64,000 nt of DNA, from contig CAXXDQ010000007.1 of assembly GCA_963664325.2 (NCBI GenBank), positions 608,001 to 672,000 on the forward strand, read 5' to 3'. The stretch is from Desulfomonilia bacterium (GTDB taxonomy: Bacteria > Desulfobacterota > Desulfomonilia > UBA1062). Made by a program: the position numbers and the translations under genes. The number at the start of each line of letters is the position of its first letter. The stretch's first letter is position 1. This document shows, piece after piece, positions 1 through 64,000 of this stretch. The notes under the pieces are model-generated. The model searched no databases. It had not been told where the DNA came from and saw nothing but the letters and a program-made list of their open reading frames with translations.

Positions 1-1
1 G

Positions 2-1090
2 ACACGCACCGCAGCTGCGATGATACTGGGATGCCGTATGCTTGATCCGGATGTAGACTTCCGTGGAGTCATCCTCAATCGGGTGTCCGGAAACCGTCAT
101 GAAAGCATATTGAGAAAAACGATCGAGGAGACCTGCCGTCTGCCTGTTATTGGCGCTGTCCCCAGGATGAAGGATTTCCCGTTTCCTCAAAGGAATCTCG
201 GCCTGACGCCCCCGCAGGAACACTCGCAGATGCAATATGCCCTTGAAAAGGCTTCCGTTGTGGCCGAAAAATACATTGACCTTGATATGATCATCTCGAT
301 TGCATCCCAGGTATCAGGTGCCATTGAAGCAGACATGCCCGCTTTCCAACGGATGAAACCGACAGGTACGAAAATAGGCGTTTTACGGGATTCCGCCTTC
401 CAGTTCTATTACCCGGAGAATATTGAAGCACTCAAGGAAAGGGGCATTAAAATGATCGACATCAGTCCCCTAAGCGATAAAGTTCTGCCGGATATCGACC
501 TTCTTTACATCGGCGGGGGCTTTCCTGAAACTCACGCCGAGGCTCTTGCTGAAAATGCAGTTTTCAGGACATCCCTGCGTGAAGCAGCAGAAAAAGGACT
601 CCCCGTTTATGCTGAGTGCGGAGGCCTGATGTACCTTGGAGAAAATCTTGTGATTGGAAGCAGAGAATATCCCATGGCAGGCCCCTTGCCGGTATCCTTT
701 GCTATGGTCGACAAGCCCCAGGGACACGGATATACGGACATCGATGTCGTGGCGGAAAACCCATTCTTTCCGGTAGGTGCCAATATAAGAGGCCACGAGT
801 TTCATCATTCGAAGATAGTCTCTTTAGATGAGAGACAAATCCGTTTTGCCTTCAGGATGAATCGCGGAACCGGTGTCGACGGTATCAGGGACGGCCTGTG
901 CAGAAAACAGATTCTTGCAGGCTACACGCATATTCATGCCCTGGGAACACCTGAATGGGCCGACGCACTTATCTTGAGGGCTGACGAACACCGAAAACAG
1001 AAAACGAAGACTGAGTTCAGACTAACAAAACATCCTATGAACACAGAATATATTAACAGGTTTAGTACCTCGAGACCCATACAACAATAA
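2..1090 (+). CDS. dsrN: Cobyrinate a,c-diamide synthase family protein, probably siroheme amidase DsrN (5' end outside window)
   Basis: Open frame runs off the left edge; CbiA/CobB motifs GVILNRV, AFQFYYPEN, LYIGGGFPE, YAECGGLMYL, GHEFH; immediately upstream of dsrC. Confidence 0.8.
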   Translation, partial: TRTAAAMILGCRMLDPDVDFRGVILNRVSGNRHESILRKTIEETCRLPVIGAVPRMKDFPFPQRNLGLTPPQEHSQMQYALEKASVVAEKYIDLDMIISIASQVSGAIEADMPAFQRMKPTGTKIGVLRDSAFQFYYPENIEALKERGIKMIDISPLSDKVLPDIDLLYIGGGFPETHAEALAENAVFRTSLREAAEKGLPVYAECGGLMYLGENLVIGSREYPMAGPLPVSFAMVDKPQGHGYTDIDVVAENPFFPVGANIRGHEFHHSKIVSLDERQIRFAFRMNRGTGVDGIRDGLCRKQILAGYTHIHALGTPEWADALILRADEHRKQKTKTEFRLTKHPMNTEYINRFSTSRPIQQ

Positions 1091-1113
1091 ACAGGAAAAG
1101 GAGATAAACAAAC

Positions 1114-1434
1114 ATGCCGACAATCGAACTAGCAGGAAAAACTTACGAAGTTGACGAAGACGGGTTCCTTCAGGAACTCGATAAATGGAGCGAGGAATTC
1201 GCACAGGCTTATGCGAGCGCAGAGGAAATCGAAGGAACACTGACCGAAGACCACTGGAAAGTGATCAACTACCTCAGAAATTATTATCATGAATTCGGAA
1301 TTGCGCCAATGATCCGGAAGATATGCAAGGATTTGAAAATCGATATGAAAAAGCTCTATGAGCTCTATCCCACCGGCCCAGCCAAGGGTGCATGCAAGCT
1401 TGCAGGCCTTTCAAAACCGACGGGTTGTGTATAA
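1114..1434 (+). CDS. dsrC: Sulfur relay protein DsrC
   Basis: VDEDGFL, HWKVINYLR, and C-terminal arm GACKLAGLSKPTGCV with both conserved cysteines (C-X10-C); aggag RBS. Confidence 0.95.
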   Translation: MPTIELAGKTYEVDEDGFLQELDKWSEEFAQAYASAEEIEGTLTEDHWKVINYLRNYYHEFGIAPMIRKICKDLKIDMKKLYELYPTGPAKGACKLAGLSKPTGCV

Positions 1435-1455
1435 AAAAGCCTCACAGAAAGAGAC

Positions 1456-2391
1456 ATGGGAACGCTGATCATAGTTCTGACGTATATCGCTTACGTCTTC
1501 ATCGTGGCGGTATACACAATCAAGGTCAAAGCATGGCTCAAGCTCCCGCCTCATATCAGGTGGGACCTCTATCCTGTCATTCATGAGAAAAACTACCGTT
1601 ACGGCGGCTCATACTATGAAAATCAGGAGTGGTGGACAAAACCCCGTCCGAATAACACCATGCGAAGCCTTCTTTACTCACTCAAAGACAACTTCTACAT
1701 GGGTGAGTATTTTAAGCGGAACCGTCTGTACTGGCTCTTCCTCCTGCCGTGGCATCTCAGTTTCATCTTCATTATAGGGTTTCATATTCTGTGCTTCTTT
1801 GCAGCAGTGAGTATGGCTGCTGGTCTGGATATCTCCACAAGCTCAGCCAATGCGGCGGGGCAGGTCTTTTATTACGTCCTTCTGATTATGGGTGGATTCG
1901 CCTTCATCACAGGCACATTCGGAAGCATAGGAATGCTTTTCATGCGGCTTATTGACCGTGGGCTGAGAGTATATTCCATGCCGATGAACTTCTTCAATTA
2001 CATCTTCTTTCTTATCGTCTACGGAAGCGGGCTCATATCCTGGCTGCTCCTCGACCCCACACTCAATGAATACCGGTCGTACTGGCTAGGACTTATCACG
2101 CTGACTGCGCCGTGGCTTCAGCCAATGACTATTTTCCATATCGTCATGTTCGATATCTTTCTCATATATCTGCCCTTTACCCGCTCGACACACTACATCA
2201 CCAGAATCCTGGCATATTTCTATATCCGATGGGACGACGAACCTAACCTTCCCGGCAGTAAGATGGAAAAGCAGTTCAGCAGCCTTCTCGGACACAGGCT
2301 GTCATGGGAAGCAAAACACATCACTGCCGGAAAGAGCTGGGCGGAATCTGCCATGGAATCGGGTCTGGCTGATGTGAAAAAGGACCAATAA
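1456..2391 (+). CDS. DsrM-like / NarI-family membrane cytochrome b (first copy)
   Basis: Multiple TM helices, RWDLYPV, heme-ligand His in PWH, IFH and YLPFTRSTH; translationally coupled to a DsrK-like gene. Confidence 0.8.
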   Translation: MGTLIIVLTYIAYVFIVAVYTIKVKAWLKLPPHIRWDLYPVIHEKNYRYGGSYYENQEWWTKPRPNNTMRSLLYSLKDNFYMGEYFKRNRLYWLFLLPWHLSFIFIIGFHILCFFAAVSMAAGLDISTSSANAAGQVFYYVLLIMGGFAFITGTFGSIGMLFMRLIDRGLRVYSMPMNFFNYIFFLIVYGSGLISWLLLDPTLNEYRSYWLGLITLTAPWLQPMTIFHIVMFDIFLIYLPFTRSTHYITRILAYFYIRWDDEPNLPGSKMEKQFSSLLGHRLSWEAKHITAGKSWAESAMESGLADVKKDQ

Positions 2392-3995
2392 TGAAGAAGC
2401 CGCTTGATATAAAAGAATTCAGCAGGCCCTCTGAACAGCTCGCCGAAATAGACCCGGCTGAACTGCTTGATCTGCCGGCCCCTTATGACAAGATCGACAA
2501 GCCGCCCATAAAAAAGCTTACGGATGACCAGAAGAAGCGCATGGACGCATCATTGGACGGCGTTGTGGCCGTAGGCCTTGCCCCCCCCAACAGTCCTGAA
2601 GAAGAGAAGGCCTTTGTTGAAAATTTTCTGGCAGGTCTCAATAAGCTCTTTTCCGATCAGGACAACTGGACATTCCTCCAGCCCCTGGTGCACACCTTGG
2701 AGTACTGCGTAAAGTGCCAGATATGCTCTGACGCCTGCCCTGCATACGTATCAAGCGGCCGCCAGGAAATTTACCGGCCCACTATGCGGCCGGAAATTCT
2801 CAGGAGGATTGTAAGTACATATATTAAAAAGGAACCGCGCCTATTGAGGAAATTCAAGTCCAGCGACATAGAGCTCAACTGGCAGACGCTCGCCCGCCTT
2901 GTCGAACTCGCCTACCGCTGCACGCTGTGCCGGCGTTGCGCACAGGTGTGTCTTCTGGGCTGCGATAATGCGCTTGTCACCCGCGAAATAAGGAAACTGT
3001 TCAGCCAGCAGATGGGGATCGCTCCTAAAGAAATTCATGAAAAGGGCTCAGTCCAACAGATCAGGGTCGGATCGAGCACGGGCATGACACCGCCTGCTCT
3101 TAAAAATATCCTCGAGTTCATTGAAGAAGAGATTGAAGAGAAGACCGGCCGCAAGATAAAGATACCAGTTGATAAAAAAGGCGCAGACATGCTGCTTCTG
3201 CATAATGCAGGAGAATTCATGGCATGGCCCGAGAATCTCGAGGCCTTCGCCATCCTTTTTGATGCGGCGGGCGTAGACTGGACCCTCTCCAGCGAACTGG
3301 CAGGATACGACGCAGTCAACTACGGCGTCTGGTATGATGATGTCCAGTTCGCACGCGTGGCACTGATACATGCAAAGGCTGCAAAAGCGCTCGGAGTCAG
3401 GAAGATATCCATGGGAGAATGCGGCCATGCGCATAAGGCTATGATTGTCATCGCAGACCGTATACTCACCGGGGATCTTAATATACCGCGCGAAAGCTGC
3501 CTTCCTCTAATGGAAGAGATCGTAACGAGCGGCCGGATCAAGTTTGACCCTTCGAGGAATGCATTTCCAATAACGCTGCACGACCCTTGCAATATGGTGA
3601 GACTGATGGGAATCGTTTCTCCGCAGCGCAAAATACTTTCAAAGATAAGCCCGGATTTCAGGGAAATGGCTCCGCATGGTGTTGAAAACTACTGCTGCGG
3701 CGGCGGAAGCGGATTTGCAATCACTCAGTCGACGAACTTCCCGGACTGGCGGTCATCTGTTTCAGGACGCATGAAAATGAAGCAGATACTCGAAGCCTTT
3801 AAGGACGTGCCCGAACCGGAAGTGAAAAAATATGTCTGCGCCCCCTGTTCAAACTGCAAGGGGCAGTTCAGGGATATGTTCGAATACTATGGAGCATGGG
3901 AAAAATCGGGCATCTTTTATGGAGGACTCGTGGAACTGATCGTCAACGCAATGGCCGACCTCGAAAAGCCCTTTATCCAGTGGGAGTGGCATTGA
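2391..3995 (+). CDS. DsrK-like (HdrD-type) Fe-S / CCG-domain oxidoreductase (first copy)
   Basis: CVKCQICSDACP, CTLCRRCAQVC, GECGH, HDPC, CCGGGSG, CSNC. Confidence 0.85.
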   Translation: MKKPLDIKEFSRPSEQLAEIDPAELLDLPAPYDKIDKPPIKKLTDDQKKRMDASLDGVVAVGLAPPNSPEEEKAFVENFLAGLNKLFSDQDNWTFLQPLVHTLEYCVKCQICSDACPAYVSSGRQEIYRPTMRPEILRRIVSTYIKKEPRLLRKFKSSDIELNWQTLARLVELAYRCTLCRRCAQVCLLGCDNALVTREIRKLFSQQMGIAPKEIHEKGSVQQIRVGSSTGMTPPALKNILEFIEEEIEEKTGRKIKIPVDKKGADMLLLHNAGEFMAWPENLEAFAILFDAAGVDWTLSSELAGYDAVNYGVWYDDVQFARVALIHAKAAKALGVRKISMGECGHAHKAMIVIADRILTGDLNIPRESCLPLMEEIVTSGRIKFDPSRNAFPITLHDPCNMVRLMGIVSPQRKILSKISPDFREMAPHGVENYCCGGGSGFAITQSTNFPDWRSSVSGRMKMKQILEAFKDVPEPEVKKYVCAPCSNCKGQFRDMFEYYGAWEKSGIFYGGLVELIVNAMADLEKPFIQWEWH

Positions 3996-4003
3996 GGAAT
4001 AGC

Positions 4004-4993
4004 ATGCATCTCACAGCAGCCGTTATCTCAATCCTTATACTGATGTTCCTGGCGGCGGCAGCCGCCTTGATCCCTTACCTTTCATGGCTGCTTGCGGCAA
4101 TCGTGGTCTATGCCGCATTTTTCTTCTTTCTTGCCGGGTTCGTATATCGTGTTATAAGGTGGGCGATCGTTCCCGTGCCGTTCAGGATCCCGGCCACCTG
4201 CGGGCAGCAGAAGTCGCTGACCTGGATCAATGCAAGCCCGATTGAGAATCCGTCAGGAAAGACCGGTGCCTTTTTAAGGATGGCCTCGGAAATCGTTTTT
4301 TTTCGCTCTCTTTTAAGGAATACGAGTACGGCGATGTACGAAAACCGGCCTGTTTATACAAGGGATATAATACTGTGGCTGTTCGGACTGCTCTTTCATG
4401 TATCCATGCTGATAATAGTAATAAGGCATTTGAGATTTTTCATGGAACCCGTTCCTGTTTTCATCAATACTCTTTCCGCATTGGACGGCATGTTTGAGCT
4501 GGGCGTTCCAACCCTTTATCTTTCGGACATCGTTTTTGCATTTTCGGCAATATACCTGTTCATACGCCGAGCTGCCGTTTCAAGGCTGCGGTATATATCG
4601 CTTGTCCAGGATTACTTTCCCATTCTTCTTCTTATCAGTGTGGCTGGCTCGGGAATACTGATGCGCCACATCTACAAGGTAGACCTTCTGAAGGTAAAAG
4701 AACTGGCAACCGGATGGACCAGTTTCTCAACAACGTTGCCTGAAGGGATAGGCCCGCTATTTTTTGTACACCTGTTCTGCGTATGCATGCTTTTTTTCTG
4801 GTTTCCCCTGGGAAAGCTCCTGCACATGGGCGGAATCTTTTTAAGTCCGACCCGAAACATGGCCAACAGCAACAGGGCATTCAGGCACCTCAACCCGTGG
4901 AATGCGCCCGTCAAGGTCCACACCTACGAAGAATACGAGGACGAATTCCGTGACAAGATAAAAGCGGCCGGGCTGCCGGTGGAAAAGGAGTAG
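4004..4993 (+). CDS. dsrM: DsrM membrane cytochrome b subunit
   Basis: PVPFRIPATCGQQKSL, FFRSLLRNT, KLLHMGGIFLSPTRN, HLNPWN, YEEYEDEFR; ATG at 4004 follows gagga RBS (ORF-track start 3896 overlaps previous gene). Confidence 0.9.
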   Translation: MHLTAAVISILILMFLAAAAALIPYLSWLLAAIVVYAAFFFFLAGFVYRVIRWAIVPVPFRIPATCGQQKSLTWINASPIENPSGKTGAFLRMASEIVFFRSLLRNTSTAMYENRPVYTRDIILWLFGLLFHVSMLIIVIRHLRFFMEPVPVFINTLSALDGMFELGVPTLYLSDIVFAFSAIYLFIRRAAVSRLRYISLVQDYFPILLLISVAGSGILMRHIYKVDLLKVKELATGWTSFSTTLPEGIGPLFFVHLFCVCMLFFWFPLGKLLHMGGIFLSPTRNMANSNRAFRHLNPWNAPVKVHTYEEYEDEFRDKIKAAGLPVEKE

Positions 4994-4995
4994 AC

Positions 4996-6609
4996 GTGTC
5001 GTTCGCTAAAACACCCAAACCTGATGAACTGATAAGCATCAAATACGGCATGCCGAAGAAGCCATGGATGGACACGCCTGCGGACTTCAAGCCGGGTACA
5101 TGGAGCTATTCAGGCGCGGCAAAGAACCTTACGGCCCTCGATCTTCCCAATCCCAGGACATGGCAGCCTTCGGATGAAGACTGGAAGCTCCCTGAAAACT
5201 GGCAGTCAATCATACTTGAAGGAATGAAGGAACGGCTCGGAAAGTACAGGTCATTCAGACTGTTCATGGATATATGCGTTCGATGCGGGGCCTGCGCCGA
5301 CAAATGCCATTTCTTTATCGGCACCGGCGATCCGAAGAATATGCCGGTGCTGAGAGCAGAGCTTATCCGCTCTGTTTATCGCCGATATTTTACTGTTTCC
5401 GGAAGGGTCTTTGGCCGCTTAGCGGGTGCAAGAGACTTGACCGTCGACGTCTTGAAGGAGTGGTTCTATTATTTCTATCAATGCACGGAATGCCGACGCT
5501 GCGCCGTCTTCTGCCCTTTCGGCATAGACCAGGCCGAGATCACAATGATAGGCAGGGAACTTCTCAATCTGGTGGGCTGCAATATAAACTGGGTCGTAGA
5601 ACCCTCCGCAAACTGCTTCAGGACCGGAAACCATCTCGGCATACAGCCGGGCGGCATCAAGGACATGATTGAATTCTTGACAGATGATATCGCAGACCGG
5701 ACCGGTGTCCGGGTGGAAGTACCACTCAACAGAAAGGGTGCAGAAATCCTGTTCATAACTCCATCTGCAGACTATTTCGCCGACCCGGGCACATATACCT
5801 GCATGGGATATCTCATGCTCTTTCATGAGATAGGTCTTGACTACACGATGAGCACATACGCTTCCGAAGGAGGAAACTTCGGGCTCTTCACGTCGCATGA
5901 TATGATCAAGCGGCTCAATGCAAAGATATACGCTGAAGCAAAGCGCCTGGGCGTCAAATGGATACTTGGTGGCGAATGCGGCCACATGTGGAGGGTGGTC
6001 AACCAGTATATGGACACCATGAACGGACCGGCCGATTTTCTTGAAGTGCCTGTCTCACCCGCAACAGGGACGCGATTTGAAAACGCCCGATCCACAAAGA
6101 TGGTCCACATCTGCGAATTCACGGCAGACATAATCAAAAACGGCAAAATCAGACTCGACCCTTCGAGAAACGGCCATCTGAAGATTACATTCCACGACTC
6201 CTGCAATCCTTCGCGGGCCATGGGTCTCTTCGATGAGCCGCGCTATATCATCAATAATGCATGCAACAATTTTTTTGAAATGCGTGAGGATGCCATTAGG
6301 GAAAAAACATTCTGCTGCGGTGCAGGCGCCGGGCTAGGCAATGAAGAGAATATGGAGATGAGGATGCGCGGCGGCATGCCCAGGGCAATGGCCGTAAAGG
6401 AAGTACGCGAGAAATATGGCGTCAACCGCCTGGCCTGCATATGCGCCGTTGACCGGGCTACACTCCCTCCTCTGATGGAATACTGGGTTCCCGATGTCTC
6501 AGTCATGGGCGTTCACGAACTGCTGGGCAACGCCCTTGTCATGGAAGGCGAAAATGAACGGCTTACCGACCTCAGGGGAGATCCCATTAAGGAGACAGAG
6601 GCGTCATGA
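4996..6609 (+). CDS. dsrK: DsrK catalytic Fe-S subunit
   Basis: CVRCGACADKCH, DPKNMPVLRAEL, CTECRRCAVFCPFGID, SEGGNFG, GGECGHMWR, HDSCN, FCCGAG. Confidence 0.93.
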   Translation: MSFAKTPKPDELISIKYGMPKKPWMDTPADFKPGTWSYSGAAKNLTALDLPNPRTWQPSDEDWKLPENWQSIILEGMKERLGKYRSFRLFMDICVRCGACADKCHFFIGTGDPKNMPVLRAELIRSVYRRYFTVSGRVFGRLAGARDLTVDVLKEWFYYFYQCTECRRCAVFCPFGIDQAEITMIGRELLNLVGCNINWVVEPSANCFRTGNHLGIQPGGIKDMIEFLTDDIADRTGVRVEVPLNRKGAEILFITPSADYFADPGTYTCMGYLMLFHEIGLDYTMSTYASEGGNFGLFTSHDMIKRLNAKIYAEAKRLGVKWILGGECGHMWRVVNQYMDTMNGPADFLEVPVSPATGTRFENARSTKMVHICEFTADIIKNGKIRLDPSRNGHLKITFHDSCNPSRAMGLFDEPRYIINNACNNFFEMREDAIREKTFCCGAGAGLGNEENMEMRMRGGMPRAMAVKEVREKYGVNRLACICAVDRATLPPLMEYWVPDVSVMGVHELLGNALVMEGENERLTDLRGDPIKETEAS

Positions 6610-7049
6610 AGCCAAAGCCTGGAACAATTATAGGCGTTTCTATCGGCATAGCTGTATTCGTCCTCATTGCGGCCTTTCCCTTCTGGTATGGCGGCTTTAA
6701 ACCCAAGGCCGCCCCGGATATAGATCTCAATACACCTGAAATAAACTCACTTTCCGAAAAGCAGTGCGTGGCTTCCACAGCTTACATGAAGACAGAACAT
6801 ATGAGGCTCCTCAATCAGTGGCGCAACGATGTCGTGCGCAACAACGACCGGACTTATACAGCACCCGACGGACGGCGGTTCGACAAAAGCCTCACAAAGA
6901 CTTGTCTTGCATGCCACACCAACAAGGAGCGGTTCTGCAACCGCTGCCACAATTATGCCGGCGCCAATCCCAAATGCTGGGACTGCCATTCCGAAACGGC
7001 TTCCTCGGCTGCGAGAAAGGCGATAAAATTCAGGGAAAAGGTGAACTGA
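6606..7049 (+). CDS. dsrJ: DsrJ triheme cytochrome c
   Basis: N-terminal TM anchor, FPFWY, CV..MK.EHM, three CxxCH motifs (CLACH, CNRCH, CWDCH). Confidence 0.92.
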   Translation: MKPKPGTIIGVSIGIAVFVLIAAFPFWYGGFKPKAAPDIDLNTPEINSLSEKQCVASTAYMKTEHMRLLNQWRNDVVRNNDRTYTAPDGRRFDKSLTKTCLACHTNKERFCNRCHNYAGANPKCWDCHSETASSAARKAIKFREKVN

Positions 7050-7050
7050 C

Positions 7051-7818
7051 ATGGTGGACATTAAACGCAGACTGATATTGAAGGCCGCCGGGATATCCGC
7101 TCTCGGCACCATTATTCCGCCTGTCGGGTATCTGATCTCTGCGCATGCAAAGGAAGTCATGTCGAAACAGGCAGCACCGTCTGCAAAACGGTGGGCCATG
7201 CTGGTTGACATCTCGAAGTGTCCGGCAGGATGCAGAGGTTGCATCGATGCCTGTCACGGCATCCACAATGTGCCGTCAATAAACGAGCCCGGACAGGAAA
7301 TAAGATGGATACAGAAGGTGCCATTCTCAAACGCCTTCCCTTCGCAGGAAAACCCCTACTCGGACGTATCCATTAAGAAAAGGGAAACCGTGGTCATGTG
7401 CAACCACTGCAGTAATCCTCCCTGCGTACGTGTCTGCCCGACACAGGCCACGTTCAAGCGCAGTGACGGCATAGTCATGATGGACTATCACAGGTGCATA
7501 GGCTGCAGGTTCTGCATAGCGGCCTGCCCTTACGGCGCAAGGAGCATGAATTTCAGAAACCCCCGGCCGTATATCGGAAGCATAAACCCGGACTTCCCTA
7601 CAAGGACCAAAGGCGTGGTCGAAAAATGCAACTTCTGCGAGGAGCGCCTCGCCAGGAATCTCCTGCCCGCATGCGAGCAAGCATGCAAATACAAGGCCCT
7701 CATATTCGGAGACCTGCTGGCGGGAAAATCGGAAATCAAAACGATACTTGAGAACAGCAATGCGTTCAGGCGCAGACCCGAACTCGGAACAGAACCTCAC
7801 GTATTCTACATAGGATGA
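7051..7818 (+). CDS. dsrO: DsrO periplasmic Fe-S protein
   Basis: Tat-like KRRLILK signal; CNHCSNPPCVRVCP, CIGCRFCIAACP, VEKCNFC. Confidence 0.92.
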   Translation: MVDIKRRLILKAAGISALGTIIPPVGYLISAHAKEVMSKQAAPSAKRWAMLVDISKCPAGCRGCIDACHGIHNVPSINEPGQEIRWIQKVPFSNAFPSQENPYSDVSIKKRETVVMCNHCSNPPCVRVCPTQATFKRSDGIVMMDYHRCIGCRFCIAACPYGARSMNFRNPRPYIGSINPDFPTRTKGVVEKCNFCEERLARNLLPACEQACKYKALIFGDLLAGKSEIKTILENSNAFRRRPELGTEPHVFYIG

Positions 7819-7831
7819 AAAGCGAGCTACA

Positions 7832-9019
7832 ATGACTGATCCCACAGATAAAAACAGGATCACAGGCCGTATCTGGCTGGTTTTTCTGATTGCTGTCATG
7901 GCGGTCGGAGGGTTCTTCTATCTGCGCCAGTTGAACATGGGCTTAAGCATTACCGGCATGAACCAGAACGTGACCTGGGGCCTCTATATCTCCCAGTTCA
8001 CATTTCTCGTAGGCATCGCAGCTTCAGCAGTAATGCTCATACTTCCCTATTATCTCCATGATCACAAAGTATTCGGCCGGATTACGCTGTTAGGAGAATT
8101 CCTCGCCGTCTCCGCTGTCATGATGTCCGTCACTTTTGTTATAGTCGATCTCGGACGTCCTGACCGCGCATTCAACATGATCCTTCACCCATCCCCCAAG
8201 TCTATTCTTTTCTGGGATATGATCGTGCTGTCAGGCTATCTGATAATCAACCTCATCATCGGATGGACGGTTCTGGAGTGCGAGCGAAAGGGAACGCCTC
8301 CCCCGTCATGGGTCAAACCGCTAATATACCTGTCAATTCCCTGGGCCATAAGCATACATACCGTAACAGCCTTCATATACGCGGGCCTGCCTGCAAGGAC
8401 CTTCTGGCTTACGGCTGTCATGGCGCCCCGCTTCCTGGCGTCGGCGTTCGCATCAGGCCCTGCCCTTCTCGTACTCCTGTGCCTGATTCTTCGCCGATAT
8501 ACCTCATTTGATGCAGGCAGAGAACCCCTTCAGACACTGGCGAAGATTATCGCCTATGCCCTTGCGACAAGCATCTTTTTCGTCCTTGTGGAAATCTTCA
8601 CGGCCTTCTACAGCGGCATTCCATCCTATAAGGAGCATTACCAGTATCTGTTCAGAGGTATTGACGGCCATATGACCCTTGTCCCCTGGATGTGGGCATC
8701 GGTCGTCCTGGCATTCACAGCACTTATCTTTCTTGTCATTCCCGCAACCAGACGGAATGAAAAGTGGCTTATGTCAGCCTGTATCGCAGTATTCATATCG
8801 CTGTGGATTGAAAAGGGCCTGGGTCTTGTTATTCCAGGATTCATTCCATCACCGCTTGGAGATGTTGGAACATACGTCCCCACAATGCCGGAAATTGCAA
8901 TCACTCTCGGAGTCTGGGCCGGAGGCCTCTTTGTTCTGACCCTCTTGTACAGGCTGTTTGTTGCAGTCAAGGCGCAGCATGTCAAGGCTGCTCTGTGGTT
9001 AAATTATTGGGGAGAATGA
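7832..9019 (+). CDS. dsrP: DsrP (NrfD/PsrC family) membrane subunit
   Basis: TGM...WGLYISQFTFLVG, DLGRPDR, SIPWAISIHTVTAF, APRFLASAFASGP. Confidence 0.92.
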   Translation: MTDPTDKNRITGRIWLVFLIAVMAVGGFFYLRQLNMGLSITGMNQNVTWGLYISQFTFLVGIAASAVMLILPYYLHDHKVFGRITLLGEFLAVSAVMMSVTFVIVDLGRPDRAFNMILHPSPKSILFWDMIVLSGYLIINLIIGWTVLECERKGTPPPSWVKPLIYLSIPWAISIHTVTAFIYAGLPARTFWLTAVMAPRFLASAFASGPALLVLLCLILRRYTSFDAGREPLQTLAKIIAYALATSIFFVLVEIFTAFYSGIPSYKEHYQYLFRGIDGHMTLVPWMWASVVLAFTALIFLVIPATRRNEKWLMSACIAVFISLWIEKGLGLVIPGFIPSPLGDVGTYVPTMPEIAITLGVWAGGLFVLTLLYRLFVAVKAQHVKAALWLNYWGE

Positions 9020-9022
9020 AAC

Positions 9023-10249
9023 ATGAAAATACTGACCCTGAACTGCGGCAGCTCATCAATCAAATTCAAGATTTTTTCAATGCCTAAAGGCTCTGCTCTT
9101 ATAAAAGGGCAGGCTGACCGTATAGGACTGGATGATGCAAAAATACAATGGGAAGGCGAAGAGATCAAACATTGCAGCATCAGTTATAAACTTCACAGCC
9201 ACAAAGAGGCGCTCGAAATATTGCTCGGACTCAGGACGGCGGGAGGCGAAAAATCCCCTGTAAACACCGGTGACATAGCGGCTGTTGGGCATCGCGTTGT
9301 ACACGGTGGGGAGTTTTTCCACTCGTCAGTCGCCATCACCCCTGCCATACGCAGAACTCTGGAAGGCTGCAGAAATCTCGCCCCGCTGCATAATCCACAC
9401 AACCTCACAGGAATTGACGTCTGCGCAGCACTTATCCCGGATGTACCGCAGGTAGCGGTTTTTGATACGGCCTTTCACCAGAGCCTTCCTGATTTCGCAT
9501 ATACCTATGCCGTACCATACAGATTTTACGAGGAAAACCGAATCAGGAAATACGGATTTCATGGAACTTCGCATAGATATGTCGCAGAACGCGCAGCACA
9601 GATCCTGGGCAGGGACATTAAACAGCTTAGAATCATCACCGCGCACCTCGGCAACGGATCAAGCCTTTGTGCAGTTGGAAACGGGAAATCATGCGACACA
9701 TCGATGGGTTTCACACCGCTTTCAGGCGTTGTCATGGGAACCAGATGCGGTGACATTGATCCCGCATTCGTAGCCTATCTTATTAAAAATATGAACTTAC
9801 CCCTTGAAGAAGCAATGCGCATACTCAATTATGAAAGCGGAGTACTGGGGATTTCGGGCCTTTCATCGGATTTCAGGGACCTTTTTTCAGCTGCGGAAAC
9901 GGGCCATCAACGGGCGGCTCTTGCACTTAACGTCTTCGCATACAGTGTGGCAAGAGGGATCGGGTCTTTAATCCCTTCCATTAACGGCCTTGATGTTCTC
10001 GTGTTCACCGCTGGCATCGGCGAAAATTCTTATCAGATGCGCCAACTGATCTGCGGTTATCTGTCATGGCTGGGTATCTGTCTGGACCCGGCCAAGAACA
10101 TACAGGGAACGCCGGAACGAGATGTTTCCAGTCCTGAAACACAGGTACGGGTCCTCGTCATACCCACGGACGAGGAAAAAATAATTGCACAGGAAACCAT
10201 GAGCATCCTCACAAATGGAGGACAGCCAACATGTCAGGATGGATTTTGA
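9023..10249 (+). CDS. ackA: Acetate kinase
   Basis: LNCGSSSIK, GHRVVHGG, APLHNP, FDTAFH, YGFHGTSH, HLGNG, TSMGFTPL, FTAGIGEN, IPTDEE. Confidence 0.95.
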   Translation: MKILTLNCGSSSIKFKIFSMPKGSALIKGQADRIGLDDAKIQWEGEEIKHCSISYKLHSHKEALEILLGLRTAGGEKSPVNTGDIAAVGHRVVHGGEFFHSSVAITPAIRRTLEGCRNLAPLHNPHNLTGIDVCAALIPDVPQVAVFDTAFHQSLPDFAYTYAVPYRFYEENRIRKYGFHGTSHRYVAERAAQILGRDIKQLRIITAHLGNGSSLCAVGNGKSCDTSMGFTPLSGVVMGTRCGDIDPAFVAYLIKNMNLPLEEAMRILNYESGVLGISGLSSDFRDLFSAAETGHQRAALALNVFAYSVARGIGSLIPSINGLDVLVFTAGIGENSYQMRQLICGYLSWLGICLDPAKNIQGTPERDVSSPETQVRVLVIPTDEEKIIAQETMSILTNGGQPTCQDGF

Positions 10250-10310
10250 TGGCTTTGCTCAATCTCGCCAAGTGAAAAAAAAATAAAAATCAAGAATAGG
10301 AGGAATTAGG

Positions 10311-12050
10311 ATGAAAAAAGTTAAGATGACACCCAGCGAAGCAATTGTCGAAACACTGCTGGCCGAAGGTGTGGATCATGTATGCGGCATTGTGGGATCA
10401 GCCTTTATGGACATGCTGGACCTTTTCCCTGCAGCTGGAATAAAATTCTATCCTGTACGCCATGAACAGAGCGCAGCACACATGGAAGACGCATATTCCC
10501 GTATCACCGGGCGTGCCGGCGTCGTTACCGGCCAGAATGGGCCAGGCATCACCAATATGGTTACATCGGTAGCTGCAGCGAATATGGGACATACACCCCT
10601 TGTAGTCATCTCTCCGTCAGCAGGAACGCCTACAATCGGCTGGGACGGATTCCAGGAATGCGACCAGCTATCAGTATTCAAGGCCATTACCAAGGCTACA
10701 GTCCGCGTACCTCATCCCAAAAGGGCCGCCGACTGTCTGAGGACGGCGTTCAGGATTGCATATGCCGAAAGAGGCCCGGTGCTTTATGACATCCCAAGGG
10801 ATTATTTCTACGGAGAACTTGAAGAGACCATTTTGAAGCCGTCACAGTACAGAGTGGATGCCCGCGGATGCGGCTCAATCGAAAGCTTGGACAAGGCTGC
10901 CCAGCTTCTTTCAAAGGCGAAGAATCCGGTCATCGTTTCAGGCCGCGGCGTGGTCGACTCCAACGGACTTGATGTAATCAAAGCGATCGCCGAGCATCTT
11001 ACTGCACCAGTTGCCGTCACCTATCTTCACAACGACGCATTCTACGGCAATCATCCGATGTTCCTTGGTTCGATAGGATATATGGGATCAAAGGCGGCCA
11101 TGAAGACGCTCTCCAAGGCCGACGTAGTGCTTGCAGTCGGAACGCGCCTTTCGGTTTTCGGGACCCTGCCCCAGTATGACATCAATTATTTCCCGGATGC
11201 GGCAAAAATAATCCAGATCGACATCAACCCGCGCCACATAGCACGCACCCATCCGATTGAAGTGGGCATAATAGGCGATGCTAAGGAGGCGAGCTCTGAA
11301 ATTCTCAAACGGCTGAAAGCTTTGAACAAGGGACGCAAACCTGACGTCAAAAGGCTTGCCGCAATCGCCAAGGAAAAAGACATATGGGAAAAGGAAATCG
11401 TCAAGCTGGCCATGGTGAAGGGAAACCCCATCAACCCGAGAAGGGTTCTGCTCGAGATATCAAAGGCGCTGCCCAAAGACTGTATAGTGACGACCGACAT
11501 CGGCAACGTTTCATCAACGGCCAACAGCTATCTTAAATTCAACGGCGGACGCCAGCATATTGCGGCTCTTACCTTCGGTAACACCGGGTTCGCTTACCCG
11601 GCTGCTCTTGGCGCACAGATCGCAAAACCGAAATCGCCGGTCATCGCCATCATCGGAGATGGTGCCTGGGGCATGAGCCTTCACGAGGTAAGCACTGCCG
11701 TGGAACACAACCTGCCTGTCGTCGCATGCGTGTTCAGGAACACGTGGTGGGGGGCTGAGGCGAAAAACCAGATCGATTTTTATAACAACCGTTTCATAGG
11801 GGTTGACATCCCCAATCCGGAGAGCTTCGCGCCTGTTGCACAGGCAATGGGAGCCCAGGGAGTGCGCGTTGAGCGCGCCGAAGACATTAAGGATGCATTC
11901 CTCTCATGCATCAAGAGCCGCAAGCCTACAGTCCTCGAGTTCGTTGTCGACGGCATGCAGCTCGCCCCTCCGTTCAGAAAGGACGCACTGGCCCTGCCGA
12001 CAAGGTTCCTCAAAAAGTACGACTATCTCGATTACAGAAACTGGGATTGA
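10311..12050 (+). CDS. xsc: Sulfoacetaldehyde acetyltransferase (ThDP-dependent)
   Basis: Xsc-type signatures [88 protein letters not shown]; recalled as closely matching anaerobe-type Xsc. Confidence 0.9.
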
Positions 12051-12088
12051 TGATTCCAGCAGATATCTTAAACGGCCGGTTATAAGAT

Positions 12089-12123
12089 AAAAAGCCGCTT
12101 CCTGATACAGGAAGCGGCTTTTT
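12089..12123. terminator. Bidirectional intrinsic terminator
   Basis: Perfect inverted repeat aaaagccgcttcctg-ata-caggaagcggctttt between convergent xsc and GDPD genes. Confidence 0.85.
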
Positions 12124-12143
12124 CATATAGCAATGAAATTCTG

Positions 12144-14039
12144 TTATTCTTCCGTTACGCCTTTTAATATGCCTGGCTCGTCCGTCATTATGGCCTCGAC
12201 CTTCTTGTCATTGATGAGAGAGCGCATTGTTGCAGCGTCGTTTATTGTCCATGCATGGACCTTGAGCCCCAGATATCTGGCCTTTAGCATGAAAGGATCG
12301 TTTATGACGGTCACGTTGAGACCGCCGAGCGCAAACTCCAGCGGGACCTGCAGGACCTTTGCAGGCGGCTCGTATTTGCTGGCAAGCATCACGGAAAGCG
12401 GGGTCAGGAAGAAGCTGATGATCTCGGCCTGGCTGAATGATGTGATTACGTCAAGGCCTTTCAGCTCTATCTCATTTCTAACATCTGCAAGGGCAGCTGA
12501 ATCGAACGATTCGATGATGACATGATCCTTGATTCCGTGTGCATCTATCATATCGAGCAGCTTGTCCGACAGCCCCTCGTCGAGCTGCTTTATCTCGATT
12601 ACGCCAGGCGAATTCATAAGCGCAGGTTCATTGAGCACCTCTTCGAGGGTCGGTATCTGTATCCCATGTCCGCGGTAAGGGTATGACGCGCCACCGTCGG
12701 TTGTGAACCGGTAACCCGCATCCAGCTCCTTGACCTCGGCAAGCGTCATGTCATTAATGCTTCCCGTTCCGTCAGTACACCTGTCCACAGTCGTATCGTG
12801 TGAAACGACTATGTATCCGTCTTTGGTAAGCTGAAGGTCGAGTTCGTAACCGTCAGCGCCTTCGGCTATGCCGTTACGGAATGCCTCAAGCGTGTTTTCA
12901 GGCCTCAGGTCCGACCCGCCCCTGTGTGCGATGTTGAGGAACCCTGTGTCATTGCGCAGATATGTGTTGGTGACCGTGTCGCCTGAAGCTATGTCAGCCA
13001 TAACCTGCGACCAGTCCCAGGCAATGCTGTCGGGAGTGATGAAGTCGAATCCCTGTGTGTCAAGATCTTTCATCGGATTCAGGAAATAATTGACCTTGAA
13101 CGGGATGTAGAAAATCCTGTTCGCAATGGCGCCGTAGCCGTCTTCATGCGGTGTATCGCCCACCATAGCCAGGACCTTGCCGTCACCGTAAAGTTTCTTT
13201 ATTGTGCCTAGAGCGGCAGCCTTATATTCGTTGGTTTCAGCATAAGGAAGATCACTTTTTACAATGATGGGAATTGTCCTCAGGGTGCCCGCCTCGAAGT
13301 GATTTATCATCTGCTGCCTGCACAGCGCCCTGGTTTCGAGCGGCATGCCCGTGACAATAATGAAGTCTTTGCCTTCATCGCGAAGCTTTTTTACAGAAGG
13401 TACGACATACTCGTCAACAAGCGGCCAGTCGCCCTTGGTGAAGTTGAGGAAGTTTATGACATCGGTGATGCTGTTAAGCCCGCCGGTCGCGTGCAGGGTG
13501 TTATCATGATCCGAGACGACAATCTGCGGATTGGGCCTCGGGATACTGTCGAGATTCAATTCCACGCATAAAGAATTCTGGCTTCCCAGAACCCTGACAA
13601 GCCCCATGGTGTCAGAAACCGTTTTCCCGCCGGAGAACAGCACGTCAGCCCTGAGCTGGAGGTCAAGAGGCGCAGAGCAGAGAGCAAACCCCGTCAGCCA
13701 TTTTCTCAGGCCGTCAAGGGAGGCCTTTCCTTTGCTGTCTGTTATGACCGGCGCATCACCCAGTTGTATCCAGGCATCATCACCCGAACCGACAGGCCGG
13801 GCATAAAACTGAACCTGCATGCCGCTCAGTTTCTTGCCAAGGATAAACTTGAAGAAGGACTGCTTGTCCTTTTGTTCGATCTGATAGACCGTGGCATTGG
13901 GTGCGATTTCCGGTTCAGTGCTGTCACCGTTGCTGGTGATGCCGTCCGATACTACAATCTCTGTATTCTCAGGCGTCGGCAGACATCCCGAAATAATAAT
14001 GATGATTGTTAGAGACAGATAGATAAACAGTTTCTTCAT
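12144..14039 (-). CDS. Lipoprotein with HAD-like phosphatase domain fused to a glycerophosphodiester phosphodiesterase (GDPD) domain
   Basis: Lipobox IIISGC; HAD motifs SDHDNTL, IVTG, MVGD; C-terminal GDPD motifs IAHRG, PENTLEAF, ELDLQLTKDG, SHD, IPTLEE, AWTIN, MTD. Confidence 0.8.
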   Translation of the reverse strand: MKKLFIYLSLTIIIIISGCLPTPENTEIVVSDGITSNGDSTEPEIAPNATVYQIEQKDKQSFFKFILGKKLSGMQVQFYARPVGSGDDAWIQLGDAPVITDSKGKASLDGLRKWLTGFALCSAPLDLQLRADVLFSGGKTVSDTMGLVRVLGSQNSLCVELNLDSIPRPNPQIVVSDHDNTLHATGGLNSITDVINFLNFTKGDWPLVDEYVVPSVKKLRDEGKDFIIVTGMPLETRALCRQQMINHFEAGTLRTIPIIVKSDLPYAETNEYKAAALGTIKKLYGDGKVLAMVGDTPHEDGYGAIANRIFYIPFKVNYFLNPMKDLDTQGFDFITPDSIAWDWSQVMADIASGDTVTNTYLRNDTGFLNIAHRGGSDLRPENTLEAFRNGIAEGADGYELDLQLTKDGYIVVSHDTTVDRCTDGTGSINDMTLAEVKELDAGYRFTTDGGASYPYRGHGIQIPTLEEVLNEPALMNSPGVIEIKQLDEGLSDKLLDMIDAHGIKDHVIIESFDSAALADVRNEIELKGLDVITSFSQAEIISFFLTPLSVMLASKYEPPAKVLQVPLEFALGGLNVTVINDPFMLKARYLGLKVHAWTINDAATMRSLINDKKVEAIMTDEPGILKGVTEE

Positions 14040-14074
14040 AAACCCTCCTCAAATATAAAGTTTTACAGAAATGC

Positions 14075-14090
14075 TGCAAATTAAATACCA
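14075..14090 (-). promoter_or_regulatory. Putative sigma-54 (-24/-12) promoter of the HAD-GDPD gene
   Basis: Minus strand TGGTATTTAATTTGCA = GG-N10-GC, about 35 nt upstream of the ATG at 14039, in an AT-rich intergenic region. Confidence 0.6.
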
Positions 14091-14260
14091 TATATCTTGG
14101 CTTTTTTACAGCAATTTTTCATATATGAATTAATATCATGTTAAGAAGGTTTTATAAAAATCCATCGGGTTAATCATCGATCTTTAAAAATCTCAGAAAT
14201 GGCGAGATTTCAACCATGCTCAGAATATGGCCAAGCCCGGCCAATTCTCTGGATTATGTT

Positions 14261-15619
14261 TTATTCAACTTCGGCGTCTGCAACGAGCAGCGCCTTGTCA
14301 AATACCTCCACTGCAAAGTCGATTTCGTCCTTTGTAATGGTAAGGGGCGGCGCGAACATGATCACGCTTGCCACACCGGGCAGGCAGTAGACGCCGTTTT
14401 TCATCGCCTCGGCAAGCACCTTCATCTTGGCAGTAAGAGGTCTCGGCCCTTCGAACAGCATTTCATGCATCGGTTCTTTGGTTCTCCTGTTCTTGACAAG
14501 TTCAAGTCCGACAAAAAGCCCTTTGCCGCGGACGTCGCCGACACACGGATGTTTATCCATAAGTTCAAGCGCCTTTTCCATCAGGTATTCGCCCATTTTT
14601 GCGGCACGCTCTATCAGTCTGTCCTCCTTATAAGCCTCAATGGTTGCAACACCCGCTGCCATGGCAAGGGCATGGCCGCTGTACGTATGTCCGTGTACAT
14701 ATGGAACTTCTTCAAAAATTTTTGAATATTTTTCACTTACGCTTGTCGCACCCAGCGGTACATAACCTGATGTTATGCCTTTTGCCATGGTTATGACATC
14801 GGGAACCACATTCCAGTGCTCAATTGCAAACCATCTGCCGGTACGGCCGAAACCGACCATTACTTCATCCACCATCATTAGCATTTCATATTTGTCGCAG
14901 ATTTCACGTATCTTCTGCCAGTACCCGTCGGGCGGTACGATTATCCCGTTTGCCCCGACCACCGGTTCCGCGATAAAAGCTGCAATCCTTTTGGCGCCGC
15001 CCTCGAACCTGATGACATCCTCGACATGTTTTGCGCACTGCAGGTCGCAACCCGGATAGGTGATTCCAAAAGGACAGCGGTAACAGTAAGGGTCAAGACA
15101 GTGGACAACCCCGGGAATGGCAGGTTCGGTCGACCAGTTCCTGAAATCGTTTGTCAGCGCCATGGCCCCGTAAGTGGAACCGTGATAGCTCCTGAACCGG
15201 GCAATTATCTTCTGCTTGCCTGTTGCAAACCTGGCAACCTTTATGGCACCTTCATTCGCCTCGGCCCCGCTTGTTGAAAAAAAGGTCTTTTTAATGTCGC
15301 CGGGCGTCACCTCCGCAATCAGCCTTGCAAGTCTGGCCTTCGGCTCTGTGGCAAAAGAAGACGAGCACGCGGGCAGCCTTTCCGCCTGAGCCGAAATGGC
15401 CTTTACCACTCGGGGATCGGCATGTCCCAGATTGCTGAATACGAACATGGAGCTGAAATCCAGGTATTTTTTATCCGACGAATCCCAGAAATAATTACCG
15501 GATGCCCTGTCCACAATAACCGGGGTTACAGCCTTCTGGGCGACCCATGGATAAAGGACGTTCTCTTTTTCATATTTTCTTATGGCATCCGCATCAAGTC
15601 TTTCTTTAAATTCTGCCAT
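14261..15619 (-). CDS. Class III PLP aminotransferase, resembling the taurine:2-oxoglutarate transaminase (Toa) subfamily
   Basis: YPWVAQ, YLDFSS, SGAEANE, RSYHG, DEVMVGFGRTG, PDVITMAKG (PLP Lys), HTYSGH; the W.AQ / YLDFSS / RSYHG / TYSGH pattern is recalled from Toa-like enzymes. Confidence 0.7.
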   Translation of the reverse strand: MAEFKERLDADAIRKYEKENVLYPWVAQKAVTPVIVDRASGNYFWDSSDKKYLDFSSMFVFSNLGHADPRVVKAISAQAERLPACSSSFATEPKARLARLIAEVTPGDIKKTFFSTSGAEANEGAIKVARFATGKQKIIARFRSYHGSTYGAMALTNDFRNWSTEPAIPGVVHCLDPYCYRCPFGITYPGCDLQCAKHVEDVIRFEGGAKRIAAFIAEPVVGANGIIVPPDGYWQKIREICDKYEMLMMVDEVMVGFGRTGRWFAIEHWNVVPDVITMAKGITSGYVPLGATSVSEKYSKIFEEVPYVHGHTYSGHALAMAAGVATIEAYKEDRLIERAAKMGEYLMEKALELMDKHPCVGDVRGKGLFVGLELVKNRRTKEPMHEMLFEGPRPLTAKMKVLAEAMKNGVYCLPGVASVIMFAPPLTITKDEIDFAVEVFDKALLVADAEVE

Positions 15620-15625
15620 GAAATT

Positions 15626-17053
15626 CTAACTCCTTTTGATTCTTCTAATTATTTTAAGTACGACCGGTGTAGCCTTATCGATCAATGTCTGCTTTGAAGG
15701 ATCACTTTCAAGAGACGGCATCTTGCACTCAGGCCCATAGAGACCGAGCATCATTTTCATGACCTCGTTTTTGATAAGCTTCCTGAAAGGGATATTCGCT
15801 ATCATTCCATACATGGCCGCATTGCCCTTTACCGCCAGTTCGGGATGCGCCCTTACATGCTTCACTGCATCCGCAAGATCCTTCAGATAGACATCCGTTA
15901 TAGTTGAATGCCTCGGCGTAACCATGCAGTGAAGCGCGTTGGGATTCTGCAGCCTGTCGATAAGCCAGCCCTTTTCCTCCAGCATATCGCCCACGGCAAA
16001 TATATCCAAGTCCCTGTCAGTCGAGGTATAAGCAAAGACGCTCATCGCAGGCTTCCCGAGGACCTTGAGCCCGGGGATTGCCTCAACGCCTTTTTTAAGC
16101 TTAACAGTCGTTTCCATAATTGTTGCTGCTATAGCCTTATAGCCGTCAATTCCAAGCGCATTCATAGCCGCCCAGGCAGCTGCAATCGCTCCGCCGGGAC
16201 GCGTGCCGAGCATTGCAGGTGATGCAAACACCCCGCCCGGCCAGTCCGCGAATATGAAAAACTGGTGTTTCATATAGTTCATATCTTTATAAAGCAGTAC
16301 CGATGAGCCTTTTGCGCTGAAACCATACTTGTGGGAATCAGCCGATATCGAGGTTACACCCGGGACCCTGAAATCAAAAGGGTCGACATGCAGACCATTC
16401 ATTTCGATGAACGGAAGGAGGAACCCTCCCAGACAGGAGTCCACATGAAGAGGTATGTCATGTCTGAGAGCAATCTCTCCGAGTTCGTATATGGGATCAA
16501 TCACGCCATGGGGATATGAAGGCGCAGAACTCACGATCATGATTGTATTTCTGTTAATAAGCCTTTCCACCGCTTTTGCATCAACCCTCAGGTCTTTCCC
16601 CAGCGGGGCATGCACCATCTTGATACCGAAATATTTCGCAGCCTTTTCCCATGCGACGTGTATTGACACAGGCGCAATCATCTCAGGCCTGAACGGCAGG
16701 TAACGTTTTGATTTTGCATATTCACGGTATGTAACTACCGGGAGCAGGCAGCTCTCGGTGCCGCCCGAAGTCATGGTGCCGACAACCTTTTCATCACCGT
16801 TCAGAAGATTGGCCGCCATCTTGACAACCTCGGTTTCCATGCGCTTGAGGCTTTTGAATGCAATCGGATTGAGGGCGTTTTCGCTGAAATACATGCCATA
16901 GGCCTGCTTGAGAAAATCCGTATGTTCGTCACTCAGGTAGTAAACCAGGCTCCAGGTTTTGTTTTCGCGGAAGTTTGCATCTTCACCACTGAATCCCTTG
17001 AGCATTTCAAGAACCTTAGGCCTCTCGATGCCATGCTGCGGAATCCTGTCCAT
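15626..17053 (-). CDS. Sphingosine-1-phosphate lyase-like PLP enzyme (group II decarboxylase fold)
   Basis: WSLVY, MTSGGTES, HVAWEKAA, SAPSYPHGVIDP, LHVDSCLGGF, FDFRVPGVTSISADSHKYG, WPGG, GTRPGG. Confidence 0.85.
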   Translation of the reverse strand: MDRIPQHGIERPKVLEMLKGFSGEDANFRENKTWSLVYYLSDEHTDFLKQAYGMYFSENALNPIAFKSLKRMETEVVKMAANLLNGDEKVVGTMTSGGTESCLLPVVTYREYAKSKRYLPFRPEMIAPVSIHVAWEKAAKYFGIKMVHAPLGKDLRVDAKAVERLINRNTIMIVSSAPSYPHGVIDPIYELGEIALRHDIPLHVDSCLGGFLLPFIEMNGLHVDPFDFRVPGVTSISADSHKYGFSAKGSSVLLYKDMNYMKHQFFIFADWPGGVFASPAMLGTRPGGAIAAAWAAMNALGIDGYKAIAATIMETTVKLKKGVEAIPGLKVLGKPAMSVFAYTSTDRDLDIFAVGDMLEEKGWLIDRLQNPNALHCMVTPRHSTITDVYLKDLADAVKHVRAHPELAVKGNAAMYGMIANIPFRKLIKNEVMKMMLGLYGPECKMPSLESDPSKQTLIDKATPVVLKIIRRIKRS

Positions 17054-17178
17054 ATCATCCCCCTAATGCCTAACCGGCCGATTTTATATGGTTTCAAAAA
17101 GGTGTTTTTGTTTAATCATACGGCTCAGCCTTTGTCCATAGTTTAATCTCGATATAATCCCGCAATTTGTGTTTATAA

Positions 17179-17192
17179 TTGATTCAAGTCAA
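17179..17192 (+). promoter_or_regulatory. Crp/Fnr-family (FNR/HcpR/Dnr-type) binding site
   Basis: TTGAT-TCAA-GTCAA, one mismatch to TTGAT-N4-ATCAA; TATATT -10-like hexamer at 17215-17220 gives class II activator spacing. Confidence 0.55.
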
Positions 17193-17248
17193 ATATTTTT
17201 TCCGGTTGATGCACTATATTTTTTATAAACAATAAAAGGAGGCTCGGC

Positions 17249-17989
17249 ATGAAACACACAAGAAAGATTATCACTATCGACGAGGAAAAGTGTAACGGCT
17301 GCGGCCAGTGCTGCCTGGCATGCGCAGAAGGCGCTCTCAGGCTTGTCGACGGCAAAGCGAAACTCGTGGGTGATATATTTTGCGACGGACTTGGCGCATG
17401 CATCGGCGAATGTCCGGAAGGGGCATTAAAGATTATCAACAGGCCCGCTGATGACTTTGATGAAAAATCCGTCAGGCAGATGCAGAATATAAAAGCCGAA
17501 GATAAAAAACCCGAGGCTTTAGCCTGTGGGTGTCCATCGTCGGCCATGATGGAACTGAAGAAGACCCCGTGCCGTGAAGACATTGAGCCTGCAGGGGCAG
17601 CGGCCAGCCGGCTCGGGCACTGGCCGGTAAAACTCCAGCTCCTGGGCCCGCAGGCGCCGTTCTTGAAAAATAGCGACCTGGTGCTGCTGGCCGACTGCGT
17701 TGCAGTTGCATATCCATACCTGCACGGAAAGATACTGAAAGACCGCACCATTGCGATAGGCTGCCCCAAACTTGACAATATAGAAGCACACGTTGACAGA
17801 CTTGCACAGATTCTTAAAGGGGCCCGCCCGAAAAGCCTGACAGTAGTTCATATGGAAGTCCCGTGCTGCAGCGGGTTCCTCCATGCAGCAATCGAGGCCA
17901 TTGAGCGTTCCGGCGTGAAGATTCCCCTTAGGAAGATTATTATCAGCCGAAGTGGTGAAATACTGGCAGATGAAGAGCTCGCTCTTTAA
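17249..17989 (+). CDS. 4Fe-4S dicluster domain protein
   Basis: CNGCGQCCLAC, CDGLGACIGECP, CGCP, WPVKL, ADC, GCPKLD, MEVPCC. Confidence 0.85.
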   Translation: MKHTRKIITIDEEKCNGCGQCCLACAEGALRLVDGKAKLVGDIFCDGLGACIGECPEGALKIINRPADDFDEKSVRQMQNIKAEDKKPEALACGCPSSAMMELKKTPCREDIEPAGAAASRLGHWPVKLQLLGPQAPFLKNSDLVLLADCVAVAYPYLHGKILKDRTIAIGCPKLDNIEAHVDRLAQILKGARPKSLTVVHMEVPCCSGFLHAAIEAIERSGVKIPLRKIIISRSGEILADEELAL

Positions 17990-18160
17990 ACGGCCGCACA
18001 AGCCATAAAAAACTATCTTTCCTTCCGGGTATCAATTTCCCGGGCATAATCGCAGTTTAATGAGTCAATCATTGAATGTTTTCCAGCATTGCAGGAGAAC
18101 TATCAGGCAGGGGATTTTGGTGCAACAAAAAGCTAAGGATGCTATAAATGATGTACGATA

Positions 18161-18724
18161 ATGATTAATACAGATATGCCTTTTAATGACAGGGAGAATA
18201 TAGTGAAGGCAAAAACAATATTGATGCTGACAAGATGGTTCGTACCGTTCAGCATTACCATGCACAACATCGAAGAGGCCTTTACCCTTGACCCGTTCCT
18301 CCCTGTCATAAAAGAACGTCTTTCAAAATACGGCCACAAAGATATTGTCCCATCCTGGCCCCAGTACAGACTGGCCCTGATAACAGTCACCCTCATTCCC
18401 TTAGTTGTGGCCATCCTTCCGCTAAAGGCCGCAAGACGCCTTACCGTCATGCTCGTTGCCTCAACTACCATGCTCATAAATGTAATACCGCACCTTGCCG
18501 GTTTAATTATTTTCAAGCGGTATGTCCCTGGCCTGGCAAGTTCATTGCTTATCAATCTGCCTTCATCCATACTGTCAATCTTTCTTGCGTTCAGATCAGG
18601 TTTCTTGAATACAAGAAAAATGGCTGTCATCGCTGCTTTTGCAGCAATGCTGCATGGTCCAGGACTTTTATCGCTAATGGCCGCCTCAGGATTTTTAACC
18701 GGAAGATCTGAAACGGGGGAATAA
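18161..18724 (+). CDS. HXXEE-domain membrane protein
   Basis: HNIEE motif, N..PH, YVPGL, hydrophobic helices. Confidence 0.7.
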   Translation: MINTDMPFNDRENIVKAKTILMLTRWFVPFSITMHNIEEAFTLDPFLPVIKERLSKYGHKDIVPSWPQYRLALITVTLIPLVVAILPLKAARRLTVMLVASTTMLINVIPHLAGLIIFKRYVPGLASSLLINLPSSILSIFLAFRSGFLNTRKMAVIAAFAAMLHGPGLLSLMAASGFLTGRSETGE

Positions 18725-19191
18725 TGGGAACAGAGATTGAACGCAAATTTCTTGTCAACGATATGACATGGAAACCTTCACGGAAAAGCCTTGATGTTAT
18801 CCAGGGCTATTTCCCGACCAACGGTTTTTCATTAAGGGTAAGAGTCCAGGACGACCGTGCCTTTCTGACTTTAAAAAAGAGCAAGTCGCAAATTTCCAGG
18901 CATGAATTCGAGTATGAGATACCTGCCGATGATGCCAGGGAGTTAATCGGGCTTTTCTGCGGAAGTGAAGTGATCGAGAAAACACGCCATCTAGTCGAAT
19001 ATAAAGGTTTCACATGGGAAGTGGACGAATTTCACGGCAGGAACGCCGGACTTGTCGTAGCAGAGCTCGAACTTGAAAATGAAGACCAGCCGTTTGAAAA
19101 ACCGTCATGGATAGGCGCAGAGGTTTCGCAGGATTCGAGATATCTCAATGCAAATCTGGCCAGGTGTCCATACAGCACATGGAAGAAATGA
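18724..19191 (+). CDS. CYTH-domain (triphosphate tunnel metalloenzyme) protein
   Basis: EIERKFLV, QGY, RVR, EFEYEIP, EKTR, WEVDEF, AELEL. Confidence 0.9.
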   Translation: MGTEIERKFLVNDMTWKPSRKSLDVIQGYFPTNGFSLRVRVQDDRAFLTLKKSKSQISRHEFEYEIPADDARELIGLFCGSEVIEKTRHLVEYKGFTWEVDEFHGRNAGLVVAELELENEDQPFEKPSWIGAEVSQDSRYLNANLARCPYSTWKK

Positions 19192-19248
19192 TTATTGACA
19201 ATAGCGCATTATGGTTGTCTTATATGCAACCAATACCAGGAGGTGATT

Positions 19249-19653
19249 ATGCCTTACGTTGATTTCAATGATTTTCCTGCAGGCAAGGTCGGCAAACCTT
19301 TTGAACGGGAACTCAAGGTGATTTTATCCCCTGACATCAACCCGGAAGTAAGAGGCTTCACTTTTCTTGTTTCCACCCTTGCACCAAACGGCGGATGCAC
19401 GGATATTCACATGCATGATGATTCAGGAGAACTCATGATATTCATGTCCGGCAGGGGCAAGGCATGGCTCAAGGGCGTCGAATACGAGATCAAACCGGGC
19501 GTCGCCATTTATGCACCACCCTGCGTTCCCCATAAAACCATGAATACGGGCGACGAACCCCTGATGATCGCCTGTGTTTTCGTTCCCCCCATATCAACCG
19601 AATACATAAGGCAGAATATTGAAGCCGCACAAAAATCGGACGCCTGCAAATGA
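19249..19653 (+). CDS. Cupin-domain protein
   Basis: HMHDDSGE...G.G...PPCVPH...NTG; ATG at 19249 after aggaggt RBS. Confidence 0.85.
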   Translation: MPYVDFNDFPAGKVGKPFERELKVILSPDINPEVRGFTFLVSTLAPNGGCTDIHMHDDSGELMIFMSGRGKAWLKGVEYEIKPGVAIYAPPCVPHKTMNTGDEPLMIACVFVPPISTEYIRQNIEAAQKSDACK

Positions 19654-21767
19654 AAGATGTACTTTTAAAGCGCATATCAGAATTAAGACAATCAGTCGCA
19701 AAAGTGATTTCCGAGGATGAACTGAAACAAATCCTAAGGGTTTACGGTGCGCCTGTGCCAATGGGCAAACTGTGCAAAACCCCTGAAGAAGCTGTCAGGT
19801 TCTCTTCAGAAATCAATCCTCCGGTTGTCCTCAAACTCTCATCTGAGAATACCCTTCATAAAACCGAACTGCATGGTGTCAGGCTCAATCTTGTTTCAAA
19901 AGAAGAAATTTACAAGGCCTTCATCGAAATGGACTCCTCCTTCAAGAAACAGAATGTTGAAGGCTACCGGGGAATACTTGTTGAAGAACAGGCTCCTCAG
20001 GGAACGGAAATCATAGTCGGCCTCCAGCATGACGCCGCATTCGGACCCACGGTCATGATAGGCCTTGGGGGCATATTCACCGACCTTTTGAAAGACGTGG
20101 TCTTCAGGATGATCCCACTGTCAAAAAAGGAAATCCTTCAAACCCTTGGGACATTAAAAGCATGGCCGTTATTGAGCGGCTATCGAGGTAAATCTGCACT
20201 TGATATTGATGGAATAGTGGATGCAATTTTCGCAATTACATCCTTCGGCACCGATTTTGCCGGCCAGTATGAATCGATTGACTTCAACCCTCTCATAGCT
20301 ACGCCTGAAGGATGCAAGGTAGTCGATGCAAAAATGGTGATCGCCCAGAAGGTGATGCGAGCCCAAACTTCTTCATCAGAGGAGCCGCGTATCGAGCATA
20401 TGACCGGTTTTTTTAATCCGAAGAGTGTTGCCGTGATAGGCGCGTCCAACACCCCGGGCAAAATCGGCTTTACGATCCTGGATTCGCTTATCAACCTGGA
20501 TTTCAAGGGAATTGTCTATCCTGTCAACCCTAAGGCAGCCGAAGTTCTCGGCCTGAAAGCCTACCCTTCCCTTTCAGCCCTCCCTGAAATACCTGAGATG
20601 GTCGTCATAAGCGTAGGACTTGAACTTGTCCCTGACATTATTGTCGAAATGGGGAAAAAGGGAGTGCATAATGCTTTCATCGTCTCCGGCGGCGGCAAGG
20701 AACTGGGCGGCGAACGTGCCGGGATTGAAACCAGGATAAGCGTTCTTGCCCGCGAAAACGACGTCAGGATAGTGGGACCGAACTGCATAGGCAGTTTTGA
20801 CGGAAACAACAAGTTCGATTCATTCTTTTACCCGAGAGGCAGACTTAAACGTCCCGGCGGCGGACCGGTGAGCTTTATTACTCAAAGCGGCACGTGGGGC
20901 TGTGCGTTCTTAGAAAATGCGGCCGACATTGGCGTCAGCAAGATGGTGAGCTACGGCAACCGCGTCGATGTGGATGAGGGCGATCTGATTGCATACCTTG
21001 CGAGTGATCCATTAACAAAGGTGATCGGCAGCTATCTCGAAGGCCTGGGTGACGGCAGGAAATTCCTTGAAGGAGTAAAAACCGCAAGATCAGCAGGGAA
21101 ACCGGTTGTTGTATTCAAGACCGGCCGCAATCAAATATCAGCCCACGCAGCCGTCTCACATACGGGCGCCTATGGAGGCAGCTATGAGATATACAAGGGT
21201 GCGCTTGAGCAGGGGGGTGTAATTCTTACGGAGAATTTCCACGAGCTTTATGCGGCTTGTGTAACGCTTGCTCTGCAACCGGCCGCAAAAGGAAACAGGG
21301 CTGCTTTGGTTTCAAACGGCGCAGGCCCGATGGTAAATGCAATTGATCTTTTTCCATCCAAAGGGCTTGAACTGGTTACACTTAGCAGGGAATCATTTAT
21401 CCTAATGCGTGATAAATTCAGCTTCTTCTATATAGTCGAGAACCCTGTAGATGTAACGGGTTCAGCCACAGGCGCTGATTATGAGTTTGTTATCGAGACC
21501 CTTATTGCAGATGAGAATGTCGATATAATTATGCCTTTCTTTGTATTTCAGAATGCGCCGCTGGACGAAAGCATCGTTGAACGTCTCGCCGAAATAAATG
21601 CCAGGAAACTCAAGCCTATTGTATGCTGTTCCACAGGGGGCACATACTCCGATAAAATGAGCTCGGCCATTATGAAGGTTGGCATCCCGGTATTTACCCG
21701 TGTAGGCGAATGGGTTGCCGCTGCTTCGGGACTTGCACAGTGGGCAGGATTAAATAAAAAGACATGA
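19650..21767 (+). CDS. ADP-forming acyl-CoA ligase (ACD family), fused beta(ATP-grasp)-alpha order
   Basis: HKTELHGV, EEQA, FGPTVMIGLGG, DFNPL then VAVIGAS, YPVNP, GPNCIG, TQSG, SYGN, SHTGA (phospho-His), NPVDVTG. Confidence 0.88.
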   Translation: MKDVLLKRISELRQSVAKVISEDELKQILRVYGAPVPMGKLCKTPEEAVRFSSEINPPVVLKLSSENTLHKTELHGVRLNLVSKEEIYKAFIEMDSSFKKQNVEGYRGILVEEQAPQGTEIIVGLQHDAAFGPTVMIGLGGIFTDLLKDVVFRMIPLSKKEILQTLGTLKAWPLLSGYRGKSALDIDGIVDAIFAITSFGTDFAGQYESIDFNPLIATPEGCKVVDAKMVIAQKVMRAQTSSSEEPRIEHMTGFFNPKSVAVIGASNTPGKIGFTILDSLINLDFKGIVYPVNPKAAEVLGLKAYPSLSALPEIPEMVVISVGLELVPDIIVEMGKKGVHNAFIVSGGGKELGGERAGIETRISVLARENDVRIVGPNCIGSFDGNNKFDSFFYPRGRLKRPGGGPVSFITQSGTWGCAFLENAADIGVSKMVSYGNRVDVDEGDLIAYLASDPLTKVIGSYLEGLGDGRKFLEGVKTARSAGKPVVVFKTGRNQISAHAAVSHTGAYGGSYEIYKGALEQGGVILTENFHELYAACVTLALQPAAKGNRAALVSNGAGPMVNAIDLFPSKGLELVTLSRESFILMRDKFSFFYIVENPVDVTGSATGADYEFVIETLIADENVDIIMPFFVFQNAPLDESIVERLAEINARKLKPIVCCSTGGTYSDKMSSAIMKVGIPVFTRVGEWVAAASGLAQWAGLNKKT

Positions 21768-21876
21768 TAAAGCAATCAGCCTCCCCCATCATCCTCCTGT
21801 TAAGGATGAGATAATCTCTTTCAGCAAAAGAGGGGTGGGGTACAGGGAAAATAGTTTTCTAGCAAAGGAGAGGAAT

Positions 21877-22503
21877 ATGAAAATAGCAGTGATCAGTGAA
21901 ATCAGCGCGGTTGTTAAAAACCCGGATATAATGGCCGCCCTTGAAGGCCACGGGCATGAAATCATCAATGCAGGGATGAAGTCGGCGGATGAAAAACCCG
22001 AATTGACGTATATACAGACGGGGCTGCTTGCCGGGCTTCTTCTCGGAACAAACAGTGTCGATATGGTAGTCGGAGGGTGCGGCACAGGACTGGGATTTCT
22101 CAATTCCGCGCTACAGTACCCGGGGGTCATGTGCGGACTTATTTCAAACGACCTTGATGCATGGCTCTTCGGCAAGATAAACGGCGGCAACTGCATAAGC
22201 CTGCCGCTTCTTGTAGGCTATGGCTGGGCGGGCGATGTAAATCTTAAATTTATCTTCGACAAACTCTTTTCAGTTGAGGGATTCGGCAAGGGTTACCCCC
22301 CGCACAGAGAGGAATCACAGCAGCAGAGCAGAAAGTTTTTCTTCGGGGTTTCAGAGGCAACACATAAACCGTTGGATCATATAATTAGCGGTCTTGAAGA
22401 TGAAGTCATAAGGCCCCTTCTCGCTTTTCCCGGTGTTCTTCCTCTTCTTGATATCGAAAGCCTGCCAGCAGGCATCAGGGATGCCATAAAGGGGAGGATT
22501 TAG
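21877..22503 (+). CDS. RpiB/LacA/LacB-family sugar(-acid) isomerase, DhuI-like subgroup
   Basis: MKIAVI, LTYIQTGL, GGCGTGLG, DAWLF..INGGN, GYGWAG, KGYPP; ATG at 21877 after aggagagg. Confidence 0.8.
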   Translation: MKIAVISEISAVVKNPDIMAALEGHGHEIINAGMKSADEKPELTYIQTGLLAGLLLGTNSVDMVVGGCGTGLGFLNSALQYPGVMCGLISNDLDAWLFGKINGGNCISLPLLVGYGWAGDVNLKFIFDKLFSVEGFGKGYPPHREESQQQSRKFFFGVSEATHKPLDHIISGLEDEVIRPLLAFPGVLPLLDIESLPAGIRDAIKGRI

Positions 22504-24359
22504 ATGAACAGGCAGGGACGTGCGGCTGCAATAGCAAAATGCGGGGGAATAGACAATGCGATTGCCGCACATTCAATCCCCCAGTTTGACGATATAAGTG
22601 TATCCGAAGCAATCGTACTGGGCCTTTTGAAACAGGGCGTAACTAAATTCTGCGCCATCTTCGGCCATGGAACCACCGATATTGCTGAAGTCTTGAGGGT
22701 CTATGAAGAGGCGGGGACTCGTGAGGACATTTAATGTCAGGCACGAGACTGCAGGCGCACATGCAGTAACGGTTCTTAAAATGGTGACTGGAGAGACCGC
22801 CGCCATGATCACCTCCATAGGTCCAGGCGCCATGCACGCATTTGCCGGATCGCTGGCCGCCGCGTCAAACGGTGCCGGAGTCTGGCATATCTACGGCGAC
22901 GAGACAACCCAGGACGAAGGCTTCAACATGCAGCAGATTCCAGGAAACGAACAGGGACTGTTTCTTAAAATGATGAGCCGTATGGGCCAGGCATATTCCG
23001 TTTATGAACCATGGTCGGTTGTTTCAGCTCTCAGGGCCGGCGCCATCACAACAAGCGCCCAGTTCGCCCAGCCATTTTTCATGCTGGCGCCCATGAATGT
23101 CCAGCCTGCAGTACTTAAAAATTTCAACCTTTCGGAATTGCCGTCAAGGGTTGATATTCCCCTTCTCGAATGCGCTGAAACCAATATTTTTCTCGATGCA
23201 GTCGATGCCGTTAAGACTGCACAGAAGATAACAATAAAGATAGGCCAGGGCGCCAGGGGCTGCGGCAGGGAAATAGTCGAACTCGCAAACCTTATCGATG
23301 CGGCAATTGTTTCAGGACCGAACGCCTCAGGAATTGTCCCTTATTCTGAGAAGCGCTACATGACGGTCGGCGGCTCCAAGGGCTCCATTTCCGGCAATTA
23401 TGTCATGAACGAGGCCGACCTTGTCATAATCATCGGAGCTCGCGCCGTCCTGCCAGTGGGATTGCTCGGGAACCGCCTGGAAAAAAGCAAAGACCATCAT
23501 CAACTTCAATATCAATCCTGTCCACGCCTTCCACTACAATAAAACGATCGCAATCACGGGAGACGCAAAGTCCAATCTGAAGGCGTTCATTGAATCCCTG
23601 ACCGAGACATGCGCAGGCAAAAAAGAGGGTGCATGGACTAGGGCCATTATAAAAAAACGCTCTGAATGGATCGCATTTAAAAACGAACGCTATTCATGCC
23701 CCGGCCTTACGGATGTCGTCTGGAAACGAAAGGTGCTTACACAACCCGTGGCGATAAAGACTGTGTGCGACTTTGCTGATGCTGCAGGGGCAATAAAGCT
23801 TTTCGATGCCGGAGACGTTCAGGCGAACGGCTTCCAGATCGTTGAAGATAAAGTGGAGGGCCAGACCTTCACGGATACCGGCGCATCATACATGGGGCTT
23901 GCCTCATCTGGGGTATTGATCGGCGCGATGTCGGATGTCTATCCTATAGCTTTCTGCGGAGACGGCAGCTTCACGATGAACCCCCAAATCCTGATAGACG
24001 GTGTCCAGCACGGGGCAAAAGGCATGATAGTTGTTTTCGACAACCGCAGGATGGCGGCGATATCAGGCCTGCAATACGCCCAGTACTCAAAAGAATATAA
24101 AACAAACGACGCGGTAGCTGTTGATTATGTGGCAATGGCCAATTCGGTCAAAGGCGTCAAGGGCATATTCGGGGGCTATACCGTCAAAGAGCTTAATAAT
24201 GCACTGGCCGAGGCCCATGCGTTCAAAGGACTGTCCCTTGTCCATGTGCCTGTATATAACGGTCCGGATGAGCTTGGCGGCATGGGGGTTTTCGGAGACT
24301 GGAATGTCGGCAACTGGTGTGAACGCGTACAGGCCGAACATCATAAAATCGGCCTTTAA
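22504..24359 (+). pseudogene. IolD-like ThDP-dependent enzyme split by two +1 frameshifts (pseudogene or assembly error)
   Basis: IFGHG, RHE, TSIGPG, GGSKG, DAGD, SYMG, GDGSF.MN, DNRR; removing one G at 22713-22716 and one C at 23449-23450 joins ORFs 22504, 22703 and 23733 into one frame. Confidence 0.75.
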
Positions 24360-24373
24360 GGGAGGGGAATGTC

Positions 24374-25861
24374 ATGATCAATGTGGCTCTTGTAGGTCTG
24401 GGCAGGATAGCGGATGTCCACTATCCTGGTTATGTCGGAAACAAGGACGCACAGATTCTTGCAATCTGCGATACTAATGAAGAGACCGCCTTAAGACGAA
24501 AGGCCGAATGGAACATCCGAAAGCATTACACAAGCTTTGATGCGGTGCTTGCGGATTCCGATATAGATGCAGTCGAGATATTGACGCCGACCATGATGCA
24601 TGCGGAAATGACGATAAAAGCGCTTGCCGCAGGCAAGCATGTGGCGGTCCAGAAACCCATGGCAAACACCCTGGCCGAGGCAGACGCCATGATAGCTGCT
24701 GCAAAAATGGCCGGAAAAATTCTCAAGGTCTCAGACAACTATGTCTTCTACCCCCCTACTCTGCTGGCAAAAAAGCTGATCGAAGAGGGTGAAATAGGGA
24801 CGCCGCACAATATAAGGATTAAACTAATCAGCGGCGGTTCGGGCGGCTGGGAGGTTCCAGCGTCAGCTTGGGCCTGGCGGATCAAGGAAGGTCAGGAAGG
24901 GAGAGGTCTTCAGACATTCGACCACGGCCATCACCTCTGGGCTACTTCATGGTTTCTTCTGGGCGACATCGACAGGGTGGTTTCATGGATAGATTATATT
25001 GACGGCATAATCGACAGCCCCGCAGTCATAATGTGGAAGCACAAGGACGGTATGAAATATGGCATGTGCGAATATACTTATGGGAATGAACTTGCAATCC
25101 CGTCCAGATATTACGGCAATGATGAATGGATTGAAATAAGCGGCACAAATGGCATAATCATAATCAACCGCTGCACGGGCCTGCTCAAGGAAGGCCCTGC
25201 CGTAAGCCTGTTTAACGGTTCATGGAAACATTTCGATACATCTGATGACTGGGGCGAGGGCTTCAAGGGTTCGACCCGGAATTTCATCAACTCAATTCTT
25301 GGAAAGGAAAAGCCGCTGCTCTCGGCGGAAGAAGGGAGGTATATCCTGAGGTTTTCCATTGCCATACAGAAATCAAACAGGCTCCACCGCGAGGTGTACC
25401 TGTCGGAACTCGATTCTAAAATACCTGCGCTGGTCGCATGTTACAACCGTGCAAAGAACGTCATAGGGAAGATGCCTAAGAAAAATATATTCGAGATGCT
25501 GGGCATCGGCGGCAATACGGAGCAGTATGCGTGCCAAGCGGAAAAGCTGACCAAGGAGCTTGCGGAAAGATTCAATCCTGAGGCAGCCGAGGGGTGGTCA
25601 ACGGTCATGGGTCTTCAGCTGACGTCTGAAGGAAGCGCAGCTTCGATGAAGTTCACAATGAAGGTGAAAGACGGCAAGGCCGAGCTTACGGAAGGTTCGC
25701 TCCCGGATGATGCAGTGTTTACAATTTCAGCCCCTGCCGGGACCTGGGCTGCAATCCTGCTGAGGAAGAAAAAAGTGGAAATGGCCTTCATGCAGGGCAA
25801 ACTCAAAATCCAGGGCAAGAGCGAAGAGGCTTTGAAGCTCAAGGCCGCATTCGGGCTTTAA
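24374..25861 (+). CDS. Gfo/Idh/MocA-family NAD(P)-dependent oxidoreductase with C-terminal SCP2 lipid-binding domain
   Basis: GLGRIA, TP..H, GKHVAVQKP, DHGHH; C-terminal SCP2 pattern AFMQGKLKIQG. Confidence 0.85.
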   Translation: MINVALVGLGRIADVHYPGYVGNKDAQILAICDTNEETALRRKAEWNIRKHYTSFDAVLADSDIDAVEILTPTMMHAEMTIKALAAGKHVAVQKPMANTLAEADAMIAAAKMAGKILKVSDNYVFYPPTLLAKKLIEEGEIGTPHNIRIKLISGGSGGWEVPASAWAWRIKEGQEGRGLQTFDHGHHLWATSWFLLGDIDRVVSWIDYIDGIIDSPAVIMWKHKDGMKYGMCEYTYGNELAIPSRYYGNDEWIEISGTNGIIIINRCTGLLKEGPAVSLFNGSWKHFDTSDDWGEGFKGSTRNFINSILGKEKPLLSAEEGRYILRFSIAIQKSNRLHREVYLSELDSKIPALVACYNRAKNVIGKMPKKNIFEMLGIGGNTEQYACQAEKLTKELAERFNPEAAEGWSTVMGLQLTSEGSAASMKFTMKVKDGKAELTEGSLPDDAVFTISAPAGTWAAILLRKKKVEMAFMQGKLKIQGKSEEALKLKAAFGL

Positions 25862-25867
25862 CAGGAG

Positions 25868-26338
25868 ATGTTAAAAGTGACATATAATACAATCAAAATG
25901 TCGAAGAAAAAAAAGATCGCACTTGTCGCTCACGACAACAAGAAAGTCGAAATGCTTGAGTGGGCCAAATTCAACCGGGACCTACTTGCCCAGCACAGGA
26001 TATTCGCAACAGGTACGACGGGAAGGCTGCTGGAGGAAGTCCTCGGAATAAAGGTGAAGAAACTCCAGAGCGGTCCGCTGGGAGGCGACCAGCAGATAGG
26101 CGCAATGATAGTAGGAGGTGAGATCGATTTTATGATCTTTTTCTGGGACCCGCTTGAACCCATGTCTCACGATACAGACATCAAGGCTCTTTTAAGAATG
26201 GCCGCAGTATGGAACATACCGATTGCCTGCAACCGCTCCACCGCCGATTTCATGATTTCATCGCCGCTTATGGACGAGGACTACGATCGGATCGTGGTAA
26301 ACTATTCGGACTACCAGAACCGGAAAATCACAACATAG
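25868..26338 (+). CDS. mgsA: Methylglyoxal synthase
   Basis: IALVAHDNKK, ATGTTG, SGPLGGDQQIGA, FFWDP, HDTD, PIACN. Confidence 0.95.
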   Translation: MLKVTYNTIKMSKKKKIALVAHDNKKVEMLEWAKFNRDLLAQHRIFATGTTGRLLEEVLGIKVKKLQSGPLGGDQQIGAMIVGGEIDFMIFFWDPLEPMSHDTDIKALLRMAAVWNIPIACNRSTADFMISSPLMDEDYDRIVVNYSDYQNRKITT

Positions 26339-26365
26339 CTGTTTGTAAATGGACTGCAGGAATGC

Positions 26366-26439
26366 TGGCAGGGGGTGTAGGAATCGAACCTACATTCATG
26401 GCTTCAAAGGCCAGCGTCCTGCCGTTGAACGAACCCCCT
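26366..26439 (-). tRNA. tRNA-Gln (anticodon TTG)
   Basis: Minus strand AGGGGGT acceptor stem pairing with ACCCCCT-G-CCA, anticodon loop CT-TTG-AA, T-loop TTCGATT. Confidence 0.93.
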
Positions 26440-26573
26440 TGATGAATAATAAATAGCTTCAGGCATTCTCAATATCTTTGAGCACTCTTTTTTTCAAGTG
26501 CATTATTCATAGCAGGCAAACATTATTATACGATTGATGTAGTCATATGTTATATCTATCTGCTGCAATTATC

Positions 26574-26602
26574 TTGACAGCCTTTGGGTTTGAATATATG
26601 TC
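26574..26602 (+). promoter_or_regulatory. Possible sigma-70 promoter for the rpsP operon
   Basis: Perfect TTGACA at 26574-26579 followed by a weak -10 region (tatatg/tatgtc). Confidence 0.35.
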
Positions 26603-26635
26603 ATGCCAAAAAGATTAAACCGGAGGGAATACTTA

Positions 26636-26881
26636 ATGTCACTAAGCATCAGGCTGAGCCGTTGCGGCGCAAAGAAAAAGCCCTTTTACAGGGTTGTTGT
26701 TTTGGATTCGAGAACACGGAGGGACGGCCGGACCCTTGATACAGTCGGTTTCTTTAACCCGCAGAACAGGGAAGAAAGCATAAATCTTAACATAGACAGG
26801 ATAAAATATTGGGTTGAAAAAGGCGGACAGATGTCCCCGGCAGTAAAAAAACTTGTCAAAGAAAAAGGATTCTCTGCCTAA
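26636..26881 (+). CDS. rpsP: 30S ribosomal protein S16
   Basis: [24 protein letters not shown]; ATG at 26636 after ggaggg. Confidence 0.95.
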
Positions 26882-26910
26882 TAATTACTAACGCTCCTGT
26901 GGAGGTGGCT

Positions 26911-27144
26911 ATGTTGAAGGATATAATCGAATATATCGCCAAGGCGCTCGTTGACGATCCGGAAGCTGTTCAGGTCACTGAAATTGAAGGAGAAGTCACC
27001 TCTGTCATAGAACTCAGGGTAGCAAAACCAGACCTTGGAAAAGTAATCGGAAAAGAAGGCCGCACCGCCAGGGCTATGCGTACCATTCTGACCGCGGCTT
27101 CAACCAAGATCAGGAAAAGGGCTGTCCTGGAGATAATTGAATAA
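26911..27144 (+). CDS. khpA: KH-domain RNA-binding protein KhpA
   Basis: [19 protein letters not shown]; conserved position after rpsP. Confidence 0.9.
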
Positions 27145-27147
27145 CAA

Positions 27148-27651
27148 ATGAAGCAGGATGTCTTAGCCGTTGGAAGGGTGAAAGCCCCTAACGGCCTGAA
27201 AGGCAAAATGTGGATTACACCGCTCGGGAATTCATTCAATCAATATAAGCAATATATAATTGGAGAATCAGGTATACCTAGAAATCTCATATCTCTTGAA
27301 AAAAGGAAAAACGGTTTTGTTCTGCAGCTTGAAGGAATCAGCAACATTTCGGAGGTTGAGCGGATCCAGGGACAGTATGTGTATATCAGCAGCAAATTGC
27401 TGCCTGAACCTTCAGTTAATGAATTTTACTGGGTTGATCTTATCGGCATGAAGGTTCTTGACTTAAAGAACCGCGAACTGGGCGAGATTGTCTCCATTAT
27501 TCCGACAGGCAGCAATGATGTGTTTGTCGTTGATAAAATCAAGCAGTACATGATCCCCTGTACAGACTGCGTGATAAAAAAAATATCAATCGAAACGAAT
27601 ACAATGATTGTTGATACAGAAAGTATCGAAGAAATTCTGGACCTCTCCTGA
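27148..27651 (+). CDS. rimM: Ribosome maturation factor RimM
   Basis: VGRV..P.GLKG, EFYWVDLIG, TGSNDV, MIP. Confidence 0.9.
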   Translation: MKQDVLAVGRVKAPNGLKGKMWITPLGNSFNQYKQYIIGESGIPRNLISLEKRKNGFVLQLEGISNISEVERIQGQYVYISSKLLPEPSVNEFYWVDLIGMKVLDLKNRELGEIVSIIPTGSNDVFVVDKIKQYMIPCTDCVIKKISIETNTMIVDTESIEEILDLS

Positions 27652-27659
27652 GGTGTCTC

Positions 27660-28370
27660 ATGATAATCAATATAATCACACTCTTCCCAGGTATGTTTAA
27701 GGGCATTTTTGAAGAAAGCATCATTAAAAGGGCTGTGTCCCGGGGACAGGTTGCAATAAGCCTGACAGATTTGAGGAAATTCGGGGAAGGTCCCCACAAG
27801 GTAGTCGATGACACCCCATATGGAGGCGGCGGAGGAATGGTCATGAAACCGGGACCGGTTGCCGATGCCCTTTCCTCTTATATCGACAAGGGGCATGTTA
27901 TCCTGACCACGCCAAGAGGGTCTCTCTTCACACAGGCCGATGCCTTGCGGTTAAGCCGGATGGAAACAGTAACTATAATCTGCGGTCATTATGAAGGCAT
28001 TGACGAAAGAGTAACTGAGCTGTTTGTAGATGAAGAGCTTTCAATCGGTGATTACGTGCTTACAGGCGGGGAAATACCTGCAATGGCAATAACCGACGCC
28101 GTTATCCGTCTGATACCTGGAGTATTGGGATTGGATACCGCTCTTTCGGGTGATTCTCACTATAATGGCCTCCTGGAACACCCGCATTATACAAGACCTC
28201 CTGAATTTATGGGCATCAAGGTCCCTGAAATCCTGCTTTCAGGCGATCATGAAATGATTCGCCTGTTCAGAAGAAAGATGTCTCTCTTGAAAACCCGGAA
28301 ACAACGCCCTGACCTTTTCAATTCCCATATATTTAATGATTCAGACAGAAAACTGCTAGAGGAAGAATGA
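27660..28370 (+). CDS. trmD: tRNA (guanine-N1)-methyltransferase
   Basis: VDDTPYGGG.GMV, CGHYEGIDER, SIGDYVLTGGE, LLEHPHYTRP. Confidence 0.96.
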   Translation: MIINIITLFPGMFKGIFEESIIKRAVSRGQVAISLTDLRKFGEGPHKVVDDTPYGGGGGMVMKPGPVADALSSYIDKGHVILTTPRGSLFTQADALRLSRMETVTIICGHYEGIDERVTELFVDEELSIGDYVLTGGEIPAMAITDAVIRLIPGVLGLDTALSGDSHYNGLLEHPHYTRPPEFMGIKVPEILLSGDHEMIRLFRRKMSLLKTRKQRPDLFNSHIFNDSDRKLLEEE

Positions 28371-28897
28371 TGCTGAGTATAGCCCTTCTCCATTATCCAT
28401 GCATGGACAAAAACGGCGAAGAGGTTACAACCGCCATTACAAACCTTGATCTGCATGATCTGGCAAGAGTTTGCTTGACATATGGTATAGATAAGCTCTA
28501 TATCGTTCATCCGTATCAGGTTCAACGGGATTTTGCAGAGAAGTTAATGGCACATTGGCGGACTGGTTGTGGGGGGCAATATAATCCCCTGAGAAAAAAA
28601 GCCTTTGAAGTTGTACGACTGGCTGAGACCATCGACGAGATAAAGGCTGATGATAATCCGTTGATTGTTGTTACATCCGCAAGGAGTTTTAATAACGCCA
28701 TTTCTTGGGTTGACCTGAAAAAAAGGATAATTAAAGAAAATATATGCTTGGTTTTCGGAACAGGATGGGGACTTGCAGACAGGTTTCTTGAAAAAGCGGA
28801 TGCAGTCGTCGAGCCAATAGATGCAGGAACAGGTTATAATCACCTGTCGGTTCGGTCGGCGGTATCAATAGCGATAGATAGGCTTCTAGGGAGGTAG
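28367..28897 (+). CDS. SPOUT-family RNA methyltransferase (TrmD-associated)
   Basis: LLHYP, TNLDLHDLAR, FGTGWGL, YNHLSVRSA. Confidence 0.85.
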   Translation: MMLSIALLHYPCMDKNGEEVTTAITNLDLHDLARVCLTYGIDKLYIVHPYQVQRDFAEKLMAHWRTGCGGQYNPLRKKAFEVVRLAETIDEIKADDNPLIVVTSARSFNNAISWVDLKKRIIKENICLVFGTGWGLADRFLEKADAVVEPIDAGTGYNHLSVRSAVSIAIDRLLGR

Positions 28898-28900
28898 CAT

Positions 28901-29245
28901 ATGGGTTACATGGAAGAGTTTGAAAAGCAGCAGATGAAAAGCGAACAGCCTGAGCTCCGGATAGGAGATAAGGTAAAGGTCTCCACAAGGATTATTGAAG
29001 GCAACAAACAGCGTACACAGATTTTCGAAGGCACAGTTATAGGAAGACACAGAGGAGCAAATCGAGAGACAGTTACAGTCAGAAAAGTATCCCATGGAGT
29101 TGGTGTTGAAAGGGTATTTCCTGTTCACTCTCCGAATGTGGAGAAGATTGAGGTTATTACCCATACAAGAGTCAGAAGGGCAAAGCTGTATTTCCTCAGG
29201 GAACTCAGAGGAAAGTCAGCGAGGCTCAAGGAGCTTACTCAGTAG
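28901..29245 (+). CDS. rplS: 50S ribosomal protein L19
   Basis: GDKVKV, EG.K.R.Q.FEG, TVRKVS.GVGVER.FP.HSP, VRRAKLY. Confidence 0.96.
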
Positions 29246-29248
29246 AAG

Positions 29249-29857
29249 ATGGCTCTCGAAGAGGGTCTATTAACCAGAGGGGTCTGGCCCCTCTGTGGTA
29301 TTGACGAAGCGGGAAGAGGACCGCTGGCAGGTCCTGTTGTAGCCGCGGCAGCAATAATATCTCCTTTCTCACCTCTGAGAAACATGGTCAGGGACTCAAA
29401 GAAACTAAGCCCATCCAAACGTGAATACCTTTATGAATTGCTTATGTCTTCAGATGATGTTAGCTGCGGCATTGCCATGGTTGACGAACAAGTGATCGAT
29501 AAAATCAACATTCTTAAAGCAACCATGATGGCGATGGAACAATCTGTTAACAATCTGAAGGTTAAGCCTTTATATGCACTTGTAGACGGTAACAGAAAAC
29601 CGAACCTCTCATGTGAATGTATCCCGGTTATAGGCGGAGATGCCACTGAACCCTCAATCTCCGCCGCAAGCATAATTGCGAAAGTTACAAGAGACAGGCA
29701 TATGCTCGATATGGATAGTCTTTATCCCGGTTACGGATTCAGAATACACAAAGGTTATCCTACAAGAGATCATTATACGGCTATATACAGATTCGGCCCA
29801 TGCCCCATACACAGAAAATCATTCAAAGGTGTTCTTGTCAATGCAGACAGAATCTGA
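29249..29857 (+). CDS. rnhB: Ribonuclease HII
   Basis: GIDEAGRGPLAGPV, DSKKL, VDGN, ISAASIIAKVTRD, HKGYPT, HRKSF. Confidence 0.96.
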   Translation: MALEEGLLTRGVWPLCGIDEAGRGPLAGPVVAAAAIISPFSPLRNMVRDSKKLSPSKREYLYELLMSSDDVSCGIAMVDEQVIDKINILKATMMAMEQSVNNLKVKPLYALVDGNRKPNLSCECIPVIGGDATEPSISAASIIAKVTRDRHMLDMDSLYPGYGFRIHKGYPTRDHYTAIYRFGPCPIHRKSFKGVLVNADRI

Positions 29858-30290
29858 GATGAATTCCATGGAGAGTGGCAGTAGATCCCTTATTAGGAAT
29901 TTTTTTGACCGGATTAGAGGCGGCAGAACCGGCGGAATCAACCGGACGTCGGTCGAAAAAGGCCGTGCGGGAGAGGATACCGCTGCATCATATCTCAAAA
30001 AAATAGGTTTTAAGATCATTCAAAGAAATTTCAGGTGGTACGGAAACGAGATTGACATTATTGCCAGGGACAAAGATTACATAGTTTTCATTGAGGTTAA
30101 GGCAAGCTCATCTCAAGATTACGACCACCCCCTTATGTGGATTTCCGAATCAAAACAGAAACGCATTATCAGGGCATCCGAAGGATTCCTTACATTAAAT
30201 AAAATATCAGTTCACCCTGTCAGGTTTGATATCCTGGCGATAGACGTGACAGGAAGCATAAGCCATATCAAGGATGCGTTCAGGGCTTAG
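29841..30290 (+). CDS. yraN: YraN family putative endonuclease (start uncertain)
   Basis: G..GE..A..YL, RNFR...EIDIIA, VFIEVK, RFD; usual position after rnhB. Confidence 0.85.
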   Translation: MQTESEMNSMESGSRSLIRNFFDRIRGGRTGGINRTSVEKGRAGEDTAASYLKKIGFKIIQRNFRWYGNEIDIIARDKDYIVFIEVKASSSQDYDHPLMWISESKQKRIIRASEGFLTLNKISVHPVRFDILAIDVTGSISHIKDAFRA

Positions 30291-30735
30291 ACCAAGGTTT
30301 TTATGCGATAAAAATCTTGGCAGACTTGCAAAGTGGCTTAGATTATTGGGATTTGATACATTATATATGAAAAATATGAGAGAAGACGTGATCAAAGAAG
30401 GGTGTCTGGATGGTAGGATAATTCTGACCAAATCAGAAAGATTATCATCTCAAAAAGGCTATTTCCTTATAAAATCAAACCATATTGCCGAACAGATAAA
30501 GGAAGTGAACGATAATTTCTTTTTAAACAGCCAATCAACGCTATTTTCCCGCTGCATCATATGCAACGAACCCCTTGTATCCGCAGACAGAATAGAAGCA
30601 ACTGGTCATGTGCCCGAATATGTTTTAAACACAGTCGACTCATTCATGAGCTGCCCGAATTGCAACAGGTTCTACTGGCAGGGGAGCCATATAAAGCATG
30701 TCGCTGAAACAATACAAAACATACTGGAGAAGTGA
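30274..30735 (+). CDS. Mut7-C RNase domain protein
   Basis: FLCD.NLGRLAKWLRLLGFD, SRC..CN, CP.C.R.YW.GSH. Confidence 0.88.
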   Translation: MRSGLRPRFLCDKNLGRLAKWLRLLGFDTLYMKNMREDVIKEGCLDGRIILTKSERLSSQKGYFLIKSNHIAEQIKEVNDNFFLNSQSTLFSRCIICNEPLVSADRIEATGHVPEYVLNTVDSFMSCPNCNRFYWQGSHIKHVAETIQNILEK

Positions 30736-31826
30736 ACGTGATTACAAAACAGGAACTGGAAGAAAAGCTTCTAAATATTGTCAAGGGAAGACGCAAAGTC
30801 CTGATAATGGTTCATGACAACCCTGATCCTGACAGCATTGCCTCTGCTTATGCACTCAAATACATCTTCAAGAAAACCATGGGTGTTCAGTCTGTCATTA
30901 CATATGGCGGTATTATCGGAAGATCCGAAAATAAAAATATGGTTCAGATTCTTGACATAGACATGGTTCACACCAGCAAAATCAACCCCAGGAACTATTC
31001 GATAATTGCTTTTGTGGACTGCCAGCCTTATACAGGCAATGTCCATCTTAACAAAGGCGTGACAGCTTCCATAGTCATTGACCATCATCCTATAAGAAAA
31101 CAGACTTTGAATGCCGAATTCATAGACGTCCGCAAGGAGATGGGTTCAACATCCACAATTATTACACAATACATCCGCACACTCGGTATAAGAATCGACA
31201 GCAAGGTTGCAACAGCACTTGTTTACGGGATAAAAACCGATATAAGCGGTACCGGCAGGATTTCATCGGAAGTGGATGAAAGGGCCTTCGCCTTTCTGTA
31301 TCCGTATGTTCTTCAAAAAAAACTGGCAAAAATTGAGAATCCTAAACTGCCGAGAGAGTATTTTAACGAGCTTTATTCAATACTGAAAAGTGCCATGATC
31401 TATGAAGATGCTGTCGTTGCAAAAGTTGAAAGAATCGGCTGGCCTGAAATGATAGGTGAATTTGCAGATGAACTTATCAGGATCGAGGGTATAAGGTGGT
31501 GTCTGTGTTATGGAAGACACAATGGGGGCATTCTTTTTTCAATCCGAACCACAAGATCAAATCATATGGCAGGTGTCCTCGCAAACAAGATATGCCATGG
31601 AATAGGCTCGGGCGGCGGTCACGAAACCTATGCAGCAGGTAGAATCGATCTTGCCCAGGCATTAAAAAAAGTCAAAGACCCCGAAGAAACCCTGCTAAGA
31701 AGATTTTTAAGGGAAGTAAATTCCAGGGAAATTGAGCCCGAACCCCTTATTAATAAGAGTCCAGAAGAAATGAATATAGAAACAGAACCAACAGAAAATA
31801 CCAATTCGTTCAGGAAGTCTCAGTAA
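30732..31826 (+). CDS. DHH/DHHA1 family phosphoesterase
   Basis: HDNPDPDS, VD, IDHH, GI.TD, GSGGGH. Confidence 0.9.
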   Translation: MNVITKQELEEKLLNIVKGRRKVLIMVHDNPDPDSIASAYALKYIFKKTMGVQSVITYGGIIGRSENKNMVQILDIDMVHTSKINPRNYSIIAFVDCQPYTGNVHLNKGVTASIVIDHHPIRKQTLNAEFIDVRKEMGSTSTIITQYIRTLGIRIDSKVATALVYGIKTDISGTGRISSEVDERAFAFLYPYVLQKKLAKIENPKLPREYFNELYSILKSAMIYEDAVVAKVERIGWPEMIGEFADELIRIEGIRWCLCYGRHNGGILFSIRTTRSNHMAGVLANKICHGIGSGGGHETYAAGRIDLAQALKKVKDPEETLLRRFLREVNSREIEPEPLINKSPEEMNIETEPTENTNSFRKSQ

Positions 31827-31884
31827 AACATGCCTGTATATTAGTCATCTGCCTGGAAGATCTCGGGAAATGCTATTTCCCTAC

Positions 31885-33159
31885 TCAGATTCTACCCGCC
31901 TTTTCAAGGATAGATGTTGAAGAATAACCTTCTTTGAATGGCAGGGAATATACCTTTCCCCCGCCAGCTGTAACTATGTCGGCACCGACAATTTTATCAA
32001 TATCCCAGTCCCCGCCTTTAACAAGGACATCGGGCATGAGCGATTTTATCAGATTATACGGCGTTTCTTCTTCGAAAATACACACAAAATCAACAGCATA
32101 TAAAGCGGCTAATACCTCGGCCCTGGCGCGCTGGTTATTTACTGGGCGCGTTATCCCTTTCAGCCTTTTTACCGAGTCGTCTGAATTCAGTCCGACAACA
32201 AGACAATCTCCCAGGTTTCGAGCCTGTTCAAGGTACTGGACATGGCCGGCATGAATGATGTCAAAACATCCGTTTGTGAATACAACTTTCAGACCGCGTT
32301 CCTTCATGCGATCAGTCTTTACAGCAAGTTCAGTCCGACTAATGATCTTGGCTTGGTTTCCAACATGAGCCCTCCATGGCCGGCCTGCTATACGCGACGT
32401 ATATCTCCCGAGTGCAAGGTATAAGCCGATAATATCAGGATATTTCTCGGAAAGAGCCTTTATGTGACCCTCGACGGTAGCCCAGTCTCCCCTTCTTATA
32501 GGTCCTGTCAGTGCAGCCCTGCCATGGCCTTCAATGTTGGCAAGAGTACCTTTTATCAGGGGAAGCATGTGTCCCCTCTTAAGGCCGATATCACTCATAA
32601 GGTCTTCAGCCAGGGTAACAAGGCTTGTAATGTAATTAGATGCAACGACTGCAGCTGCATGATAGATTACCTTATCTTCCTTGGCTATTCTTAGGATTTC
32701 GCCTCCAAGCTTATCAGCAATCCTTCCCGCGGCCATAATGGCTTTAGGAGCACCTTCCACAGTAAAGACACTTCCTTTAATGGCTTTTCTTGCACTGTCA
32801 GGATGCATGATCGACTGCAAAGGATGAAAGCTGGCGGTTTCTGCACCATATTTTATTAACGGCTCAAGGATGTCCGATGTATGAAGACCGCTCATGTGAA
32901 AGACCACCCTGCCCTTCAGTTTGTCCTTCCATGCAGAAGCCATAGCCGAAGCTACATCCGATATCGAGTCGTCCGGTACAGTAATGAAAATAATATCAGC
33001 GCCATGAGGATCTTCAGGCAGCGTTTTATAAACAGGGATAAGGGAATTGGAATTTTCGACCTCGACGACCCATACAGGGGTGTACCCGGAATCCTCCAGC
33101 AGTGCCAGAACTGCACCGCCGACCCTTCCATGCCCGATAACCGCAAAGTTATGTTTCAT
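31885..33159 (-). CDS. Fusion: Rossmann-like/DUF2520 oxidoreductase + RfaE2-type heptose-1-phosphate adenylyltransferase domain
   Basis: [42 protein letters not shown] then [38 protein letters not shown]. Confidence 0.8.
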
Positions 33160-34042
33160 CGCATAAACCCTGTTGCCTAAGTTTATCAAACTTTTCCCAG
33201 TCTATCGCATACCTGGAGTTTTTGAAGCTGTCTTCGACCAACTCTCTGTATTCTTCAGAATCTACGTACTCCTGCAGCTGTTTGGATGTTGGATATATCT
33301 GCTCGCTCGGCCTCCAGAATCCGGTCTCATTTGTATTGACATCTATCAGGCATCCGTTTGATATGGCAAGAGACACGTCGGCAAGAGGTCTGTCAACAAG
33401 GTCCCTAGACATTGCTTCAAGCTGCCCGGCATCGACCGGGGAAAAAAACGAATAGAGCCTCTTATAGATAGATGAATAGAGCCTGGAATATATGACTGCC
33501 GCATGATAATGCTGGGGGACATCTACAACAGCGTCTTTACCGCCATTTTCCCCAAAGAAGTAAAGCATCGCCTGAAGATTCCTGAGTCCGCCAAGCCCAG
33601 GATACGCCTGACCGGGAAGCCTTGGCCTCTCCGGTGAGAAAGATCCGGCCGGATCCTGAAGCGCAAGCCATTCGACAAGTATCATGGGCATGCCTGCGCT
33701 GAAATCGTAACGTTGAATAAAGACCTTTTTGGGTCTGAAAATGCCTTCCCTTAATATCAGTTCAACAATCCTTGTTTCTTTATCAAATCTCTCATAATTG
33801 ACATAAAGCCTTGAAGTAAAATCTTCTCTTAAGATTGTGATGATAATATCTTTATATCCCTTCTTCCTTATTACATTCATAAGACCTGTTTTTTCCATTA
33901 TGCCCGTCAGGTCGTCTTTGCTGTATCTGCCGAGAAAAAGCTCCGAATGAGAAAAGTCTATTTTGCCCTTTTGCCAAGGCATTACCTCTTCATTGAATGT
34001 AATCTCCTCTAGATACTTTGGGCTCTTTTTCATTTCTACCAT
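33149..34042 (-). CDS. Conserved hypothetical protein
   Basis: 297 aa ORF coupled to both neighbours; conserved-looking block VEWLALQDP...RPRLPGQ.YPGLG...P.HYH.A. Confidence 0.65.
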
Positions 34043-34722
34043 GGCATCGTTCTCCCGACTCCAGCTATAAAGACTTTATCAGCACCCGCTTTTTTAAGAG
34101 CAAAGGCAGCAGCTCCCGCTGTCTCTGCTGTTGTGATAACATCATCAACAACCAAAACGTTGAGTCCTTTCACCCCCTTTGCCAGAAAAGACCCTTTAAT
34201 GTTTTTGCGTCTTGCTTTCCTATCCAGGCCGGCCTGGGGTCTTGTACCCCTAGTCTTCACCAGGGTATGAAAATCAGCTTTTATTCCGGTACGCTTTGCC
34301 AGTTCTTTTGCTATTAATGCAGACTGGTTATAACCTCTAACGAACAGCCTTGTCCAGTGCATTGGGATAAACGTGATGACATCAGGTTTGATATCCGCTT
34401 TAATGACAGATTCGTGAATGATTTTTCCAAAATACCTTTTAAGTCCAGTTTTGCCCCTGTATTTATATGCATGTATCGCCTCCTTTGTTTTTCCGTCGAA
34501 TATAAATGCAGCAACGATTTTATCAAAGAACGGCGTGTTGCTGAGGCACGACAGACAAATCCCTGAAGTGCCGGTTGGCCGGCCGCAAACATCACAGACA
34601 GGCTCGGGCACATTTTTCATCTGAATTCTACAATTATTACAAACCCCCTCTTCAATCTCTTCTTCCGCTGCGCATATAAGGCATCCGGGAGGAAAAAGAC
34701 TGTCAATTAACCGGTTCAGCAT
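34036..34722 (-). CDS. comF: ComF family phosphoribosyltransferase-like competence protein
   Basis: LFPP.C..C zinc ribbons, IPMH, RGYNQS, VVDDVITT. Confidence 0.9.
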   Translation of the reverse strand: MLNRLIDSLFPPGCLICAAEEEIEEGVCNNCRIQMKNVPEPVCDVCGRPTGTSGICLSCLSNTPFFDKIVAAFIFDGKTKEAIHAYKYRGKTGLKRYFGKIIHESVIKADIKPDVITFIPMHWTRLFVRGYNQSALIAKELAKRTGIKADFHTLVKTRGTRPQAGLDRKARRKNIKGSFLAKGVKGLNVLVVDDVITTAETAGAAAFALKKAGADKVFIAGVGRTMPW

Positions 34723-34803
34723 GCCATCTCCATAAGGTATATAACCGTTTAATCGGCAGGAACAAGGCCGATATAAAATACAAATTGTATCTTTCGGTCT
34801 ATA

Positions 34804-35598
34804 TCAATAGTACTTGTGATAATTATATTTTCTGTATTTATACATCGTTGCCGGCATTGCATCTACGGCATTCAATATTGTCCCCACTATCTTATCCTTT
34901 GGAAAGACCGTTACTGATGCTTTATAATCCATCTGTCTGGCATACCGGTATTTTACTACAAATATAATTCCGTCAACATATTTGGATATAACTTTAGGAT
35001 CAACTGTTGCCTGTACCGGAGGAGTATCAATGATGATATATCTCTCTGGAAATCTCCTTCTTATTTCTTCAAACAAAAGGGCCATGTTTTTTGATTCCAG
35101 AAGTTCGGATGGATTTGACGGGGGTTCTTTTGTTGCATGCAGCAATTCGAGCCTCTCAACAGGTGTTTTAATAAGACATTCATCAAGGGTCTTCTTACCC
35201 TGAAGTATCTCAGCCACTCCTGGAGAAGGTTGATACCTGAACAGTTTGTATAAAGACGGTCGTCTCAAATCACATTCAAGGAGTATGACTTTCTTGTCCT
35301 CTCCCCTGGCTATTGAAACTGCAAGGTTTGCCGATATAAGCGATTTGCCTTCCGAGGGAACCGAGCTGGTCACCATAAATATCTTTTTTTGAGACCATGC
35401 AGGTGTGTGGAAAATGAATGTTCTTACCTTGCGGATTTGCTCAGCAATATAGGTATAGGGCATGTGATACATGTACAGATGATCATCCAATGACTCTTCA
35501 ATCTTCAATTCAATCTTCTGATCAAGTCTCAATTCCTGCACTTCCGGAGGAGATGATTTATCTCCTGCTTTTTCAAATGCTTTTGATATATCTACCAT
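34804..35598 (-). CDS. CpsD/CapB-type bacterial tyrosine kinase
   Basis: TSS.PSEGKS, ECDLRRP, IIDTPP, C-terminal tyrosine cluster YKYRKYNYHKYY. Confidence 0.9.
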   Translation of the reverse strand: MVDISKAFEKAGDKSSPPEVQELRLDQKIELKIEESLDDHLYMYHMPYTYIAEQIRKVRTFIFHTPAWSQKKIFMVTSSVPSEGKSLISANLAVSIARGEDKKVILLECDLRRPSLYKLFRYQPSPGVAEILQGKKTLDECLIKTPVERLELLHATKEPPSNPSELLESKNMALLFEEIRRRFPERYIIIDTPPVQATVDPKVISKYVDGIIFVVKYRYARQMDYKASVTVFPKDKIVGTILNAVDAMPATMYKYRKYNYHKYY

Positions 35599-37065
35599 TT
35601 ATCCCTCCAAGGTTATCTTTACAGGCTTTGCATAAAAGTAGCCCTGTCCGACAAGATCAGAGGCCTTCATTTCAGCTTCTGCATTTGTCAGGAAGATACC
35701 AGTGTTGACAAGAAACCACTTGTTTCCCTTATTATCGAAATACTGGAACACCCCGGATGCCATGCCATTGGCAGACATTGAATCAGAAACCAGCCTTGCT
35801 TCAACCCCAGTATGATACGAGGCAATGCATACTGTATAATAATTGCTTTTTATGGTTTCCAACGGGGGAAGAGCAACAATCACTTTATTATCAACTCCAT
35901 CGATCTCATTAAGCTTCGGATTTGCCATCTTGATTGCGTTAATAACCTCGGGTGTTGATCTTCCATAATAATCAGATGCTATTTCAGACAGATATGTCCC
36001 AGGTTTTACTTTAATGACTCTTTTATACGGCTTCCCGGCCTCATAAGCAGATGTCGGAATACCTGAAGCCGGAGGAAGTCCGTTTTCTCCAAGATCGATT
36101 GTTTTCTTTTGGGAACTGTTCATTATCATCTGGTAGTTAATTTTGTGAGGAGAGGATTTCGAAAATTCAAATTTATAAAAAATAGAAGCGCTTACCAGAA
36201 TTATCAATGCAATCCCGATTGATGCAAAGGCAAACTTCTTTTTATTAAGGGACATTCTTTCCTTTCCATAGCTTGCCTTTATCTCACGTGATATTTTTTT
36301 TATCATTGAAGGTGACACTTCCTTTTTGTCTTCAATAAATCCCGTTAGAAGGGCGTTATCACACAGCGTATTAATCAGGCGTGGAAATCCCTTAGTCTGG
36401 GAATATATCTCCTTTACGGTCTTTTGCGGAAATATCGGCCTCTCCCTGGGTTCATATCCGGCGACTCTCAGCCTGTGGTTAATATAATCTTTGGTTTCAT
36501 CAAGGTTGAGGGGTTCAAGATGAAATTTTACACTTATCCTCTGCTTCATTTGCCTGAGCAAAGGGCTTTTAAGTATGGTATTGAGTTCCTGCTGCCCGAG
36601 CAGAAGAATATGTACAAGTTTCTGGTCAGGGGTTTCAAGATTTGACAGAAGCCTTATCTCTTCAAGAATACCGACTGAAAGCCCCTGGGCTTCATCTACT
36701 ATTAAGGCGACACCGCCGATTTCTTTAAGCCTTCTCTCATATTCCTTGATATGGTTTCTGTTCTTCAAGGCCTCAGGCAACCCGATGGCTTCACCAATAA
36801 GATAGTAAATGTTATCCGAGGTTACATTGGGGTTTTTAATAACAACCTTGGGAATGCCTGTGGGCAACCTTACAAGAAGGGCATTTATAAGGGTCGTCTT
36901 GCCTGTACCGGCTTCTCCAGTAATAATGACAAAACCGCTTTTTTCATTAATCCCATACACCAAATGCGCAAGGGCTTCTTTATGTGTGGGACTCATGTAG
37001 AGGAATTTTGGATCAGGGGCAATACTGAACGGCTTCAGCTTGAGTCCGAAAAAATCAGTATACAC
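35599..37065 (-). CDS. ExeA-like AAA ATPase with TM helix and LysM/SPOR-like C-terminus
   Basis: FGL..KPFSIAPDP, GEAGTGKTT, VDEAQ, LLGQ.EL, G.PRLIN.LCD; VKPG.YLSEIA..YYG and YTV.IASY. Confidence 0.85.
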   Translation of the reverse strand: MYTDFFGLKLKPFSIAPDPKFLYMSPTHKEALAHLVYGINEKSGFVIITGEAGTGKTTLINALLVRLPTGIPKVVIKNPNVTSDNIYYLIGEAIGLPEALKNRNHIKEYERRLKEIGGVALIVDEAQGLSVGILEEIRLLSNLETPDQKLVHILLLGQQELNTILKSPLLRQMKQRISVKFHLEPLNLDETKDYINHRLRVAGYEPRERPIFPQKTVKEIYSQTKGFPRLINTLCDNALLTGFIEDKKEVSPSMIKKISREIKASYGKERMSLNKKKFAFASIGIALIILVSASIFYKFEFSKSSPHKINYQMIMNSSQKKTIDLGENGLPPASGIPTSAYEAGKPYKRVIKVKPGTYLSEIASDYYGRSTPEVINAIKMANPKLNEIDGVDNKVIVALPPLETIKSNYYTVCIASYHTGVEARLVSDSMSANGMASGVFQYFDNKGNKWFLVNTGIFLTNAEAEMKASDLVGQGYFYAKPVKITLEG

Positions 37066-37080
37066 CCTTTTACCCCGTAT

Positions 37081-38613
37081 CTACATTCCCATTGGCTTGT
37101 TGATTATGATACCCGTCGCCCATGAAGCCAGTACGGCTACCACTCCAAGTATAACCAGGCCGATGTTTATGCCGATGAAAAGAATTGTTTTGCTTTTATT
37201 CATTTTCAGATCTTCCCCTGTCAGTGAAAGAGGGATAGCTGAAATACACTTAATTCCGCTTTCCAGGGCTTCGAGCTGGCTTATGCTTTTAATTGTAGAA
37301 TCCTGTATTTCAATCAACAGGATTACTCCTGCACCTGCCCCCAGGCCGACAGCAATGCAGATCAGCATAATTTTCAAAAAGTCAGGTTGTACTGGCCTCT
37401 GCGAGGGTTTGGCAAAATCTAGTATTCTGAATTGTTCCCCCTGCTGACGCTTTTCCATATTCTCCGCCCGTTTTGCCTCCAGAAGCCGGTCAAGAAGTTT
37501 CTGGTAATTATCTTTTGTAATTTGATAATCCCTCATCAAAGTTGACAGCTCCTGCTCCATTTTCGGTGCGTTTTCTACCCTTCCCTGATACTGATTTATC
37601 CTGGCGTTAACCCTTGCAGCCTCCCTCTCAAGTCCTGATATCTCGCTGTTTATGGCCTTGAGTTGAATTCGCAGCTCGGCAGCCCTTGGATTTGAATAAC
37701 CGCCTGAAGCGTTTTCATTTTTTGACTCTAGCTCTTTGATTTGTTCTGTAAGTTTAATTATCTCCGGATGCTCAGGGGTGTAATTGCTTTTCATGTCTTC
37801 AAGCCTTGCCTTCAGATCGGCAAGCTTCTGGTCCCTCTGTGAAGATGTCGATCCCGGTCTTGATGCCTCCAGTTGAGACAGCTGGCCTTCGATGTTGATT
37901 TTCCTGTTTCTTGCATCGGCAAGTGTTCTTTGGGTGGTGTCAAGGCTGCTCTGGAGATTTATAAGAGTTGCGGTATTTGACTGGACCTGTTCCGGCAGTT
38001 CACCCATATGTGAGCTTTTAAATGCCTGCAATTTTTTCTCATAGTCTTCTAGCGATACTTTCAGGTCGTCAAGCTGCTTTTCAAGAAAAACCGTGGTCTC
38101 CGTCGCCTGTGAAGATCTCATTTTTGTATTGCTTTCAATTATAAGTGAAGCAAGCCTGTTAGTAACATCAGCCGCTGTTACGGAATCAGACCACCTGAAT
38201 GTTATTATAAACGAGGATACCCTGTTTCCTTCACTGCCGGCAACATTGACGTTTATCTTTTTGCGCAAGGCATTAACTAGAATTTCCATAGGTACGCCTC
38301 TTGCCCTTTCTCTCGGGTAGAGCTTCATTTCAGTGATTATCTGTTCAAGATTGGATCTGGAAACAACCTCCAATGAAAGCGTCTTGACCCTTTCTTCGAC
38401 TGCAGAAGTCACTGTTGCTACAACATAATTTGAAGGTATTTCCTGTGGTTCTATAAAGATAAGCGTCGAGCTCTCATACTCCTTCGGCAACACCACGTAC
38501 AGCCATAACCCCAGGAACGCAAAGAAAATGAAGGGAATAGTCACCCAATGCCATTTCTTTTGAAGGGCATCCAGCATATCTTCAAGATTGATCTTTTTTT
38601 CCTGCTCGTTCAA
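37081..38613 (-). CDS. Polysaccharide co-polymerase (Wzz/GumC, Wzc periplasmic part)
   Basis: Two TM helices flanking coiled coil; LP..YES, GELPEQ, YT..HP, L.RDY, GEQFRILD.A..S..P..P. Confidence 0.88.
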   Translation of the reverse strand: MNEQEKKINLEDMLDALQKKWHWVTIPFIFFAFLGLWLYVVLPKEYESSTLIFIEPQEIPSNYVVATVTSAVEERVKTLSLEVVSRSNLEQIITEMKLYPRERARGVPMEILVNALRKKINVNVAGSEGNRVSSFIITFRWSDSVTAADVTNRLASLIIESNTKMRSSQATETTVFLEKQLDDLKVSLEDYEKKLQAFKSSHMGELPEQVQSNTATLINLQSSLDTTQRTLADARNRKINIEGQLSQLEASRPGSTSSQRDQKLADLKARLEDMKSNYTPEHPEIIKLTEQIKELESKNENASGGYSNPRAAELRIQLKAINSEISGLEREAARVNARINQYQGRVENAPKMEQELSTLMRDYQITKDNYQKLLDRLLEAKRAENMEKRQQGEQFRILDFAKPSQRPVQPDFLKIMLICIAVGLGAGAGVILLIEIQDSTIKSISQLEALESGIKCISAIPLSLTGEDLKMNKSKTILFIGINIGLVILGVVAVLASWATGIIINKPMGM

Positions 38614-39878
38614 TATCTTGCCTCTATATCAATCATATATCGGTTTTCTCTTCTAGTATCTGTATTTTCATTTTCAATATTGATTTCCGTGTATTCGGTT
38701 AAAAGGTAATTATAGGTTCCATTTATTGTCAGCCAACGTACTGGTGTATATCTTAGAGTTAGGCCAGCAGACTTGTCAGTAGTGCCGTTCTGTAAATCAC
38801 TTTCAGGTTTTCTCCTGGTTATCTCACCATTCGCTATTAAGCTTATTTTCCTTATGAACGTATGCTCCCAGGAGAAATTTCCCGATGTGATCAGATACAT
38901 GCCGTATGTGCTTCCTGTGGTATAGTCGTATGAATAATCCCTCGATCCTGACAGGGTGAAATGGTCGGAATCCGTAAGTCTTTCTATCCTCAGTTCACCT
39001 GCACTCACTCCTTTGGTCCCCTCGGTTTCTTGTTTGAGCCAGCTGTACCCTGCCTTTGCAAACAGTGTGATATATTGAGTCAACCTATACTCGGCGTTAA
39101 AGAAACCCTCATATATATCGCTGTTGGGATTCCTTGACGGATTATTTGAGGTATTAGCCGCTTCAAGGCCGCATTTCAGGTTTTGTAAAAGATCATACAT
39201 CCAGGTCGCATCTGAAACAATTGTCAGAATATTATCACGAAGGTAGCTCTTATATTTAAAATCTTCCACCTTAGCCGACAGATTCAGCGCGTTTTTCTGT
39301 GTCGGCATCAGTTCAAGAAGCACCTCTCGCGGTGTTCGAATTCAGGTCGTTGGAAACAGAAGTAACAGGATCAATCAGGTGCAAATTCCTGTTCAATCCT
39401 GTACCTGAGATTTATAGAATCCGAATCGGAAAAACTTTTTCTGTATTCAACAAGGCCCGTATGATAAGTATATTCACCCCATGACTGGTCAAGGGTCTGT
39501 CTTTCTGTCGTTCTCCTGTATGAATAATTAAGATTCATCATTTGTGTCTTATCAGTCAGGTTTAACCCTGTCTGTAAGAATTCTTCATCTGAATCATCAT
39601 ACGTATTTCGCTTATGGTAATCTTTTGTTATATAACCGGAAAAATTGAAGGCAATGCTTTCAGTTGCTATCTTGAAATCCAGGCTTGGTCCGATATTGTA
39701 TGTAGTATCACTCTGGGGATTTTGAGAATAAGGGACTCCGAAATATATTATCCGAATACACACATGATGTAATTAAACCTGGATGAACCTCCCAGCTGAA
39801 TGCAAAGGCCATTGACGCTGATATAATTGAGTGAATCAGCAGCAGAAAACTGCAGAACAGATATCTTTTACGGCACAA
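38610..39878 (-). pseudogene. EPS-associated outer-membrane beta-barrel protein with about three frameshifts
   Basis: Signal peptide MCRKRYLF...AFA then YSDNI; indels near 39741-39743 and two in 39320-39375 link ORF pieces; alternating aromatic beta strands and C-terminal Tyr. Confidence 0.6.
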
Positions 39879-40409
39879 CTATTGTATCTCCCGGCATCAG
39901 TTTTATATCCGGTATTTTACCTTTTATGATCTTGTTATAGTCCGCCTTGATCGGGGTGCGCTTGCCATCTTCCGTTCTCAATATTGTTATTGAGCCCTTG
40001 TCCGCCCATTCAGTGAAACCGCCTGCAAGAGAAATCACCTGCGACAGGTATATATCCTTATCAAGAACAAACTGCCCTGGATTTACAACCTTGCCGTCAA
40101 CATATATCTGTTTACTCTTCGGCTCCAAAACGATTACGACACATTTCGGATCTTTTACATACTTTGAAAGGGCCTGCTCTATCATACCCTGAAGTTCAAC
40201 GGGCGTTTTCCCGTAAGCCTTAACTTCACCGATCAGTGGAAGAGATATAAGACCGTCCGGTCTTACGGTAACCTGCCTGGAAAGCGTAGGTTCGCCCCAT
40301 ATCGACACCTCCAGGTTGTCCGACTCTCCAATAATATAGTTTGCATTTGCCGCCAGCATAATAAAAGGTAAGAAAGAAAACTTACAAGCAGTAGAGTTTT
40401 TTTCATCAT
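39868..40409 (-). CDS. Wza-like polysaccharide export protein (signal peptide out of frame)
   Basis: YIIG..D.L.V.IW, VRPDG.ISLPLIG, G.V..PG, AGGFT.WA, PGDTIVVP; aggagagagg RBS and MKKTLLLVSF at 40409-40406 lie in a different frame from ATG 40359. Confidence 0.8.
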
Positions 40410-40418
40410 ACCTCTCTC

Positions 40419-41852
40419 CTATTTCTCAATTCCACATTCCTTAATTTTGTACAACAGCGCTTTATAGCTTATCTGAAGAAGGTCAGCTGCCTTTTTCTTG
40501 TTCCAGTTTGTTCCATGAAGCGCCCTTAAAATCATTTCTCTTTCTGCCTTTACAGCCGCTTCCTTGGCGACATCTTTCAGTGGGATAATAGTGGACAGGT
40601 CGACATCATGTGATTCCTTCTGAATCTGTCCCTTTAATGACGCATCCTTTACCTCCTGTCTGAATTCCGTCTGCACGGAAGAAACCTGGGACAGATACCG
40701 CTCCAGATCTTCCACATTTCCGAGAATTACAACCCGTTTGACCAGGTTTTTAAGTTCACGGATATTCCCTGGCCAGGGATATGAAGTTAACAATGGATAA
40801 ACCCGGTCCTTATCGACATTTATATGTTTTGCATACTTCTCGTTATATGTTTCAAGAAAATATTCAAAAAGATATTGAATATCCTCCGGACGTTCCGAAA
40901 GAGGCGGAAGATTAATGTTAACAACGTTGAGCCTGTAATAAATGTCTTCCCTGAATTTTCCTTCTTCAACTGCTTTTTTAAGGTCCCTGTTGGTTGCGGC
41001 TATCACCCTGACATTCACCCGCACATCCTGCTTGCCGCCCAGCCTTGAAAAAGAACCTTCCTGCAGCACCTGAAGAAGCTTTGACTGTATTGCCAGATCA
41101 ATCTCACCGATTTCATCCAGGAAGATGGTTCCGTTGTTGGCCAGTTCGAACTTGCCTGCCTTCGATTTGTATGCACCCGTAAAAGCACCCCGGTCATATC
41201 CGAACAGTTCGCTCTCCAGAAGTTCGTGCGGAAGCGCCGCACAATTGACTTTTACAAACGGTTTGTCTCTGAGGTTTGAACGGTAATGCAGCGAACGGGC
41301 GATAAGTTCTTTTCCAGTACCGCTTTCTCCTTCAATAAGAACGCTCACATCCGTGTCGGCTACCTGCTCAATCAGATCCTTGATTTTTTGCATTTTAGGA
41401 GAAACAAAAATGAAATCCCCTTTAAGTTCATCAATTCTGAGTTTCTTTTTCAGACTTGTAATTTCGGCAATTAGTTTTCTTTTTTCAATTGATTTGCTTA
41501 TTGCCAGTTCAAGTTCCTCTTCCTCAAATGGTTTTACAAGGTAATCACTAGCTCCGGCCTTCATGGCCTTGACAATGATACCCGTCTGTCCAAGAGCGCT
41601 CAGCATGATTACAGGGAGTTCCTTGGATGTCTTTTTAATCTCATTTAATGTTTCAAGACCGTCCATGTCAGGCATAAGAATATCAAGAAGGACTACAGCA
41701 ATATCGGGATTCACTCTGAGGTGACTAAGGGCGTCTTTGCCACTCGAAGCGGTTATTACTTCAAATCCGCTCATGTTGAGCAGTCTGGATATGTACCCTC
41801 TTATACTATCATCATCGTCAACGATAAGGATCTTGAATTTATCTCCAATCAT
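40419..41852 (-). CDS. Sigma-54-dependent response regulator (NtrC family)
   Basis: Receiver domain (VDDD, LDILMP), GESGTGKE, ESELFG, GAFTGA, FLDEI, WPGNIREL, Fis-type HTH. Confidence 0.95.
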   Translation of the reverse strand: MIGDKFKILIVDDDDSIRGYISRLLNMSGFEVITASSGKDALSHLRVNPDIAVVLLDILMPDMDGLETLNEIKKTSKELPVIMLSALGQTGIIVKAMKAGASDYLVKPFEEEELELAISKSIEKRKLIAEITSLKKKLRIDELKGDFIFVSPKMQKIKDLIEQVADTDVSVLIEGESGTGKELIARSLHYRSNLRDKPFVKVNCAALPHELLESELFGYDRGAFTGAYKSKAGKFELANNGTIFLDEIGEIDLAIQSKLLQVLQEGSFSRLGGKQDVRVNVRVIAATNRDLKKAVEEGKFREDIYYRLNVVNINLPPLSERPEDIQYLFEYFLETYNEKYAKHINVDKDRVYPLLTSYPWPGNIRELKNLVKRVVILGNVEDLERYLSQVSSVQTEFRQEVKDASLKGQIQKESHDVDLSTIIPLKDVAKEAAVKAEREMILRALHGTNWNKKKAADLLQISYKALLYKIKECGIEK

Positions 41853-41890
41853 TTACACCGCTCAATGAAATTTATTAATTCATAAATACA

Positions 41891-43879
41891 TTAATCATTA
41901 TCGGTGTTCAAGGGGATTGTTACTACAAAGATACCGCCTACATCAGACGGTTTTACTTCAATCATCCCACCATGTGCATGGATTATCTCTTTAGTTATTG
42001 CCAGCCCCAGACCTATCCCGCGCCTCGAATTACCGCTTATACCGACAAAAAATTCATTGAAAAGGTCTTTTGCCTCTTCTTCCTTTACACCGGGACCCGA
42101 GTCAATAACCGATATTTCTGCAGTTTCCTGTTTCAAAATCTTATTTAAATCCTGACTCCCCTCTGTCTGTACCAGCTTCACCCTCACCAGACCATTTTCA
42201 CTGGAGTGCTTGATCGCGTTGTCAATAAGGTTTGTCAAAGCCTGCTCTATGCGAAGAAGATCAACATATGCGGAGCGAATAAACTCATCGGCTTCCAGCA
42301 CTATTGATATTCCTTTTTCATCCGCCTTGATCTGCATGTCCCGTACAACATGCCTCATGAGATCATACAAATCCACCTGTTGCCTGTTTAAAGTAAGTTT
42401 ACCTGAGTTTATTCTAGCAAAATCAAGAAGTGCGTTCGTAAAATTGACCAGTTTCTCACAGTGCTTTTCGATTTCTTCAATGCATTCCTGCTGGGATGAA
42501 CTGAGCCTGCCTGTTATATCTTTTGCAAGCATCCTCACATAACCCCTGAGCACTGTAAGGGGTACCCGTATTTCATGAGAAGCGACATGGAGAAATCTGG
42601 TTTTAAGGGCCAGCAGTTCCTTTTTGCTGGTAATATCTCTTACCATGCCGACGAAGCAGTTCCCCCCGTTTATATTCAGTTTGCCTACGCTTATTTCAAG
42701 GGTTACCTGTGTACCATCTTTCCGGTTTGTAACAACTTCGAGATTCGGGATAAAACCGTTTGGACTTACACCCCGTAATGTTATTGCAATCCCTTTTACC
42801 GCATCTCTTGATATAAAATGCCTGTAATGTCTGTTGAAAAGCTCATCCGTGCAATATCCGAGCATCTCCTGGAATTTTTTGTTGGTAATGATGAACCTTC
42901 CGTCTTTCAGCATGTACATCGCGTCTGTTGCACTTTCAATAAGCTCCCTATACTGATCTTCAATTTTTTTGAATTCCCTTTCCCTTAAACGATCAAGGGT
43001 GACGTCGCGAATGCTTGCAATGACCTGCAATCTCGGCTTTACAGGCAGCAGTGAAAATTCAAAATTCAGGACCCGTCCATTATGCTTTTTGTCAATTGAA
43101 AACGATTCCATATCGGGCCTTATGTTTTTTTGAATTTCTTTTCCTATAACCTCAGCAATATTCTCTCCCTGAGTGAGTCCTGTCATTTCAAAGGCCTTCC
43201 GGTTCAGCATGACTACATCCCCATTGGAATCACATGTGATGACACCTATTGAAATATAACCGAACATGCCTATAGCCTGTTTTCTGAACTCGGACACAGC
43301 ATGATCGGTCATTGATAGTTCATCCCTGAGCAGCGTATTGATGTCATCAACTTCACGCATGAGCCTTGCATTTCTGAGCGCAAGGGCTGCTGGGGCCAGG
43401 ATTATGTTCATAAGTGAGAGGTCTTGTTTTGTGAATACGGCTTTTCTGGAATGGCTTATATTCAAAACGCCGACAAGCTCCTTTTTTCCATATATCATCG
43501 GAAGACTCATCAATGATCGCACTTTGACCTTCATTTCACTGGCTTCAATCAACGGATTGGACATTATATCACCGAGAATTACCGGCTCTAATGTTTGAGC
43601 AACCTTTCCCGCAATACCCTCTCCTATTTGCAAATTAAGGCCCAGGGATTCTTCGGAGTATCTGCTGGTTTCATCCAGCTTTCCTTTTGCAGCCCTGATT
43701 TCAAGGAATTTTCCATTACGCGACGGCATCATGATTGATGCATTTTCGGCATTAGCCTCTTCAATGACTATATCGAGAATGGCACCGGCAACAGCTTCAA
43801 CATCCGGCGCATATGATATGGCCTGATTTACTTTCTTCAGTATGGTTAATTCTTTTGTGCGTAAATCGTTCATTGCCAT
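41891..43879 (-). CDS. GAF/PAS sensor histidine kinase
   Basis: GAF (GEGIAG), PAS (RKDG), H-box ASHEIRVPLT, NLIDNAIK, DSGPG, GIGLGL. Confidence 0.92.
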   Translation of the reverse strand: MAMNDLRTKELTILKKVNQAISYAPDVEAVAGAILDIVIEEANAENASIMMPSRNGKFLEIRAAKGKLDETSRYSEESLGLNLQIGEGIAGKVAQTLEPVILGDIMSNPLIEASEMKVKVRSLMSLPMIYGKKELVGVLNISHSRKAVFTKQDLSLMNIILAPAALALRNARLMREVDDINTLLRDELSMTDHAVSEFRKQAIGMFGYISIGVITCDSNGDVVMLNRKAFEMTGLTQGENIAEVIGKEIQKNIRPDMESFSIDKKHNGRVLNFEFSLLPVKPRLQVIASIRDVTLDRLREREFKKIEDQYRELIESATDAMYMLKDGRFIITNKKFQEMLGYCTDELFNRHYRHFISRDAVKGIAITLRGVSPNGFIPNLEVVTNRKDGTQVTLEISVGKLNINGGNCFVGMVRDITSKKELLALKTRFLHVASHEIRVPLTVLRGYVRMLAKDITGRLSSSQQECIEEIEKHCEKLVNFTNALLDFARINSGKLTLNRQQVDLYDLMRHVVRDMQIKADEKGISIVLEADEFIRSAYVDLLRIEQALTNLIDNAIKHSSENGLVRVKLVQTEGSQDLNKILKQETAEISVIDSGPGVKEEEAKDLFNEFFVGISGNSRRGIGLGLAITKEIIHAHGGMIEVKPSDVGGIFVVTIPLNTDND

Positions 43880-43894
43880 CCCGGGTTAAAATGC

Positions 43895-45376
43895 TTAACG
43901 GTTACGCCTTTTAGCTTTTTTAGCAAGCTTTCTTTTATCCTTTCTCTTCTGTTCGTCCGCTTTCAAGTCTACCATGACTCTTTTCGGAGCATGATCAGGC
44001 ATCTGATCCATAAACATGTTGGCCATGCCTCCAAGCCCCATTTTAGCAAGGCCTTTTTTGTTTCCCTGTCCCAGGTTGCGCATCATATTGCGCATCATTT
44101 TGAACCTGCCGACAAGCCCTGTTACCTGTTCTGACGGCTGGCCGCTTCCTTTCGCAATTCTATGTAGCCTGCTCTCGTTAAGGATATCTGGAAACTGTCT
44201 TTCCTGTTTCGTCATTGAGTTGATCATTGCTTCAACCCTTACAAGTTCCCTGTCATCCACCTTCAGCCCCTGCGGCACTCCAAGCTGACCAAGCGGAAGC
44301 TTATCTAATATATCGGCCAAAGACCCCATTTTCTTAATCATCCGGAGCTGCTTGACGAAGTCATCAAAGGTAAAATCTCCCTTTAACATCTTCATTGCAT
44401 CCTCTTCGGCCTTTTTCTCATCAACTACCTGTTCGAAATCCTTAACAAGCCCAACTACGTCACCGAAGCCAAGGATCCGGGATGCAAGTCCCTCGGGTCT
44501 GAACTCTTCAAGCCTGTCAAGCGATTCTCCCATTCCGAGGAATTTTATAGGTTTTCCGGTGACCTGCTTGATGGATATGGCCGCTCCTCCCCTGGCATCC
44601 CCGTCAAGTTTGGTCAGGATAAAACCTGATATGCCAAGCCTGCGGTCGAACTCGCCGGCGACATTGACCGAGTCCTGGCCAATCATCGCATCTACGACAA
44701 GAAGGATGTCATCGGGGTTGGTAAACGACTTTATCTCTTCAAGCTCCCTCATGAGAATATCGTCGACAATCGTGCGGCCCGCCGTATCGAAAAGAACGAC
44801 ATCGCAGCCCTTGAATCTGGCGGCTTCCATGGAATCCCTGCATATGTCGGGAGGATTTTTACCCGGCGCATGAAAGACCGGCATGTTAAGTCTTCCGCCA
44901 AGCACCTTAAGCTGTTCGATAGCCGCAGGACGGTAGATATCCGCCGCAACCAGCATGGGTTTTTTACCCTGTTTCTCCAGGTGCCGGGCTAATTTTGCCG
45001 TGGTCGTGGTTTTACCGCTTCCCTGGAGACCAACCATCATTATGGAAGAAACCGGCTTGGATTTAAGGCTGAGACTCGTATCAACAGGTCCCATAATGGC
45101 CGCAAGTTCGTCATAGCATATCTTTATAAAATGTTGATCCGGTGAGACCCTTATTTTCTTGCCGGCATGGCTAATTCTTGTCCTGACGATTTCTCCGACT
45201 GCCTTGTCCTTTACTGTTTCCAGAAAATTTTTCACTACATGGAATTCAACATCCGCCTCGAGCATGGATATGCGTATCTCTTTTATTGCATCCTCGATAT
45301 TGTTCTCCTGCAGAGTGGTTTTACCCTGCAATATCTCCTGAGCCTTTTTAAAGCCGCCGGATATAAGTTCAAGCAT
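43895..45376 (-). CDS. ffh: Signal recognition particle protein
   Basis: LEADV, GLQGSGKTTT, DIYRPAA, DTAGR, TKLDGDARGG, SMT..ER, RIAKGSG. Confidence 0.96.
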   Translation of the reverse strand: MLELISGGFKKAQEILQGKTTLQENNIEDAIKEIRISMLEADVEFHVVKNFLETVKDKAVGEIVRTRISHAGKKIRVSPDQHFIKICYDELAAIMGPVDTSLSLKSKPVSSIMMVGLQGSGKTTTTAKLARHLEKQGKKPMLVAADIYRPAAIEQLKVLGGRLNMPVFHAPGKNPPDICRDSMEAARFKGCDVVLFDTAGRTIVDDILMRELEEIKSFTNPDDILLVVDAMIGQDSVNVAGEFDRRLGISGFILTKLDGDARGGAAISIKQVTGKPIKFLGMGESLDRLEEFRPEGLASRILGFGDVVGLVKDFEQVVDEKKAEEDAMKMLKGDFTFDDFVKQLRMIKKMGSLADILDKLPLGQLGVPQGLKVDDRELVRVEAMINSMTKQERQFPDILNESRLHRIAKGSGQPSEQVTGLVGRFKMMRNMMRNLGQGNKKGLAKMGLGGMANMFMDQMPDHAPKRVMVDLKADEQKRKDKRKLAKKAKRRNR

Positions 45377-45536
45377 AATCTTTCTCCTGGATTATTTAGA
45401 ATTATTACCGTATCCGATAAAGTCATTGTGTGTCAATCTTCAGGTCTCTGACCGGAAAATATTCTGTATTAAAGCTCAGGAATTTATGGCAGATACAGAA
45501 AGCCTATTAATTAAAATTTGTTAGAGGGAGAAGCAT

Positions 45537-46859
45537 ATGGCTTCAATGAAAATGACTTTAAGGGACAAGACAACCCTGGGTATTCTTGTGGCTATGTCAA
45601 TTTTCCTGCTTGCCGACCAGAGAATAATGTCAGCCATCCTGCCCGAGCTTTCAAGAGAATACGGCGTCAGCGACTGGCAGCTCGGACTGATCGGTTCGGC
45701 TTTCGTGCTAGTCGGTTCTATCGTAAGCATCCTTTTCGGCTATTATACCGACAAGTTCTCACGCAAATGGCTCCTGATCGCCACCGTCCTCGTCGGCGAA
45801 ATCCCATGCCTGTTTTCAGGCCTGCCGTTTTTCACAAAGACCCTCGGCGGTTTCGTGTTCTGGAGGGTCCTTTCCGGTATCGGCGTTGGAGGAATCTTTC
45901 CGATATCGCTGTCTCTTCTAGCCGACTACTTCAAGGAAGAGCACAGAGCCACGGCTTCGGCATGGCTGCAGACCGCATGGGCCGTGGGGTCGATCGTGGG
46001 GGTGGCAGTTGCAGGTTTCATGACCAACAAATACGGCTGGCGCATATCATTTGTCCTCATTGCGCTGCCTAACCTCCCGCTGGCCCTGATATTCGCCCTG
46101 TTCGCAAAAGACCCGCAAAGGGGACGGACGGAAGACGCGCTTGAAGACCTGATACAGAAAGGACTCGCATACAAACAGGTGATCCGCCTCAGGGATTTCA
46201 AGATCATATTCGGCAACAGGACTAATTTCTGGACCTTCATTCAGGCGATCCCGGGGACCGTACCGTGGGGCATACTCGGATACTGGATAATACACTTCTT
46301 CGAAAACGTGAGGCATGTTTCAAAGGAGAAGGCTACCACCATCTTCCTCGTCCTGGGCCTCGGCGCAACTCTGGGAATAATATTCTTCGGCTATATAGGT
46401 GAATGGCTGTACAGGAAAAACCCGAAATACAACCCACTCATGTGCGGCGCCATAGTCCTGCTGGGATGCATCCCTGCCTTCATGCTCATCAACATAAGCT
46501 TTGACGCTTCAGGCGCCGGCTTTTATACATATCTCTTCCTGGCATTCTGTATGGGATTCCTGGTGGTCGTCGCAGCCCCCAACTGCAAAGCAATCCTCAT
46601 GAACGTGAACCGGCCTGAGCACAGGGGCACCGTTTTCGCATGCTTCAACATCACCGAGAATATCAACCAGGGACTGGGACCAATGATCGGAGGGCTTCTG
46701 CTTCCGTTCGGTTATCTGTTCATGATGAACTTCTCCATATTCTGGTGGATTCCTTGCGGGCTTATGCTGCTGATAGTCGCAAGATTCATAACGATTGACA
46801 GGGACGCTCTCAGGAAACTGCTCGAGGAGCGCGCCGAAGAGATGAAAAAAGGATCATGA
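45537..46859 (+). CDS. MFS transporter
   Basis: About 12 TM helices; motif A GYYTDKFSRK; R.LSG.G.GG. Confidence 0.88.
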   Translation: MASMKMTLRDKTTLGILVAMSIFLLADQRIMSAILPELSREYGVSDWQLGLIGSAFVLVGSIVSILFGYYTDKFSRKWLLIATVLVGEIPCLFSGLPFFTKTLGGFVFWRVLSGIGVGGIFPISLSLLADYFKEEHRATASAWLQTAWAVGSIVGVAVAGFMTNKYGWRISFVLIALPNLPLALIFALFAKDPQRGRTEDALEDLIQKGLAYKQVIRLRDFKIIFGNRTNFWTFIQAIPGTVPWGILGYWIIHFFENVRHVSKEKATTIFLVLGLGATLGIIFFGYIGEWLYRKNPKYNPLMCGAIVLLGCIPAFMLINISFDASGAGFYTYLFLAFCMGFLVVVAAPNCKAILMNVNRPEHRGTVFACFNITENINQGLGPMIGGLLLPFGYLFMMNFSIFWWIPCGLMLLIVARFITIDRDALRKLLEERAEEMKKGS

Positions 46860-46872
46860 CCCGGAGGTTTAT

Positions 46873-49053
46873 ATGGCTATTTCTTACGATAAAGATAAGG
46901 GTATTTTCAAACTCAGGGCAGGCACATCAGACTATATAATGAAAACAGCATGGGGTGATCTCGTACACCTCTACTGGGGAAAAACGGTAACTGACGCCGA
47001 TCTCTCGCCGTTCATACGTCAGGCGATAAGGGTCTACTCGCCGGACACGCATCCGGGAGAATTCGTATCGTACGACTTTCTGCCGCTCGAATACCCGTTC
47101 TACGGCACTGGCGATTTCAGGCAGCCCGCGTTTCAGGTGCAAACCGCGGACGGCTACAGGCTGACCGAGCCTAAATATCAGGCTCACAGAATCATAAAGG
47201 GCAAACCCGCTCTTGTTGGCCTGCCTTCAACCTATGTTGAAAACGATGATGAGGCCGAAACCCTTATAATCGACATGTACGACCCGCTTATCAGATTGAA
47301 GGTCGAACTGACTTATACAGCTTTTGAAAAGTACAACGCCATTGCACGCTCGGTAAAATTCATCAACGAGAGCGATGCAAAGGTCAAGCTTATGAGGGCG
47401 CTTTCCTTCAGCATCGATTTCATGAAATGCGACTACGATATGCTTCAGCTTTCCGGCTCGTGGGGCCGCGAGCGGCATATACACAAGAGGCCGCTCGTTC
47501 CGGGCACCCATTCCATAGAGAGCAGACGCGGCGTGAGCAGCCACCAGCAGAACCCGTTCATCGCCCTGCTCGACAAAGACGCAGGCGAGGACAACGGCAG
47601 CGTCTACGGCTTTTCTCTCGTATACAGCGGATCTTTCCTGGGCTCGGTCGAAGTTGAACAGTATGACTATGCCAGGGTCGCCATGGGCATAAACCCGTTT
47701 GATTTCGGCTGGACACTCGATCCGGGTGAAAGCTTCCAGGCGCCAGAGGCGATTCTTGTATATTCCGGCACCGGACTCACCGGCATGTCGCAGACATACC
47801 ACGGGCTTTATTCGAAAAGTCTCTGCAGAGGCGTTTACAGGGACAGGGAGCGGCCGGTATGCATAAACAACTGGGAGGCCACTTACTTCGCGTTCAACGA
47901 GGAGCATCTCGTTGCCATAGCTGCCGACTTCAAGGAACTGGGTGCCGAGATTTTCGTAGTTGACGACGGGTGGTTCGGAAAGAGGGACGACGACTCGTCC
48001 TCTCTTGGCGACTGGTTCGTCAATAAGGATAAGCTGCCCGGCGGACTCAAATCCCTCGGAGAAAAGGTCCTTGCCCTGGGCATGGAGTTCGGTGTCTGGG
48101 TCGAGCCGGAGATGATATCGAAGAACAGCGAACTCTACCGCGCACATCCGGACTGGTGCATACACGCGCCGGGCAGGAGGCAGACCGAATCCCGCAACCA
48201 GCTCGTCCTGGACCTGTCCCGTGCCGACGTATGCGAATACGTGACAAGCGTGCTCAGCGAGGTATTTTCAAGCGCGCCGATCACATATGTCAAGTGGGAC
48301 ATGAACAGGAGCCTTACGGAAATAGGTTCCGCCCTGGCGTCGCCCGAACGTCAGATCGAGACGGCGCACCGCTTTGTCCTTGGTCTTTACAGCATACTCG
48401 AAACACTTACGGCGAAATTCCCTGGCATTCTTTTCGAGAGCTGCGCCAGCGGCGGCGGCAGGACCGACCCCGGCATGTTGGCATACATGCCGCAGACGTG
48501 GATAAGCGACGACACCGATGCATTCGAGCGCATAAAGATACAGCACGGCACCAGCATCATATATCCGCCGATAAGCATCGAAGTGCATGTCTCGGCGTCG
48601 CCCAACCATCAGATACACCGGATGACCCCCATGATGACGCGCCTGCATGCAGGCATGGCCGCCAACTTCGGCTTCGAGATTGACGCATCCAAACTTACCG
48701 CTCAGGAAAGGGATCTGATAAAGGCGAACATCGCCCTTTACAAGGAGATCAGGCCGATAATCCAGTTCGGCGGCTTCTTCAGGCTCTTAAGCCCGTTCGA
48801 TGGAAACGAGACCGCCTGGATATACGTCACAGAAGACAGGGAAAAGGCCGTGCTCTTCTATTTCAAGAAAACGGCGGGCGCGCATGAGCCGTTCAAGACC
48901 TTAAGGCTGAAGGGGCTCGCGCCGGACAAGAGATACACCCTCGTAGGCCTTGGCCAGTCCTTCAGCGGAGACACTCTAATGAATGCAGGCATCAACACCC
49001 CCGGCGTGATAGGCGATTTCGGCAGTTCGATGATCCGGCTGTACAGCGAATGA
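46873..49053 (+). CDS. Alpha-galactosidase (GH36)
   Basis: G.WGRE, SSHQQNP, NNWEATYF, DDGWFG, GDW, WVEPEM, YVKWDMN, ESCASGGGR.D, W.SD.TD. Confidence 0.93.
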   Translation: MAISYDKDKGIFKLRAGTSDYIMKTAWGDLVHLYWGKTVTDADLSPFIRQAIRVYSPDTHPGEFVSYDFLPLEYPFYGTGDFRQPAFQVQTADGYRLTEPKYQAHRIIKGKPALVGLPSTYVENDDEAETLIIDMYDPLIRLKVELTYTAFEKYNAIARSVKFINESDAKVKLMRALSFSIDFMKCDYDMLQLSGSWGRERHIHKRPLVPGTHSIESRRGVSSHQQNPFIALLDKDAGEDNGSVYGFSLVYSGSFLGSVEVEQYDYARVAMGINPFDFGWTLDPGESFQAPEAILVYSGTGLTGMSQTYHGLYSKSLCRGVYRDRERPVCINNWEATYFAFNEEHLVAIAADFKELGAEIFVVDDGWFGKRDDDSSSLGDWFVNKDKLPGGLKSLGEKVLALGMEFGVWVEPEMISKNSELYRAHPDWCIHAPGRRQTESRNQLVLDLSRADVCEYVTSVLSEVFSSAPITYVKWDMNRSLTEIGSALASPERQIETAHRFVLGLYSILETLTAKFPGILFESCASGGGRTDPGMLAYMPQTWISDDTDAFERIKIQHGTSIIYPPISIEVHVSASPNHQIHRMTPMMTRLHAGMAANFGFEIDASKLTAQERDLIKANIALYKEIRPIIQFGGFFRLLSPFDGNETAWIYVTEDREKAVLFYFKKTAGAHEPFKTLRLKGLAPDKRYTLVGLGQSFSGDTLMNAGINTPGVIGDFGSSMIRLYSE

Positions 49054-49064
49054 AAGGTGAAACG

Positions 49065-50036
49065 ATGAAACTTAAATTATCGGTGTTCCTCGGCAATGCA
49101 GGTTCGTGTTCTGACAGGTTCTGCTCGGCCTACGGCAGGCCGTATTCGACAGAGGAGCTTTTTGAAAGGGTCGCGTCTGTGGACGGCATTACCGGTGTGG
49201 ATCTCGTAGGCACTGATGACATCCTTGATAATCTTGATAAGGTGAAAGCCTGCCTCAAGCGCACCGGCCTTTCGGTCGTATCCATTGTGCCGGACCTGTT
49301 TTCTCCGGCCGTATTCAGGCAGGGCACATACTCTTCCATCGACAGGGCGGTCCGCAGCGAGGCGATCGCACATACCAAAAGGGTGATCGATGCAGCCTCG
49401 GAACTCGGCTGCAGCCTTGTCGCCCCATGGCCCGGCCAGGACGGTTATGACTATCTCTTTCAGTCCGACTACGAAACTGAGCGTACGCTTTTCGAAGAGG
49501 CCGTAAAGGAGCTGTGCGATTACAACAGGGATATCAGGATCGGCCTCGAATACAAACCCAAGGAACCGCGCAACCGCTGCTATGCAAGCACAGCGGCCGT
49601 AACGCTCCTGATGCTCATGCAAACCGGCGCCGCCAACTGCGGAGTGGTGCTCGACTACGGCCACGCCCTTTACGCCTATGAAAATCCGGCCGAGGTTGTG
49701 GCGCTCCTACACAAGTACGGCGACAGGCTTATGCACATCCATATCAACGACAACTACCGCTACTGGGACGACGATATGATAGCGGGCAGCGTACATACGC
49801 TCGAATACCTGGAATTCTTCTACTGGCTCAGGCGAACGGACTATTCCGGGTGGGTCACAATCGATCAGTTCCCTTACAGGGAGGACGGCCGGGACGCCAT
49901 TTCAGAGAGCGCCGCATGGCTTACAAAATTTCATGAGATAATTGAAAAGACGGACGCCCAAAAAATCGAAGCAGTATTCAAGAAAAAGGACGCCATCGCA
50001 TCTAGTCGCTTCATGCGCGAGCTGCTTTTCGGATAG
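49065..50036 (+). CDS. Xylose-isomerase-like TIM-barrel sugar isomerase/epimerase
   Basis: WPGQDG.DY, LEYKPKEPR, LDYGH, HIHIND, WDDD, DQFP. Confidence 0.85.
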   Translation: MKLKLSVFLGNAGSCSDRFCSAYGRPYSTEELFERVASVDGITGVDLVGTDDILDNLDKVKACLKRTGLSVVSIVPDLFSPAVFRQGTYSSIDRAVRSEAIAHTKRVIDAASELGCSLVAPWPGQDGYDYLFQSDYETERTLFEEAVKELCDYNRDIRIGLEYKPKEPRNRCYASTAAVTLLMLMQTGAANCGVVLDYGHALYAYENPAEVVALLHKYGDRLMHIHINDNYRYWDDDMIAGSVHTLEYLEFFYWLRRTDYSGWVTIDQFPYREDGRDAISESAAWLTKFHEIIEKTDAQKIEAVFKKKDAIASSRFMRELLFG

Positions 50037-50083
50037 ACTGCTAAAGTGCAACGGCATATTATAAGCTTTAATGGAGGTGGAAC

Positions 50084-50302
50084 ATGGCTCAGGCAAGCAT
50101 TGCTTTACGCATACCAGAAGAAGTCAATAAAACCCTTGAGCAATATGCCAAGCTAATTGATCGTCCAAAGGTCTGGCTCATAAAAAAAGGGATCGACGCC
50201 ATCATTCAGGAAATGGAGGACTTGTCGATAGCTAATGCTAGGCTGAATGACCCTCACTCCGAGTACAGGGATTTCGATGAAATCAGGAAAGAATTAAGCT
50301 GA
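50084..50302 (+). CDS. Ribbon-helix-helix antitoxin-like protein (RelB/CopG type)
   Basis: 72 aa, IALRIPEE..K.L...A....RPK.WLI, acidic tail MEDL..A..RL; strong ggaggtgg RBS. Confidence 0.7.
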   Translation: MAQASIALRIPEEVNKTLEQYAKLIDRPKVWLIKKGIDAIIQEMEDLSIANARLNDPHSEYRDFDEIRKELS

Positions 50303-50344
50303 ACAAATATTAAATAAAGAATTTAACATTGAAGGAAATACAAC

Positions 50345-51028
50345 ATGAGTTATTCTAAAACCATTGTGTGTTTGGCCAACTCATCAAAATCAAATGAAGC
50401 TTGTGTTGCTGGCAAAGTAATTGAATCAGGTAATATTAGAGAATGGCTTAGACCTGTAAGTTCAAGAACAACTCAGGAAATATCAAAAAGAGAAAGATCA
50501 TTTAAAAATGGTTCGGAGATTAGTCTTCTTGATATTGTAACAATAGGTTTTGAAAAGCCTATTCAAGTATCTCATCAGTCCGAAAATCACCTAATAGAAG
50601 CTGGAATTAAATGGGAAAAGATTGGTATTTATGAATGGGCAAATATCCCCAAGCTAGTTGATAATCCTGACACACTATGGAGCAATAGTGATAGTAGCAA
50701 GCATGGGTTGAACAATCGGCTAACTGTTGAAGAGGCAAAACTATTCAATTGTTCACTCTACTTGGTCTATGTTGATAAGGTAGAATTGAATATTTGTCCA
50801 AAAGCACCACAATTTGGTGATATGAAAAGAATTATTCTGGCTAGTTTTAAGTATAAGAATTGTTCATATCGAATTGATGTAAAAGACCCCTATTTTTATC
50901 AGCGAGATGATGGGAAATATATTACAGAATCAGCTTATCTATGTATAAGTCTTACTGAACCATATAAAAAAGATGGGTTATGTTACAAGATCATTGCCGC
51001 GATTTTTTATGAGGAGCGGTTCAAATGA
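50345..51028 (+). CDS. Dual OB-fold-like protein
   Basis: IVCLANS.K....CVAG, WLRPV, LLD.V, HQ.EN, SL, Y...V.DP, ISL.EP, CYK.IAA pattern; coupled to DUF488 gene. Confidence 0.65.
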   Translation: MSYSKTIVCLANSSKSNEACVAGKVIESGNIREWLRPVSSRTTQEISKRERSFKNGSEISLLDIVTIGFEKPIQVSHQSENHLIEAGIKWEKIGIYEWANIPKLVDNPDTLWSNSDSSKHGLNNRLTVEEAKLFNCSLYLVYVDKVELNICPKAPQFGDMKRIILASFKYKNCSYRIDVKDPYFYQRDDGKYITESAYLCISLTEPYKKDGLCYKIIAAIFYEERFK

Positions 51029-51624
51029 ATAATATCATTTATACAATCGGGCATTCGAATCATTCGACTGAACAATTCATCGGATTATTGAAGCGCCATG
51101 GAATAACCGCCGTTGCAGATGTCCGGTCGCATCCAGTAAGCCGCCATAATCCCCAGTTCAACCGTGAATCACTTGAAAAGGATTTGAAGCAAACAGGAAT
51201 AGCCTATGTATTTTTAGGCAAGGAACTCGGCGCAAGAAGTGAAAACAAAAATTGCTATGTTGATGGAAAGGTTCAATATGAGCTTCTTTCCCGTGAACCT
51301 CTTTTTAAAGAAGGGATTGAACGTATTCTCAAGGGAATAGAAAAATACCGTATTGCCCTGTTGTGTGCGGAAAAAGACCCTTTGAATTGCCACCGTACAT
51401 TTCTAGTCGGGAACAGCCTGCGTAGGCTTGGCGTTGAAATAACCCATATCCTTGCAAATGGTGAACTGGAAACTCAGCTTGAAGCTGAAAAAAGACTTTT
51501 AAAACAACTTAAAATGCACGAGGAAAATCTGATTGAAAGCCGGGATGATATTCTGATGAAGGCTTTTGCGATTCAGTCCGGAAGGATCGCCTATAAAGCT
51601 CATACACCAACCGCAGGAAGATAG
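51025..51624 (+). CDS. DUF488 family protein (long type)
   Basis: YTIGHSNH, DVRS.P.S, LG.ELG.R, LLCAEKDPLNCHR, HI. Confidence 0.88.
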   Translation: MNNIIYTIGHSNHSTEQFIGLLKRHGITAVADVRSHPVSRHNPQFNRESLEKDLKQTGIAYVFLGKELGARSENKNCYVDGKVQYELLSREPLFKEGIERILKGIEKYRIALLCAEKDPLNCHRTFLVGNSLRRLGVEITHILANGELETQLEAEKRLLKQLKMHEENLIESRDDILMKAFAIQSGRIAYKAHTPTAGR

Positions 51625-51636
51625 AAGGTATATATA

Positions 51637-52071
51637 ATGAAACTATTTACAATCGGATTTACTAAAAAGAACGCGAAAGAATTTTTTACGCTGCTTAAAC
51701 GCTCTGGTGTCAAACGCCTGATTGATATCCGACTTAATAATGTTTCGCAGCTTGCCGGATTCACGAAAAAGGATGACCTTAAATATTTTCTGAAAGAGAT
51801 TTGCAACATTGATTATATCCACATGCCCGAACTGGCGCCGACGCAGGAGATTCTTGATGCATTTAAAAAGAACGGCGGCGACTGGAACGATTACGAGAAG
51901 TCGTTCAAAGAACTGATGTCTAAAAGACAAATCGAAAACCTCGTAACACCCGAACTCATAGACAATGCCTGCTTGCTTTGCAGCGAAGCCACACCCGAGC
52001 ACTGTCACCGCCGTCTTGTTGCAGAATATCTTGCTAAGAAGTGGGATAATATTGAAATATTAAATTTGTAA
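51637..52071 (+). CDS. DUF488 family protein (short type)
   Basis: FTIGFTKK, DIRLNN.SQLAGF.K..DL.Y, LAPT, LLCSEATPEHCHRRLVAEYL. Confidence 0.88.
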   Translation: MKLFTIGFTKKNAKEFFTLLKRSGVKRLIDIRLNNVSQLAGFTKKDDLKYFLKEICNIDYIHMPELAPTQEILDAFKKNGGDWNDYEKSFKELMSKRQIENLVTPELIDNACLLCSEATPEHCHRRLVAEYLAKKWDNIEILNL

Positions 52072-52086
52072 TAAGGAAATAAACAA

Positions 52087-52659
52087 ATGGATGTAACTAA
52101 ATATCCTGATAGTATAGAAAAAATAAAATCTTTATATGATAAAATTAAAAGTTGTAATTTATCAGAAATTGATACTCAAGTCTTACTGATTGAACCTGTC
52201 TTGGTTCTTTGTGGTTGGGATATCTTTGATCCAAACTCTTTAAAACGTGCGAATAGGAGTGCCAAAAATCATCAATTTGATATTGAAATATATAATGATG
52301 AAAAAATGTTCATAGCTATTGAATGCAAATCCCTTTCAAGTAAAGAATTTAATATTGGAAAAATCAAATCAAGGAATGGGATTGGTAAACTAATAGAAAA
52401 ACCAAGGAAGTGGAAAAATAAAGATAAAGATGGAACTGGCCAACTAAGAGCTTACTGTTCCAATTATAGTCAATATGATGATTCTACTTTGGCCGTATTA
52501 ACAAATGGTTTCGATTGGGTTATATTCGATCATGATAAATTTACTCGAGAAGAAAACCTACTCAAGCCAATTGATAGTGATTGTATTGCTGCACATAATA
52601 ATTTGAATGATTCATGTTTCGAAACTCAAATAATTGCAAAGTTAAAGAAACCAAATTGA
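52087..52659 (+). CDS. PD-(D/E)xK nuclease-like protein (HsdR N-terminal-like)
   Basis: SE.DT...LIEP.L...GWD, FD, AIECK, QL..Y, VLTNG..W. Confidence 0.65.
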   Translation: MDVTKYPDSIEKIKSLYDKIKSCNLSEIDTQVLLIEPVLVLCGWDIFDPNSLKRANRSAKNHQFDIEIYNDEKMFIAIECKSLSSKEFNIGKIKSRNGIGKLIEKPRKWKNKDKDGTGQLRAYCSNYSQYDDSTLAVLTNGFDWVIFDHDKFTREENLLKPIDSDCIAAHNNLNDSCFETQIIAKLKKPN

Positions 52660-52663
52660 GTTT

Positions 52664-52697
52664 GTAGATTAGGCTGAGTCGAAGATAAAGCCCAACA
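52664..52697 (+). repeat. Degenerate GTAG-type REP-like palindrome
   Basis: gtagattaggctgagtcgaagataaagcccaaca: GTAG head plus imperfect ggct...agcc stem, resembling GTAGGTTGGGCTGAG...AAGCCCAACA REPs; single copy in window. Confidence 0.45.
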
Positions 52698-52729
52698 TGG
52701 GATTTATATATTGATAGGAGATCTAACTT

Positions 52730-53326
52730 ATGCTCGAAGAATCAAAGAAACTGGTGCTTGAGATTGCTAAGCTGGTGTGGGAGAGAAGACTCTCCGATAC
52801 GGCGGGCGGAAACATAAGTATACGCGAAGGTGATTTGGTATGCTGCACGCCCAGGCTTATGGGCTACAGGCTCCGCTGGCAGATAAAGGATGCAGACCTG
52901 TCCGTTGTCGACCTCGACGGAAACGTGCTCGAAGGGCCAAAGCAGATAACCCGCGAAGGCAGGCTCCATCTGGCGCTTTATAAAGAGTTTCCCGAGGCGC
53001 ATGCCGTCATACATGCGCACCCGTACTGGACCAACGTGTTTGTCGCAAAGGCAAAGCCCATCGTCCCAAGACTCGAAACCACTGAAAAGTTCGGCACCAT
53101 CGGATGCGCTAAGGAGGCACATGGCTATTCGGAAGAGCTGGTCGAAAGCGTGTTAGGCCATTTCAGGGAAAAGAAGGCTCAATGGGAGAAAAGCCCTCTT
53201 ATGGCCATCATGCCGCGCCATGGCATTATTGCGGTAGGCAGGGATATGAATGCTTGCTTCGACATCGTCGACAGGATAGAAACCGAATGCCGCTGCCAGA
53301 TTCTGGGAAAGCTGCTTGATCTATGA
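52730..53326 (+). CDS. Class II aldolase/adducin family protein
   Basis: GGNISIR, TP, E..LH..LY, AVIHAH, HG. Confidence 0.88.
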   Translation: MLEESKKLVLEIAKLVWERRLSDTAGGNISIREGDLVCCTPRLMGYRLRWQIKDADLSVVDLDGNVLEGPKQITREGRLHLALYKEFPEAHAVIHAHPYWTNVFVAKAKPIVPRLETTEKFGTIGCAKEAHGYSEELVESVLGHFREKKAQWEKSPLMAIMPRHGIIAVGRDMNACFDIVDRIETECRCQILGKLLDL

Positions 53327-54246
53327 TACTTGCCGTAACGCTGAATCCTGCAATCGATTTCACGGTCTTTGGGAGTAACTTCAAGACCGGAACCACAAAC
53401 CGCGGACAGGATGTCTTCCCCGATGCAGGAGGCAAGGGAAACAATGCAGCCAGGATTGCAAAGCTTCTCGGAACAGGTGTCATGGTTACGGGTTTTCTGG
53501 GCGGCTTTACGGGCGACTTTATCACCTCGGAATTGGAGCGTGAAGGAATCCGGACGGCATTTTATCGTATAAACGAACTGACCCGCATCACGCTTGCCTA
53601 TGTTGACAGCATTACCAGCAGCGAAACAAAGGTGGTGCCGTTCGGGCCAAAGATTTCAGCACAACAGGCCGATGCCTTCTGCAGGCACTTTGAAGAGCTT
53701 CTGATTGAAAATGATTTTTCAATAGTTGCATTATGCGGATCGCTCGCAAACGGCCTGGATGACGACTACTATTCAAGGCTGATTGTTATTGCAGGAAACC
53801 ATGACGTCCCTGTTGTGCTTGATACGAGCGGTCAGGCATTGAAAAAGGGAATTGATTCCTCGCCGTTCATGATAAAACCAAACATGGAAGAAGCATCCGA
53901 ACTCGCGGGATTAAGCTCAATAAGTGAAATCACAGCCTTCATGCAAGAGCTTGCATCTAAGGTAGGAACAGTGGCACTTACGTTGGGTAAAGAAGGTGCA
54001 GCCTTTATCACAACTGAGCATGTTACGAAAGTGAGCGTATCAGGGATTAAGTCCATCAATCCGGTGGGCGCGGGAGATGCATTTATCGGAGGCTTCCTGG
54101 CAGCATATGATAAATTCGGCGCGGATCGTGAAAAGCTTTATTCCTGGGCCGCATCTGCTTCGGCATGCACGGCACAGTCAGAGGGCCTTCTCTGGCCTCC
54201 GGAGATGTTTACCGAAACACTTGAAAAGGTCTGTATCAAAATTTGA
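53323..54246 (+). CDS. PfkB-family hexose kinase (FruK/LacC type)
   Basis: VTLNPAID, AGGKG.N, GFLGG..G, DTSG, IKPN.EE, NPVGAGDAF. Confidence 0.9.
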   Translation: MILAVTLNPAIDFTVFGSNFKTGTTNRGQDVFPDAGGKGNNAARIAKLLGTGVMVTGFLGGFTGDFITSELEREGIRTAFYRINELTRITLAYVDSITSSETKVVPFGPKISAQQADAFCRHFEELLIENDFSIVALCGSLANGLDDDYYSRLIVIAGNHDVPVVLDTSGQALKKGIDSSPFMIKPNMEEASELAGLSSISEITAFMQELASKVGTVALTLGKEGAAFITTEHVTKVSVSGIKSINPVGAGDAFIGGFLAAYDKFGADREKLYSWAASASACTAQSEGLLWPPEMFTETLEKVCIKI

Positions 54247-54337
54247 ATGCATCATCTGCATTAGCATGCAGATCAAGCACCCTCACCGGGATAATAACCG
54301 ATTACATACCCATTACTGATCTGAAAGCTTAATGGAA

Positions 54338-55468
54338 TTACTTGAATCCGTCGCAGGTAACCAATGCCTTTTCAGCGACTTCGTCCATATTGTAATATCG
54401 GTACTCAGCAAGCCGGCCCAGGAAAACTACGTTGGACAGCGAATCGATCTCTTCCTTATACCTGTTTAAAATGGCAAGACTCTGCGGGTTATGAACTGCA
54501 TAACTCGGGACATTCCTGCCGGGCTCGTAGTCTTCCGGAAATTCCCTGAGAATGGTGGTCTTTTTATGCTCCTGGCCGGAAAAATGCTTGAATTCGGTTA
54601 TGCGCGTATAGGCATGATCATTCGGGTAGTTCACCACGGCAACCGACTGGAAACGTTTAATATCCAGGGTTTCGAAATCAAAGCGCAGGGAGCGGTAGGG
54701 GAGTTTGCCGTGCTTGTAATCAAAGTAATAATCAATGGGCCCGGTGTAAATAAGCCGATCGTATTTAAAACTCTTTATTATCTCCTTGTAATCGGTATTA
54801 AGGAGAACATGGATATTCCTGCGGTCCAGCATTCTCTCGAACATGCGGGTATATCCATGTTTGGGAATGCCCTGGAAAGGGTCCTGAAAATACCTGTCAT
54901 CCCTGCTGATCAGCACAGGGACCCGTGCCGTTACCGAAGGGTCGATCTCATCCGGCTTTATGCCCCACTGCTTGATAGTGTAATGCAGGAAGACTTTCTC
55001 ATAGACAAAGTCGGCAAGGAACTTTATGTCCCTGTCGTCCTGCTCTTTCATTTTCAGGATCGGTACGCGCGCCCCGTACCCGTAAGTAGCGATTATCTTA
55101 TCCACAAGACGGGAGGCCAGGGCCGACGGTAGCAGCGCCTCAATCGTGTTCAGATTGAAGGGGAGCGGAGCATCTATTCCATCGATGTGGGCCTGTACAT
55201 GGTGATCGTACTGGCGCCATGCCGTATACTTAGATAGATAGTCCCAGACCCGCGCGCTCTTTGTATGGAGAATATGCGGGCCATAGAGATGTATCAGGAT
55301 GTCGTGGTCGTCATAGCAGTCATAGGAATTTCCTCCTATATGGGGCCTTTGCTCGATCAGTAAAATATTTTCCCCTCGTTCCGATAGACGATTGGCGGCC
55401 ACGATTCCGGCAAAACCAGCACCGACAATAATAGTAGTAAATCTTTTCACATTCATCTCCTCTATCAT
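54338..55468 (-). CDS. glf: UDP-galactopyranose mutase (start may be GTG 55450)
   Basis: VGAGFAG, HIGGN.YD, YGPHILHT, YT.KQWG, RYF.D.FQG.P..GYT, YRSL, YTRITEFKH, GRLAEYRYYNMD. Confidence 0.95.
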   Translation of the reverse strand: MIEEMNVKRFTTIIVGAGFAGIVAANRLSERGENILLIEQRPHIGGNSYDCYDDHDILIHLYGPHILHTKSARVWDYLSKYTAWRQYDHHVQAHIDGIDAPLPFNLNTIEALLPSALASRLVDKIIATYGYGARVPILKMKEQDDRDIKFLADFVYEKVFLHYTIKQWGIKPDEIDPSVTARVPVLISRDDRYFQDPFQGIPKHGYTRMFERMLDRRNIHVLLNTDYKEIIKSFKYDRLIYTGPIDYYFDYKHGKLPYRSLRFDFETLDIKRFQSVAVVNYPNDHAYTRITEFKHFSGQEHKKTTILREFPEDYEPGRNVPSYAVHNPQSLAILNRYKEEIDSLSNVVFLGRLAEYRYYNMDEVAEKALVTCDGFK

Positions 55469-55719
55469 CTTTAAGTATCAGATAGGTGAAGATTTAGCAA
55501 TACTTACGCCAGTATGGAGAAAGACCCTCTCTTTAACCTCAGAACGCAATGTTAAAGATAGTGTATGAAAAAATGAATAATTTTTTTGTAAAAACCGTTT
55601 CCCTTAGAATCATTTCCCTGTGGTCATCAGGGCGGGGCTATGGTATGTAAAATCCTCGCATATCAGATGGTTGGAGATATTGGACGATATGCAAACCTAA
55701 AATGCATCGAGAGGTTGAT

Positions 55720-57075
55720 ATGGAGAAAAAGTACAGAATACTGTTTGCAACTCCTGGTTTCTACGGACATGTTGCGGTGGCCCTGCCTATCGCAAAGCAC
55801 CTTCTGGCGGATGGACACACGATCGGCTGGGCCAGCGGCAGCAATATCAAGGGGCTTCTGGCGAGAAACGGGGTCACCGAGTTCTTTCCCCGCGATGTCT
55901 ACAACGCCGGGATGGAGAAACTCATCGAGGCAAAAGGAATCCATGATTATATGCAAAAGGTTCCGAGGGTCTTCAATCCGCAAACTATCGAAACCTGTCT
56001 GAAGGAGCTCCTCGATGCTTTCGAAACCTTCAAGCCTGACGCAGTGTATATTGATTCAATGGACCTCCTGGCCATGATGGTCTCTGATAATCTCAAGGTG
56101 CCCTATGCACAGGGAAGCGGAACAGCCATCTTCTACTTCGAAAAGGATGTGCCGCCCATAGGAACCGGCTGGGACATCAACCATGTGTTTCGCAACCGGG
56201 CGAGGCTTGTCCCGTATCTCCTCAGGACCGTGCCTTATATGCTCTGGTCTTATTTAAATAACAAGAAGGCACTCAAGTCTTTCAATCCGTCCTGGAGCAT
56301 TGAAAACGTCATCCGGGGCGTCTCCCCCTATCTGTTCATGCTGTTTTCGACAGACAAAGTCGAGTATCCGCGCAAGATGTTCATACCCCAGGTCTTTTAC
56401 GTCGGACCTTCGATGCTTGTGCCCAATGAGAGTGATATGCCTGATTTCCCCTGGGAGCGCCTGGACCCTTCTAGGCCCCTCGTCTATTGTGCGACCGGGA
56501 CCCTGTTCTTCAACTGGTATAAGGAGTTTTACAAGAATGTTCTCAAGGCCCTTTCAGATGAGAATTTCCCGATTCCCGTACAGGTTGTAATGGCAATAGG
56601 TGCTGGACAGCCGATCGAGGAACTGGGGAAGATTCCATCAAATGCAATAGTGGTGCAGTACTCCCCGCAGATAAAACTTCTGGAGCGGACAAGTGTGCTC
56701 ATCACTCATGCTGGTATAAGTACCGTTAACGAGGCGCTCATGCAGGGCATTCCAATGCTTTCCGTGCCGCTCGGTCGTGACAGAATGGAGATGGCCCAGA
56801 AATCTGCATATAACGGTTTCGGTATCAGACTGGACCTTCACAAGGCAACGCCGCGAAGAATAAAGAAAGCAATGATCGAACTGTTGAAAAACCCAAAATA
56901 TCAAAGGGCGGCGGAGGGCGTTATGCATTCGTATCAGAGCTGCGACGCCCCGCGAACTGGTGCAGATCTCATTCTTCATATGGCAAAGACGGGAAAACCG
57001 ATCAGGCGCAAATCAGGAACTCCAATCACGCTGAGGTCCATAAAAGACCTGCCTGCCTACCTCGAAGATGAATAA
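55720..57075 (+). CDS. GT1-family (MGT/UDP-glycosyltransferase) glycosyltransferase
   Basis: GHV catalytic His motif, YVGP, PLVY.A.GT, PSPG-like YSPQ..LL....VLITHAGISTVNEAL..G.P. Confidence 0.88.
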   Translation: MEKKYRILFATPGFYGHVAVALPIAKHLLADGHTIGWASGSNIKGLLARNGVTEFFPRDVYNAGMEKLIEAKGIHDYMQKVPRVFNPQTIETCLKELLDAFETFKPDAVYIDSMDLLAMMVSDNLKVPYAQGSGTAIFYFEKDVPPIGTGWDINHVFRNRARLVPYLLRTVPYMLWSYLNNKKALKSFNPSWSIENVIRGVSPYLFMLFSTDKVEYPRKMFIPQVFYVGPSMLVPNESDMPDFPWERLDPSRPLVYCATGTLFFNWYKEFYKNVLKALSDENFPIPVQVVMAIGAGQPIEELGKIPSNAIVVQYSPQIKLLERTSVLITHAGISTVNEALMQGIPMLSVPLGRDRMEMAQKSAYNGFGIRLDLHKATPRRIKKAMIELLKNPKYQRAAEGVMHSYQSCDAPRTGADLILHMAKTGKPIRRKSGTPITLRSIKDLPAYLEDE

Positions 57076-57078
57076 CAG

Positions 57079-57113
57079 AAAGGCGGCCCCGCTAGCGTGG
57101 GGCAGCCTTTTTT
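57079..57113 (+). terminator. Intrinsic terminator
   Basis: aaaggc.gcccc...ggggc.gccttttt GC-rich hairpin with T tail right after the GT1 stop, between convergent genes. Confidence 0.75.
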
Positions 57114-57122
57114 ATGCTGAAC

Positions 57123-58481
57123 TTATCCTGATGGATTAGAATCCATTTCCTCGGACTTCATGACATCTTCCGCCCAATCGATCTTCTCCTGAAGTATATC
57201 AATGAAACTTTCGAATCCGGGACGGTTATCTGTGTCGGTCATGAGTGTGATTTCAACACCATGTTCGTGGGAGATCATAAGCGGGAAAAGAGGATATCCG
57301 ATTTGAATGATACCGAACGGCCATGCCCTCACTGCCTGATAGGTAGGTGCTGAGAAGTCAGCCAGGGTGTAACGCCCCACACTGGTAAAAGGGAAGAAGA
57401 ATGGAAATACTTTCTTCTTGAAGACAATTTTTCGTATGATATGAATTCCCAGCCTGAAAAGCCAGACCGGGATACGGTTTATATATGCCGGGTGTTTTCT
57501 GTAGGCCTGTCCTTTTACAATGCTTTCCCTGACGTCCTTCTGAATTGCCTGTATCCTTTCCGGAAGGGGAAGGTTCTCATATTGACTTGGTTCAATCATT
57601 ATCAGGCCTGTCAGATTTGCGGTCTTTCTTAGTTCGGGCATGAGAAGAGCGCGCAGGTCGACCGCCATGCTTGAAATAATTTTTTTACTTCGGAGGCCGG
57701 GGTTCAATTCATAAAAAGCTTCCAGTATGGCATAAAGAACCTTCCCGTTGAGGGATCTCTGGCTTATCCGGTCCCATGGAATCAGAAGGCGATGCCATTG
57801 TATACAGTCAAAATGAGAGGGTTGGCCTATAAGATGATTTCCAACATTGAGTCCAGGGAAAAGAATCGAGGTATCTTCCTTCCGGATGCGCTCAGCGGAA
57901 GGTTGAACGGATACCTCGGAGGAACGTTTTTCGAAATAGTCTTTAGGTAATTTCAAGTCATACAGATCCTCGCGCGATTCAGGACCATCAGTAGGTCCCA
58001 CCGGCATCTCTCCTCTCAGGATGCGGAAAAGCTCAAGTGCTATTAGAAACACGGACAGCCCGTCCATGGCGACATGGTGCATCTTTATGTACAGCCGGTT
58101 TGTTTTTCCGTCATTGAGAGAATACACTGCCATTGGGATTTCTCTGCGAAGATTCATCTTGCGTCGCAGGATTTTTTTCTCAATTTCCTGCGGCCAGTTC
58201 CCGAGAGGTTCTTTAATTTGATCCGGACCGATCCTGATAAAAGGTATTGAAGTATCGGTCTCTTCCCATCGCAGGGAGGAGAGATATCCCTTGAGCTTTG
58301 ACCGGCAGACAGGATACAGACTTGCGAGAATACTCAATGCATTGTTCATCTGGCCATCAGATATGTCTCCAATTCCATCAATGCCCAGGGCAACAGACAT
58401 AGTCATGCCTTCCTGTTCAAAAGCAAGCCACAGGCGTTCACCTGGCCCTATATTACGGATGTACCTTCCCGAACCCTTCAT
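57123..58481 (-). CDS. Stand-alone condensation-domain / CoA-dependent acyltransferase
   Basis: HHVAMDG (HHxxxDG), YP..R, VDLR, N.TG, TSVG. Confidence 0.8.
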   Translation of the reverse strand: MKGSGRYIRNIGPGERLWLAFEQEGMTMSVALGIDGIGDISDGQMNNALSILASLYPVCRSKLKGYLSSLRWEETDTSIPFIRIGPDQIKEPLGNWPQEIEKKILRRKMNLRREIPMAVYSLNDGKTNRLYIKMHHVAMDGLSVFLIALELFRILRGEMPVGPTDGPESREDLYDLKLPKDYFEKRSSEVSVQPSAERIRKEDTSILFPGLNVGNHLIGQPSHFDCIQWHRLLIPWDRISQRSLNGKVLYAILEAFYELNPGLRSKKIISSMAVDLRALLMPELRKTANLTGLIMIEPSQYENLPLPERIQAIQKDVRESIVKGQAYRKHPAYINRIPVWLFRLGIHIIRKIVFKKKVFPFFFPFTSVGRYTLADFSAPTYQAVRAWPFGIIQIGYPLFPLMISHEHGVEITLMTDTDNRPGFESFIDILQEKIDWAEDVMKSEEMDSNPSG

Positions 58482-58547
58482 AGTGTTAAGTTCTCCATAA
58501 AGTGGCCGTTACCGTATCACTCAGCCTTCGTGTATATCTTTTCTCAG

Positions 58548-59936
58548 TCATTTCTCCCCCACATTTATTTTATCCAATATCCCGCCGAGACTTTCTTCGA
58601 ACCGGATCATGAGAGACTGTACCTCATCACGTGTGAATTCCGCTTCCTGGTAGGTGTATGAAACAAAGACCTTGTTCTCAAGGGTATTTATGGAAACAAA
58701 AAGCCCGTGTGACGGTCCAGAGCCCAGGAATTCACATATCTGGGCCTTGGTTCCATATGAATTCAGGCTGTCCACACTTCCGAGGTTGGCAAGGGCACCT
58801 GTCTTTGAAAGTATTCCGACCTGCTTCGCCATACGTATTACCCTGGCATAATTCTTTTTACCGATCAGGGTTGACATCTTTGCTGACAGGCCTGAAACCA
58901 TATTCTGCTTATTTTCTATTCTTCCGAGTTTATGTGTCATCTGAGATTGAACTTCATTTAACATTGCCAGAGGGTCTTCCCATATTGCACGCGGCAGTTT
59001 GATCATGAATCCCGTAATAAAATTACCTATGATGGGTTTTTTACCAGGAAAGAACGGCCTTAAATTTACAGAGACGATTATTCCGGCTATGTCTCCAGGA
59101 GCGTTCCTGTTACGAGTTAATGATATGGTTAATGCAGTGAGGATAACGGTTGTAATGCTGACACCAAGTTCTTTGGCCCTGGCTCTGATGAGAGAAAGGT
59201 CCTGTCTGAGCACATCAGCATGAATATCCACCGGTCCGAAGAAATTGACCGGTTTATCGGTAGCAGGGATAAACCGTCCCTTTGGAGCCAGTTTGCTGTC
59301 CTGCATCAGAATCTGAAACGACCTGTAAAATTGTGAAGGGACCTTGTACCAGGGATAATTCATAAGTGCAGGCACAAGACTCGGATTATCGACGGGTATT
59401 GGTTCGGGCTTTTTCCCGTTCAGATACGCCATAAGTGATCCTGTCATATGGACGCAGGCTGATCCGTCACCTACAACATGGTGAACAGAAAGCATTAACA
59501 CCGGAGTCGGATCATCAGGAAAATAACAGACTTTTAAAGGTATTGTCTGAAGCAGAGAGAATGGCTCATTATAGAAATTGCGGCGTGCAGAAAGGAACTC
59601 TTGTGAGTTATATCTCACCTGGGGGATAACGCGGAAGGCATTATTGAAGAAAAGATCAATCCTTTCGTCATGATCGTCAAGTATCCTTAACTGATATGAA
59701 AACAAGGTAGGTTCAAGCAGCGACCTGAGCCTTGGATAAAGCGTTATCAGATTACGCATGGCCTCACGGATATCCTCAACAGGATGCTTTTCCTTGAAGC
59801 GTAATATAAGAAGATTTCCCTGTGCGAGATTAACATCCTCCATGGTCATGTAGATAAAATCCGCATAATTAAGGCTGATTCTTCTCGGCTCTTCTTTTTT
59901 CCCCTGAGATGATTGAAAAGGATTGTATAATTTCAT
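58548..59936 (-). CDS. Stand-alone condensation-domain / CoA-dependent acyltransferase
   Basis: HHVVGDG, YPRLR, VNLRPFF, GNF, ANLG. Confidence 0.82.
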   Translation of the reverse strand: MKLYNPFQSSQGKKEEPRRISLNYADFIYMTMEDVNLAQGNLLILRFKEKHPVEDIREAMRNLITLYPRLRSLLEPTLFSYQLRILDDHDERIDLFFNNAFRVIPQVRYNSQEFLSARRNFYNEPFSLLQTIPLKVCYFPDDPTPVLMLSVHHVVGDGSACVHMTGSLMAYLNGKKPEPIPVDNPSLVPALMNYPWYKVPSQFYRSFQILMQDSKLAPKGRFIPATDKPVNFFGPVDIHADVLRQDLSLIRARAKELGVSITTVILTALTISLTRNRNAPGDIAGIIVSVNLRPFFPGKKPIIGNFITGFMIKLPRAIWEDPLAMLNEVQSQMTHKLGRIENKQNMVSGLSAKMSTLIGKKNYARVIRMAKQVGILSKTGALANLGSVDSLNSYGTKAQICEFLGSGPSHGLFVSINTLENKVFVSYTYQEAEFTRDEVQSLMIRFEESLGGILDKINVGEK

Positions 59937-61294
59937 ATTATCTGCCTTTCATTAGGGTGCAAATTCAACAGTTCATCTATTGCCAGTTCGAGATCACGTA
60001 CCAACGTCAGTATCTCCTGCCTGGAGAATTCCGCTTCTTGAAATGAGATCTTGATATTCATAATGTTTTCTATGCTGTTAATGACTATCAGTACTCCTTG
60101 TGATGGTGCGGAGGATATCGCATCTACTACTTGAGCCTTTGTACCATAGGAATTCAGATGATCGATGTTCCCTATATTTGAAACACCACAAGTTCTTTTA
60201 GTGATACCTTTACCTATTAAACTGCGTATGATCCTGGCATAATTTTTTTTCCCCAAAATGATAGGGATCTCAAGAAACAAATTCGGAATAATCATCTCTT
60301 TCTGCTTTATAAGGCCTATGAAGGTATTCATTTGAACATTGATTTCATCAAGTATTGCCCTGGGATTATCCCAATTCCGGCGTGAGATTCTTACCTCCAC
60401 CCCGGCGAGGTAGTTGCCAAAAATGGGAGGCTTGCCTGGAAAATATGGCCTTAAATCTATGGGAAGACCGATACCAATTGCGTTACCGCTGTTTCTTCCA
60501 GGACCGCGGCTCATGGTAAGAGCAATTGCTGTTAACATAAATGTATTGAGACTGCAGCCTAACTCCCTGGATTTGGATTTGATCTCGTTAAGCCTGTGTT
60601 TCAGGGATTGATGGTGCAAATCAAGCGGTCCAACGAAGTTCTTAGGGCGTGACGATGCAGGTATGACGGTTTCGCCCTTATGTTCCCTGCTCATACTTAA
60701 GGCGGATCTGTATGAATTCAGCAACTGCCGGGGAATCTGAGAGAGATGGTTTCCCATTACTGCGGGCATGAGGCTCGGTTTGTCTAACGGAATCTTTTGG
60801 GGCTTTATGCCATTCAGGTAAGACATCATTGATCCTATCATGTGAATCCAGCCGGAACCGTCCGTTATTATGTGATGTAAAGACATCAGTAAAAACGGAT
60901 TCGGATCGTCGGGGAAATAGTAAATTTTCACCGGGATGCCCTGCTCGATTGAAAAGGGTTCATTGTAGAGGTACTTCCGTATGGAGATAAATTCAGATGA
61001 ATCGTATTGTATCCCTTCTATGACCCGGAAGGCATTATTGAAAAGGATTTGAAGTCTTGGTCCGTCATCGGCAAGAATCATCAATCTGTAAGATGTAAAA
61101 GTCGGTTTGACGAGCGATCTCATTTTTGGGTAAATGGTCAGCATGTATCGTATAGCATCGCGAATCTCATCAGGGGAATGCCATTCCTTGAAACGGATTG
61201 TTAGAAGATTGCCATGAGAAAGATACACCTCATTTGTAGCAAGGTGCAAAAAATCAATTAAATTCAGCCGGATTGTTTCAATTTTATTTTTCAT
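59933..61294 (-). CDS. Stand-alone condensation-domain / CoA-dependent acyltransferase (start 61294 or 61339)
   Basis: HHIITDG, YPKMR, IDLRPYF, GNY, SNIG; clearly paralogous to 58548-59936. Confidence 0.82.
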   Translation of the reverse strand: MKNKIETIRLNLIDFLHLATNEVYLSHGNLLTIRFKEWHSPDEIRDAIRYMLTIYPKMRSLVKPTFTSYRLMILADDGPRLQILFNNAFRVIEGIQYDSSEFISIRKYLYNEPFSIEQGIPVKIYYFPDDPNPFLLMSLHHIITDGSGWIHMIGSMMSYLNGIKPQKIPLDKPSLMPAVMGNHLSQIPRQLLNSYRSALSMSREHKGETVIPASSRPKNFVGPLDLHHQSLKHRLNEIKSKSRELGCSLNTFMLTAIALTMSRGPGRNSGNAIGIGLPIDLRPYFPGKPPIFGNYLAGVEVRISRRNWDNPRAILDEINVQMNTFIGLIKQKEMIIPNLFLEIPIILGKKNYARIIRSLIGKGITKRTCGVSNIGNIDHLNSYGTKAQVVDAISSAPSQGVLIVINSIENIMNIKISFQEAEFSRQEILTLVRDLELAIDELLNLHPNERQII

Positions 61295-61602
61295 GTCTGC
61301 AGGGCAAAAACCATATCCGCTCAACATATGGCATTGCAATCATTGTATTCCGCCTCTGTCATTGCACAATCGGTCTTTTCCATATTCTTCATCCCCATAT
61401 TCATTATAATAAAATATATCAGTAATTATATAACGAAATTCATTTGAAGGGACAAGCTTATATACAGAACAATTTGTTTTCATGAATACCCTGATGCAGG
61501 ATACTGTAAAGGTCCTGCAAACGAGAAATCAAGTATTTTGCACTTGGTAGTCTGATTTTACAAGGCCTTGTTGTCGCTCTGATAATATAGTATGGAGTCA
61601 AT

Positions 61603-62982
61603 ATGTTGGCAGTCATTTTGTTCATATCGGTTATATTAATATGCAAGCTTCTAAACGACAGGCTGAAATACTCGCGTTCCCTCCCTGATATCAAACACTG
61701 GTCATTTCTGGATTATACCTATATGATCTTCAAGGCATTTCGCCCTGTCATCAGGGCAGAAAAAGGTAAAGGGATCGAACAGTTTTTCAAGCACCAGTCC
61801 CTGGACTTCAGACCCTCCGATGAAAGGCAGATTGCATCAAAAGCCACCATTTCCTTTGGAGGGGATATCATCGACTGGATTGACTTCGATGAGGAAAGCA
61901 GAAATCATCTCTGGGACGATCTTGGTGAACACCTTTTTTCCAGTGATATCATATCCGCTAATCTGGAGATGCCAATTGACATCACAAAGCCGCCCCGAAT
62001 TCCATTTGATTTGAAATCGCTCAAGTTTGACAAATCACTCTTCAAGGCCCCTAAATTCAACGGCTCACGGGAAATCTTTGAAGCCCTGCAACATGCAGGC
62101 CGAAGGCCTGATATAATCTCAACAGCCACCAACCATTGCCTCAATATGGAAGAAACAGGTGTATCTAATACTCTGGAACTGCTTGATGGAAATGGGATTC
62201 AGCATGTCGGCACAGCCAGGACTCCCATCGAGCAGGAGACCATCCCTGTGATAGAAAGGAACGGGATTAGGATAGCATTCCTGGCATATACTTTTTCTTT
62301 GAACCAGGACAATATCCCTGCAGGCAAGGATTTTCTGGTTAATGTCGTGCCCGTCAATGATGCGAACGCCGACATAACTCTGATTCGCAGGCATATCGCT
62401 CTTGCCAGGGCCAAGGGAGCGGACATGATCGTAGCCTCGCTGCATTGGGGGAGTGATCAGGAGGTATATCCAACTTCAAATATGATCGAGAATGCCCATG
62501 CGATCATACGGGCCGGAGCGGACATCATTATCGGACATCACCCGCATATTCTCCAGCCCATTGAAAAATATACTTATCGAGATCCTGCAAATGGATATGA
62601 AAAGTCAGGTTTGATTGCTTACTCTCTGGGCGAGTTTTTAAGCTACTCGCCAATGTCGTATATTCTTTCTCCTATTCCCGCTGTATGGCTCTCCGCAATT
62701 TTAAGGGTTGAAATTGTAAAAGGCAGCAGAAACAGCAAGGAGTCAGTTTATGTATCCCGGGTTAATTTATTGCCCTTCTACAAGCTTGGGAAAAAGGTTG
62801 AAGGTAGAAAATTCTCTGTTCGTTTCATTGACCTTAGAAAGAACTTGAATAATCTCATCCATGCCAAGCAGCGATATAACCTGAGCTTTCAGGAGATCAA
62901 CAATATGGTACGGGCTCATGCCTATCTTGAAGAATTCATTTATCCTGAAGATGCGGACAGTATCCTTGAGCCCTTGCAATGA
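61603..62982 (+). CDS. CapA/PgsA-family metallophosphoesterase
   Basis: GGD, NLE, ATNH, G.Q.VG, AYTF, LHWG, IIGHHPH.LQ, AYSLG. Confidence 0.88.
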   Translation: MLAVILFISVILICKLLNDRLKYSRSLPDIKHWSFLDYTYMIFKAFRPVIRAEKGKGIEQFFKHQSLDFRPSDERQIASKATISFGGDIIDWIDFDEESRNHLWDDLGEHLFSSDIISANLEMPIDITKPPRIPFDLKSLKFDKSLFKAPKFNGSREIFEALQHAGRRPDIISTATNHCLNMEETGVSNTLELLDGNGIQHVGTARTPIEQETIPVIERNGIRIAFLAYTFSLNQDNIPAGKDFLVNVVPVNDANADITLIRRHIALARAKGADMIVASLHWGSDQEVYPTSNMIENAHAIIRAGADIIIGHHPHILQPIEKYTYRDPANGYEKSGLIAYSLGEFLSYSPMSYILSPIPAVWLSAILRVEIVKGSRNSKESVYVSRVNLLPFYKLGKKVEGRKFSVRFIDLRKNLNNLIHAKQRYNLSFQEINNMVRAHAYLEEFIYPEDADSILEPLQ

Positions 62983-63149
62983 AGATTACCCCATTAGGCC
63001 TGCTTCTTTTATTCCGGTTTGCCGGAAACCTGCAAGTCCCTGCATCATTATGGCATACAAACAATGTTTCTTTTTGATGGGTTCTTCCCCATTTCTTCGC
63101 TAAAGTAATTCTCCTTTTCTTCCGTTCAATTGAAACAGGAGTATATTGC

Positions 63150-64000
63150 ATGAGAGTGTCTGCATTTGTTATATTGTTTATAGCCAGTATCGCAACTTCG
63201 CTGGGGATCAGTATTATTCTCCCGATCCTCCCAATATATGCCAAGGATATGGGCGCTCAGGGGTTCATGATAGGACTTGTCTTCTCCAGTTTCGCTGTCA
63301 CCAAAACCATAGTGAGCCCATTCTTCGGACGCTTGGCCGACCGGAAAGGGAAAAAGCCTTTCATTGTGTGGGGCCTGGCTCTCTTCACGCTTGTGGCATT
63401 AGCCTTTGCCTGGGCGCACAATGTGTATGACCTTGTAGCCATTCGCTGCGTTATGGGTGTATCCAATGCCATGGTTGTTCCCATCGTAGGAGCCTATATA
63501 GGCATGATGGCCAGAAAGGACAATGAAGCCCAGTATATGGCTCTGTTTGCCATCTCGGTCATGATCGGAATGGCATTGGGGCCCTTGCTGGGCGGTGCTG
63601 TATCCGATAAGTACGGCATATCAATGGCCTTTTACGTAATGGCAGCTGCTACCGCTTTTGCTTTTCTCATAACCCTCTTCGGCCTTCAGAAGAATGACGA
63701 TTCAGGGAGGCATAATAAAGCTTTATCCCAGAATCCATTACGGGACCTGCTGTCCATTCCCAAGATCCGCGGATTGATTGTCTTTCGCTTCATTGATGTG
63801 CTTAGTGTGGGGGGAATGCTAATTTTCCTGCCCCTGCTCATCAAAGAGCAGCATATCAGCACGACCCAGATTGGAATTCTTGTTTCAATTCTTATCTGTT
63901 ATGCAGGGATCATGCAGTTACCTTTCGGCCGTCTGAGCGACAGAATGGGAAAGCATGTTAACTTTGTCATCTGCGGGGGGGCAATAGCGGCTGTTGCCCT
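63150..64000 (+). CDS. MFS transporter (3' end outside window; absent from ORF track)
   Basis: Read directly: MRVSAFVILF...ILPILPIYAKDMGA...GRLADRKGKK (MFS motif A), after aggag RBS; frame appears to continue to the window end. Confidence 0.85.
   Translation, partial: MRVSAFVILFIASIATSLGISIILPILPIYAKDMGAQGFMIGLVFSSFAVTKTIVSPFFGRLADRKGKKPFIVWGLALFTLVALAFAWAHNVYDLVAIRCVMGVSNAMVVPIVGAYIGMMARKDNEAQYMALFAISVMIGMALGPLLGGAVSDKYGISMAFYVMAAATAFAFLITLFGLQKNDDSGRHNKALSQNPLRDLLSIPKIRGLIVFRFIDVLSVGGMLIFLPLLIKEQHISTTQIGILVSILICYAGIMQLPFGRLSDRMGKHVNFVICGGAIAAVA

Follow-up and report, generated by a model that had tools for sequence, protein, structure and literature searches.

What does an enzyme of the S1P lyase (SPL) family do beside a taurine aminotransferase-like gene, facing an operon for sulfoacetaldehyde cleavage and sulfite reduction? 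The window, that is the whole stretch of 64,000 nt analysed here, belongs to the 4.3-Mb genome of a Desulfomonilia bacterium (G000, 95.6% complete). A first-pass annotation had proposed that the enzyme releases taurine from capnine, the base of Bacteroidota sulfonolipids, for use by the neighboring genes. All ORFs on which it drew were confirmed at their coordinates; the genes of the locus are:

20-9019, plus strand: tail of a dsr operon with a dsrN-like amidase, dsrC, dsrMK, a second dsrMK, dsrJ, dsrO and dsrP (Pfam GATase_3, DsrC, Nitrate_red_gam, Fer4/CCG, Fer4_11 and NrfD)
9023-10249, plus strand: ackA, acetate kinase (Pfam Acetate_kinase 459 bits; TIGR00016 456.5, cut-off 293.4)
10311-12050, plus strand: xsc, sulfoacetaldehyde acetyltransferase (TIGR03457 833.2, cut-off 676.4; NF005713 839.1, cut-off 620)
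12144-14039, minus strand: GDPD lipoprotein, 631 aa (Pfam GDPD 140.9 bits, residues 372-623)
14261-15619, minus strand: Toa-like class III aminotransferase, P0002, 452 aa (best PDB match Toa 6JIX)
15626-17053, minus strand: variant SPL-family PLP lyase, P0001, 475 aa (SPL-family scores)
C7:605154-606317, just upstream of the window: dsrA (567 bits, cut-off 392.85)

The lyase gene lies upstream of the Toa-like gene with 6 bp (15620-15625) between them, and coordinates and family scores both agree with this pairing as first described. On the plus strand ackA begins 3 bp past dsrP and is followed by xsc, so that the lyase/aminotransferase pair faces dsrN-C-MK-MK-JOP-ackA-xsc in a convergent arrangement and not as one operon. 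The convergence on ackA-xsc at the dsr operon end therefore stands, but the two units are not directly adjacent: the GDPD gene, overlooked in the first pass, separates the Toa-like gene from xsc and starts 221 bp after the aminotransferase. Its translation shows a signal/lipobox-like N-terminus, an N-terminal region with a DxDxT-like motif and a C-terminal GDPD domain; no PDB match was found for residues 1-360. A paralogue (39% identity) is located on contig C3, the gene is absent beside the lyases of all relatives examined, and its membership in the lyase unit is doubtful. The lyase and Toa-like genes are each single-copy in the genome and lie 3.6 kb from xsc, which is itself the only copy above cut-off.

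The host genome carries dsrA, with no aprA match over cut-off (81.6 < 641.75) and no sat match. This suggests that Dsr probably lives on sulfonate-derived sulfite, which is probably the main electron acceptor of the host. The reported lack of a taurine transporter nearby extends to the whole genome for the TauA type, the one searched for (TIGR01729, no match).

When compared with solved structures, P0001 scores 389 bits with StSPL, 383 with human SPL, 336 with the Burkholderia and 312 with the yeast enzyme, and just 118 with the MfnA decarboxylase; it is also under the NCBIfam cut-offs for MfnA (250.6 < 299.4) and GAD (134.9 < 380.4). By family scores it is a true SPL-family member and not a plain amino-acid decarboxylase, one of the outcomes that the first pass had named as refuting the proposal. 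PLP Lys242, His241, Asp205 and the GGT motif are retained, as are all PLP-binding residues named in PMC10243590. The pocket reads L36, Y38, E58-N59-A-L-N62-P63 and T284; at these positions the StSPL and human enzymes carry A/T, Y, S-N-P-L-H-P and S. In the clade set of 121 proteins (>=60% identity), L36, Y38, E58, N59 and T284 are found in all 121, and the phosphate-binding His of the SPL S-N-P-L-H motif is replaced by Asn (N62; E-N-A/G-L-N) in 118. Judged by this clade-wide change, the lyases form a large clade set apart from true SPLs; six canonical S/T-N-P-L-H homologues from the same phylum fall in a separate clade, lack any of the partner genes and have different neighbors. The tunnel-entrance positions remain hydrophobic (Y180 in 121/121, V/I275, F/Y276, A/I277), and P0001 ends in a basic, amphipathic tail with the top hydrophobic moment among the protein's 14-aa windows. 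The Nt-FLEX arm, thought to be membrane-reaching in StSPL (PMC3148216), is missing clade-wide (>20 extra N-terminal residues in 0/121). The Ala103-to-Leu change could narrow the leaving-group site.

The best solved relative of P0002 is Toa 6JIX at 330 bits (runner-up 278), and P0002 passes the Toa-related model NF004718 (504.9 > 472). The competing first-pass reading, a phospho-lyase of the ETNPPL/PbfA type, falls short of its family cut-off (PbfA NF049939, 307.8, cut-off 525). In G345 and L030 the gene after the lyase encodes a relative of P0002 (51-75% identity), and in G117 a Toa-like relative (50%) lies 70 bp from xsc. Close homologues bear the automatic annotation name "taurine--2-oxoglutarate transaminase".

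The neighborhoods of close relatives comprise 51 loci, window included. An omega-aminotransferase follows the lyase in six of them. It is of Toa-like type in the window, in G345 and in L030, and of PRK07678-like type in L047 and in L022/L050, where alanine dehydrogenase is also present; that two aminotransferase families take this place suggests that the lyase forms an omega-amine. DUF819 transporters are the most frequent partner (30/51); the window's own genome has none. DUF819 belongs to the CPA/AT superfamily, whose members carry small charged solutes (PMC8396727). GltS-like carriers occur twice near the G345 lyase and adjoin D-type lyase relatives in L058, L083, L084 and L090. By record titles, the relatives are marine in many cases.

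Other recurrent partners are Spinster-like MFS transporters, amidohydrolases, permeases of the TauE family, and an SDR plus a BAL/HACL-like TPP enzyme in more distant loci. Spinster-like MFS genes adjoin variant lyases in eight loci (L003, L022, L050, L062, L063, L064, L071 and L076); their best solved relatives are SPNS1 (2.4e-24), 6E8J and the S1P transporter SPNS2, with the next family at 5e-13. The Spinster-like MFS of G000 itself (1.5e-37 to 6E8J) is encoded in a separate SDR/TPP-enzyme/MFS operon on contig C4, a trio that is joined to the lyase locus in other genomes. Amidohydro_3 genes are found near the lyases of L022/L050, L067 and L071, and f39 modules contain acyl-CoA dehydrogenase, Zn-ADH, SDR and the BAL/HACL-like TPP enzyme, which among solved structures is most similar to benzaldehyde lyase/formolase and 2-hydroxyacyl-CoA lyase/synthase. 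The window holds no Spinster-like gene and, the dsrN-like gene aside, no amidase gene. The Spinster-like MFS, Amidohydro_3 and f39 genes, the hydrophobic tunnel entrance and the amphipathic tail are hints of a lipid substrate, and the lipid-type transporters and amidohydrolases recurring beside variant lyases count in favor of the first-pass proposal. TauE-family genes overlap the variant-lyase stop codon in L069, L070 and L071 and lie 46 bp off in L061. Because the TauE family is present in 13 of 14 control genomes, its presence weighs little.

The anticipated linkage of homologues to sulfonate genes was recovered in part. The lyase-aminotransferase pairing recurs in other lineages, and xsc is linked to a Toa-like gene in G117; in G236 xsc forms an operon with a divergent SPL-like gene, which follows it after 7 bp. 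However, xsc is within the flank in 1/51 close loci, the window only, and in a phylum sample of 401 genomes it occurs in one of the 16 with an N/S-type lyase (G000). A PRK06062-type aminotransferase is present in 8/16 N/S-type-lyase genomes vs 22/385 others, six of the eight coming from one family; together with xsc it is found in 2/401 genomes, about the number expected by chance.

The best single reading, with a rough probability of 0.38 on sequence evidence, is that the SPL-family enzyme cleaves capnine and forms taurine, the minus-strand two-gene unit supplying sulfoacetaldehyde to the facing dsr-ackA-xsc operon. The lyase would retain PLP-dependent retro-aldol chemistry and split a 2-amino-3-hydroxy-1-sulfonate between C2 and C3, since the rebuilt pocket (phosphate-binding His to Asn, neighboring Ser to Glu, Ala to Leu) may accept a sphingoid base that bears a 1-sulfonate in place of the phosphate. 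The substrate would most likely be capnine released from Bacteroidota sulfonolipids by an amidase, with uptake perhaps handled by the Spinster-like MFS; cleavage would give taurine plus a branched C15 fatty aldehyde. From family and context, P0002 would then act as taurine:2-oxoacid transaminase and make sulfoacetaldehyde. Xsc would convert this and Pi to acetyl phosphate and sulfite, AckA would use acetyl phosphate and ADP to form acetate and ATP, and DsrAB/C/MKJOP would reduce the sulfite; family membership for this last step is shown by equivalog models, and the chemistry is known for the families. SPL-family identity and the altered pocket speak for the first-pass proposal, as do the recurrent omega-aminotransferases, the xsc links in the window, G117 and G236, the hints of a lipid substrate, the host physiology and the frequency of PRK06062-type aminotransferases in N/S-type-lyase genomes. 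Against it we count the scarcity of xsc among relatives, the chance-level co-occurrence of xsc with PRK06062-type aminotransferases, the absence of Nt-FLEX, the Ala103-to-Leu change, the convergent arrangement with its intervening GDPD gene, the absence of an amidase or Spinster-like gene from the window, the GltS-like carriers in G345, and the DUF819-enzyme pair, which by analogy looks like a decarboxylase/antiporter system.

Another 2-amino-3-hydroxy compound without sulfonate (e.g., a sphingoid base with no phosphate or with some other head group) might be cleaved, or another omega-amine formed, the aminotransferase acting on that amine and xsc lying nearby by chance. The absence of xsc from the other 15 sampled N/S-type-lyase genomes, the convergent units with an unrelated gene between them, the automatic origin of the transaminase name and the moderate P0002-Toa identity all agree with this, and a neutral or cationic head group would also fit the His-to-Asn and Ser-to-Glu changes. 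We regard it as somewhat unlikely, given two single-copy genes so close to the only xsc, the xsc-abutting genes of G117 and G236, the TauE-family genes at lyase stop codons and a host that appears dependent on sulfonate-derived sulfite. S1P itself, cleaved to phosphoethanolamine for an ETNPPL-/PbfA-like phospho-lyase, is highly improbable: overall SPL homology and the class III fold shared by such lyases (PbfA score 307.8) are consistent with it, but the phosphate-binding His is lost clade-wide, P0002 is far under the PbfA cut-off while passing NF004718, the canonical SPLs stand apart, and an unsystematic look beside variant lyases noticed no long-chain-base kinase homologue.

Two further readings keep the sulfonate. 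A lyase turned decarboxylase would convert L-cysteate (or 3-sulfinoalanine) to taurine (or hypotaurine) and CO2, with DUF819/GltS-like carriers as importers or precursor/product antiporters and Toa, Xsc, AckA and Dsr unchanged downstream. The sulfonate pocket logic is equally applicable, the clade lacks Nt-FLEX, GltS-like carriers are of amino-acid type, and the commonest arrangement is a transporter-enzyme unit like the decarboxylase/antiporter pair GadBC. Sulfite respirers are also known to use cysteate (PMC11193023). We consider decarboxylation unlikely because P0001 is below the MfnA and GAD cut-offs and its bit scores with proven retro-aldolases are three times those with any decarboxylase. 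To our knowledge there is no decarboxylase inside the SPL clade, and the Spinster-like MFS, amidohydrolases, acyl-CoA dehydrogenase, ADH, conserved hydrophobic tunnel and amphipathic tail would be left unaccounted for. Cysteinolic acid (2-amino-3-hydroxypropane-1-sulfonate), an abundant algal solute, could instead enter through a small-solute carrier and be split into taurine and formaldehyde, the aldehyde being disposed of by the BAL/HACL/formolase-like TPP enzyme and dehydrogenases of related loci. Chemistry and pocket would be identical to those for capnine, a small zwitterion suits the DUF819 and GltS-like partners, the TPP enzyme has the relatives listed above, and many lyase relatives are marine. 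It is nevertheless quite improbable, as lyase-TauE pairs with no adjoining taurine pathway would yield the cell formaldehyde only, conservation extends to the positions of the long hydrophobic tunnel, and the Spinster-like MFS, amidohydrolases and acyl-CoA dehydrogenase would have no role.

No description of a capnine lyase was found in the literature searched, in line with the first-pass statement. If the capnine reading is true, taurine release from bacterial sulfonolipids would be an undescribed route feeding sulfite respiration.

Compared with S1P lyase (StSPL of Symbiobacterium thermophilum, 3MAD; human SGPL1, 4Q6R/8AYF), P0001 has the same fold and family over residues 3-423/430, the PLP lysine, His, Asp and GGT phosphate loop, the substrate-site Tyr105, Asn126 and Lys317, and the tunnel-entrance loop DWPGG-x-[FY]-A-S-P. 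It differs in that His129, Ser125, Ala103 and Ser353 become Asn, Glu, Leu and Thr in its clade, the basic amphipathic C-terminal tail stands in place of an N-terminal membrane helix/Nt-FLEX arm, and the clade's genes sit beside transporters, omega-aminotransferases and sulfonate genes instead of genes for sphingolipids. The pairing of a PLP_deC-superfamily enzyme with a secondary transporter in 30/51 loci is like GadB/GadC, but the enzyme is of the SPL clade, below decarboxylase cut-offs, and the transporter is DUF819, not an APC antiporter. Eukaryotic sphingoid-base catabolism employs a 2-hydroxyacyl-CoA lyase in the phytosphingosine route, and related loci likewise pair the lyase with a BAL/HACL-group TPP enzyme, dehydrogenases and acyl-CoA dehydrogenase; unlike that route, the bacterial one would be anaerobic, with no kinase step, and in the window genome the TPP/SDR/MFS genes are on another contig. 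Xsc pathways with an aminotransferase and acetate kinase or Pta are known from taurine fermenters and sulfite respirers. As in anaerobic taurine degradation (Toa of Bifidobacterium kashiwanohense, 6JIX), the window combines a Toa-like aminotransferase, Xsc, AckA and a Dsr sink. No match to a taurine ABC binding protein turned up in the window genome; the aminotransferase is translationally coupled to a putative intracellular taurine-making lyase, and xsc and ackA are appended straight onto dsrMKJOP.

The first plus-strand genes of the window are the last ones of a dissimilatory sulfite reductase operon, with dsrA located 1.7 kb ahead of the window start. A minus-strand unit reads toward xsc in the order lyase (P0001, a member of the sphingosine-1-phosphate lyase or SPL family), class III aminotransferase (P0002) and GDPD lipoprotein; the lyase is the first gene of this unit since the upstream ferredoxin-like gene runs the opposite way.

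Genes of the sulfite reductase tail and the converging lyase unit (coordinates, strand, identity, evidence)
20-1090, plus: CobB/CobQ-type amidase, dsrN-like (Pfam)
1114-1434, plus: dsrC (Pfam)
1456-6609, plus: two dsrM/dsrK pairs (Pfam)
6606-7049, plus: small ORF in the dsrJ position, without a Pfam match
7051-7818, plus: dsrO (Pfam)
7832-9019, plus: dsrP (Pfam)
9023-10249, plus: ackA, 3 bases past dsrP (TIGR00016, 456.5 > 293.4)
10311-12050, plus: xsc (TIGR03457, 833.2 > 676.4, equivalog cut-off passed)
12144-14039, minus: 631-aa lipoprotein with a C-terminal GDPD domain, after a 221-bp gap from the aminotransferase gene
14261-15619, minus: Toa-like aminotransferase P0002, 6 bp downstream of the lyase gene
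15626-17053, minus: SPL-like lyase P0001 (match to solved SPLs)

The first-pass annotation described a lyase-aminotransferase unit converging on ackA-xsc; the 6-bp spacing was confirmed, and the GDPD gene, which it did not mention, was found in between. A promoter/terminator scan of 11900-17400 was uninformative because shuffled sequence gave more sites. Elsewhere in the window, the two dsrM/dsrK-like pairs are consecutive and precede dsrJOP; as called, the second dsrM ORF (3896-4993) shares about 100 nt with the first dsrK and therefore probably begins further downstream. Further along, a plus-strand cluster (21835-26338) encodes an RpiB-like isomerase, a TPP enzyme split in two ORFs (22703-23542 and 23733-24359), a GFO/IDH/MocA oxidoreductase-SCP2 fusion and an MGS-like protein, with an ADP-forming acyl-CoA synthetase gene (19650-21767) upstream.

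P0001 matched the solved S1P lyases over nearly its full length (StSPL of Symbiobacterium thermophilum 389 bits, human SPL 383, Burkholderia 336, yeast 312, Legionella 223), while the decarboxylases MfnA and GAD gave 118 and 95 bits. Sphingosine-1-phosphate lyase proper (EC 4.1.2.27) splits S1P into phosphoethanolamine and hexadecenal. It also fell below the NCBIfam equivalog cut-offs of the group II decarboxylases, TIGR03812 (MfnA, 250.6 < 299.4) and TIGR01788 (GAD, 134.9 < 380.4), and a plain decarboxylase was ruled out by family score. P0002 (Aminotran_3, 333.9 bits) has as its nearest solved relative the taurine:2-oxoglutarate aminotransferase Toa (EC 2.6.1.55; 6JIX, 330 bits; next match 278) and passes NF004718 (504.9 > 472), a model that carries no function name. 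Its close homologues are named taurine--2-oxoglutarate transaminase by JGI automatic annotation, which is a label and not a test. The competing reading in the first-pass annotation, an ETNPPL-like phospho-lyase for the class III enzyme, was rejected, as P0002 falls well short of the cut-off of the PbfA model NF049939 (307.8 < 525). When lyase, aminotransferase and Xsc were searched by tblastn against the 4.3-Mb host genome, we found no second copy of the lyase and, for P0002 and Xsc, no further match above 34% identity.

We then compared the head-group pocket with that of StSPL, using the active-site residues listed in a review (PMC10243590) and reading the P0001 equivalents off HMMER alignments. 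According to that source, StSPL binds PLP through K311, H310, D274, H201, G168 and T169, binds the phosphate that mimics the S1P head through Y105, N126, H129 and S353, and binds the phosphoethanolamine adduct through A103, Y105, H129 and K317. P0001 keeps every PLP ligand in the alignment (K242, H241, D205, the His of S-I-H and the GGT motif), and the PLP Lys and adjacent His are unchanged in 121 out of 121 clade members (proteins of at least 60% identity drawn from a large protein search). The equivalents of Y105, N126 and K317 are also retained. In contrast, the canonical phosphate head-group set (H129, S353 and S-N-P-L-H) is absent: H129 is replaced by Asn62, S353 by Thr284, S125 by Glu58 and A103 by Leu36, so that the motif S-N-P-L-H-P of StSPL and human SPL reads E-N-A-L-N-P in P0001 and E-N-[AG]-L-N across the clade. 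L36, Y38, E58, N59 and T284 are invariant in all 121 proteins, and N62 is found in 118, with Ser in the other 3. This invariance indicates that the clade is a conserved, distinct subfamily and not a decayed SPL. The [ST]-N-P-L-H motif is retained by StSPL, human SPL and six canonical homologues from the phylum.

StSPL and its engineered surrogate 5EUD differ at three positions that are all hydrophobic in the clade (Y in 121/121, V/I and A/I), and a Tyr between the last two is F/Y. We take these positions, in part following the review, to mark the entrance of the substrate tunnel. The C-terminal tail of P0001 is basic and amphipathic, and the helical hydrophobic moment of the protein peaks there; such a tail is common, not universal, in the clade (61% of members exceed the 95th percentile for the moment, and 62% have a net charge of +3 or more). 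At the other end, the P0001 N-terminus corresponds to about StSPL residue 68, and none of the 121 clade members has more than 20 residues ahead of the equivalent start. They all lack the StSPL arm (Nt-FLEX, roughly 57 residues), which is thought to act at membranes (PMC3148216).

Gene neighbourhoods were compared at 51 loci with a full lyase (58-100% identity, window included) from species-representative genomes, metagenomes and two genomes of the window's family; loci L017, L019 and L051, with cut genes, were excluded, and the counts overstate independence because of many near-copies (L022/L050; L024/26/28; L034-37). A DUF819 membrane protein, assigned to the CPA/AT transporter superfamily (PMC8396727), is encoded directly upstream of the lyase in 30 of the 51 loci, 1-102 bp apart. 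A class III aminotransferase gene is downstream in 6/51. It is Toa-like in the window, in G345 (51% identical to P0002) and in L030 (75% identical; NF004718, 494.8 > 472), where a GntR/UTRA regulator gene separates it from the lyase, and PRK07678-like in L047 (24 bp from the lyase) and L022/L050. The last two carry, on a single strand, DUF819, lyase, GntR, aminotransferase, alanine dehydrogenase, MFS and Amidohydro_3 genes, and the cut locus L019 has the same lyase-aminotransferase junction. An AMP-binding, acyl-CoA-synthetase-like gene follows the lyase in 8 loci, all in a Marinimicrobia-like synteny group (4 labelled so). Among these 51 close loci, xsc lies within the flank in the window only. 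No relative's locus has a GDPD gene beside the lyase, and the lipoprotein was rejected as a pathway member on this ground. The N-terminal half of the lipoprotein (360 residues) has no solved relative and contains a DxDxT-like motif, and a 39% identical full-length paralogue is encoded in the host genome at C3:969868-971664. As a separate observation, in L024, L026 and L028 the lyase is followed by a truncated GntR/UTRA gene and right after it by an IS200-like transposase gene, whose insertion apparently cut this regulator.

In a wider sample of 401 genomes of the phylum, 44 contain an SPL-family gene, 38 xsc and 30 a PRK06062-type aminotransferase. We examined 39 regions around such matches and sorted the lyases by pocket motif; the resulting counts omit L088, L089, L093, L095 and L096 (no lyase ORF at 50% coverage), and 13 of the 44 SPL-positive genomes lie outside the subtyping. 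The canonical type ([ST]-N-P-L-H) occurs in 6 genomes with none of the partner genes. The N/S type (E-N-[AG]-L-[NS]-P), to which P0001 belongs, occurs in 16 genomes including the host and retains the loop of SPLs, DWPGG-x-[FY]-A-[ST]-P. The D type (x-N-[AG]-L-D, with Asp at the His129 position) occurs in 7 genomes and has an altered loop, W-x-G-Y-T; a fourth type was seen in 3 examined genomes of one family. In a quick tree, the canonical clade had a support of 100 and the P0001 clade 99, the clade order and root being unresolved due to very long outgroup branches.

Later neighbours were labelled by BLAST to labelled ORFs and by PDB searches, and in the host's own genome by searches with family accessions; several in L085-L098 carry no label. 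A TauE-family permease gene overlaps the stop codon of the N/S-type lyase in L069, L070 and L071 and lies 46 bp downstream in L061. Since this family is present in 13 of 14 control genomes, its name alone says little; what stands out is the overlap between the paired genes. L071 reads MFS, Amidohydro_3, SDR, lyase, TauE, Amidohydro_2, MFS; in L067 the lyase is followed by Amidohydro_3. Two loci of one family (f39; L062 and L064) read MFS, TPP enzyme, Zn-ADH, lyase, SDR, acyl-CoA dehydrogenase, and L063, L065, L066 and L068 have some of these genes. The recurring MFS protein has Spinster transporters as its best solved relatives (SPNS1 at 2.4e-24, bacterial 6E8J and the S1P transporter SPNS2; next family 5e-13), and the TPP enzyme is nearest to benzaldehyde lyase/formolase and 2-hydroxyacyl-CoA lyases. 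On contig C4, unlinked to the lyase, the host carries SDR, TPP and Spinster-like genes as an operon; they share 55-62% identity with their f39 counterparts. This conserved SDR plus BAL/HACL-like TPP pair, often with Spinster-like MFS and TetR genes, was seen in L081 (C4:97001-117000), L062-L066, L058 and L059; travelling with variant lyases across several families, it could represent an undescribed aldehyde- or acyloin-processing step. Another host locus, L082 (C8:4691-8927), has in a row MFS, Amidohydro_3 (37% identical to the L022 amidohydrolase) and class III aminotransferase genes, a possible N-acyl-amine catabolic unit. D-type lyases form a conserved trio with a GltS-like carrier and TauE in L058 (G236), L083 (G040), L084 (G366) and L090 (G043); the G236 order is SDR, TetR, xsc, D-type lyase (7 bp past xsc), carrier, TauE.

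SPL-family and xsc genomes overlap in 13 of 401, with about 4 expected by chance. By lyase type, xsc is present in 5/7 D-type genomes, 3/3 of the fourth type, 2/6 canonical and 1/16 N/S-type, the last being the host itself. Co-occurrence with the N/S-type lyase was seen for the omega-aminotransferase and not for xsc: the PRK06062-type enzyme is present in 8/16 N/S-type genomes vs 22/385 others (one family supplies six of the eight), adjoins an N/S-type lyase only in the window's family, and is found together with xsc in only 2/401 genomes, i.e., 2 of the 30 with this aminotransferase type. In the window xsc is 3.6 kb away, and in G117 it is 70 bp from the Toa-like gene. The evidence for a link between lyase and omega-aminotransferase is good. 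A link from N/S-type lyase to Xsc would be based on the window, the G117 Toa-xsc pair and, by analogy, the D-type operon of G236.

The host genome (95.6% complete) contains dsrAB and dsrC/MKJOP and nine glycyl-radical-domain matches; aprA was not found above the cut-off (81.6 < 641.75), and sat and TauA had no match. For TauA, the earlier remark that no taurine transporter is encoded nearby extends to the whole genome. The gene profile looks like that of a dedicated sulfite/organosulfonate respirer outside the Bilophila lineage, not a sulfate reducer. With this profile and the sole xsc joined to the dsr operon, the feed of Xsc is likely central to the organism's life.

We propose, at a probability of roughly 0.38, that P0001 is a capnine-type lyase that would split the sulfonolipid base into taurine and a fatty aldehyde. 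The retro-aldol chemistry suggested in the first-pass annotation holds up: C1 is the sole point of difference between S1P and capnine, and a cut between C2 and C3 of capnine yields taurine. In favour of a sulfonate-bearing long-chain base we count the SPL-level homology, the lost phosphate ligand, partner enzymes that consume amines, and the presence near relatives of Spinster-like carriers, amidohydrolases and enzymes of fatty-acid type; and also the conserved tunnel positions and amphipathic tail. We further count the lyase-TauE pairs, which make sense only if the non-sulfonate half is worth keeping. S1P cleavage followed by a phospho-lyase is very improbable given the missed PbfA cut-off. 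In favour of a small solute are the DUF819 and GltS-like carriers as partners, the likeness to transporter-plus-decarboxylase units, the missing Nt-FLEX and the bulkier residue at StSPL position 103; we rate a cysteate decarboxylase as rather unlikely and a cysteinolate lyase as a long shot. Against every sulfonate reading stands the failure to find xsc in the other 15 sampled N/S-type genomes, and a substrate unrelated to sulfonates is a minority option that we take seriously. The E-N-[AG]-L-[NS]-P branch runs to thousands of proteins, from anaerobic Thermodesulfobacteriota, Marinimicrobia and Firmicutes; extending capnine (sulfono-sphingoid base) cleavage to the entire branch is a tentative step that we consider doubtful.

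In gliding and gut Bacteroidota, sulfonolipids make up a major part of the membrane lipids, and their biosynthesis was recently worked out (PMC9304779, PMC11211663). The statement that no capnine lyase has been described agrees with our search: in the literature covered, which excludes most subscription journals, we found biosynthetic and lipidomic work only and no capnine- or sulfonolipid-degrading enzyme. If P0001 is a capnine lyase, it would fill this gap in the breakdown route and connect the turnover of lipids with sulfite respiration and the formation of hydrogen sulfide. If the whole branch cleaves capnine, Bacteroidota sulfonolipids would be an unrecognised, widespread source of taurine. 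Organisms that combine the lyase with Toa, Xsc, AckA and Dsr would then use sulfonolipids as a direct fuel for making sulfide in sediments and guts, whereas the fatty aldehyde would be what other holders retain, sending the sulfonate out via TauE-type permeases. If cysteate or cysteinolate is the substrate instead, anaerobic sulfonate degradation would still gain a taurine-forming step not described before, and a very large clade so far uncharacterised would gain a function. The two PLP enzymes of the locus are a tidy, soluble pair for expression, and the candidate substrates are few. Capnine cleavage would also show how the phosphate-binding pocket of a medically important enzyme family is retuned for sulfonate. 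The architecture differs from that of the known enzymes as well: eukaryotic SPLs have a membrane helix and StSPL a flexible basic Nt-FLEX arm, whereas P0001 has neither.
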